A DNA stretch of 31,594 nucleotides. Source: Sulfurimonadaceae bacterium (lineage in GTDB: Bacteria; Campylobacterota; Campylobacteria; Campylobacterales; Sulfurimonadaceae). Where the stretch lies: contig JBFEYF010000001.1 of the NCBI GenBank assembly GCA_041562295.1, positions 1 to 31,594 on the forward strand, read 5' to 3'. A model generated the notes under the pieces. It was not told the DNA's origin and did no database searches. It saw nothing but the letters and a program-made list of their open reading frames with translations. The translations under genes and the position numbers were made by a program. Within the stretch, counting starts at the first letter, position 1. Each line of letters opens with the position of its first letter. Positions 1 to 31,594 of the stretch are shown in pieces.

Positions 1-1374
1 CGATGTCAAAGCCCACCAGCGGCAGTCATTGGCGCGTTCATAGAGGTTTCGGTCCATGATATCCACAACAAGATCCGCAAGAAACACCGTATCACCCAGT
101 ACCATCGTCTTGGTCAGGTTGGCGATGGAGGAACCGATGATGTTTTTCGTGTTTTCCCCCGTCTGTCGGATCTCCAAAAGCAGAGAGCGGGAGAACTGTT
201 TGTTATCGGTCCGCTTGGTATTGCTTTGCTTGATATTACCGTTCCAGATCGCACGGTTTAAGTTATACTGGATACTGTTTGCCTGCAGCGGGATGCTTTT
301 AAGCTCACTGCTAAACTGCTTGCCGTTTTGTAAAATAGCCAAAAGCAGTTCCTGGCTCACCTCAAACGTATCGTTGCCCATCTGTTCAAAAGCGTGATCC
401 AAAGGCACCATGATATGACCGAACCATCCCAGACCGAAAAAGCCCTGATAACCGTTGGTCAGACAGCTTTTGGCCAGGTAATCGCGCCCCCCGAACGAGA
501 TCACCTTATAGGGCATATTGATCACGCGCTCCAGTTTCGCGCCAAGCGGTACATGGTATTTGTCGCTGCTGGCGATCACTTCGCCGTTTTTGTCCAGCAA
601 AGTAATACACTCTTTGTTCTCTTCGTTGACAAGGTTGTTAAAGACCGACTTCATCTCATCCGTAAAACGAAAACAGAGACAGAGTACACCCAAAACATCG
701 GAGTCTTTATCATTGGACTCGGTCACTTTGTAGGAGTAGACGAGTGTCTTTTTATACTGGGGCAAAAAGTCATGGTACTTATAGGTCTCCACATACTCCT
801 TTCCTGTATGGATCGCCTCGTTGATGATAGGATCTTCCGAACGGTCGACGTTGTTGCCCTCATCGATATTGGCCAAAACATCCCCGTGCGTATTCATCAA
901 TATGATATCGAAATAGACACTGTACTTTTGTACATACTCTTTGAAACGGTTTTTGATCGCACCGATACGGTCGTTATACCCTTGGCTGTAGCGTGTCTTG
1001 GTAGAACGCAAAAAGTCGCGGACATCCTCATCCGTAGCCAAAAATCCGATATCGGCCGTACGTTCAAAAAGGTTTCTGATAACAATATCCACAGCGACCT
1101 GCGCCTTGGAGGTCATCTCGCTGACACTCTTTTTGAGCATCTCGTTGGCTAGGTTGTCGATCAGTTCTGAAGAGAGCTTGGTGAAGTTGTTCTTGATCTC
1201 ATCCATATTGACACCCGCTTCACCCAGTTTGCTTAGCAGTGATAGGGTATCCCAGTTCTTTGTCAGATCATTTAGTTTTTCCCTATTCTCTTTTACAGGG
1301 GTCATATATTTAATCAGCGGAGAGGCATCCTCTTTAAGATGCATCGTCTTGATCTCGTTCATCTGTCTGCTCAT
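1..1374 (-). CDS. Soluble tandem Cache-like domain chemotaxis/signalling protein, 3' end off-window (not in ORF track)
   Basis: Manual translation from ATG at 1374 (AGGA RBS upstream) is open to position 1: MSRQMNEIKTMHLKED...VDIVIRNLFERTADIGFLATD...VDIMDRNLYERANDCRWWALTS. No transmembrane segment. As I recall, proteins with the RNLYERANDCRWWAL motif are usually annotated as Cache-domain CheW/chemotaxis proteins. Confidence 0.7.
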   Translation of the reverse strand, partial: MSRQMNEIKTMHLKEDASPLIKYMTPVKENREKLNDLTKNWDTLSLLSKLGEAGVNMDEIKNNFTKLSSELIDNLANEMLKKSVSEMTSKAQVAVDIVIRNLFERTADIGFLATDEDVRDFLRSTKTRYSQGYNDRIGAIKNRFKEYVQKYSVYFDIILMNTHGDVLANIDEGNNVDRSEDPIINEAIHTGKEYVETYKYHDFLPQYKKTLVYSYKVTESNDKDSDVLGVLCLCFRFTDEMKSVFNNLVNEENKECITLLDKNGEVIASSDKYHVPLGAKLERVINMPYKVISFGGRDYLAKSCLTNGYQGFFGLGWFGHIMVPLDHAFEQMGNDTFEVSQELLLAILQNGKQFSSELKSIPLQANSIQYNLNRAIWNGNIKQSNTKRTDNKQFSRSLLLEIRQTGENTKNIIGSSIANLTKTMVLGDTVFLADLVVDIMDRNLYERANDCRWWALTS

Positions 1375-1573
1375 AATTTTTTTCCTACAAATGTCATTAT
1401 CGATTGTTTGGAAAATTGTACAAATAAGAGACCGGTATCGGGGAGAAACAATGATTAATTTTTATACAACTGCTGTCTGTTTTAAAAACTTTTAGGCGAT
1501 CACACCGCTTTGTCAGCGGTATAACAAATCCTATCGTATGTAAAGGAAGTAGATAGAAGGTCGTGAAGAGAGA

Positions 1574-2281
1574 TTACACAGCGGAAGCTTTTTCCACCCT
1601 GTTACGTCCACGCTCTTTGGCCCGGTAGAGTGCTTCATCCGCTTTTTCTATCAGGCAGTGTATCTCGCACTGTTTAGTAGCGGTAATGATCCCCAGGCTG
1701 ATAGTTACCGCCATATCCAATTTAAAATCATACTCCGCTACGCGCCTGCGGATACGTTCGCTGATCTCTTCGATATCATCTGTACCCGCTTCCGGAAGCA
1801 GTACGATGAACTCTTCCCCGCCCCAGCGCGAAAGGATATCCATCTCCCTTAACTCGCTTTTGACGCACTGCGTCAGCTCTTTAAGAACTCTGTCACCCTC
1901 TTTATGACCATACCGGTCATTGATCATCTTAAAACGGTCGATATCAAACATAATGATAGAAAAGGGTTTTTGCGTTCTGTGAAAACGTTTCTCTTCCTGT
2001 TCAAACAGCAGCTCTACGCCGTACCGGTTAAGCGTATTGGTAAGATAATCTTTCTTTGCCAGGCTTTCAAATTTGACCGTGTCTCTCGCTTTGGCATGAT
2101 AATAGATGATCAAAACGATGATCGAACCGAAGATCAGACCCAAAAGTGACGGGACAATGAAATAGCGGGGAAAGACTGTTACCTTCAGCACAAGGGTGTG
2201 TTGAATAAAAGCGGCCGTATCCACAAAGCCGATAAAACCGGCAATAATCAAAAAATTTATCGTAACTTTCCCGTATCGCAT
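1574..2281 (-). CDS. Membrane-anchored diguanylate cyclase (GGDEF)
   Basis: Two N-terminal hydrophobic helices; DYLTNTLNR, MFDIDRFKMINDRYGH, RWGGEEF active site, RxxD (REMD) inhibitory site, ADEALYRAKERGRNRV. Confidence 0.93.
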   Translation of the reverse strand: MRYGKVTINFLIIAGFIGFVDTAAFIQHTLVLKVTVFPRYFIVPSLLGLIFGSIIVLIIYYHAKARDTVKFESLAKKDYLTNTLNRYGVELLFEQEEKRFHRTQKPFSIIMFDIDRFKMINDRYGHKEGDRVLKELTQCVKSELREMDILSRWGGEEFIVLLPEAGTDDIEEISERIRRRVAEYDFKLDMAVTISLGIITATKQCEIHCLIEKADEALYRAKERGRNRVEKASAV

Positions 2282-2307
2282 CTATCATTTCCCCTTAATT
2301 CTGTTAA

Positions 2308-2316
2308 ATTATAACA
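2308..2316 (-). promoter_or_regulatory. Extended -10 (TGtTATAAT) for the GGDEF gene
   Basis: Minus strand reads TGTTATAAT about 27 nt upstream of the ATG at 2281. It lies within the inverted repeat ctgtta-N5-taacag (2301-2317). Confidence 0.5.
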
Positions 2317-2401
2317 GAAAACTCCGGATATCACTACTATTGCGGCAAGGGGTGCAGGTTTTTCTCTCTCTAAGATACCGCAAAGTTTTCAACTGAAGAT
2401 G

Positions 2402-2429
2402 TTGACTTTCATTCTCAATCAAGTATAAT
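2402..2429 (+). promoter_or_regulatory. Sigma70-type promoter of the ech operon
   Basis: TTGACT (2402-2407), 16-nt spacer, TATAAT (2424-2429), 28 nt upstream of the echA ATG. Confidence 0.6.
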
Positions 2430-2457
2430 AAAAAGTGATCTTTCAAGGGGTCTCATC

Positions 2458-4221
2458 ATGCAGCTTTTTCTTTTGCTTCTTTTATCACCTGCCGTCATAG
2501 CTTTTTTAGTCCTGATAACTCCGTCTCAAAAATTTCGATTCGGATTTGTTACACTCAACCTCCTAATCCTGTGGACTCTCACCTATTTCCTGGTTCAAGA
2601 GCCCACCGAAATGCTTTTCTATTTTGCGCAGCCTTTAAAACAGCTCATTATCATCGCCGACGTACTGCTGCTGCTTTACTTTTTATGGCAGGGCAAGCAG
2701 TTCAAGCATATGCTTGTAGCGCTTTTGGCCCTAAGCCAGCTGCTTTTATACCTTTATATAGAGAGTACCTTATCCCATACGGCCCACCCTGATCTGCTCA
2801 TCGATCAACTCTCCAAGACGATGTTTTTGATCATCAATATCGTCGGCAGCGTTATCATCCTCTATGCGGTCAAATATATCGCATCCGAACCGGTATCGGA
2901 TCTGAAAAAGCGTCTTTTTATCCTCTACCTGCTTCTCTTTTTGCCTATTATGAACCTGATCGTTGCGGCCAATGATCTTTTGCTTTTCTTCTTCCTGTTT
3001 GAGATGACGACCCTGGCCTCTTACCTGCTGATCGCCTACAGGGCCGATGAAACTTCCCGGGCTAATGCGCTCAAAGCCCTATGGATGAACCAGATCGGCG
3101 GTATCGTCATCCTCATAGGTGCCTTGATCTTTATCCGGACTCTCCATACGACCTATTTTGATACCATTGCTGCTCTTCAGGGAGGAGGACTGCTCTTTGG
3201 CATCGCCTTTGTCTCTATGGCGGCACTGGTTAAAGGCGCTTCTATTCCCTTTGACCGCTGGCTTATCGGTGCCATGGTCGCACCGACACCCGTCAGTGCT
3301 ATGCTGCATTCGGCGACGATGGTCAAGATCGCACCCTATATGATCATCAAGTTTGCACCGCTTATTGCCGGAACGCTTCTGGGGGATTCGATCCTCATAC
3401 TTGGCGGCTTTATCTTTGCCACGGCCTCCTATCTCGCATTGGCAAAAGATCAGCTCAAAGAGGTTTTGGGTTATTCGACGATCGCACTTTTGGCTCTGAT
3501 GATGAGTATGGCGGCACTGGGAACGCAACAGGCACTTTTTATCGCGACCGTTTTGATGCTTTTTCACGCGCTTTCCAAAGCGCTGCTCTTTTTGAGTGCC
3601 GGCGTCGTGGAAAAACTGCACCATGCTAAAAGTATCGGGCAGATGAAGGGTCTGGTCTCCCAAAACCCCGTCATCGTTACTTTTTTGCTGATCGGGTTTA
3701 TCTCCTTGAGTCTGCCACCTTTTGGACTTTTTATGGGAAAACTGCTGGCACTGGAGCACCTGACTGAGCTGCTGAGTCTCAAACCCTACCTGATCCTTCC
3801 CCTTCTGACACTTATCATCGGAAGTGCTATCATGGTGCTTCTATATTTTAAGATCGCCTCGGCACTGCTGCAACACAATGAAACAAGGCAGGAAACAGTA
3901 GCTTCTTTGGGTTTCACCTACACTCTTACCCTCTCTGTGTTGGCACTTTTGCTCGCAGCGTTGACCCTTTGGTTCTTCTCTATCTACCGTGCCGGGTCAC
4001 TCTACTATCTGGCCCTGCCGCTGCTGCTGCTTCTTTTTCTCCCCTGGGTCAAGTATCGATTGGAACGCTTTGACAAAAGCCGTACCTACCACTGCGGGGA
4101 AGTCAACAATTTCAATGCGGCACTGCTTTACTTCTCCCCGCCACAAAGCTTAAGCAGGCTGATCCCGCTACTCTTTACCTTGGGGTTTGCCTTTATAGCC
4201 GTCAGCGGAGGTCTCTCATGA
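2458..4221 (+). CDS. echA: Ech hydrogenase antiporter-like membrane subunit A (NuoL/MrpA family)
   Basis: Highly hydrophobic 587 aa with FFFLFEMTTL, ALVKGASIPF..WL..AMVAPTPVSAMLHSATMVK and YSTI motifs. First gene of an A-F operon. Confidence 0.85.
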   Translation: MQLFLLLLLSPAVIAFLVLITPSQKFRFGFVTLNLLILWTLTYFLVQEPTEMLFYFAQPLKQLIIIADVLLLLYFLWQGKQFKHMLVALLALSQLLLYLYIESTLSHTAHPDLLIDQLSKTMFLIINIVGSVIILYAVKYIASEPVSDLKKRLFILYLLLFLPIMNLIVAANDLLLFFFLFEMTTLASYLLIAYRADETSRANALKALWMNQIGGIVILIGALIFIRTLHTTYFDTIAALQGGGLLFGIAFVSMAALVKGASIPFDRWLIGAMVAPTPVSAMLHSATMVKIAPYMIIKFAPLIAGTLLGDSILILGGFIFATASYLALAKDQLKEVLGYSTIALLALMMSMAALGTQQALFIATVLMLFHALSKALLFLSAGVVEKLHHAKSIGQMKGLVSQNPVIVTFLLIGFISLSLPPFGLFMGKLLALEHLTELLSLKPYLILPLLTLIIGSAIMVLLYFKIASALLQHNETRQETVASLGFTYTLTLSVLALLLAALTLWFFSIYRAGSLYYLALPLLLLLFLPWVKYRLERFDKSRTYHCGEVNNFNAALLYFSPPQSLSRLIPLLFTLGFAFIAVSGGLS

Positions 4222-5036
4222 GCTGGATACTGATTCTTTTGGCCCCTGTCCTGGGCGGTGTCATCTACGGTATCGAACGCAAAGTCAAAGCGCGCATGCA
4301 GCGCCGTATGGGTCCGCCGATACTGCAGCCCTTTTATGATATGTTCAAACTGATGGACAAACGTACGACGATCATCCATGAGACCCATATCATGCTCGGT
4401 CTGGCACACTTCTTTGCGCTGTGGCTGAGTCTGGCGGGACTGCTTTTAGGATGGCACCTGCTTTATGTCATCTTTTTGCACCTCTTTTCCACGGTGATGC
4501 TGGTACTGGCAGGATTTAGTGTCCGCTCGGTCTACTCCCATATCGGTGCCAACCGTGAGTTGATGACGCTGCTGGCTTATGAACCTATTCTCATACTTGT
4601 AGCGATAGGATTTTATCTGCAAAACGGCACGTTCGAGGCGGCTGCTGTGATGCACAGTCCTGCCCAGATCACGCTGCTACCGCTGCTTTTTGTCTCCCTG
4701 CTTTTTGTGGTTTTGATCAAACTCAAAAAATCACCTTTCGACGCGGCAGAGGCGCATCAGGAGATCGTAGGCGGTGTCGAGATCGAGTACAGCGGACTCT
4801 TTTACGAATTCCTCTATATGGCTAAGCTTTTGGAGTACTGTTTTGTCTATGCTCTGATCATGCTTTTTGGCGGTTCGGATCTTTGGATCGGAGCCGCTTT
4901 GGCTTTGGGTACCTTTTTAGTGGTCAATATGATCGATAATGCTACGGCACGTATCAGGATGGGCCATCTTTTGCGTATCTTCTATCTTCTGCCTGTTTCA
5001 TTGGGGCTGATCAATATCTTATGGATCGTATTATGA
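4218..5036 (+). CDS. echB: Ech hydrogenase membrane subunit B (NuoH family)
   Basis: ERKVKARMQRRMGPPILQPFYDMFKL and KSPFDAAEAHQEIVGGVEIEYSG motifs; ATGA overlap with echA. Confidence 0.88.
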   Translation: MSWILILLAPVLGGVIYGIERKVKARMQRRMGPPILQPFYDMFKLMDKRTTIIHETHIMLGLAHFFALWLSLAGLLLGWHLLYVIFLHLFSTVMLVLAGFSVRSVYSHIGANRELMTLLAYEPILILVAIGFYLQNGTFEAAAVMHSPAQITLLPLLFVSLLFVVLIKLKKSPFDAAEAHQEIVGGVEIEYSGLFYEFLYMAKLLEYCFVYALIMLFGGSDLWIGAALALGTFLVVNMIDNATARIRMGHLLRIFYLLPVSLGLINILWIVL

Positions 5037-5584
5037 AGTTCTTTAACACGTTTCGCAAAAAATCCCCATGGATCCTTCACTACAATGCAGGAAGCTGTAA
5101 CGGATGTGATATCGAGATCCTGGCCGCGTTGGCGCCCAAGTATGACCTGGAGCGTTTCGGAGTTATCAATAGCGGCAATCCCAAACAGTCCGATATCTTT
5201 TTGGTAACCGGACCCGTAACGATGCGCTCACGGGAACGCCTTGTAGAGCTTTATACCCTCATGCCCGAACCCAAGGTCGTCGTTGCCGTAGGTTCGTGCA
5301 CCACGACCGGCGGTGTCTTTAACGGTATGTATAATGTCGAAGACGGTATTGACAACTATATCCCCGTGGACGTCTATGTCCCTGGATGTGCCTCAACACC
5401 ACAGCTGATCGTAGACGGTGTGATCAAAGCTTTGGAGATCCTGGAAGCCAAAACCAAAGAGATCGAAAAACCGTTCAAGCTCTTTGGTTCACTGCGACAA
5501 AGAGGCAAGAGCACGGACCGCACCGATATGGCACGAAAGATCAAGAGTGAATCCCCCAAGGAGGATAGTGATGCAGAAGATTGA
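5033..5584 (+). CDS. echC: Ech hydrogenase small subunit C (NuoB family, [4Fe-4S])
   Basis: GSCNGCDIE, VGSCTTTGGVF and VYVPGC motifs. Start set at MKFFNTF (5033), which forms an ATGA overlap with the echB stop. Confidence 0.9.
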   Translation: MKFFNTFRKKSPWILHYNAGSCNGCDIEILAALAPKYDLERFGVINSGNPKQSDIFLVTGPVTMRSRERLVELYTLMPEPKVVVAVGSCTTTGGVFNGMYNVEDGIDNYIPVDVYVPGCASTPQLIVDGVIKALEILEAKTKEIEKPFKLFGSLRQRGKSTDRTDMARKIKSESPKEDSDAED

Positions 5585-5930
5585 AAGTAGCTTAGAGCGT
5601 ATCGTAACCGATATCAAAAGTTTTTATGACCCCAAAAAGTGGCACTTTCTGACTGTCAACGGTATCGACAACTGTGACGGGACGCTGGAGCTGCAGTGGA
5701 TCTTCTCCGAATATGGTGTCAAAAACAGTATCGTCAGCTTTTTCGTGACGGTCAGTGAAGATGCCCAGATACCTTCGGTCACCCCGTTCATCCCTTCCGC
5801 ATATATGGGTGAGCGTGAGATCGTCGATCTCTTCGGGCTCTTTATAGAGGGGGCAGCCAAGGGGCTTTACCTGGATGAAGACTCTGTAACAACCCCGCTT
5901 CGTTGCCGCCAAGGAGGAGCTGATGCCTAA
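5571..5930 (+). CDS. echD: Ech hydrogenase subunit D (NuoC family)
   Basis: IPSVTPFIPSAYMGEREIVDLFGL NuoC-like motif; AAGGAGG RBS before the ATG at 5571 (ORF track start 5484 is too early). Confidence 0.82.
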   Translation: MQKIESSLERIVTDIKSFYDPKKWHFLTVNGIDNCDGTLELQWIFSEYGVKNSIVSFFVTVSEDAQIPSVTPFIPSAYMGEREIVDLFGLFIEGAAKGLYLDEDSVTTPLRCRQGGADA

Positions 5931-7017
5931 AGAGAAAAAGACGGTCAATATCCCGTTGGGGTCCCAGCATATTTCACTGTTGGAACCGATCCGTTTCAAG
6001 TTCGAGTGTGAGAACGAACGTATCATCGGTGTCGATGCCGATGTCGGTTTTGTCCACCGCGGTGTCGAAAAGGCGTGTAGCTCCCAATTTGAGTTCAAGC
6101 AGGTCGGCTATGTCGTCGCCCGTGTCTGCGGACTCTGTGCCATTACACACTCTCTTTCCTATACACTTGGTGTCGAACAGCTTTTAGAACACCATACCAA
6201 CGACAAGATCAAATACCTGCGTATGCTGATGGTGGAGCTTGACCGTATCCACTCGCATATGCTCTGCCTCGCCCATGTTGCAGAAAATGCGGGCTTTGAA
6301 GCGTTGTTTATGCAGACGATGGCCGACAGGGAACTGGTCATGGATATCCAAGAAGCCATCAGCGGCAACCGTGTGCAGTTTGACTATATCGCTATCGGCG
6401 GGGTCAACCGGGACCTGACTCCCGAAACGGCTGCCCTGTTGAAAAAGAACCTGAACCTTCTGCAGCCCAAGATCGATAACCTTTTCGAGCTTTTCAGCAA
6501 CAACTGGTCGCTCTCTTTAAAATATAAGGGGATCGGCGTCCTGACACTTGAAGATGCCTATACCTATAACGCCCTGGGTCCCTTGGCCCGGGCCAGCGGA
6601 TTGGCAACCGATGTCAGATCAGAGAGCTACGATCTCCCCTATGAGGCTGTCGGTTATGAGATGATCACCGATACCACGGGCGATATCTATGCCCGCAATA
6701 TGGTACGGTTAAAAGAGATTCAGATCAGCATCCAAATGTGTCTGAATATCGTCGACAACCTTCCATCCGGTGAGATCATGGAAAAGGTCAAAGGCAAGCC
6801 AAACGGAGAGAGTGTCGTCCGAGTCGAGGCACCGCGCGGAGAGCTCTTTTATCTGCTTAGAGGTTCGGGTAAGCCTATACTTGACCGTGTCAGGATCAAA
6901 ACGCCTACCTTCTCTGCCGTACCGGCAATGATTGAGGTCTTTAAAGGAGCCGAATATGCCGATGCCCCGGCAATTTTGGCCTCGTTTGATCCCTGCATGT
7001 CCTGTACGGCGAAATAG
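5923..7017 (+). CDS. echE: Ech hydrogenase large catalytic [NiFe] subunit E (group 4e)
   Basis: GFVHRGVEK, L1 motif RVCGLC, L2 motif DPCMSCTAK at the very C-terminus with no cleavable extension, EAPRGEL. Confidence 0.92.
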   Translation: MPKEKKTVNIPLGSQHISLLEPIRFKFECENERIIGVDADVGFVHRGVEKACSSQFEFKQVGYVVARVCGLCAITHSLSYTLGVEQLLEHHTNDKIKYLRMLMVELDRIHSHMLCLAHVAENAGFEALFMQTMADRELVMDIQEAISGNRVQFDYIAIGGVNRDLTPETAALLKKNLNLLQPKIDNLFELFSNNWSLSLKYKGIGVLTLEDAYTYNALGPLARASGLATDVRSESYDLPYEAVGYEMITDTTGDIYARNMVRLKEIQISIQMCLNIVDNLPSGEIMEKVKGKPNGESVVRVEAPRGELFYLLRGSGKPILDRVRIKTPTFSAVPAMIEVFKGAEYADAPAILASFDPCMSCTAK

Positions 7018-7026
7018 GAGGCTATT

Positions 7027-7506
7027 ATGTTAAAAGCTTTGATCAACGCCTTTTTGAATCTCTTCAGACCGGTGCATACCCATAACTATCCCAAAGAGCC
7101 GATCACCCTGCCCAAAGATTACCGGGGTCTGATCGAATACAGCGCCGAGGATTGTATCTTTTGCAATAAGTGCGAAAAAGCGTGTCCTCCGCAAGCTATC
7201 GTCTTCAACCAAAACATGGACGGTACGCAGAGCTATAACTACTCCCCCTATGTCTGTATCTACTGCGGAGAGTGTGTCAGAGCCTGTCCCAAACCCGACG
7301 AGGCGCTTTGGCAAAGTGAAAAGAAGCAGGAGTGCGCAACTGTAGAGAAGAAGGTCAACAGCTCATGGGAAACAGTTAAAGCCGAAGCCAAAGCGAGTAA
7401 AGAGGCCTACGCCCAGGAGAAGGCACGCAAAAAAGCCCAAAAGGCGCAAGCAGCGAAAGAAAAATCCGCAGATAAGAACCCTGATACCCCAACGGCCACC
7501 GAATAA
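7027..7506 (+). CDS. echF: Ech hydrogenase 2x[4Fe-4S] subunit F (NuoI family)
   Basis: CIFCNKCEKACP and CIYCGECVRACP motifs; Lys/Ala-rich tail. Confidence 0.9.
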   Translation: MLKALINAFLNLFRPVHTHNYPKEPITLPKDYRGLIEYSAEDCIFCNKCEKACPPQAIVFNQNMDGTQSYNYSPYVCIYCGECVRACPKPDEALWQSEKKQECATVEKKVNSSWETVKAEAKASKEAYAQEKARKKAQKAQAAKEKSADKNPDTPTATE

Positions 7507-7535
7507 GTGTATAATAGTAAAAAAACCTGCAAGGT

Positions 7536-8567
7536 GTGCCGTTGAGTATGCTCCTTTTTTATCTCTTTTTAGCCCTTTTAGTCTCTTTTGTCTGTTCAGT
7601 ACTGGAGGCCGTACTCCTTTCACTTACCCCTTCGTATATCGCATCTTTGCCCGATTCAAAGCATAAGGAACGGCTCCACTATATCAAGGAACATCTCGAT
7701 ACCGCGATCTCCTCTATCTTGATTTTAAATACGATTGCGCATACTATGGGAGCGGCCGGTGTCGGAGCCGAGGCGGTACAGATCTTCGGGAACCAGTGGC
7801 AGACAGTCATCGCAATCGTTCTGACCCTGTTGATCCTTTACTTTTCAGAGATCATCCCCAAGACGATCGGGGCCAGCTATTGGAGAGAGCTTGCACCTGT
7901 TTCTGCAGCGCTTATTAGCTTTCTGATGTGGCTTTTACAGCCGTTTTTATGGCTCTCCAAGCTTTTAACCCGGGGGCTTAAAAGCAGTGCGGTAGCACCT
8001 TCGAGAGAAGAGATCGCGGCCATGGCACAAATCAGTGAGGAGCTGGGGCTCTTGGAGGAGAAAGAGGAGAACCTCATTAAGAACCTTCTGCAGCTTAAGC
8101 AGATACGGGTCAGTGATATTCTGACTCCACGTTCCGTCGTCTTTGCCCTCGATGCCACCCAGCCGATCGATTCGGCACTCGATCAGCAGGATATCTTTAC
8201 CTTCTCAAGAATCCCCGCTTATATCGATAGAGGTGACCATATCGAAGGGGTCCTTTTTTCGAGGGAAATCCTCAAAGCCAACCTCTCCAAGGATGACGGA
8301 AGAGAACCTTTACAGACCATTATGAAACCGGTATTCAAAGTTTCAGAGAAGATCCCCGTCTTTTACCTTATGTATCTTTTTATCAAAAGACAGGAGCACC
8401 TTTTCATTGTCGAGGATGCTTACAACCAGTATATGGGTATCGTTACCCTGGAAGATGCGATTGAGACCCTTTTGGGTGTCGAGATCGTCGATGAAGTGGA
8501 TCAGGTGGTTGACATGCAGCAGTTTGCCAAAGAGCTGTCAGCCCGTAAAGATAGTTTAAAAAACTAA
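7536..8567 (+). CDS. CNNM/CorC-HlyC family membrane protein (DUF21 + CBS pair), probable divalent metal transporter
   Basis: SFVCSVLEAVLLS, ILILNTIAHTMGAAGVG, FSEIIPKTIG, FSRIPAY and GIVTLEDAIETLLGVEIVDE motifs. Start may be GTG 7536, TTG 7542 or ATG 7548. TATAAT at 7510-7515. Confidence 0.88.
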   Translation: MPLSMLLFYLFLALLVSFVCSVLEAVLLSLTPSYIASLPDSKHKERLHYIKEHLDTAISSILILNTIAHTMGAAGVGAEAVQIFGNQWQTVIAIVLTLLILYFSEIIPKTIGASYWRELAPVSAALISFLMWLLQPFLWLSKLLTRGLKSSAVAPSREEIAAMAQISEELGLLEEKEENLIKNLLQLKQIRVSDILTPRSVVFALDATQPIDSALDQQDIFTFSRIPAYIDRGDHIEGVLFSREILKANLSKDDGREPLQTIMKPVFKVSEKIPVFYLMYLFIKRQEHLFIVEDAYNQYMGIVTLEDAIETLLGVEIVDEVDQVVDMQQFAKELSARKDSLKN

Positions 8568-8621
8568 GAGTATACTAAAACTATAGAGCTTCCTCCCGGA
8601 AGCAGTTGCAAAGGCGCAAAT

Positions 8622-11609
8622 ATGCAGGGCTTCAACAGTAAGCAGATCTATTTTCTTTTCTCATTTTTTGGCTTGGTTATCGTTATACTCTATTACATCG
8701 TCAGCTATCTTCAACTGGGAGGAAACCTGGAGACACGTTTCCTGCAATCGGCACAAAAGCAGCTAAATTTTCATGAAGCGATGATAAAAAGCCGTATCGA
8801 GCACTACCACCGCGAAGTCCAGACCCTTGCCAAAAGCCCTCTGTTTAGTGAGTGTATCCAAGGGTATCAAAAGAAGCATCCCGACCTTATCAAAAAGGCC
8901 CATGAGTATCTGCTTGACCGTGCAAAATCGCATGATGATATGATGCAGATACGCTACATCGACAATAATGGCCAGGAGCAGCTAAGGGTAGAACGTCACG
9001 ATATCGCTGCACCCCCTTTCATCATCAGTGACAAAAAACTGCAAAACAAAAAAAAGCGCTACTATGTCAAGGAGATTGCTCAGCTTCCCCAAGGTGCCGT
9101 ACTCTACACGCCGATAGACCTCAATATCGAGCACGGCAAGATCGTCCGTCCGTTACAGCCGACCATGCGTATCGGAACCCCACTCTTTATTAACGGTAAA
9201 CGCAGCGGTATGCTCGTCATAAACATCTTTATGCAGAAGTTTCTCAGACAGTTTCAGGACTCTGCTATGTATCACCTCTACATGACCGATGCCAGGGGAA
9301 ATTTCATCCTGCACACCAATACTATCTACAACTGGTCGCGGGAACTGGGCAAAAAGCACACGCTTCATGATGAGATGCCCGAGGTCGCATCAGCTATTTT
9401 GGCGTCCGAGTCGTTCAGTAATGACCACCTCTTTTCAAAGCGGCTCTTCTTTGCCCCCTCCTCCCAATATTTCCTAGTAGCCCAACTCAATACAGCCCTT
9501 ATAAACAGCCAAAAGTCGGAACTCAATCGTGAATTTATGCTCATAGCACTGATCGTCATCCTGATCTCCTTACCCTTCGGTTTGAGTATTGCCCGCCGTT
9601 TCGAACTGCTCTCATCCCGTTTACGTGCCATCATCAACAGCCTGGGAGACGGTCTGTTTATCCTTGATAAAAATGAGAAGACCTCCTATGTCAATAACAA
9701 GGCTGTCGAACTTTTGGAGTACTCATCTGCTGAGTTGCTCAACCGGCGTAACCATAAACTTCTTCAACATGGCGACAGCGAAGGCAACTATATCGATGAA
9801 GAAGATTGCCCGATCCATCACTCTAACCAGACCATGCAGCAGGTACACAGGGATGACAACACCTTTGTAACCAAAAGCGGCCGCCTTATTCACGTAGAGT
9901 ACACAACGACTCCGTTACTGGTCCATAACAGCTATGAGGGTTCTATAACGCTCTTTAAAGATATCACCTCCCGTAAACTGCTTGAAGCGGATCTGAAAAA
10001 CGTGACACAGAGTTTACGAAACGAAAGGAACCTCTTTGTCACCGGCCCCGTCATCGTCTTCACCTGGAAAAACGAAGACAACTGGCCGGTTCACTATGTA
10101 TCCCCGAATGTAGCCGATCTATTCGGATATAGTGATCTTACCTTTATCGAGGGGAGTGTCAGCTATCCGGAAGTGATCCACCCCGAAGATATCGAACGGG
10201 TAACCAAAGAGGTTGAAAAAGCGATCGCTGACAACAAAGAGACTTTGATCCATCAACCCTACCGTATCATCTCCAAAGAGGGACATATCCACTGGGTTTA
10301 TGACAAGACGACAATCGTACGTGAAGAGTCCGGAGAATCGATCCAACTGCATGGCTATATTATCGATATCACTGAGCAAAAAGAGCTTGAAGAGGGTCTT
10401 AAACATTCTGAAAGCAAATACCGTCATCTGGTTGAAAACACTGTGACCGGTGTCTTTCAAATCGATGAAACAGGCAAGCTGCTTTATGCCAATGAAGCGT
10501 TGCTCAACATCCTTGACTGTGAGGAGCCCGACCATATTTATGATGATGGAAACAACTACATCTTCAGACGTATCAAAGACCGTGATACCTTTGTTACGAC
10601 ATTGAAAAACGAGGAAAAGGTCGACAGTTACGAATTCCTTTTACGCACCCACAAAGAGAAGACCAAGAATGTTGTCATAAGTGCCCAATACCTTGACGGT
10701 ATCATCTCGGGTATGATGATCGATATGAGTGATGTCGTCATAGCCGAAAAAGAGATCGAAAAACTTTCCAAAGTGATCGAACAGATCGATGATATTGTTA
10801 CGATTACCGATACTACCGGTGTCATCACCTATGTCAACCAGGCATTCTCCCGTTTTACCGGCTACTCCAAAGAGGATGCTATAGGACGGACACCGCGTCT
10901 TTACAAGTCGGATAAGCACTCTAAGCTTGATATGCAAAAACTGTGGGAGACGATCCTCGAAGGCAATGTCTACAGAGGCGTCATCATCAACAAGAAAAAA
11001 AGCGGTGAGCTCTTTTATGAAGAGAAGACGATCACACCGCTTACCAATGAGTATGGCACAACCATCGCCTATGTATCCACAGGCAAAGATATCACAGACC
11101 GGGTCGAAATGGAGATCAAGCTGGAGCGGTTGGCATCGACCGATTATCTTACCGGACTCTACAACCGCTTCAAGTTTGAAGAACTATTTGAAAAAGAGTC
11201 CAACCGTAGCCACCGCTATGAAGTACCGCTTTCTCTGATCATGTTCGATATCGACTATTTTAAAAAGATCAACGACACCTATGGGCATGATATCGGAGAT
11301 TTAGCACTTAAAGAGCTCACCAAACTGGTCGCGTCCCATATCCGCCAATCCGATGTCTTTGCACGCTGGGGCGGTGAAGAGTTTATGCTGCTGACACCTG
11401 AAATAGACAAAGATGCGGCCTTCATGCTTGCTGAAAAGCTGCGTAAAGCGATCAGCAAGTTTGCCTTTACCGAAGTGGGACATATCAACTGCAGTTTCGG
11501 TGTTGTAGAGCTTCAACAAGAGGATACCTTTAATACACTCTCCCAACGTGTCGATAAGGCACTCTATCAAGCCAAAGAGGGTGGAAGAAACCGAACCGAA
11601 ATCTTATAA
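8622..11609 (+). CDS. Sensor diguanylate cyclase: TM-Cache-TM-4xPAS-GGDEF
   Basis: Two TM helices flank a periplasmic domain (YTPIDLNIEHGKIVRPLQPTMRIGTP). Four PAS-like repeats (YVNNKA, YVSPNV..IHPED, YANEAL, YVNQAFSRFTGYS). C-terminal TDYLTGLYNR...RQSD...RWGGEEF. Confidence 0.92.
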   Translation: MQGFNSKQIYFLFSFFGLVIVILYYIVSYLQLGGNLETRFLQSAQKQLNFHEAMIKSRIEHYHREVQTLAKSPLFSECIQGYQKKHPDLIKKAHEYLLDRAKSHDDMMQIRYIDNNGQEQLRVERHDIAAPPFIISDKKLQNKKKRYYVKEIAQLPQGAVLYTPIDLNIEHGKIVRPLQPTMRIGTPLFINGKRSGMLVINIFMQKFLRQFQDSAMYHLYMTDARGNFILHTNTIYNWSRELGKKHTLHDEMPEVASAILASESFSNDHLFSKRLFFAPSSQYFLVAQLNTALINSQKSELNREFMLIALIVILISLPFGLSIARRFELLSSRLRAIINSLGDGLFILDKNEKTSYVNNKAVELLEYSSAELLNRRNHKLLQHGDSEGNYIDEEDCPIHHSNQTMQQVHRDDNTFVTKSGRLIHVEYTTTPLLVHNSYEGSITLFKDITSRKLLEADLKNVTQSLRNERNLFVTGPVIVFTWKNEDNWPVHYVSPNVADLFGYSDLTFIEGSVSYPEVIHPEDIERVTKEVEKAIADNKETLIHQPYRIISKEGHIHWVYDKTTIVREESGESIQLHGYIIDITEQKELEEGLKHSESKYRHLVENTVTGVFQIDETGKLLYANEALLNILDCEEPDHIYDDGNNYIFRRIKDRDTFVTTLKNEEKVDSYEFLLRTHKEKTKNVVISAQYLDGIISGMMIDMSDVVIAEKEIEKLSKVIEQIDDIVTITDTTGVITYVNQAFSRFTGYSKEDAIGRTPRLYKSDKHSKLDMQKLWETILEGNVYRGVIINKKKSGELFYEEKTITPLTNEYGTTIAYVSTGKDITDRVEMEIKLERLASTDYLTGLYNRFKFEELFEKESNRSHRYEVPLSLIMFDIDYFKKINDTYGHDIGDLALKELTKLVASHIRQSDVFARWGGEEFMLLTPEIDKDAAFMLAEKLRKAISKFAFTEVGHINCSFGVVELQQEDTFNTLSQRVDKALYQAKEGGRNRTEIL

Positions 11610-11621
11610 AGGGAGCCGTAG

Positions 11622-12440
11622 ATGAAAGTCATTGCAGCGATCAACGGTACGATCACAGCCGAAAGTATGGCATTTTATGCTCTGAAGTTTGCGCAGATCC
11701 AACAACTCCCGCTGGTGCTTTTACACATCGAAAACAGCAAAGACGCTATAGAAGATGTGCAAGCCAGCATCAAACGTATCCAGACTATCGCGGTCTCCGA
11801 ATCTGTCGAGACCGAAAGTATCATCCTCAAGGGGGATCTTCAAAAAGTCCTCAAAGAGTATCTGGACTCTGTCTTTGCCGATGTGATCTTTTGCAGTACC
11901 CGAAAAAAGAAACGTTTTATCAGCCACTCTTTTAGCGAAGCCCTGACAAAGATGGATCTTAATGTCGATATCGCAATTGTCAGAATCGTGAATATCGGCA
12001 AGATCGTCGATCTTAACCATATCCTCCTCTCTATCCAAAAAGATAAACTCTCCGTCAAAAAGTTCACCTTCTTTTCTACCCTGGCATCCGCATACCAGGC
12101 TGACGGGGAGATCTACTCGGTATCCAACCTTACCAAAAACGAACTGGCCCATGTCGACATACATCAGGTCAGAGACAAACTCGGTAGCATCAACTACAAC
12201 CTAAGGCACTATATAAAACTCTCCCACTATATGCCTTTTTCACTGCATATCAAACATGACTTTACGACCAACGAGGCCCAAAGCATACTCTCCCATATCG
12301 CAAAGTCCGATTGCCAACTGGTTATCATCGGGGCAAAAAGGCTCTCTGTCACTTCCCTGTTCAAACGGGAGATGCCGATCGAAGAGTTGATGCGTGAAGC
12401 ATCGGTAAACACTATAGCCTACTATCCCAAAGAGGATTAA
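11622..12440 (+). CDS. Universal stress protein (tandem USP-like domains)
   Basis: MKVIAAINGT...LVLLHIE...SIILKGD and C-terminal CQLVIIGAKR...ELMREASVNTIAY match the USP alpha/beta pattern. Confidence 0.7.
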   Translation: MKVIAAINGTITAESMAFYALKFAQIQQLPLVLLHIENSKDAIEDVQASIKRIQTIAVSESVETESIILKGDLQKVLKEYLDSVFADVIFCSTRKKKRFISHSFSEALTKMDLNVDIAIVRIVNIGKIVDLNHILLSIQKDKLSVKKFTFFSTLASAYQADGEIYSVSNLTKNELAHVDIHQVRDKLGSINYNLRHYIKLSHYMPFSLHIKHDFTTNEAQSILSHIAKSDCQLVIIGAKRLSVTSLFKREMPIEELMREASVNTIAYYPKED

Positions 12441-12442
12441 CC

Positions 12443-15124
12443 ATGGATCTGTTTAAACTTGATAAACACGGCCTCTTTGAGAAGTTTCATACCGGTGAAG
12501 AGGGGCTGACCCAAATAAAAGCCCAGCGCCGTCTGGCAGACTTCGGTCCCAATGAGATCGAAAGCGGCAAAAAAAAGAACTACCTGCAGGAGTATTTCCG
12601 CCAATATGTGCAGTTCTTTGCTATCTTACTCGAAGTGGCGGCCTTTCTGGCCTTTATCGCCAACTACTATGTCCCCAATGAAGGTAACGACATCCTGGGT
12701 TACGCGATCATCGTAGCCGTCATCATCAATGCCACGTTTACCTTCTGGCAGGAGTATAAAGCTGATAAGGCGATGGAAGCACTGCTGCGGCTGATGCCGA
12801 CGATGGTAAGCGTCTTACGTGACGGCGAACAGCATACGATCGATGCCAAAGAGCTTGTCCCCGGAGATATCATCATCCTTGAAGAGGGGGATAAGATCGC
12901 TGCGGATGCCGTATTGATTGAGAATACGACACTCTATATCAATACCTCCGCTCTTAACGGCGAATCCAAGCCATCACGCCGTGAGCTTCATGATTCAGGG
13001 GTGACACGGGCACTGGATGCAAGAAATATGGTCTTTGCCGGTACCAGTGTCGTTTCAGGCAGCGGTGTTGCGGTCGTTGTCGCTACGGGACAGGCTACAG
13101 AGTTCGGTAAGATTGCAACGCTGACCCGAAATGTCCAAAAGACCCTCACCCCGATGCAAAAAGAGGTGATCCGTATCACCCATATCCTGACCGTGATCGC
13201 ATTGGCCATGGGTGTCGTCTTCTTTGTTTTGGGCATGTTTTCGGATCAGAGTCTTCTTATGGCGGCCATATTCGCCCTCTCACTTATCGTAGCCAATGTA
13301 CCCGAGGGGTTGCTCCCCACCATCACCCTCTCCCTATCGCTTGCCAGCCAGCGCATGGCAAAACGTAACGCCCTGATCAAAAACCTGGACTCGGTTCAGA
13401 CACTGGGGAGTGCTACCGTTATCTGTACCGACAAGACAGGGACCCTCACCCGCAATGAGATGACACTAAAAGAGCTTACCTTAGCGGGTGGAGAGCATGT
13501 GACGATCAGCGGAGAGGGATATGCGACCGAAGGGGAGTTTAGTTTTGATACGACCAACGACTCTTCATCCGAACGCCTGGATGAACTGCTGTTAGCAGGT
13601 ATCTTAAACTCCCGCGCCGTCATCGATGAACAAAGCGTCTTTGGGGACCCGACCGAACTGGCGATCGTCGCGGCAGCCAAAAAACGGCAGATCGATCTCA
13701 GCAGCTGTGTCAAAGTCGATGAGATCCCTTTTACCAGTGAACGCAAGATGATGTCCTCGGTTTGCACCAATCACAATAAAAACATCCTCTATACCAAAGG
13801 TGCAGCCGAAGTCATTTTTGAAAAGTCTTCGCACTTTTTGGATACAGACGGCAGGGTCAAACCTTTTGATGATACGGCTAAAAAACGGATGCAAAAGAGT
13901 GCCGAAGCCTTTGAAGATGAAGCCTACAGAGTCTTGGCTATTGCAAAAAACAACGAGGTCAATGAAGAGGGACTGACACTGTTGGGACTTGTGGCTATTA
14001 TGGACCTGCCCCGTGCCGAAGTCAAAGAGGCCATTTCCCAATGTAAGAGTGCCGGTATCCGTACGATGATGATCACAGGTGATAATCCCAAAACAGCCCA
14101 GGCTATTGCTCGCAAGATCGGGCTTGATTTTGATGCTGTTTTGACCGGGCTTGAAGTGGAGAGCCTCAGCGAAGATGCCCTTCAAGAACGGCTGAAAAAC
14201 GAGACCATCCTCTTTGCCAGAATGGCCAGTAACCAAAAACTCAAGATCGCTTCGGCACTCCAAAAAAACGGTGAAGTCGTGGCGATGACCGGGGACGGGG
14301 TCAATGATGCCCCGGCACTCAAACGTGCCGATATCGGTATCGCCATGGGTCAAACGGGAACCGATGTGGCCAAAGAGGCTGCCGATATGATCTTGCTGGA
14401 TGACAATTTCCGTTCGATCGTCTCCGCTATCGAAGAGGGGCGAACCGTCTACTTCAATATCAAGAAGTTTGTCACCTATATCCTCTCCTCTAATGTACCG
14501 GAGATCGTCCCCTATATCCTGCAGTTTTTCTTTAAGATCCCGCTGCCCCTTTCTGTTATCCAGATCCTCTCTATCGACCTGGGTTCGGATATGCTCCCGG
14601 GACTCGCTTTGGGAAGTGAAAAGCCCGAGAAGAATATCATGAAACGGCCGCCTGTGGGGACCCAGGAGAAGATCCTCGACTGGGAGGTCTTTAAACGGGG
14701 CTACTTCTTTATCGGGGTCATCGAAGCGACAGCCGCCATGGTTGCTTTTATCAGTTTCTTGCTTCTTCACGGCTGGCAGTACGGTACCGTTGATCTCAAC
14801 GACCCCTACCTGCACTCTCAGGCTATGACGATGACCCTTCTGGGGGCCATCAGCTGCCAGCTGATGAATGTCTGGACAATGCGCAGCTGGGAGTTTTCCG
14901 CCTGGAGTGTCGGATGGACGAGCAATAAGCTACTAATAGGTGCGATGGCGATGGAGTTTTTCTGGATCTATATGCTGCTTACCTGGGAGCCTGTACAGAA
15001 GGTCTTCCATACCGCGGACGTACCTTTTACCGATCTGTGGATCCTGCTGCCCTTCCCTATCATCCTCTTTACCAGCCACGAACTCTATAAATGGCGGGTA
15101 CGCGTTAAAAAGGGCATCGCCTAA
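12443..15124 (+). CDS. Cation-transporting P-type ATPase, P2C (Na+/K+, H+/K+)-like
   Basis: DKTGTLT phosphorylation site, NGES, KGAAE, TGDN, GDGVNDAPALK. M4 IVANVPEGLL, M5 YILSSNVPE, M6 IDLGSDMLP. Confidence 0.92.
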   Translation: MDLFKLDKHGLFEKFHTGEEGLTQIKAQRRLADFGPNEIESGKKKNYLQEYFRQYVQFFAILLEVAAFLAFIANYYVPNEGNDILGYAIIVAVIINATFTFWQEYKADKAMEALLRLMPTMVSVLRDGEQHTIDAKELVPGDIIILEEGDKIAADAVLIENTTLYINTSALNGESKPSRRELHDSGVTRALDARNMVFAGTSVVSGSGVAVVVATGQATEFGKIATLTRNVQKTLTPMQKEVIRITHILTVIALAMGVVFFVLGMFSDQSLLMAAIFALSLIVANVPEGLLPTITLSLSLASQRMAKRNALIKNLDSVQTLGSATVICTDKTGTLTRNEMTLKELTLAGGEHVTISGEGYATEGEFSFDTTNDSSSERLDELLLAGILNSRAVIDEQSVFGDPTELAIVAAAKKRQIDLSSCVKVDEIPFTSERKMMSSVCTNHNKNILYTKGAAEVIFEKSSHFLDTDGRVKPFDDTAKKRMQKSAEAFEDEAYRVLAIAKNNEVNEEGLTLLGLVAIMDLPRAEVKEAISQCKSAGIRTMMITGDNPKTAQAIARKIGLDFDAVLTGLEVESLSEDALQERLKNETILFARMASNQKLKIASALQKNGEVVAMTGDGVNDAPALKRADIGIAMGQTGTDVAKEAADMILLDDNFRSIVSAIEEGRTVYFNIKKFVTYILSSNVPEIVPYILQFFFKIPLPLSVIQILSIDLGSDMLPGLALGSEKPEKNIMKRPPVGTQEKILDWEVFKRGYFFIGVIEATAAMVAFISFLLLHGWQYGTVDLNDPYLHSQAMTMTLLGAISCQLMNVWTMRSWEFSAWSVGWTSNKLLIGAMAMEFFWIYMLLTWEPVQKVFHTADVPFTDLWILLPFPIILFTSHELYKWRVRVKKGIA

Positions 15125-15130
15125 GCCTAG

Positions 15131-15158
15131 AGGCTTCTTGCACTTTTTGCAAGAGCCT
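15131..15158. terminator. Hairpin after the P-type ATPase stop, possible intrinsic terminator
   Basis: aggct(t)cttgca-ctttt-tgcaagagcct, an 11-bp stem with one bulge, 6 nt after the stop codon. No clear U tract. Confidence 0.45.
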
Positions 15159-15412
15159 GAAAGTGCTTCAACGTGACACAGCTTTCAACATCAAACTTAT
15201 ACCGATTTACTTATGAGCTGAACAGATGAGGGTTGCACAGACGCCATTATATCTGCCCGCCATGAGAGCTATCGCTATGAGAACAGGCATGGTTGAGATC
15301 ATTTGTATGCGATTTGAGAGTGCTTCAAAAGCGTTCTTTAACTCTTTATCAAAGCCAGTGTCTCTTAAGTCTCTTCTGTTGAAAAGTAATGAGGGAGATA
15401 AAAGTATTATGC

Positions 15413-15440
15413 AGAGGTAGCCTACCTCTTATCGAGGTAG
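15413..15440 (-). terminator. Hairpin downstream of the multiheme cytochrome gene
   Basis: gaggtag / ctacctc / gaggtag arms. The minus strand can form ctacctc-gataa-gaggtag 18 nt after the stop at 15459. Confidence 0.35.
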
Positions 15441-15458
15441 ACGAAAGAAGATGGGTGC

Positions 15459-17834
15459 TTACTCAGCACTCCATCCTGTTTTAACAACTTTCTGTGCATC
15501 TTTATACGGGAACTTTTTAAGTAGATCACGAACTGAAAGTTTCTGATCTCCGTCACGCATGTTGTGCATCAGTGTCACAGCAGCCCAATAGTCCTCAGCG
15601 TACTTCGTACCTTTAAGCTGTACCGGAACACCTTTTTCATTAACCTGGTGACATGCCGCACAGGTTACAGGACCTGCATATTTACCGTCAGGGCTGTACT
15701 GTAGTGCCTGAGCGTGTGTAGTCGGGTCAACAGTCGCGTCATCACTGCCGTTATACGTTGTAGAGTACAGACCGTGAATCGATTCGTGACAAGACTGACA
15801 TGCCAGATTGCCGTGTGCTTTAGAGTAGCGGTAGAGTGAATATTTCTTCGGCTGGTCAACCGGGAAGTATTTACCACCTTCAGACTCGACAAACGGAGCG
15901 ATATGACAATCCGCACAGTGAGGCTCAGATGCAGACAACCACCAGTCCGAACCGCCTGATGCCGCTTCATACGGAACCGCACCGCCATCTTTATACCACT
16001 CTACAAGTTTCAGACCTTTCTTAGCCGCATTCTTAACAAGTACCTGACCTTTGTGCTCTGTATAGAACTTAGCAATCGGGTTGTCACCTTTAGAGGTAGG
16101 ATCCGTATAGTGCGTCTGGAATTTCTTCTTGTCACCTTTAGCGACCACTTTGATGATCTCACGCAATGTTTTGTTACGCAGCGTCTGACCTTTTTGCTGG
16201 GCGGCATTTTCGATCTTATCATGTTTGTAAAGATCCTGAGTCAACTGGTTGTGACAGTTTGTACAGTAAAGACCACGGATTTTACCGTCGCTTAGATCTT
16301 TACCTTTTTCGTCTTTGCGGCTTACTGTTTTATAGTAGTGCTTACCGATCTCATTGAGGAAAAATGGCGGTTTGGCATTCGGATTGGTATGGGCATCACG
16401 TCCGAGGAAACATCCGCCGCTGGCTACACGCACATCCTGGTCGGAGTAGTTTGCATTACCTTCACTGTCGATAAACGCGTTAGGTGCGTCTACACCGTTT
16501 TGACGTGCATCTTGCCAGTGTGTCGGGTGACAGGCCTGACATGCCTGGCTACGTCCAGCAGCATCCGGCATCGGTACCATAGCAAGGTGAAATCCGTGGA
16601 TCGCTTCTGTTAAAGGCTTCGCTTTAACCGCTTTATAACCCGTTACACCTACACGAGGCTCTTTTAGGTTACCGGAGATGTTGTCACCGTGACAGTCTGC
16701 ACAGTTAACCGGTCCTGTTTTACCCAGACGTCCGCTTGACGCATTGTCACGGTAATCAGATAGGAATGTCGTACCGTGGTGCTTGTCATGAAGGGATAGG
16801 ATATTGATCGATCCCTCAGATAGACGGGCCATATAGTCAGACATATCCGGGTAGTTCTTCTTCCAGTAGTTGAACTCTCTGTCGGAGTAGTTTAGACCTT
16901 CACTGCGTGCCATCTTGGCAGCTACCCCGTTACGGGAGTGACAGCTGTAACAGTTCGGGATATCAACCGGGTTGGTACCGAAATATTCTACAAGTTTGCC
17001 GTCTTCAGTGATCGCGTTACCCTTGTTGTCATGCAGCTGAACTTTAGACTTTTGGAACGGGTGGAAATCTTTTTCCGTAATGCTACGGATCGTTCCCGTA
17101 CGTTCACTGTCGTAAAATGCCGTTAACGGAAGCCCCAGTGCATCCCACACATGTGACGCAGTCAATACGATCGGAATGTTTTTAACAGGATCGACCAGAG
17201 TATCGACGAATACGACGTTACTTCCCGACTCGTCTGCATAGTCCATCTCTCCGCCTGCCATATGCTTACCGCTTGGGCCCGCATCGATCGCTACGTTGAT
17301 CTCTTTACCGACGTGCAGACGGTCTTTTTCTGTCGCACCCTTTGGAATCGTTCCTTCAAGGTCTTTATAGATAAAAAGGTGTTTCCACACATAGTTGGCG
17401 ATGTTATCACCCGGATCATCCATACGTCCGTTACCGTCAACGTCTTTGGCGACGCTCCAGTATTTCATCTTGTTACCTTCACTGTAGGTATTGTCCTCAG
17501 TCAAATAGCGAAGCTTGACCTTGTCCTTAGGACTTAACAGTTTAGGCAGAGCCCCTTTTTTGCTGGTTTTAATAGCCTGGGCCTGAATCGAGTTGTAGGG
17601 AGGGATCACACAACAATAGGCGATATCGAACCCGACACAGTGCATACCGAGTTCATAATTGATGAAGATATTATAATCTTTGGCAGGATTATAAACCGTC
17701 TCTTTGGACTTCTTGTCTCTGTTCTTTTCTAAAAGCTTGAACGGAGGGTTGGTGTCATAAGCAGAGAGTGAATTGACCATTAAGGCACTCACAACCGCGG
17801 CAACACCCAACTTGAGGGAAACGAAACCTTTCAT
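15459..17834 (-). CDS. Secreted multiheme c-type cytochrome (7 CxxCH motifs)
   Basis: Sec-type signal peptide (MKGFVSLKLGVAAVVSALMVNSLSA). CYSCH, CADCH, CQACH, CTNCH, CADCH, CQSCH and CAACH motifs. AAGGAG RBS. Confidence 0.9.
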   Translation of the reverse strand: MKGFVSLKLGVAAVVSALMVNSLSAYDTNPPFKLLEKNRDKKSKETVYNPAKDYNIFINYELGMHCVGFDIAYCCVIPPYNSIQAQAIKTSKKGALPKLLSPKDKVKLRYLTEDNTYSEGNKMKYWSVAKDVDGNGRMDDPGDNIANYVWKHLFIYKDLEGTIPKGATEKDRLHVGKEINVAIDAGPSGKHMAGGEMDYADESGSNVVFVDTLVDPVKNIPIVLTASHVWDALGLPLTAFYDSERTGTIRSITEKDFHPFQKSKVQLHDNKGNAITEDGKLVEYFGTNPVDIPNCYSCHSRNGVAAKMARSEGLNYSDREFNYWKKNYPDMSDYMARLSEGSINILSLHDKHHGTTFLSDYRDNASSGRLGKTGPVNCADCHGDNISGNLKEPRVGVTGYKAVKAKPLTEAIHGFHLAMVPMPDAAGRSQACQACHPTHWQDARQNGVDAPNAFIDSEGNANYSDQDVRVASGGCFLGRDAHTNPNAKPPFFLNEIGKHYYKTVSRKDEKGKDLSDGKIRGLYCTNCHNQLTQDLYKHDKIENAAQQKGQTLRNKTLREIIKVVAKGDKKKFQTHYTDPTSKGDNPIAKFYTEHKGQVLVKNAAKKGLKLVEWYKDGGAVPYEAASGGSDWWLSASEPHCADCHIAPFVESEGGKYFPVDQPKKYSLYRYSKAHGNLACQSCHESIHGLYSTTYNGSDDATVDPTTHAQALQYSPDGKYAGPVTCAACHQVNEKGVPVQLKGTKYAEDYWAAVTLMHNMRDGDQKLSVRDLLKKFPYKDAQKVVKTGWSAE

Positions 17835-17864
17835 AACTACTCCTTATATTTTTGCAACAGATCG

Positions 17865-17870
17865 ATTATA
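17865..17870 (-). promoter_or_regulatory. -10 element for the cytochrome gene
   Basis: TATAAT on the minus strand 30 nt upstream of the ATG at 17834. Confidence 0.35.
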
Positions 17871-17937
17871 AAGTTTTTAGTCAAAAAAATCAAGAATTAT
17901 ATAAGTTTTTATAATTTAGGCACAAATTCTTTTTTTT

Positions 17938-17958
17938 TGTGATAACAATGTGATAACA
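17938..17958. repeat. Direct repeat TGTGATAACA x2 (11-bp period), candidate operator
   Basis: Perfect 10-mers at 17938-17947 and 17949-17958, midway between the divergent genes. Confidence 0.6.
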
Positions 17959-18060
17959 CCGACAGTATCGGGATCTTGAGAATATTTCACAGCCATAAAA
18001 GCAGTAAAAAAGTCTCTGGGATATTAAGATGTAAAGATTTTCACCAAATCAGAAAATACA

Positions 18061-18069
18061 TGCTACAAT
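18061..18069 (+). promoter_or_regulatory. Extended -10 (TGcTACAAT) of the hydrogenase/hyp operon
   Basis: TGCTACAAT 27 nt upstream of the ATG at 18097; GAGGAG RBS at 18086-18091. Confidence 0.55.
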
Positions 18070-18096
18070 AACTCTATCCATTACCGAGGAGTCAAG

Positions 18097-20565
18097 ATGC
18101 GTATCGTGATAGTGGGTGGCGGAATCGCTGCGGTCTATATAGCCAACAAGTTGCTTGAGCTCAATCCTCAAGTCGATGTTCTGATCGTCTCAAAAGAGCC
18201 CTACTACCCTTATGACAGGATCCATCTTTGCTCCCTGGTCGACCACTCCTGCAGGGTCGATGACATCTATTTGGAACTTAATGATAAAGTCCAAGTCGAG
18301 CTTAACCAGGAGATCATCTCTATCGAGACACAAAGCAGATGTGTCCGCTCCGAAAAACAGTGTTACGACTATGACTACCTTATCGTTGCCACCGGTTCAA
18401 AACCCAAAGAGCTTTTCGACATCGCCCATATAGAAAATGCTACGACCTTCCGAAGCGCCAATGACTCATTCCGTATCGCCGAAGGGATCAAGGGTAAGAA
18501 TGTCGTCATCATGGGTGTAGGCCCTATCGGTATCGAGCTTTTAGACACCTTGATGAAGATGAAAGATGCCAAGACGATACGGTTGATTTCACGCGGCGAG
18601 CACCTCTACTCCAAAGACCTGAACCCTGACTCCGTCAAGATGATCCAAAAGATCTTTGAAGCCGATCCCCGTATCACTATCTCATTTAACGATGCCGTCA
18701 CCGATGCCACCACGCAAGGAAACCGCTACACCCAGCTGATGACAAAAAAAGGTCCCATTGATGATCCTTTTCTGATTTTCGGTGTCGGTATAGACCCCAA
18801 TGTCGATTTTGCCAAAGGGGCCGTCGATATCAACCGCGGGATTTTGGTCAACGATATCATGCAATCTTCCGATCCCCGTATCTTTGCCGTCGGAGAAGCT
18901 GCAGAACTGCAAGAGGGCGGTTTTGTTGCCGGACGTGTCAAAGAGTGTACGCTCCAAGCCGATGTCGCCATTGCCAATATCCTGGGTATCGAGCCTTTTG
19001 AGTTTGAGCAGCAGATCGCCATCGACGGGCTTAAAGTCGGCTCTTTTCTCTTTACCGACGTATCTTCTCCTGAGTATGACCCCAAAGATGAAGATAATGA
19101 GAATATCATCATCTCATCCAAAAAAGAGGAGCGTATCGATCAGTACATACTGAAAAACGACAAACTGATGCGCTTTATCGGTATCAATACCAACATTGAC
19201 GTCATGCAGCTTAAACGCCTGATCGAAAACGACCAGTCCGTTGATGCCTCCTTTTTATATGCCAACCGTCTCCAAAGTGAACGCGGCAGGCTGGTCTGCA
19301 GCTGTGCATCGACCTACGAGCTCGATATCATCGAAACAGTCAAAGAGAATGCCATCACGGAGTTTGGCGAGCTAAAACCTTTTTGCGAAGCGGGACGTGT
19401 CTGCGGGCGCTGTAAGAAAGATGTCGTCGACCTGATTGCCGCAACGCCGGTCGATCCCGAAGAGGCAGCAAGAATCAGGGCCGAAAAAGAGCGTCTCAAA
19501 GAGGAAGCGCGTCTGGCCAAAGTCAAAAAACGTATTGACAAGTTCAATGCGCTGCATCCCAAAAACCAGATCGATGCCGGTAACCTCAAAGAGGCAATGG
19601 ACTCTTTTGACATGAGTCACGAGTTTAACCGCTGGGTCTCTATGATCACAGCATCCATGCGTCTGCATCCAGAGTATGAAGGTATCGTCAAAGAGAGTGT
19701 CCAGCAACTGAACAAGATCCCTATCATCTGGCTGGAACTTTCCGACTGTACCGGAAACTCCGAAGCCTTTATCAAGACTGCCCACCCCAAAGTCGATGAC
19801 CTGATCCTTAAATATATCTCATTGGATTATCATGAACTGCTGATGGCGGGATCCGGAGACCAATCCGAATCAGCCCTGGATGACGTGATCAAAAATGACA
19901 AGGGCAACTATATCCTGATCGTCGAAGGGGCCGTACCGTTGGCTATGGATGGCAAGTTTTTACGTATCGGACCCAAGGGAGAGACCGGACTGGAACTGCT
20001 AAAACGTGTCGCCAAAGATGCCGCGGCGATCCTTTCGGTGGGTTCTTGCGCCTTTGACGGAGGTGTCGTAGCGATCGAACCCAATCCTACGGGAGCCGTC
20101 GGTGTGGCCGAAGCATTGGGCCGCAACGATATCATCAACCTTCCTGGATGCCCGACCAACCCGATCAATATCGTAGGAACCCTGCTGCACTACATCATGT
20201 TTGAAGAGCTACCCGAACTGGATGAGCGCAACCGTCCGCTTTGGGCCTACTCTCAGCGAATACACGACAACTGTGAAAGACGCGGTCATTATGACCTGGA
20301 TGAGTTCGTCTTGGAGTGGGGAGACGAAGGGGCCAAGCAGGGATGGTGTCTGTTCAAGATGGGATGTAAGGGTCCCTATGCCGATCTTAACTGTTCACTG
20401 GTTAAGTTCAATGAGGGAACGAGCTGGCCGGTACAGGTAGGTCACGGCTGTTTCGGATGCGGACAGGGCAAAATCGCCTTTGAGCACCTGGCCAATAACC
20501 GGGAAGTAACCGATGAAGTCAAAACACTGCTGGAAGATGAAAAGGGAGAGACTCATGGCAAATAA
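18097..20565 (+). CDS. Fusion protein: NirB-like FAD/NAD(P)H oxidoreductase + BFD-like [2Fe-2S] + [NiFe]-hydrogenase small subunit
   Basis: GGGIAA, YDRIHL, ATGS, GVGPIGIE and FAVGE (pyridine nucleotide-disulphide oxidoreductase fold). C401-S-C403...C436-G-R-C439. Then IWLELSDCTGN, GSCAFDGG, PGCP, HDNC..CLFKMGC and NC..WP..GHGCFGC. Confidence 0.9.
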   Translation: MRIVIVGGGIAAVYIANKLLELNPQVDVLIVSKEPYYPYDRIHLCSLVDHSCRVDDIYLELNDKVQVELNQEIISIETQSRCVRSEKQCYDYDYLIVATGSKPKELFDIAHIENATTFRSANDSFRIAEGIKGKNVVIMGVGPIGIELLDTLMKMKDAKTIRLISRGEHLYSKDLNPDSVKMIQKIFEADPRITISFNDAVTDATTQGNRYTQLMTKKGPIDDPFLIFGVGIDPNVDFAKGAVDINRGILVNDIMQSSDPRIFAVGEAAELQEGGFVAGRVKECTLQADVAIANILGIEPFEFEQQIAIDGLKVGSFLFTDVSSPEYDPKDEDNENIIISSKKEERIDQYILKNDKLMRFIGINTNIDVMQLKRLIENDQSVDASFLYANRLQSERGRLVCSCASTYELDIIETVKENAITEFGELKPFCEAGRVCGRCKKDVVDLIAATPVDPEEAARIRAEKERLKEEARLAKVKKRIDKFNALHPKNQIDAGNLKEAMDSFDMSHEFNRWVSMITASMRLHPEYEGIVKESVQQLNKIPIIWLELSDCTGNSEAFIKTAHPKVDDLILKYISLDYHELLMAGSGDQSESALDDVIKNDKGNYILIVEGAVPLAMDGKFLRIGPKGETGLELLKRVAKDAAAILSVGSCAFDGGVVAIEPNPTGAVGVAEALGRNDIINLPGCPTNPINIVGTLLHYIMFEELPELDERNRPLWAYSQRIHDNCERRGHYDLDEFVLEWGDEGAKQGWCLFKMGCKGPYADLNCSLVKFNEGTSWPVQVGHGCFGCGQGKIAFEHLANNREVTDEVKTLLEDEKGETHGK

Positions 20566-22249
20566 GAAGATCGTAATTGATCCTATCACCAGGATCGAAG
20601 GGCATCTACGTGTCGAAGTGGAAGTGGATGAGAACAATATCGTAACCGAAGCGTGGGCCTCGGGGCAGCTCTTTCGCGGTATCGAAACGATTCTCAAAGG
20701 GCGTGACCCCCGAGATGCGGGGCTTATCGCCCAGCGTATCTGCGGTGTCTGTACCAATGTCCACTACCGTGCCTCTATCTCAGCCGTAGAGGATGCCTAT
20801 GATATTTCCCTTCCGCCCAATGCCGAGATCATCCGTAACATGGTCACCCTCGCCCTTTTTATGCAAGACCATATCGTTCACTACTACCACCTGCACTCTC
20901 TGGATTATGTCGATGTGGTATCGGCTTTGGAAGCGGATCCCGGAGCCGCATCGGAGCATGCATTGCAGTTTCATGAACACCCCTACCGTAACTCGACAGG
21001 TCACTTAAGCGCCGTCAAAGAGAAACTCGCCTCTTTTGTCAAAGCGGGACGCCTGGGGCTCTTTGCCAACGGCTACTGGGGTCATGCCACCTATAAGCTT
21101 TCGCCCGAAGAGAACCTCATCCATATGAACCACTACCTTGAGGCGCTTCGCATACAGCGGGAGCTCTCTAAAGCGATCGCCATCTTCGCAGGGAAAACAC
21201 CTCATCCCCAAAATCTTGTTGTGGGAGGTGTGACCAGCGTTATGGATATGCTCAACCCCCAAAGGCTCAATGATTTCATGTTTATCATCAAAGAGTCCCG
21301 GGAGTTTATCGAAAGAGCCTATATCCCGGATATGAAGATGATCGTCAAGGCCTACGGTGAGGAGATCAAGGCGGGTTACGGACGCGGCAGCGGGAACTTC
21401 CTGGCATGTGGGGGCTACCGGTTTGGCAAACAGGATCAGCTCTTTACAGACGGCGTCGTCACGGAGCACGATTTCACCAATATCGCACCCTTTGATGACA
21501 CCAAGATCACCGAAGAGGCCTCCCGTTCCTGGTATAAGGAGGATGCACCGTTATCGCCTTACGAGGGGGACTCCACCCCGGAGTATACCGATCTCAATCC
21601 TGACGGGACACTTAAAACCGAAGGCAAATATTCCTGGGTCAAAGCACCCCGTTATGAAGGCAAACCCATGGAGGTAGGTCCTTTGGCACGTATGGTTATA
21701 GGCTATGCCAAAGAGTCTAAGATCATCAAACCCTATATGCAAAACTTTATGGATGCTACGGGGATGTCACTGTTAGACTTCTCTACATCCATCGGGCGTA
21801 ATGCGGCCCGAGCTGTCGAAGCCCAGGTGTGCGGTGACTATATCTTTGACTTCGTCAGTGACCTGATCGAAAACATCAAATATTATGATGAAGAGACCTG
21901 GACCAAGTACACTTTCGAAGAGCTGCCTAAAGAGGCTAAAGGACGCGGTATCTTTGAAGTACCGCGTGGCGTACTTTCGCACTTTGTCCGTATCGAAGAT
22001 GCCAAGATCGCCAACTACCAGGCTGTTGTACCGACAACGTGGAACGCTTCGCCTAAAGATGCCGACGGCGTCAGAGGCCCCTATGAAGCTTCGATCATCG
22101 GTATCAAGCTGGAAGATCCCAGCCAGCCGCTGGAGGTACTGCGGGTCGTACACTCTTTTGACCCCTGTCTGGCCTGTGCCGTGCATGTCATCGACCCTCA
22201 GGGTAAAGAGCTTTCGCAATATAAGATCCCAAGCAGCTGTTCGGTGTAG
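20555..22249 (+). CDS. [NiFe]-hydrogenase large subunit, group 1-type
   Basis: DPITRIEGHL, L1 QRICGVCT, KTPHPQN, EVPRG, L2 SFDPCLACAVH followed by a 20-aa extension. Start at MANKK (20555) after GGGAGA. Confidence 0.95.
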   Translation: MANKKIVIDPITRIEGHLRVEVEVDENNIVTEAWASGQLFRGIETILKGRDPRDAGLIAQRICGVCTNVHYRASISAVEDAYDISLPPNAEIIRNMVTLALFMQDHIVHYYHLHSLDYVDVVSALEADPGAASEHALQFHEHPYRNSTGHLSAVKEKLASFVKAGRLGLFANGYWGHATYKLSPEENLIHMNHYLEALRIQRELSKAIAIFAGKTPHPQNLVVGGVTSVMDMLNPQRLNDFMFIIKESREFIERAYIPDMKMIVKAYGEEIKAGYGRGSGNFLACGGYRFGKQDQLFTDGVVTEHDFTNIAPFDDTKITEEASRSWYKEDAPLSPYEGDSTPEYTDLNPDGTLKTEGKYSWVKAPRYEGKPMEVGPLARMVIGYAKESKIIKPYMQNFMDATGMSLLDFSTSIGRNAARAVEAQVCGDYIFDFVSDLIENIKYYDEETWTKYTFEELPKEAKGRGIFEVPRGVLSHFVRIEDAKIANYQAVVPTTWNASPKDADGVRGPYEASIIGIKLEDPSQPLEVLRVVHSFDPCLACAVHVIDPQGKELSQYKIPSSCSV

Positions 22250-22900
22250 ATGATGGAGAGTTCTCTTTTGCTTCTATTTTGGTACGGGGTGCTGCATGCA
22301 TTCGGCCCCGACCACTTAACGGTCATCGCCAACTTCTCTATCGGCCAGGAGCTTAAAAAAGCCCTCTTTGTCGTCATCGGGTTTGCCCTGGGTCACGGGA
22401 TGATGCTCTTTATCTTCGCATCCGTTCTTTCACAAAGCGACCTGCCCTTCTGGCTTTTAGCCTATGCCGATACGATCGCGGCCCTTATTATTCTGATGAT
22501 GGGACTTTATCTGCTTTATAAGCTCTACAGCGGTTCGATCCTGTTAAAACGCCACAAACATGGAGAGACGGAACATACCCATATCACCTTCGACACTTCC
22601 CACAAACATGATAAAGCCCCCTCCCGTATCGGGATGGTCGTCTTTCTCGGCAGCCTGATGGGTATCGGGGGACTGCGCGGCATGCTTATCACCCTGGGGG
22701 CTCTTTCGCAGACAGCGGTAACACCTTGGATGGTTTTACTCTTTATTTTCGGTGTCATGACTGTTTTTTTGACTTTTGGTCTTATAATACTTTATATCAA
22801 TAAAAGCGTACTGCATTCCCAGCGCCACGTCGAACAGGGCTTTAAAGCTGCCGGTTTTACCTCGATCGGTGTAGCTGTGTATATGCTAAGCGCCTCCTAA
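22250..22900 (+). CDS. Nickel/cobalt transporter (UreH/NiCoT/RcnA-like)
   Basis: HAFGPDH TM motif, GFALGHG second motif, His-rich loop HKHGETEHTH..HKH, about 6 TM helices. Sits inside the hydrogenase operon. Confidence 0.75.
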   Translation: MMESSLLLLFWYGVLHAFGPDHLTVIANFSIGQELKKALFVVIGFALGHGMMLFIFASVLSQSDLPFWLLAYADTIAALIILMMGLYLLYKLYSGSILLKRHKHGETEHTHITFDTSHKHDKAPSRIGMVVFLGSLMGIGGLRGMLITLGALSQTAVTPWMVLLFIFGVMTVFLTFGLIILYINKSVLHSQRHVEQGFKAAGFTSIGVAVYMLSAS

Positions 22901-22915
22901 TTGAAGGAAACTCAT

Positions 22916-23683
22916 ATGTGTCAAGATTGCGGATGTTCGATTACTACGGATGCGTCAACCCACCATCACCACCATGAGCATGAGCATGATCACAATCAGA
23001 CCACGATCCATGCCAACCCCCAGCTTAATGATAAAAAGACGATCGATGTGATCACGAAGATCCTGGATAAGAATGACCATGAAGCGGCTCATAACCGCGA
23101 ACATTTCGAACGGCATAACATCTTGGCTCTTAACCTGATGAGCAGCCCGGGCAGCGGCAAAACGACCCTGTTGGAGCGTACCGCAGAACTTGGCGGGTTG
23201 AACTTTTGTGTCATCGAGGGGGATCTTGAGACCAACAAAGATGCCGAACGTCTGCAGGCCAAAGGGGTACAGGCCCACCAGATCACGACGGGTACGGCCT
23301 GTCATCTGGATGCCTTTATGGTCCACAAGGGTCTGCACCATATGGACCTGGATAAAGCCGATGTCTGTTTTGTCGAAAATGTCGGCAACCTCGTCTGCCC
23401 CGCCAGCTATGATGTGGGAACGCACCTCAACATCGTTTTACTCTCTGTCCCCGAAGGTGACGACAAGGTAGCCAAATACCCCGTCATGTTTCAAAAAGCG
23501 GATCTGCTGCTGATTACCAAATCTGACCTGCTGCCCCACTTTGAGTTCAGCATCGAAACGGTGAAAAAAGAGGCCAGAAAACTTAACCCGAAAGTCGATA
23601 TTTTGCAGATCAGCTCAAAAGATGACACCTCCATACAAAAATGGATCGACTATATCAACTTCAAAAAGAGCATGAGAGACTGA
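22916..23683 (+). CDS. hypB: Hydrogenase nickel incorporation GTPase HypB
   Basis: N-terminal MCQDCGC, His-rich tract, SSPGSGKTT, IEGD, CHLDA, ENVGNLVCPA, EGDDK..KYP, TKSD. Confidence 0.97.
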   Translation: MCQDCGCSITTDASTHHHHHEHEHDHNQTTIHANPQLNDKKTIDVITKILDKNDHEAAHNREHFERHNILALNLMSSPGSGKTTLLERTAELGGLNFCVIEGDLETNKDAERLQAKGVQAHQITTGTACHLDAFMVHKGLHHMDLDKADVCFVENVGNLVCPASYDVGTHLNIVLLSVPEGDDKVAKYPVMFQKADLLLITKSDLLPHFEFSIETVKKEARKLNPKVDILQISSKDDTSIQKWIDYINFKKSMRD

Positions 23684-23684
23684 T

Positions 23685-23924
23685 ATGTGTCTATCTATCC
23701 CTTCCAAAGTCGTCGCAATTGACAAAGAGACTAACTCCGCAACGGTAGAGACGATGGGGGTCACGCGTACGACCAGTCTCGACCTGATCGATGAAGAGGT
23801 AACCCTCGGAGACTACCTGCTTATCCATGTCGGTTTTGCTATGAACAAGATCGATGAAACCGATGCCCTGGAGACGATCAAAGTCTATGAAGAGATCTTA
23901 TCCGCGATGGATGAGGGCTCATGA
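23685..23924 (+). CDS. hypC: Hydrogenase assembly chaperone HypC
   Basis: MCLSIPSKV...GDYLLIHVGFAM. Confidence 0.96.
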   Translation: MCLSIPSKVVAIDKETNSATVETMGVTRTTSLDLIDEEVTLGDYLLIHVGFAMNKIDETDALETIKVYEEILSAMDEGS

Positions 23925-25045
23925 GTCACAAAAGTGATTTTGATCTCTTTACCGCCTTTAGAGATCCTAAGATTATCCAAAACCTCAAAGAGCAGATAGA
24001 GCAGGAGGCCTCGAAACTCTCTAAAGAGTTACATATCATGGAGGTATGCGGCGGGCATACGCATACGATCATGAAATACGGTCTCAACCAGCTGCTTCCT
24101 CCCAATATCTCATTTATCCACGGTCCCGGATGTCCCGTTTGTGTCATGCCCAAAGAGCGCGTCGATCAGGCACAGGCACTGGCCGAACATGAGAATGTTA
24201 TTTTGGTGACGCTGGGAGATATGCTCAAAGTCCCCGGTTCCAAAGGCTCTTTGCAGTTAAGCCGCTCCAAAGGAGCCGATGTCCGTTTCGTCTACTCTCC
24301 CATGGATACGATCAAGATCGCTTTGGAAAACCGTGATAAAAAAGTGATCTTCTTTGCCATAGGCTTTGAGACGACGACGCCGATGACTGCGGCACTTATC
24401 AGGCATGTTATCGAGCAGGATATTCCCAACCTGCTCTTTCACATCAACCACATCACTGTCCCCGAACCGATGCAGGTACTCTTGGATGATCCCGCTTCCA
24501 AGATCGATGCCTTTATCGGTCCGGCCCATGTAAGTGTCATCTCCGGCGCCAAGATCTATGAGCCTTTTGTGACCGATTATCACAGGCCTGTCGTCGTATC
24601 GGGCTTTGAACCGGTTGACGTTATGGCATCACTCTTGATGATCTTGAAACAGGTCAGCGGCAACCGTTGCGAATTGCAGATCCAGTACTCGCGAAGCGTT
24701 GATTATGACGGCAATCTGACGGCACAAAAACTGATCGACACCTATATGCAAAAAAGAGAGCACTTCAGATGGCGTGGACTGGGTGATATCCCCCACTCTG
24801 CCCTGCAGCTTCGGGCAGAGTTTGCCCACCTGGATGCCGAAAAGATCTATGCTGACATCCTACCCACGCAGACGATCGATGATCACAAGCTCTGTATCTG
24901 CGGTTCGATCCTCAAAGGCCAGGCCAAACCGCATGAGTGCCGGGTATTTGGTACCGCCTGTACCCCGTCTACACCGCTTGGCAGCTGCATGGTCTCCTCT
25001 GAAGGTGCCTGTGCCGCCTATTTCAAATTTGGACAGCATCTATGA
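23921..25045 (+). CDS. hypD: Hydrogenase maturation protein HypD
   Basis: MEVCGGHTH, GPGCPVC, GFETT, GFEP and C-terminal CICG..C..FG..CTP..PLGSCMVSSEGACAAY. Confidence 0.97.
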   Translation: MSHKSDFDLFTAFRDPKIIQNLKEQIEQEASKLSKELHIMEVCGGHTHTIMKYGLNQLLPPNISFIHGPGCPVCVMPKERVDQAQALAEHENVILVTLGDMLKVPGSKGSLQLSRSKGADVRFVYSPMDTIKIALENRDKKVIFFAIGFETTTPMTAALIRHVIEQDIPNLLFHINHITVPEPMQVLLDDPASKIDAFIGPAHVSVISGAKIYEPFVTDYHRPVVVSGFEPVDVMASLLMILKQVSGNRCELQIQYSRSVDYDGNLTAQKLIDTYMQKREHFRWRGLGDIPHSALQLRAEFAHLDAEKIYADILPTQTIDDHKLCICGSILKGQAKPHECRVFGTACTPSTPLGSCMVSSEGACAAYFKFGQHL

Positions 25046-26037
25046 ACCCCATCCTTTTAGCCCAGGGCAACGGCGGAAACGAAAACCGCGACCTGATTGA
25101 GAACCTCTTTTACAAACATCTGGGCAACGAGACCCTGCTAAAAAGTGAAGATGCCGCCGTGATCGAAGCGGGCAGACTCGCCTTTACTACCGACAGTTTC
25201 ACCGTCTCTCCGCTTATCTTTGCTGGCGGTGATATCGGGAAGCTCTCGATCTGCGGTACCTGTAACGATCTGGCCATGATGGGGGCACAGCCTAAGTATC
25301 TGAGTCTGGCCATGATGATCGAAGAGGGGCTGGAGCATGAGCTGTTGGAATCGATCACCCGTTCGATGGCCAAGGAGCTTGAAAAAAACGGGGCTCAGGT
25401 CGTCACAGGCGATACCAAGGTCGTTCCCAAAGGGAGTGTCGACAAACTTTTTATTACGACGACAGGTATCGGGGAGATCGTACAAAACGGTATCTCCTCA
25501 CAGGGCTTGACCCCGGGAGATGCCATCATCGTCTCGGGATCTATCGGTCGCCACGGTGCGGCGATCTTTGCGGCCCGTGAAGGTATCGAGCTTCAAAGCA
25601 GACTCACCAGTGATGCCGCATCCCTGTGGCCTTTGGTTGATGCTCTTTTGCAGGGGGGCATCAAACCTGTAGCGATGCGGGATGCGACACGGGGCGGATT
25701 GGCCGCGGTACTCAATGAGTGGGCACAACAGTCTCAGGTAGGTATCGCCGTCGAAGAGAGTGAAGTACCGGTTTCCAAAGAGGTCCAGGGGATCTGTGAA
25801 CTTCTGGGATTTGAAGCGTACAATCTGGCCAATGAAGGTACCTTTGTCTTAGCATTGAAAAAAGATCAGGTACCGGATGCGCTGGATATCCTGCAGCGTT
25901 TTGAGTGTGCTGCAGATGCCGCCTATATCGGAGAGGTCACCCGAGAGCATCGCGGACGGGTCATCCTCGAAAGCGCCTGGAAGACCCAGAGGTTTTTAGA
26001 GATGCCTTCAGGTGAACTTCTTCCGCGTATCTGTTAG
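25042..26037 (+). CDS. hypE: Carbamoyl dehydratase HypE
   Basis: FTTDSFTVSP, GGDIGKL..CGTCNDLAM, VTGDTKVV, MRDATRGGL and C-terminal GELLPRIC. Confidence 0.97.
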   Translation: MNPILLAQGNGGNENRDLIENLFYKHLGNETLLKSEDAAVIEAGRLAFTTDSFTVSPLIFAGGDIGKLSICGTCNDLAMMGAQPKYLSLAMMIEEGLEHELLESITRSMAKELEKNGAQVVTGDTKVVPKGSVDKLFITTTGIGEIVQNGISSQGLTPGDAIIVSGSIGRHGAAIFAAREGIELQSRLTSDAASLWPLVDALLQGGIKPVAMRDATRGGLAAVLNEWAQQSQVGIAVEESEVPVSKEVQGICELLGFEAYNLANEGTFVLALKKDQVPDALDILQRFECAADAAYIGEVTREHRGRVILESAWKTQRFLEMPSGELLPRIC

Positions 26038-26045
26038 GGTCTGTC

Positions 26046-26387
26046 ATGCATGAATTTTCGATCGTTCAGGCTTTACTTGACCAGTGTGAAGAGCACGCCC
26101 AAGTCAACGATGCCAGCAAGATCACCAAAGTCTCTATCAAGGTCGGGGTCATGAGTGGGGTCGAACCCGATCTGTTGACAACAGCCTTTGAGACCTTTAA
26201 AGAGGGTACGGTCTGCAATGATGCCCTGCTTGATATGAAGATTCAGGAGGTACTGCTGTTATGCCGTTCCTGCGCTCAAACGGCCCCGTTACAAAAAGGA
26301 GACTACCGCTGTGCACTTTGCGGCAGTGAAGAGATCTCGATTGCCGACGGTCAGGATATGATGCTTATGCAACTTGAGATGGAATAA
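26046..26387 (+). CDS. hypA: Nickel metallochaperone HypA
   Basis: MHEFSIV N-terminus; CRSC and CALC zinc-binding motifs. Confidence 0.96.
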   Translation: MHEFSIVQALLDQCEEHAQVNDASKITKVSIKVGVMSGVEPDLLTTAFETFKEGTVCNDALLDMKIQEVLLLCRSCAQTAPLQKGDYRCALCGSEEISIADGQDMMLMQLEME

Positions 26388-26394
26388 AATGAGG

Positions 26395-26754
26395 CTACTC
26401 TACTATCGTGTAGGGTACAGACCCGTCAGTATGTATCGATTGAAGCTTTTTATTCTCTTTTAAGAGTATGACATAGGCGATGCTTTGAGATAAAAGTAAA
26501 ATTGCACCTATGGCTGCTGTACAGGGTGCATCGGCTATACCTTTTTGAGCACTGCCGCTAATACAAAGCATGAGGATCATAAATAGGATATTGACACTAT
26601 TCGTAGCTAATGCAGTAACGCCCAAGACGAAACCTTCACCTACTGAACAAGCAGCTAGTACAGCTGCCATCAACATGAGATATACCCATACTATTTCAGA
26701 AATAAAGATAGATATGATTGCTATAACTATAGCCGCTATTCCAAATCTTTTCAT
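26395..26754 (-). CDS. Hypothetical small membrane protein (about 4 TM)
   Basis: AGGAAG RBS before the ATG at 26754; almost entirely hydrophobic 119 aa; convergent with hypA; AT-rich. Confidence 0.55.
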   Translation of the reverse strand: MKRFGIAAIVIAIISIFISEIVWVYLMLMAAVLAACSVGEGFVLGVTALATNSVNILFMILMLCISGSAQKGIADAPCTAAIGAILLLSQSIAYVILLKENKKLQSIHTDGSVPYTIVE

Positions 26755-27075
26755 TTGTCTTCCTGTTAGATGCAAATATTATACAACAATTATAGTTATT
26801 CAATATCATATTATTATAATTTTTTATAATATCCTCCAAAAAACAGCAGATCTCTATAATTAAAAAAACAATGTATTCGAGTATATTTAGCCATAGGAAC
26901 GTTAAAAATCATCTATTACGATGATAAGAAGGGAGCGTTTAAAAGAGAAGCCTCATATTCTAAAAGTAAAGGAGAATAGATGGTTCCTTTTTAAAAAGTG
27001 ATTAAGGTTTTTAAACTCTATCAAACCCTCAGCTATTTTAGTCAAAAAATGGCAAGGTACTTTTTCAACAGCCGT

Positions 27076-28419
27076 TTACAGGAAATACTTCCAGTAAACC
27101 ATGGCCATAATCGAGATAAAGGTGATACCGAAGATATTAAAAAGTATCCCGTACTTGGCCATCGTCTTGACATTGACCGCACCGCTGCTCATAGCGATCG
27201 CATTAGGCGGTGTCGCTATCGGAAGCATAAAGGCGTAACTGGCACACACGGTTGCCACCATCATAAACAGGCGCGTGTCCAGACCCGCCTGCTGGCTGAC
27301 GGCGTAGATAACCGGAAGCATCATAGAAATCAGTGCCGTATTGCTTGTAATCTCTGTCGTAAAAGTGACAAGTGTGGCGATCAGTACCAGCAGCACGACC
27401 GGCGGCAGATCCGTAAGCGTCTGCAGGTAGCTTGCCAAGACATCGGCCAGACCTGTCGAGGTAAAGGCCATCGCGATCGAAAAACCGGCACCGAACAAGA
27501 AGATGATCTCATAAGGGATCTTTTTACTGTCTTCCCATTTGAGGATGTTAAACGGCGGCATAAACATCAACATACCGAACGCTAGCAGTATCCCCTTCTC
27601 GTTCAGACCCAATCCGTCATAATAGGGTTTGATCGGGGAGTTGGCAAAAAGCAGTACGACCAGGCCGACCAGTGCCCAGGTGACCTTCTTTTGATCCACG
27701 GTCAGTTTACCGGTAAATTTACCGGTCTCGATTTTGTCTTCATCCGTTCCGATAGAGAGTACCCACCCTACAGCGATAAACATGATCATCGCCAGCGGGA
27801 GTACCAGTACCACCCACTGCATAAAAGGGATCGCAGCGATATGAAGATCATCCAGGATCCCGTACAAAATCAGGTTGGGCGGTGTACCGATAGGCGTGAT
27901 GATACCCCCGATACTGGCACCGTAGGCAATAGCCAGGGCAAAACGCATCTTGATACGAAAATCCTCAGACAAAAAGAGCGCCAAAGGCATCAACAGAAGC
28001 GTTGTCGTCGTGTTGGAAAGAAATGAGCTCAAAACCCCTGACGTAATGGAGAGGGCGAAGATCATCCCCCTGACCGTACTGGGAAAGATATGCAGCATGC
28101 GGTCCGATATCACCTTATGAAGCGATGTCTTCTCAACCGCAATGGCAAGCATAAACCCTCCCAAAAAGAGGAAGATGATCGACTTGGCATAGTTGGGTGT
28201 TACGGCATTGGTCGAGACGATATCAAACATCGGGAACAGTACGATGGGAAGCAGTGAAACCCACCCCAAAGGGAGTGCCTCATTACTCCACAATACAACC
28301 ATCATACCGATCAGTCCCAAAAGAACCGCCTGCTTGGTTACAAGTACCGTAGAAACGAGACCGAATATAGCCAAACCTATAACAAGAGAGAGTAAGATAC
28401 CGCGAACCTGTGCCGTCAT
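27076..28419 (-). CDS. DASS/SLC13 family sodium:dicarboxylate (or sulfate) symporter
   Basis: FLGGFMLA, SSFLSNTTT, GTPPN, TEITSNTA and ASYAFMLPIATPPNAI motifs. Confidence 0.92.
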   Translation of the reverse strand: MTAQVRGILLSLVIGLAIFGLVSTVLVTKQAVLLGLIGMMVVLWSNEALPLGWVSLLPIVLFPMFDIVSTNAVTPNYAKSIIFLFLGGFMLAIAVEKTSLHKVISDRMLHIFPSTVRGMIFALSITSGVLSSFLSNTTTTLLLMPLALFLSEDFRIKMRFALAIAYGASIGGIITPIGTPPNLILYGILDDLHIAAIPFMQWVVLVLPLAMIMFIAVGWVLSIGTDEDKIETGKFTGKLTVDQKKVTWALVGLVVLLFANSPIKPYYDGLGLNEKGILLAFGMLMFMPPFNILKWEDSKKIPYEIIFLFGAGFSIAMAFTSTGLADVLASYLQTLTDLPPVVLLVLIATLVTFTTEITSNTALISMMLPVIYAVSQQAGLDTRLFMMVATVCASYAFMLPIATPPNAIAMSSGAVNVKTMAKYGILFNIFGITFISIMAMVYWKYFL

Positions 28420-28545
28420 GATCTGCCTTTTATTTTATAGTAGATTCATTCTAACAAAAAAGTCCCCCCTGTAAGCTTACGCTTTACCCCCTTTTTACCT
28501 AGGCTGAGCTATACTTTTAAAAACAGAAGCTTTCAAAGGAACCTT

Positions 28546-29229
28546 ATGCAGTTATGCGTCGCTTTAGACCTGCCTACGATGCAGGAAAATCTTGCTTTAG
28601 TAGAAAAACTGAAAAACTACAACATCTGGCTGAAAGTGGGGTTCCGCTCTTTTATCCGAGACGGCAAAGAGTTCATCGAAGCGATCAAGAAGATCAACCC
28701 CGATTTTAAGATCTTTTTGGATCTCAAACTTTATGACATTCCCAACACGATGGCGGATGCCGCAGAGTCGATTATGCAACTGGGTATCGATATGTTCAAT
28801 GTACACGCCAGTGCCGGGAAAGAAGCGATGCGTACGGTCATGGAACGTCTCAAACCGTATGAAAAACGTCCCATCGTTATCGCGGTAACCGCCCTGACCT
28901 CCTTTGACAATGACGGTTTTCGCTCCGTCTACGGAGAGGATATCGCCTCAAAGGCGGACCAGTTTGCTGTCGATACCGCCGAGAGCGGCATGGACGGTGT
29001 CGTCTGTTCTGCTTTTGAGTCCAAATCGATCAAGTCTAAGACCGACAGCAACTTTATCACCCTCTGCCCGGGTATCCGCCCCTTCGGAGAAGACGCCGGT
29101 GACCAAAAACGTGTCGCCACTTTGGAAGTAGCCCACCAGGAGCTTGTAGATTTTATCGTCGTAGGACGCCCTGTCTATAAAGCCGAAGACCCCGCCGCCG
29201 TCGTAGAAAAGATTCTCCAAAACCTTTAA
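28546..29229 (+). CDS. pyrF: Orotidine-5'-phosphate decarboxylase
   Basis: CVALD, WLKVG, FLDLKLYDIPNT (DxKxxDIPNT), CPGIRP, DQKR, VVGRP. Confidence 0.97.
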   Translation: MQLCVALDLPTMQENLALVEKLKNYNIWLKVGFRSFIRDGKEFIEAIKKINPDFKIFLDLKLYDIPNTMADAAESIMQLGIDMFNVHASAGKEAMRTVMERLKPYEKRPIVIAVTALTSFDNDGFRSVYGEDIASKADQFAVDTAESGMDGVVCSAFESKSIKSKTDSNFITLCPGIRPFGEDAGDQKRVATLEVAHQELVDFIVVGRPVYKAEDPAAVVEKILQNL

Positions 29230-29259
29230 TCATTAAAATTTACCTCTATACAATTCTGA

Positions 29260-29396
29260 AGCGGCGCCAGCGCCGTGGGCACTCTGCCGAAGAGGACTCA
29301 GCGTCAGCCTAAGCCTATAGAATTCACTTCCAGGGCTGTACTATTCAAATGGAACATTTATTGCTTTTTGTTATGCGTCCAAAAAAAGGAGTAAAT
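29260..29396 (+). promoter_or_regulatory. GC-rich structured 5' leader (candidate cis-regulatory RNA)
   Basis: Follows TACAAT at 29249-29254. Hairpins cggcg-ccag-cgccg and ctct-gccga-agag; cagcct/gggctg pairing. No known family matched by eye. Confidence 0.35.
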
Positions 29397-29543
29397 ATGA
29401 AAGTTCTCGACAGAGTAGAAATCATGGTTCGCCTTAAAGAGAAGATCTACGAGGCCCGTAAAGCTGCAGATATGCAACTCGTAACCCGCCTAGAGAGCTT
29501 GCTAGACGATATCATGCAGAACCCCGCTGCTAAAGCTATCTAA
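29397..29543 (+). CDS. 48-aa small helical protein of unknown function
   Basis: AAAGGAG RBS, MKVLDRVEIMVRLKEKIYEARKAADMQLVTRLESLLDDIMQNPAAKAI, followed by its own terminator. Confidence 0.65.
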   Translation: MKVLDRVEIMVRLKEKIYEARKAADMQLVTRLESLLDDIMQNPAAKAI

Positions 29544-29547
29544 CTCC

Positions 29548-29575
29548 ATTTGCCACATTGTGGCAAATCCTTTTT
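29548..29575 (+). terminator. Intrinsic terminator
   Basis: atttgccac-att-gtggcaaat perfect stem followed by cc and a T run, 4 nt after the stop codon. Confidence 0.7.
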
Positions 29576-29628
29576 CATTTTAAGTATTTTATTATAAAAA
29601 CATCCCTATAATACGGGTCTTAAAAGAC

Positions 29629-29719
29629 GGACAGTTGGGTGAGTTGGCTGAAACCACATCCCTGCTAAGGATGCGTACTCGCAAGGGTACCGAGGGTTCG
29701 AATCCCTCACTGTCCGCCA
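29629..29719 (+). tRNA. tRNA-Ser (GCT)
   Basis: Acceptor GGACAGT/ACTGTCC, discriminator G, CCA end. Anticodon arm catcc-ctGCTaa-ggatg, long variable arm, GGTTCGAATCC T-loop. TATAAT at 29607-29612. Confidence 0.97.
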
Positions 29720-29727
29720 TAAACCCT

Positions 29728-29864
29728 TCCAAACAAGTCCGAACTAGTCTAAGCAAGCCCCCAAAAACCCCGTAAAAACGGCCTTTAAAAGCAATACTTT
29801 GTCCAAACGCGTCCATACCAGTCTGAGCAGGTCTTAAAGTAAATTGCGGTAAAAATTGCGGTAA
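29728..29864. repeat. att-arm-like repeats downstream of the tRNA
   Basis: Imperfect 30-bp direct repeat (29728-29757 vs 29802-29831, 23/30 identical). Perfect tandem AAATTGCGGTAA x2 (29841-29864). Confidence 0.65.
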
Positions 29865-29912
29865 AAAAACCTCTACGGTATATGGCTATATTTTGGCACA
29901 ATGTATTGCATT

Positions 29913-30839
29913 TTATTTACATGCAGAGGTAAGTATTTCGTATATGTGTAATGCTCTACCACTTATAGCGTTCCCTTGTAATTGACACATAACTTGCTTG
30001 GCTTCATCTGAGTCTAGATGTTTTTTACAAAAATCTTCAAAGTAGTCATAGCAATTCTCTATAATCGTTTCTGCTTGTTTGTATTTTGTGTTTAAAAGGC
30101 GAAATCTAGATTGGGTTCTTGTGTTTAAAAAACTATATAAATTTGGCTCATTGTTTATCAGTGTAAAATAGTTTTTACTTGCTTCTTCAAAACTCAGAAG
30201 TGTAAACAGGAAGTTCGATACAACTTCATATGAGAATCCAGAAATGACAATATCATCAAAAGTACTTTGATCATCGGGGTCAACTGCTTGATACTCTTTA
30301 ATTTCCCCTATTGCATTATAAAGCTCAGAACTAAAGTTGTCATATAATTTGATTTTTTCCGAGACTCTCAGCAGATAGATTTCCCTTTTTGACCTTTGTT
30401 TTAGTATTTTTCCAGCTTTTCCTAAATCAATGTTGATTTTATAATCAAGTTCGTTCGCTTTTGTTTTTGCAACTTTATATTTAGATTTTGCATCAGCTAT
30501 CAATGAACTTATTCTAGATTGCTCATTTATATGAGTCCATCGCATTGAATTTTTTTTATTTATAACAACCAAAATAACAGGGAATGCGATGCTTTGCCAA
30601 TATAATAAATTCTTTAATGCAATTGAGGTAGTAAAATTATCATTAGTACCATTTGTTTTTATTTGTACAAAAACAAATTCACCCGTGCTTCTATCATCAT
30701 TATCAATAAACTCGATTTTGGCATCAATGCCTAAGTCTTTATCTAATAATCTACATGGTGAATTAAAATGTCGAACAATCCAGTATGTAAAATAATGTTC
30801 ACCCCAGTCACCTGATCTTTTTCGTGATAAGTATTTCAT
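29913..30839 (-). CDS. DUF4365-like (PD-(D/E)xK) putative endonuclease domain protein
   Basis: N-terminal GDWGE...DKDLGIDAKIEF...FVFVQIKT matches the DUF4365-type D..(Q)xK nuclease pattern; helical C-terminal region. Confidence 0.65.
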   Translation of the reverse strand: MKYLSRKRSGDWGEHYFTYWIVRHFNSPCRLLDKDLGIDAKIEFIDNDDRSTGEFVFVQIKTNGTNDNFTTSIALKNLLYWQSIAFPVILVVINKKNSMRWTHINEQSRISSLIADAKSKYKVAKTKANELDYKINIDLGKAGKILKQRSKREIYLLRVSEKIKLYDNFSSELYNAIGEIKEYQAVDPDDQSTFDDIVISGFSYEVVSNFLFTLLSFEEASKNYFTLINNEPNLYSFLNTRTQSRFRLLNTKYKQAETIIENCYDYFEDFCKKHLDSDEAKQVMCQLQGNAISGRALHIYEILTSACK

Positions 30840-30964
30840 TAAATGTAAGTTTATTCCTAGTTTTTATAATTATAATGGAATTAGTTTAAATATGTTATAG
30901 AAATTTTGGATATACTCATTTGCGATATAGGGTAATGTTTGCCTTTTAAGGAGTTGTTTTAGTA

Positions 30965-31594
30965 ATGATTTATGTTGGAGACACAAGTAATGATCCACAA
31001 GGAACAACTGCGATACCTGAACAATCATTGTTCATTTGGCTAGATATTCTTGGGTTTGCTGACGCTGTAAATTCTGAGACAAAATACAAAGAGTTATCAG
31101 AACTATTGAAAAAATTTCAAGATTTGTTTTTTGAAAGTGATAATTATAATCCTACTATAATTTCGGATGGTATGGTACTTTCTATCAAAAATATTAGGAA
31201 TGCAAACTCACTTAAACAAATATTTAAAGAAATAGCAGAAAAACAATTCTTATTCATTATGGAAAATAAATATTTTATTAGGGGTGGTATTGCTGTAGGT
31301 ACTAGATACGAAAGTGATGATGAAAATAAGCATTTTATTAGCAATGGGTTGGCAAGAGCCTATAAATTAGAGTCTACTGGAGTTGATTGGCCTATCATTG
31401 CTACAGATGAGAAAAACATAAATCTTATTAGAAAGCTCATAGGGCCCACGTCTGACAGTGAATTGTTGGGTTTATATGAAGGTCTAAATAAGAATGGGGA
31501 AAAGCTATACTTAATCGATTTTATTCAAAAAAACGATGACTATTTAGATTTATTACAGAAAAAAATTTTTGAGTATAAAGAGAGTCCTTCTGTA
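30965..31594 (+). CDS. Class III nucleotide cyclase-like protein, 3' end off-window (not in ORF track)
   Basis: AAGGAG RBS at 30948-30953; 210 open codons. Motifs FIWLDILGF, IISDG, IRGGIAVG and SNGLARAYKLES..DWPII. Confidence 0.6.
   Translation, partial: MIYVGDTSNDPQGTTAIPEQSLFIWLDILGFADAVNSETKYKELSELLKKFQDLFFESDNYNPTIISDGMVLSIKNIRNANSLKQIFKEIAEKQFLFIMENKYFIRGGIAVGTRYESDDENKHFISNGLARAYKLESTGVDWPIIATDEKNINLIRKLIGPTSDSELLGLYEGLNKNGEKLYLIDFIQKNDDYLDLLQKKIFEYKESPSV

Follow-up and report, generated by a model that had tools for sequence, protein, structure and literature searches.

A putative H2:NAD(P)+ oxidoreductase of group 1b ancestry: a fused flavoprotein-[NiFe]-hydrogenase in an uncultured Campylobacterota genome

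Main finding

The window (the whole stretch of 31,594 nucleotides analysed here) encodes a group 1 [NiFe]-hydrogenase of which the small subunit is fused to a flavoprotein and a BFD-type [2Fe-2S] domain. It seems, with somewhat better than even probability, that this enzyme is a soluble, cytoplasmic heterodimer descended from group 1b enzymes and equipped with a pyridine-nucleotide module of its own, and that it acts as an H2:NAD(P)+ oxidoreductase, likely in the direction of NAD(P)H formation. If so, it would provide reductant to an rTCA autotroph without reverse electron transport. The original prediction had considered the enzyme a candidate new class, but the arrangement was already published by Scott et al. 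2006 (PMC1635747) and extended by Hansen & Perner 2016 (PMC4744846); the enzyme is therefore a further member of a known, biochemically uncharacterised enzyme type.

Architecture of the fusion protein

The fusion gene (18097..20565, + strand) runs through 822 codons without interruption in the ORF translation and encodes, in this order, the flavoprotein, the BFD domain, a linker and the hydrogenase small subunit. A ribosome-binding site (GAGGAG) lies 5 nt upstream of its ATG. Further upstream, a consensus scan gave a promoter-like site (TTCACC, an 18 nt spacer and TG-TACAAT; 18040..18069, +) with 9 of 12 consensus matches and an extended -10 TG, which is weak evidence, since the scan gave no excess of sites compared to shuffled sequence. 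In the encoded protein, Pfam finds Pyr_redox_2 at residues 1-272 (E 2.4e-37), Fer2_BFD at 399-448 (30.5 bits, cut-off 26), Oxidored_q6 at 551-698 and NiFe_hyd_SSU_C at 718-792, and the NCBIfam model for hydA (TIGR00391) matches residues 508-792 with 362 bits (cut-off 179.5). The anatomy that had been predicted (flavoprotein, BFD-type [2Fe-2S] domain, linker and three-cluster small subunit) is thus correct, and every motif quoted for it (GGGIAA, YDRIHL, GVGPIGIE, FAVGE and CSC...CGRC) is found in the translation.

All of the 120 best matches listed, none of which is a Hydrogenovibrio entry, have the same fusion architecture (805-836 aa), which can therefore not be due to chance. The intact fusion occurs in about 700 protein clusters (90% identity) and in 27 of the 401 Campylobacterota genomes sampled; an assembly artefact or a peculiarity of this one genome, both of which the prediction had allowed for, is thus excluded. 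Among 140 orthologues (53-77% identical), no ligand of FAD, NAD(P), the [2Fe-2S] cluster or the Fe-S clusters varies.

Residues 1-395 (18097..19281, +) constitute a FAD/NAD(P)H reductase of the NirB/ferredoxin-reductase fold, as assigned by Pyr_redox_2, AF2 (pLDDT >90) and Foldseek, the top structural matches being putidaredoxin, ferredoxin and rubredoxin reductases (TM 0.81-0.86, normalised to the target). G7, G9, G140, G142, E147, R166 and C45 in this part are invariant across the 140 orthologues. It is followed by the BFD-type [2Fe-2S] domain (residues 399-448; 19291..19440, +; Fer2_BFD above cut-off) with the cysteines C401, C403, C436 and C439. Each of these four is present in 140/140 orthologues and has its counterpart in the CSC...CGGC of NirB. 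Along the flavoprotein region, the alignment with E. coli NirB is collinear, and the NirB-type order of motifs (i.e. FAD GxGxxA/G, NAD(P) GxGxxG/A, YDRxHL and BFD CxC...CxxC) is identical in the fusion and invariant throughout the family. The fold is the same as that of the input half of NirB and of the NAD(P)H:ferredoxin, putidaredoxin and rubredoxin reductases, whereas identity to E. coli NirB is only 25%, NirB has a serine where the fusion has Cys45, and the acidic NAD-specifying residue is replaced by Ser/Val-Arg. In addition, the hydrogenase small subunit takes the place of the siroheme/[4Fe-4S] catalytic half of NirB. A whole NirB nitrite reductase was ruled out: residues 3-452 match the NCBIfam NirB model at positions 1-470 of 794 only (below the equivalog cut-off), and siroheme/[4Fe-4S] nitrite/sulfite reductase domains are absent, with zero NIR_SIR Pfam matches in the fusion protein. 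The AF2 run concerned a single chain, in which the mutual packing of the domains is not fixed by the model, and it therefore yields no cluster-to-cluster distance.

Residues 449-540 (19441..19716, +) form a helical linker in which a decayed Tat leader is recognisable from leader comparison and family residue counts. The small subunits of conventional Campylobacterota enzymes can be aligned with the fusion from residue ~456 onwards, their long Tat leader matching the linker, with SHEFNRWVSMITA in the fusion versus RRDFMKWASATTA in conventional HydA at the leader position. In the fusion this leader lies internally, at residue ~507, and has lost its twin arginines (SHEFNRW versus RRDFMKW). The fusion is derived from a Tat-bearing hydA. 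An N-terminal Tat export signal was not found in the fusion, the N-terminus of which is the FAD Rossmann fold. Neither was a C-terminal anchor or transmembrane segment, apart from one hydrophobic window that corresponds to a buried strand, whereas the conventional HydA of a relative does have the anchor. The cytochrome b gene hydC follows 6/6 conventional large subunits but is absent (tblastn) from ~24 fused loci and from the window. The lack of all three (export signal, anchor and cytochrome b) fits the cytoplasmic, non-exported enzyme that had been predicted.

The small-subunit core (residues 541-792; 19717..20472, +) was aligned residue by residue to the solved MBH and Hyd-2 small subunits, which places C551, N554, C651 and C685 at the proximal cluster, C766, C785 and C788 (with P778) at the medial [3Fe-4S] cluster, and H723, C726, C751 and C757 at the distal cluster, all of these residues being invariant across the 140 orthologues. 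The fusion thus has 10 of the 11 ligands of the canonical three-cluster set (4 Cys; 3 Cys; His + 3 Cys), the second proximal cysteine being replaced by Asn554 (CxxN) in 140/140 orthologues. CxxN is also found in conventional HydA that has the Tat leader, the anchor and a cytochrome b, and is therefore a lineage variant and not a defect specific to the fusion.

Large subunit and ancestry

The fusion gene and the large-subunit gene are always adjacent and translationally coupled. In the window, the large-subunit ORF opens at 20513, with ATG 20555 as the probable start, which is preceded by a ribosome-binding site (AAGGGAGAG) and overlaps the stop of the fusion gene by 11 nt. The encoded protein (20555..22249, +) is a group 1 (1b-like) [NiFe]-hydrogenase large subunit with a C-terminal extension for endopeptidase processing. 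PF00374 is covered over its full model with 683 bits, and the L1 (QRICGVCTNVH) and L2 (DPCLACAVH) motifs are present, as had been reported from the sequence (QRICGVCT and DPCLACAVH); a 20-residue tail then follows. The protein thus retains the four ligands of Ni as well as the processing peptide at its C-terminus.

The closest solved relatives of the large subunit all belong to group 1, with PDB bit scores of 440-503 for groups 1b/1c/1d/1e and about 290-316 for 1a NiFeSe, compared to 203 for 2a, 154 for 1h and about 90-112 for group 3. In the tree, the large subunit falls within a clade of fusion-partnered large subunits (support 100/100), which is joined with the conventional Campylobacterota (epsilonproteobacterial) HydB at 100/100. 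Both the bit scores and the tree uphold the claim of a group 1 and not a group 3 large subunit; the subgroup label 1b follows PMC4744846.

Relation to known systems

The closest known system is 'Hydrogenase gene cluster I' of Hydrogenovibrio (Thiomicrospira) crunogenus XCL-2 and SP-41 (Tcr_2037/2038; PMC1635747, PMC4744846, PMC6501319), for which orthologues have been named in Sulfuricurvum kujiense, Sulfurimonas autotrophica, Sulfurovum sp. AR and Arcobacter nitrofigilis. Its small subunit (~813 aa) carries a pyridine nucleotide-disulfide oxidoreductase (FAD + NAD(P)H) domain before the hydrogenase domain, as does the 822-aa protein of the window. Both systems have hyp genes next to them and the 1b L1/L2 motifs in the large subunit, and both are without a Tat motif and a cytochrome b. 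The features by which the literature defines the XCL-2-type fused flavo-hydrogenase are all found in the window protein, XCL-2 being compared by its published description. The window differs in its host, an uncultured Campylobacterota genome of a Sulfurimonadaceae-like family, and in its operon, which is without the endopeptidase and hypF (on another contig) and includes a NicO-like gene.

The two-domain small subunit, its cytoplasmic location and a direct exchange between H2 and NAD(H) were already inferred for Thiomicrospira crunogena XCL-2 by Scott et al. 2006 (PMC1635747), and Hansen & Perner 2016 reported the fusion in Sulfuricurvum, Sulfurimonas, Sulfurovum and Arcobacter (PMC4744846). 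Gonnella et al. 2019 found that the fusion is expressed in strain SP-41, transcription of the orthologous gene being strongest with H2 as the only electron donor (PMC6501319); membrane-fraction activity in SP-41 is accounted for by a separate group 1d enzyme. XCL-2, of which the sole hydrogenase is of the fused type, did not consume H2, and activity was detected neither in its soluble nor in its membrane fraction (PMC4744846). S. autotrophica, which carries a fusion orthologue with 56% full-length identity to the window protein, has been reported to be without H2 uptake activity (PMC4584964). In the literature searched, no NAD(P)-linked assay was found for any fused member, in agreement with the original prediction, to which no characterised example was known.

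The closest conventional relatives are the Campylobacterota HydABC (Wolinella succinogenes type, group 1b), with 44-54% identity in the small and 48-51% in the large subunit and with the same cluster ligands, including the DC(A/T)GN proximal motif. HydABC, however, has RRxFxK, a C-terminal anchor helix and hydC, faces the periplasm and reduces quinone, none of which applies to the fused enzyme. The characterised NAD(P)-linked enzymes (group 3d Hox/SH and group 3b sulfhydrogenase) resemble the enzyme proposed here in being cytoplasmic, soluble and transferring electrons from H2 to NAD(P) via a flavin, but their diaphorase is a set of separate subunits (NuoEF-like or GltD-like, with FMN or FAD), whereas the corresponding part of the fusion is a fused GR-fold flavoprotein.

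Proposed function and alternatives

In the preferred reading, the Ni-Fe site in the large subunit would split H2, and the electrons would move through the small-subunit domain, from its proximal via its medial [3Fe-4S] to its distal (His-ligated) cluster. From there they would reach the BFD [2Fe-2S] cluster and then FAD, which would transfer a hydride to NAD(P)+. Such a wire, from H2 via NiFe, three Fe-S clusters, [2Fe-2S] and FAD to NAD(P), had been predicted and is compatible with all conserved ligands. NADP+ is probably the likelier acceptor, because the invariant Arg166 stands in for the usual acidic residue. The reaction is expected to be reversible, with H2 to NAD(P)H as the most likely physiological direction. 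Against this reading count the reports of no H2 uptake in XCL-2 and S. autotrophica (PMC4744846, PMC4584964), as well as the group 1d enzyme behind the membrane-fraction activity of SP-41. With Asn in the proximal cluster and a medial [3Fe-4S] cluster, moreover, the redox potentials within the chain may be ill matched to NAD(P)+ reduction. Electron transfer from H2 to NAD(P)+ has little driving force except where H2 is plentiful, and a plain diaphorase role leaves the invariant Cys45 by the flavin motif unexplained.

Group 1 enzymes typically favour the oxidation of H2, which counts against operation in the opposite direction, i.e. as a NAD(P)H-oxidising, H2-evolving redox valve for when electron acceptors are scarce. 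This alternative of Scott et al. 2006 (PMC1635747) would be in line with the reported lack of H2 uptake by organisms that have the fused type as their sole hydrogenase, as well as with the flavin/[2Fe-2S] module being the electron-input half of NirB. NAD(P)H is expensive for a sulfur-oxidising rTCA autotroph, however, and its conversion to H2 is feasible at very low H2 only, while transcription in SP-41 peaks with H2 as the sole donor (PMC6501319); H2 evolution is considered unlikely, if the least unlikely of the alternatives. Somewhat more doubtful is that the enzyme uses H2 to reduce a thiol, persulfide, polysulfide, O2, peroxide or small redox protein via FAD and Cys45, with NAD(P)H as second donor or regulator. 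Cys45 (140/140) and Cys284 (138/140) are conserved, the former in the position where NirB has a serine and at most 2 residues from the aligned active-site cysteine of CoA-disulfide reductase (CoADR); the Foldseek neighbours include CoADR, persulfide reductase and NADH peroxidase, and sulfur compounds sustain the hosts. Yet by sequence as well as by fold the best matches are to NirB and to ferredoxin or rubredoxin reductases instead of CoADR, the NAD(P) site is conserved in full, the fusion protein contains no rhodanese or other sulfur-handling domain, and a rhodanese neighbour occurs at one locus only.

Hansen & Perner 2016 raised the explanation of a decaying, non-catalytic relic or a regulatory H2 sensor with compromised Fe-S sites and no turnover, as activity was undetected in XCL-2 and the subgroup-specific Fe-S motifs were judged 'not conserved' (PMC4744846). 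The CxxN motif at the proximal cluster would agree with this, but it is shared with complete conventional HydA, and the invariance of the other 10 ligands and of Asn554 over orthologues this divergent, the number of clusters with an intact fusion, the retained Ni ligands and processing peptide of the large subunit and the absence of a signalling domain make it very improbable. Least likely of all is a membrane-associated enzyme that feeds quinone by docking to a cytochrome b or other partner encoded elsewhere, as speculated for SP-41 by Gonnella et al. 2019 (PMC6501319). Many fusion-bearing genomes additionally encode conventional HydABC, but the genome studied here has no conventional hydrogenase or hydC adjoining one, the fusion is missing the anchor helix, and HydC docks at the side opposite to the cytoplasmic face on which the enzyme would reside.

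Genomic context

The large-subunit gene is followed by a gene for a NicO/HupE-like membrane protein with a His-rich loop (22250..22900, +), which is a probable nickel permease; it has 42 hydrophobic windows and a weak Pfam NicO match (24.1 bits, under the cut-off), and was not seen beside the fusion at other fused loci. The maturation genes hypB (22901-23683), hypC (23685-23924), hypD (23921-25045), hypE (25042-26037) and hypA (26046-26387) come next as one block (22901..26387, +), and with the endopeptidase and hypF on the other contig the genome has the full hyp set plus endopeptidase. A second uptake-type hydrogenase was not found in this genome (95% complete). The window does contain an operon for an Ech-type group 4 membrane hydrogenase (2458..7506, +), with Pfam matches to NuoL-like, NuoH-like, Oxidored_q6, Complex1_49kDa/NiFeSe and 2x[4Fe-4S] proteins, which may or may not be a functional partner of the fused hydrogenase. 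In several relatives, the Ech large subunit is located 0.4-5 kb from the fusion.

Gene organisation and domain architecture

The fused hydrogenase small subunit is encoded by a single uninterrupted frame of 822 codons (18097-20565, + strand), and the domain matches bear out the original prediction that a flavoprotein, a BFD domain and a [NiFe]-hydrogenase small subunit are joined in one polypeptide. In Pfam, Pyr_redox_2 covers residues 1-272 (E = 2.4e-37), Fer2_BFD residues 399-448 (over cut-off), Oxidored_q6 residues 551-698 and NiFe_hyd_SSU_C residues 718-792; among the NCBIfam models, positions 1-470 of the 794 of NirB match residues 3-452, and a hydrogenase small-subunit subfamily model matches residues 508-792 with 362 bits (cut-off 179.5). 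The adjoining large subunit (20555-22249, +), which had been predicted to carry group 1 motifs, does so (QRICGVCT and DPCLACAVH) and matches PF00374 over its full length (683 bits). Its probable start, the ATG at 20555, is preceded by a ribosome-binding site (AAGGGAGAG); from there, 11 nt are shared with the end of the fusion, stop codon included, an overlap suggestive of translational coupling. Selenocysteine at the conserved Cys positions could be ruled out, the in-frame 'stops' being the natural C-terminal stop codons.

The operon runs in the order fusion, large subunit, NicO-like gene, hypB, hypC, hypD, hypE and hypA, with the endopeptidase and hypF genes on a different contig of the same genome; in Sulfuricurvum the order is fusion, large subunit, endopeptidase, hypF, hypB, hypC and hypD. 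The NicO-like gene (22250-22900, +) begins at the large-subunit stop codon and encodes a polytopic membrane protein of 216 aa, probably a nickel permease, with a His-rich loop (HKHGETEHTHITFDTSHKH) and a sub-threshold NicO match; no such gene was seen at the other fused loci. Divergent from the fusion lies a gene for a secreted multihaem (7-haem) cytochrome c of 791 aa (15459-17834, -) with weak matches to MtrC/MtrF-domain and cytochrome c7 models, which was rejected as a redox partner because no counterpart stands beside the fusion at 20 other loci.

Distribution of the fusion

When 5.8 billion proteins were searched with the fusion, 702 matched, and the best 120 of them are all 805-836 aa long and share an identical Pfam domain string; the named hosts among these 120 are Sulfuricurvum, Sulfurimonas-related Thiovulaceae, Thiomicrolovo and unclassified Campylobacterota. 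A second search, with a member 53% identical as the query, gave 677 clusters at E ≤ 1e-100, including proteins of the cultured Sulfurimonas autotrophica (56% identical to the fusion of the window across its full length), S. gotlandica GD1 and S. lithotrophica, and also of Ca. S. marisnigri. Clustering at 50% leaves only one or two full-length representatives, so the family is a tight one. Within Campylobacterota, the full-length fusion (counting one copy truncated at a contig end) occurs in 27 of 401 species-level genomes from four families, namely in 18 of the 34 genomes of the window's own family and in 5, 2 and 1 genomes of three others, the remaining sampled genomes matching in the small-subunit part only. 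Named metagenome-assembled genomes (MAGs) carrying it include Sulfurovum, Hydrogenimonas, Arcobacteraceae and Sulfurimonadaceae. With the same architecture in hundreds of independent assemblies, complete genomes among them, an assembly artefact or chimera is ruled out, and the fusion is not unique to the genome of the window. Another long small-subunit type was seen in Helicobacter saguini (P0162/P0279, 808-839 aa), in which the hydrogenase domain (residues 127-379) is followed by a long C-terminal extension.

Hydrogenase class

Among solved structures, those most similar to the large subunit all belong to group 1 (503 bits for the 1b enzyme of D. vulgaris, 489 for 1e of A. vinosum, 471 for Hyd-2 of 1c and about 450-469 for Hyd-5/Hyd-1 of 1d), and scores against other groups are far lower (Huc of 2a, 203; group 1h, 154; group 3, about 90-112). 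In a maximum-likelihood tree, 19 fusion-partnered large subunits form one clade (100/100 support) on a long stem of 0.92, which nests with the conventional HydB of Campylobacterota (100/100), apart from the E. coli 1c and 1d enzymes; identity to the conventional HydB of the same genomes is 48-51%. Scores and tree together rule out an affiliation with group 2 or with group 3, the latter of which would have refuted the original prediction, and they agree with the published assignment of fused-type enzymes to group 1b. The hydrogenase of S. denitrificans that was published as 'cytoplasmic Group 2' is not of this type: the qPCR primer for its large subunit reads CGICGH in our own translation, versus CGVCT here.

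Cellular location and origin of the linker

The fusion starts directly with the strand of an FAD Rossmann fold and has no signal peptide. The conventional small subunits of the phylum (i.e. those of HydABC, the Tat-exported membrane-bound hydrogenase) align with it from about residue 456 onwards, such that the conventional leader ...NRRDFMKWASATTA... matches ...MSHEFNRWVSMITA... in the fusion, where the positions of the Tat arginines hold N/S and R/K/Q/H across the family. The aligned leader and the lost arginines indicate that a nirB-like reductase was joined in frame before a complete hydA, and on this alignment the linker is what remains of the Tat leader, which decayed after the fusion. 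Apart from a buried strand, no hydrophobic segment was found in the fusion, which stops about 30 residues past the last cluster ligand, whereas the HydA of a relative is extended at its C-terminus by an anchor helix. By tblastn, hydC, which encodes the cytochrome b, lies immediately 3' of all conventional large subunits examined (6/6) and is absent from the window and from every fused locus, several of which include 4 kb of downstream sequence.

Cofactor ligands and the proximal cluster motif

In an alignment of 140 orthologues (53-77% identical to the fusion of the window), the residues expected to hold every cofactor are invariant. In the FAD loop these are G7 and G9, in the NAD(P) loop G140, G142, P143, I144 and E147, and in the BFD domain the cysteines C401, C403, C436 and C439; the YDRIHLC motif does not vary either. 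In the small-subunit part they are the proximal ligands C551, C651 and C685, the medial, [3Fe-4S]-type ligands C766, C785 and C788 together with P778, and the distal ligands H723, C726, C751 and C757. The small-subunit assignments were confirmed residue by residue against solved MBH and Hyd-2 small subunits. Only the canonical second proximal Cys is replaced, by Asn554 (in DCTGNS, 19741-19758), and this Asn is again invariant (140/140).

The same change (DCAGN) is found in conventional HydA, with Tat leader, anchor and hydC, of fusion-bearing relatives (loci L040, L042 and L044), and the nearest small-subunit representatives that carry the motif (n = 67; P0127-P0175) include 13 with CxxN and five with CxxD. 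An adaptation specific to the fusion is thereby ruled out, and to judge by this distribution CxxN is a trait of the lineage and not a defect. Hansen and Perner (2016) regarded the Fe-S sites as 'not conserved', perhaps without cluster binding (PMC4744846); the conservation pattern seen in the alignment does not support that suggestion.

Flavoprotein half and nucleotide preference

Residues 1-395 were modelled by AlphaFold2 with pLDDT > 90, the small-subunit half of the whole-fusion model being poor (pLDDT 30-60). In Foldseek the flavoprotein is closest to the reductases for putidaredoxin, ferredoxin, toluene dioxygenase and rubredoxin (TM 0.81-0.86, target-normalised), in which NAD(P)H exchanges electrons with a rubredoxin or [2Fe-2S] partner. 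By BLASTP, residues 1-449 are collinear with residues 4-472 of E. coli NirB, with PYDRIHLCS aligned to AYDRVHLSS and VCSC...CGRC to ICSC...CGGC. The second Rossmann strand ends in (S/V/A)-R166-(G/K/S) throughout the family, with the Arg invariant, and in our reading of the sequences the Glu of NirB stands at the position of Ser165. Two archaeal homologues have HRG (1xhc) and VRG (P. horikoshii CoADR) at the R166 site, and both presumably accept NADPH. From these residues we infer, with moderate confidence, that the fused enzyme prefers NADP(H).

Possible function of the fused hydrogenase

The claim that this is a new class of hydrogenase does not hold, as the architecture was described from genomes in 2006 (PMC1635747) and 2016 (PMC4744846). 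Scott et al. (2006) described the hydrogenase of Thiomicrospira crunogena XCL-2 (Tcr2037/2038) as lacking a twin-arginine leader and cytoplasmic, and proposed direct exchange between H2 and NAD(H), with an H2-evolving sink for reductant as an alternative role (PMC1635747), and Hansen and Perner (2016) placed the fused enzymes (small subunit of 813 aa) in group 1b, monophyletic with those of Epsilonproteobacteria (PMC4744846). Besides the fused cluster, strain SP-41 encodes a second hydrogenase, of group 1d, that has both a Tat signal and a cytochrome b (Gonnella et al. 2019) and accounts for the membrane-fraction activity of the strain; the fused-type gene of SP-41 is transcribed, maximally when H2 is the only donor (PMC6501319). 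XCL-2, which has the fused type alone, showed no H2 consumption and no activity in any fraction (PMC4744846, PMC6501319). A review of Sulfurimonas lists multiple 'Group I' enzymes without mention of the fusion, and reports no H2 uptake activity for S. autotrophica (PMC4584964). No NAD(P)-linked assay, purification or structure of a fused enzyme was found in the literature searched. What the present analysis adds is the invariance of ligands across the family, the fossil Tat linker, the single clade formed by the large subunits partnered with fusions, CxxN as a lineage trait, the NADP-type loop, the invariant Cys45 and the association with Ech (discussed below).

Of the possible readings, the electron wire from H2 to NAD(P) in the original prediction is the best supported, and on balance we lean towards the fused enzyme being a reversible cytoplasmic H2:NAD(P)+ oxidoreductase, of which direction and specificity are our inference. 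A minority reading is that the flavin serves thiol chemistry instead. It is kept alive by Cys45 (18229-18231, within YDRIHLC), which is invariant in the family, Ser in NirB, and in alignment no more than two residues away from the Cys that is catalytic in CoA-disulfide reductases; Cys284 (18946-18948) is kept in 138 of the 140 orthologues. If H2:NAD(P)+ oxidoreduction were indeed its function, the enzyme would be the first hydrogenase coupled to NAD(P) in which a group 1 core is combined with a single-polypeptide diaphorase, and a two-gene H2/NADPH catalyst of this kind would be attractive in cofactor regeneration. Surveys of genomes and metagenomes class the enzyme by its large subunit as a 'group 1b respiratory uptake hydrogenase', and one annotation source names many of the fused small subunits 'quinone-reactive Ni/Fe-hydrogenase small subunit'. 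Populations of Sulfurimonas, Sulfuricurvum, Sulfurovum and Hydrogenovibrio are key sulfur oxidisers in vents, redoxclines and aquifers, and the H2-oxidation potential inferred for them would be partly mis-assigned if the enzyme is cytoplasmic and NAD(P)-linked.

Association with Ech

An Ech-type group 4 hydrogenase operon of six genes (2458-7506) lies 11 kb upstream of the fused hydrogenase. The large subunits of these two enzymes are the only [NiFe] large subunits encoded in the genome (2.17 Mb, 95% complete), which yielded no uptake hydrogenase of the conventional HydABC type. Of the 27 genomes with the fusion, 10 encode an orthologue of the Ech large subunit (E ≤ 1e-90), versus 15 of the 374 others, and the distance between Ech and the fusion is 0.4-5 kb in six of the sampled genomes and in three named MAGs; in several relatives (loci L004, L006, L010, L017, L019 and L020) Ech stands 0.4-4 kb upstream of the fused hydrogenase. 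Hydrogenase genes often group around common hyp genes, and since the genomes are moreover related, the association is only a hint.

It does motivate a reading, which we consider improbable, in which the two enzymes are paired through intracellular H2 as an energy-coupled ferredoxin:NAD(P) oxidoreductase. In one direction, the fused enzyme would oxidise NAD(P)H with formation of H2, from which Ech would reduce ferredoxin with the help of the membrane potential; in the other, reduced ferredoxin would yield H2 and subsequently NAD(P)H, with conservation of energy. Such cycling, if true, would explain how sulfur-oxidising Campylobacterota with the rTCA cycle obtain reduced ferredoxin without external H2, as well as the absence of net H2 uptake in strains with the fused enzyme alone.

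Other genes in the window

Two diguanylate cyclases were observed near these operons, i.e. a small GGDEF protein (1574-2281, -) upstream of the Ech operon and, between Ech and the fused hydrogenase, a GGDEF protein with HK-sensor/Cache and several PAS domains (8622-11609). At another fused locus (L021), an ammonium-transporter-GGDEF fusion is encoded upstream of the hydrogenase. The AT-rich end of the window (29913-31594; GC 0.30 at 30001-31000), with a DUF4365 gene and an unassigned ORF that runs out of the window, looks like foreign or island DNA.

What the first reader, a model, noticed from the sequence alone, without database searches (positions are those of the whole stretch)
19612..19737. 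Fossil Tat signal peptide buried inside the fusion, with the twin arginines lost
Seen: just before the small-subunit core the protein reads MSHEFNRWVSMITASMRLHPEYEGIVKESVQQLNKIPIIWLE. From memory, Campylobacterota HydA leaders read roughly SRRDFMKW....TA.L.LP..F......A.E...R.PVIWLH. The F, W, TA, L and P-x-I-W spacing lines up without gaps, but RR is replaced by SH and the h-region has gained charged residues. Inference: the gene arose by fusing the flavoprotein onto an exported group 1b small subunit and inactivating export. This independently supports a cytoplasmic location.
Basis: partly seen in the sequence, partly recalled or inferred. Interest (0 to 1): 0.75.

Follow-up and report, generated by a model that had tools for sequence, protein, structure and literature searches.

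The report
Remnant Tat leader inside fused hydrogenase
A disabled export signal (twin arginines lost) survives in the middle of a flavoprotein-fused nickel-iron hydrogenase subunit. It shows that this cytoplasmic enzyme descends from an exported, membrane-bound one, and its conservation suggests the old signal was re-used as a helical linker.

Summary
Residues 507-539 of the 822-aa fusion protein (nt 19615-19713) align without gaps to the RR-to-cleavage-site part of Tat leaders of exported Campylobacterota/Aquificota [NiFe] small subunits. With mature domains excluded, the profile-profile P is 4e-13. An anchored PSSM score of 30.8 bits is the maximum of about 740,000 33-mers in this genome.

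None of 140 fusion homologues has RR; all 101 exported relatives do. Generic Tat models do not hit the segment, the h-region has become amphipathic, and the AxA site is degraded. The homology probably continues upstream through the leader's n-region, from about residue 470, but that evidence is weak.

The closest unfused relatives are cytochrome-b-linked, membrane-anchored small subunits that share the unusual CxGN proximal-cluster motif, not the classical CTGCSES HydA.

The remnant is not decaying. It is as conserved as the [2Fe-2S] domain, and AlphaFold2 predicts it as confident helices, so it was probably co-opted as a structured linker.

The fused enzyme and its missing RR motif have been published since 2006, and earlier reports in this scan found the same fusion on other DNA. 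The retained leader was not described in any paper I could search. The precedent for this kind of remnant is NarG's remnant Tat peptide.

The parts
18097..20565 (+). 822-aa fusion gene. Pyr_redox_2 flavoprotein (residues 1-~395), BFD-type [2Fe-2S] domain (399-448), helical linker plus remnant leader (452-539), group 1 [NiFe] small subunit (540-~795), hydrophilic tail.
   Evidence: Pfam and NCBIfam hits, with TIGR00391 hydA at 362 bits against a cutoff of 179.5. More than 700 homologues.
19450..19524 (+). Charged helix (residues 452-476) between the BFD domain and the remnant leader.
   Evidence: AF2 places a helix at 454-486 with pLDDT about 90 in the second model. No counterpart in Tat leaders beyond about residue 470.
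19525..19614 (+). Probable remnant of the leader's n-region (residues 477-506; KRIDKFNALHPKN... against K.RL..L.KLPK... in precursors).
   Evidence: Collinear in the full-leader alignments, 66-67 columns. Alone it reaches only P about 0.01. R479, I480, K482, N484, L486, H487 and P488 are invariant or nearly invariant in the family.
19615..19620 (+). The two codons that correspond to the twin arginines (S507, H508).
   Evidence: 0 of 140 fusions have RR. Position 1 is N/S/K and position 2 is R/K/H/Q. These are the most variable columns of the region, at 1.92 bits entropy. The TIGR00391 alignment starts at profile position 18, just after RR.
19621..19671 (+). Former RR-box tail and h-region (residues 509-525, EFNRWVSMITASMRLHP), now an amphipathic helix.
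   Evidence: hhalign P=3.7e-13 for the 33-mer. W513, S515, T518 and L523 are invariant. Helical hydrophobic moment is 0.33 against 0.20, and mean hydrophobicity 0.06 against 0.34. AF2 helix at 507-520, pLDDT 76-88.
19672..19713 (+). Former c-region and signal-peptidase site (residues 526-539). A-E-A in precursors is K532-E533-S534 here.
   Evidence: Column comparison. AF2 helix at 525-535, pLDDT 85-92.
19714..19737 (+). Start of the mature small-subunit fold (KIPIIWLE, residues 540-547).
   Evidence: Solved mature group 1 small subunits begin aligning at protein residues about 536-539, with Z about 30 and rmsd about 2 A.
19747..19758 (+). Proximal-cluster motif C551-T-G-N554, with Asn where classical enzymes have the second Cys. 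This marker is shared with the closest exported relatives.
   Evidence: All 72 tier-2 proteins read DC[AD]GN[ST]E. The RR-bearing P0245 reads CTGNSEA and sits next to the fusion clade.
20473..20565 (+). Hydrophilic C-terminal tail in place of the membrane-anchor helix of exported relatives.
   Evidence: The TIGR00391 match ends at profile position 300 of 365. Tier-2 C-termini carry a hydrophobic ...LGLLTATAVGIGIHAAASA.AGKK stretch that is absent here.
20513..22249 (+). [NiFe] large subunit. It is followed by a NicO-like gene and hypBCDEA, and no cytochrome b gene.
   Evidence: PF00374 at 683 bits, plus the downstream Pfam hits. It is the only large subunit in the genome.

Best explanation
Residues about 470-539, and securely 507-539, are the remnant of a complete twin-arginine (Tat) signal peptide. 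The ancestor was a periplasm-facing, membrane-anchored, cytochrome-b-linked group 1 [NiFe] small subunit of the CxGN-motif lineage. A BFD [2Fe-2S] domain and a NirB-like FAD/NAD(P)H module came to be encoded in frame upstream of the whole precursor, leader included. The leader was thereby buried mid-protein.

Shown: the segment is homologous to Tat leaders. RR is lost throughout the family. The hydrophobic core has changed into an amphipathic, more charged sequence. The AxA site is lost. The C-terminal anchor and the cytochrome b gene are lost. The fusions have a single origin among RR-bearing relatives.

Inferred: the enzyme stays in the cytoplasm as one roughly 90-kDa small-subunit polypeptide. 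The remnant no longer targets anything. It has been co-opted as a structured helical linker (helices about 494-503, 507-520 and 525-535) that joins, and probably positions, the flavoprotein/[2Fe-2S] module on the hydrogenase core. That role would explain why the remnant is kept under purifying selection.
For: Homology: (P from 1e-8 to 4e-13; genome-wide maximum PSSM score; sole significant genome hit of a leader-only HMM). phmmer alignments to unfused precursors start inside the leader. Loss of function as a signal: RR in 0 of 140 fusions against 101 of 101 exported relatives. PF10518 and TIGR01409 hit the tier-2 controls above cutoff but not residues 455-560, even at E<=10. Hydrophobicity and charge have shifted. 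TatC is present in the genome, so the loss is not due to a missing pathway. Ancestor type: the tier-2 operon reads SSU(Tat, anchor)-LSU-cytochrome b-HycI, and the W[IL]EL.DC.GN motif is shared. Single origin and direction of change: fusion clade supported at 100/99, with every other clade RR-bearing, E. coli outgroups included. Selection: entropy is 0.92 bits for residues 509-539, against 1.16 for the flavoprotein, 0.93 for BFD and 1.92 at the RR positions; there are many invariant residues. Structure: AF2 of residues 452-822 has pTM 0.85, with the remnant helices at pLDDT 76-92. The mature fold starts at about 536-539. No separate expression: no promoter-like site upstream of M506, the only GAGG lies 17 nt upstream, and M506 is replaced by I, L or G in other fusions.
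Against: There is no experimental evidence on localisation, processing or activity for this protein. No RNA runs hold it. The n-region part of the remnant is not significant on its own. With HydA-type leaders, a single-sequence HMM search is not significant genome-wide (E=0.28). The linker role is inferred from conservation and pLDDT only. Model coordinates and contacts were not available, and the full-length model was poor in this region (pLDDT 42-61). Real leaders in the second alignment may inflate confidence there. Deep branching among the fusion, tier-2 and HydA clades is unresolved, and the position of P0174 is unstable, so the exact donor lineage is not fixed.
Confidence: 0.85

Rival explanations
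1. Neutral fossil. The segment is a decaying leftover that serves only as a spacer, with no sequence-specific role.
For: The RR positions are free to vary. No dedicated partner protein was found. The full-length AF2 model gives low confidence here.
Against: The region is as conserved as the BFD domain and more conserved than the flavoprotein. W513, S515, T518, L523 and L538 are invariant across sequences that are otherwise 50-77% identical. The same residues are kept in the distant BFD-only variant P0162. The changes are directional, towards an amphipathic helix, not random.
Confidence: 0.2
2. Chaperone-docking remnant, as in NarG/NarJ. The disabled leader is kept because a maturation factor still binds it to coordinate Fe-S insertion or large-subunit docking.
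For: Precedent: the RR-less remnant Tat peptide of NarG is the NarJ binding site and is helical (Ize et al. 2009, as cited in PMC4159696). Tat leaders of hydrogenase small subunits are bound by dedicated chaperones (Schubert et al. 2007, listed in PMC13673990). The remnant is strongly conserved.
Against: HybE-type and HupH-type chaperones were not found in this 95%-complete genome. The HyaE model hit only thioredoxin-like ORFs, and the same model also rings in 10 of the 14 control genomes. No such gene lies in the operon.
Confidence: 0.15
3. Still a working signal. The small subunit is made or cleaved separately (start at M506 or proteolysis) and reaches the membrane or periplasm through a degenerate leader.
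For: M506 is Met in 117 of 140 fusions. Tat is present. One family member each has KR, RK or KK at the RR positions.
Against: There is no RR, no hit to Tat models and a weakly hydrophobic core. There is no Shine-Dalgarno sequence at proper spacing and no promoter. M506 is I, L or G in other fusions. The -3 position of the former cleavage site is K, S or E. There is no membrane anchor and no cytochrome b.
Confidence: 0.03
4. Chance or convergent similarity between an amphipathic linker and signal peptides, or the reverse direction of change (leaders derived from a linker).
For: The segment is short and helical, and the single-sequence HMM E-value against HydA-type leaders is only 0.28.
Against: Profile-profile P ranges from 1e-8 to 4e-13, with shuffle and reversal controls. 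The register is gapless at 33 residues in every family. The PSSM score is the genome-wide maximum. The fusions are one derived clade among RR-bearing lineages, including the E. coli outgroups.
Confidence: 0.01

Closest known systems
Remnant twin-arginine signal peptide of E. coli nitrate reductase A (NarG), after Ize et al. 2009, Microbiology 155:3992 (cited in PMC4159696)
   Same: An RR-less vestige of a Tat leader kept on a non-exported redox enzyme whose relatives are exported. It is conserved and helical, and it marks a change of the enzyme's topology during evolution.
   Different: NarG's remnant is at the N-terminus and has a known partner, NarJ. Here the remnant lies about 470 residues inside a fusion protein, in a [NiFe]-hydrogenase small subunit, and no partner chaperone was found.
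'Cluster I' flavoprotein-fused hydrogenase of Hydrogenovibrio (Thiomicrospira) crunogenus XCL-2 and SP-41 (Tcr2037/2038), with homologues noted in Sulfurimonas, Sulfurovum and Sulfuricurvum (PMC1635747, PMC4744846, PMC6501319)
   Same: The same two-domain small subunit (813 aa there, 822 aa here), no RR motif, no cytochrome b and a proposed cytoplasmic location. The large subunit is assigned to group 1b.
   Different: Those papers call the Tat signal absent or lost, and raise the possibility that the enzyme is degenerate. None describes the retained, conserved leader remnant. I did not examine the Hydrogenovibrio sequence itself.
Tat leaders of membrane-bound, cytochrome-b-linked uptake hydrogenase small subunits of Campylobacterota and Aquificota (the ~411-aa CxGN type, e.g. 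Arcobacter, Hydrogenimonas, Nitrosophilus, Persephonella; and the Wolinella-type HydA)
   Same: Residue-by-residue correspondence over the 33 columns from RR to the mature N-terminus: [DE]-[FY]-x-[KR]-W-V-S-x-x-T-A...L...[FY]...V...N. The n-region is probably shared too. The W[IL]EL.DC.GN motif that follows is the same.
   Different: Those leaders are N-terminal, carry RR, a hydrophobic core and an A-x-A site, and hit PF10518/TIGR01409. The window's segment has none of these.

Membership tests
Functional Tat (twin-arginine) signal peptide | Located at the N-terminus of the precursor | tested here: not met
   The segment begins about 470 residues into an 822-aa ORF. There is no supported internal start.
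Functional Tat (twin-arginine) signal peptide | Consecutive arginines in the S/T-R-R-x-F-L-K box | tested here: not met
   S507-H508 here, and 0 of 140 family members have RR.
Functional Tat (twin-arginine) signal peptide | Uncharged hydrophobic h-region followed by an A-x-A peptidase site | tested here: not met
   Kyte-Doolittle -0.07 against 0.60-0.65 in real leaders. R522, H524 and E526 lie inside the core. A-E-A has become K-E-S.
Functional Tat (twin-arginine) signal peptide | Recognised by the curated models PF10518 / TIGR01409 | tested here: not met
   No hit for residues 455-560 at E<=10. Three tier-2 controls score 23.7-26.1 bits against a cutoff of 22.7.
Remnant (vestigial) Tat signal peptide on a non-exported enzyme (NarG type) | Demonstrable homology to the Tat leaders of exported relatives | tested here: met
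   hhalign P=3.7e-13 and 2e-12, with shuffle controls, an anchored PSSM and a leader-only HMM.
Remnant (vestigial) Tat signal peptide on a non-exported enzyme (NarG type) | Twin-arginine motif lost across the family | tested here: met
   0 of 140.
Remnant (vestigial) Tat signal peptide on a non-exported enzyme (NarG type) | Host enzyme is cytoplasmic | not testable with these tools
   Inferred from the loss of RR, of the membrane anchor and of the cytochrome b gene. There are no localisation data.
Remnant (vestigial) Tat signal peptide on a non-exported enzyme (NarG type) | Retained as the binding site of a maturation chaperone | tested here: inconclusive
   HybE-type and HupH-type proteins were not found. 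The HyaE hits are unspecific. Binding itself cannot be tested here.
Group 1 [NiFe]-hydrogenase small subunit (TIGR00391 hydA) | Score above the curated cutoff, and the three-cluster fold | tested here: met
   362.5 bits against 179.5. Z about 30 and rmsd about 2 A to solved group 1 small subunits. The proximal motif deviates (CTGN).
Flavoprotein-fused 'cluster I' hydrogenase (Hydrogenovibrio XCL-2 type) | Pyridine-nucleotide-disulfide oxidoreductase module fused N-terminally to the small subunit; no RR; no cytochrome b | tested here: met
   Domain architecture and operon content, compared with the descriptions in PMC1635747 and PMC4744846. No direct sequence comparison with Tcr2038 was done.

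The most novel reading that the evidence does not exclude
The buried leader is not a scar but a working part. After losing its targeting role it became a sequence-specific helical arm. It either docks the [2Fe-2S]/flavoprotein module within electron-transfer distance of the hydrogenase clusters, or it still recruits a maturation factor. Either way the enzyme would need it to assemble or to couple H2 to NAD(P)+. This would be a documented case of a signal peptide converted into an interdomain structural element. The BFD-only protein P0162 and the tandem RR-less copy P0244 may be surviving intermediates.
Probability: 0.45. Interest if true: 0.6.

Novelty: new variant of a known kind. Interest (0 to 1): 0.45.

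Why it matters
The finding fixes the evolutionary direction for a widespread enzyme. The fusion occurs in 18 of 301 sampled genomes of the phylum and 10 of 58 genera, and it has never been characterised biochemically. A respiratory, periplasm-facing uptake hydrogenase was turned into a cytoplasmic enzyme, presumably NAD(P)-linked, by fusion plus inactivation of its export signal.

It also bears on the published suggestion that the enzyme may be degenerate because it 'lost' its Tat signal. The signal is still there, it is selectively maintained, and only the targeting determinants are erased.

Finally, it extends the concept of remnant Tat peptides from molybdoenzymes to hydrogenases, and to an internal position. 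That defines a concrete segment (residues 507-535) to mutate when the enzyme is expressed.

Tried and rejected
- A leader-only HMM built from the classical HydA-type precursors did not reach genome-wide significance for this single sequence (E=0.28, tied for top place). Significance came from the closer tier-2 leaders, from profile-profile comparison and from the anchored test.
- n-region-only comparisons reached only P about 0.01, so I do not claim the upstream extension as proven.
- The RR-to-end HMM alone gave E=0.094 genome-wide.
- The full-length AF2 model (55 close sequences) had pTM 0.56, with pLDDT 42-61 in the linker and a poor small-subunit domain. It was not used for placement.
- In the first tree one row (VAR_L037) was badly extracted and should be ignored. 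P0174 was sister to the fusions but sister to the HydA clade, so I do not name it as the donor.
- No RNA runs hold the sequence; only four marine DNA metagenome runs do.
- Chaperone searches (HyaE, HybE, HupH) gave nothing specific.
- Literature searches for the fusion plus Sulfuricurvum, and for remnant signal peptides in hydrogenases, found no description of the remnant.
- Complex prediction was not used. SSU-LSU binding is not in question, and its output would not show where the remnant sits.
Full report
**The object.** It is residues 506-547 of one uninterrupted 822-aa ORF, 18097..20565. The ORF has these domains:
- Pyr_redox_2 flavoprotein, residues 1-272 plus a reductase C-terminal part.
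- BFD-type [2Fe-2S] domain, residues 399-448.
- [NiFe] small subunit: Oxidored_q6 at 551-698 and NiFe_hyd_SSU_C at 718-792. TIGR00391 scores 362 bits against a cutoff of 179.5.

The TIGR00391 alignment starts at profile position 18, which is immediately after the position of the RR box. Downstream lie the large subunit, a NicO-like gene and hypBCDEA, with no cytochrome b gene.

In this 95%-complete genome this is the only small subunit and the only large subunit. TatC and a HycI-type protease are present.

**Real comparison sequences.** Instead of relying on remembered leaders, I took small-subunit genes from 81 genomes of the same order. Thirty Tat-bearing HydA-type precursors read M..(about 40 aa..RL..L.KLPK....SI...LEE.G)SRRDFMKWAGAMTAMLSLPASFTPLVAKAAELADRLPVIWLHMAECTGCSES.

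A protein search with residues 506-822 showed that the nearest unfused relatives (50-55% identity) are a second type of about 411 aa. They come from Arcobacter/Aliarcobacter, Hydrogenimonas, Nitrosophilus, Persephonella and Venenivibrio. Their leaders read ..RRDFMKWVSATTAMLMLPxSFEPLVAEAxELMNRVPVIWIELQDCAGN[ST]EA. They share with the fusion the unusual W[IL]EL.DC.GN motif, and they end in a hydrophobic anchor.

In one such genome the operon is SSU-LSU-cytochrome b-HycI-HypF. This is a classical membrane-bound uptake enzyme.

**Is the similarity more than chance?** All tests excluded the mature domain.

| Test | Result |
|---|---|
| hhalign, 90 residues before the mature N-terminus (120 fusions) vs HydA-type leaders | P=1.1e-8, 66 columns |
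| Same vs tier-2 leaders | P=2e-12, 67 columns |
| 100 column shuffles of the target | score 11.2+-2.5, maximum 19.2; observed 46.3 |
| Reversed target | score 12.7 |
| Same vs HydA-type | P=7e-9 |
| Tier-2 leader-only HMM vs all 16,882 six-frame ORFs of the genome | this protein is the only significant hit, E=2.2e-4, residues about 470-536 |
| Anchored gapless PSSM on S507-N539 | 30.8 bits (tier-2) and 20.2 bits (HydA-type); each the maximum of about 740,000 33-mers in the genome, z about 8 and 6 |
| HydA-type leader-only HMM, single sequence, genome-wide | not significant, E=0.28 |
| n-region alone | P about 0.01 |

The core of the finding is secure. The upstream extension to about residue 470 is probable but not proven.

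**What has changed.** The spacing is fixed at 33 residues in all 72 tier-2 leaders, in 29 of 30 HydA-type leaders and in all 140 fusions. The column comparison gives:
- RR is 100% conserved in the 101 exported proteins and present in none of the 140 fusions. Position 1 is N/S/K and position 2 is R/K/H/Q.
- The flanking D-F-M-K-W-V-S-A-T-T-A has become E-[YF]-N-[RK]-W-V-S-M-I-T-A.
- The L-P-x-x-F-x-P-L-V-A-E-A stretch has become L-H-P-x-[YF]-E-x-x-V-[KSE]-[EKQ]-[GSA], so the A-x-A site is lost.
- h-region hydrophobicity falls from 0.60-0.65 to -0.07.

The helical hydrophobic moment rises from 0.20 to 0.33. PF10518 and TIGR01409 hit three tier-2 controls above cutoff but do not hit residues 455-560, even at E<=10. 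The segment therefore fails every defining feature of a working Tat signal, while being clearly homologous to one.

**Not a decaying fossil.** In a 55-sequence alignment of fusions (65-77% identical overall), mean column entropy by region is as follows.

| Region | Entropy (bits) |
|---|---|
| Residues 509-539 | 0.92 |
| Residues 477-506 | 1.04 |
| Flavoprotein | 1.16 |
| BFD domain | 0.93 |
| Small-subunit core | 0.43 |
| The two RR-equivalent positions | 1.92 |

W513, S515, T518, L523 and L538 are invariant. They stay invariant when fusions only 51-56% identical in this region are added.

AF2 on residues 452-822 with a diverse alignment gave pTM 0.85. It predicts these helices:
- 454-486.
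- 494-503, pLDDT about 65.
- 507-520, pLDDT 76-88.
- 525-535, pLDDT 85-92.

Solved mature small subunits begin to superpose at residues 536-539, with Z about 30. That places the remnant exactly N-terminal to what is the processed N-terminus in exported enzymes. I could not read contacts, and the full-length model was poor in this region. The docking role of these helices is therefore an inference.

**Direction of change and origin.** In both trees the fusions are one clade (100/99; 89, and 98 together with P0162). That clade sits in an unresolved radiation with the tier-2 and HydA-type clades, and E. coli HyaA and HybO lie outside it. Every non-fusion lineage there carries RR, so the ancestor was exported.

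The closest RR-bearing rows are long-branched and unstable: P0174, and P0245, which reads CTGNSEA. I do not name a donor.

The published classification of the fused enzyme's large subunit is group 1b (PMC4744846, PMC6501319). I could not run HydDB.

The fusion occurs in 18 of 301 sampled genomes of the phylum and in 10 of 58 genera. At 50% clustering the family collapses to two or three representatives.

**Separate expression.** I found no support for it:
- There is no promoter-like site upstream of M506.
- The only GAGG lies 17 nt upstream of that ATG.
- M506 is I, L or G in other fusions.
- No RNA data exist for this sequence.

**What is known.** Scott et al. 2006 described the two-domain small subunit of T. 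crunogena XCL-2. [quoted passage not shown] Hansen and Perner 2016 and Gonnella et al. 2019 repeat this. They list homologues in Sulfurimonas, Sulfurovum and Sulfuricurvum, and consider that loss of the Tat signal, cytochrome b and Fe-S motifs might mean an inactive enzyme (PMC4744846 and PMC6501319).

Earlier reports of this scan reached the same reading of the fusion on other DNA. None of these sources mentions that the leader is retained as a conserved internal remnant, and my searches found no such description for any hydrogenase.

The concept itself is established for NarG, whose remnant Tat peptide binds NarJ (Ize et al. 2009, cited in PMC4159696). HybE-type and HupH-type chaperones were not found here, and the HyaE hits were unspecific.

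**Verdict.** It is a new variant of a known phenomenon, sitting in an already described enzyme. Interest is moderate.

Noticed in passing
L059:2530-3771 (protein P0162, Logan DRR090687 contig): A 413-aa small subunit with only the BFD [2Fe-2S] domain, the remnant leader and the hydrogenase part, and no flavoprotein. hypB lies upstream in the opposite orientation. The large subunit and HycI lie downstream. Its remnant looks more leader-like (GVAPREFNNWVSQVVSTMGLSSNYTPLAKDG) and its proximal motif is SCTGDSEA. It branches as sister to all flavoprotein fusions (SH-aLRT 98). It could be an intermediate, or it could reflect secondary loss.
   Followed up: partly
L061:4660-7110 (GCA_021378565.1; proteins SSU1 and P0244): Two small-subunit genes sit in tandem ahead of one large subunit, cytochrome b and HycI. 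The first has a Tat signal. The second (369 aa, shorter than the 412-aa first copy) keeps the leader but reads DDEKFIKW in place of RRDFMKW. This is an independent case of RR loss with the leader retained.
   Followed up: partly
L037:480-2111(-) and L038:144-1841(-); also P0253, P0263: Small subunits of 543-594 aa with the classical CTGCSES motif, an RR-less N-terminus that resembles a leader, and a C-terminal extension of about 200 aa with no Pfam hit. They come from other families of the order.
   Followed up: no
window 19747-19758: The CTGN proximal-cluster motif (Asn for the second Cys) is not special to the fusion. All 72 of the closest exported, cytochrome-b-linked small subunits read DC[AD]GN[ST]E. 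It is a lineage trait that predates the fusion.
   Followed up: partly
G000 whole genome: The fused enzyme is the organism's only [NiFe]-hydrogenase: one small and one large subunit were found in a 95%-complete assembly. Several relatives carry it alongside a Tat-exported enzyme (for example G024 and G060).
   Followed up: partly
window 20513-20565: The longest large-subunit ORF overlaps the end of the small-subunit gene by 53 nt. Family matches begin at residues 16-18 (NCBIfam) and 55 (Pfam), so the true start may lie downstream of 20513.
   Followed up: no
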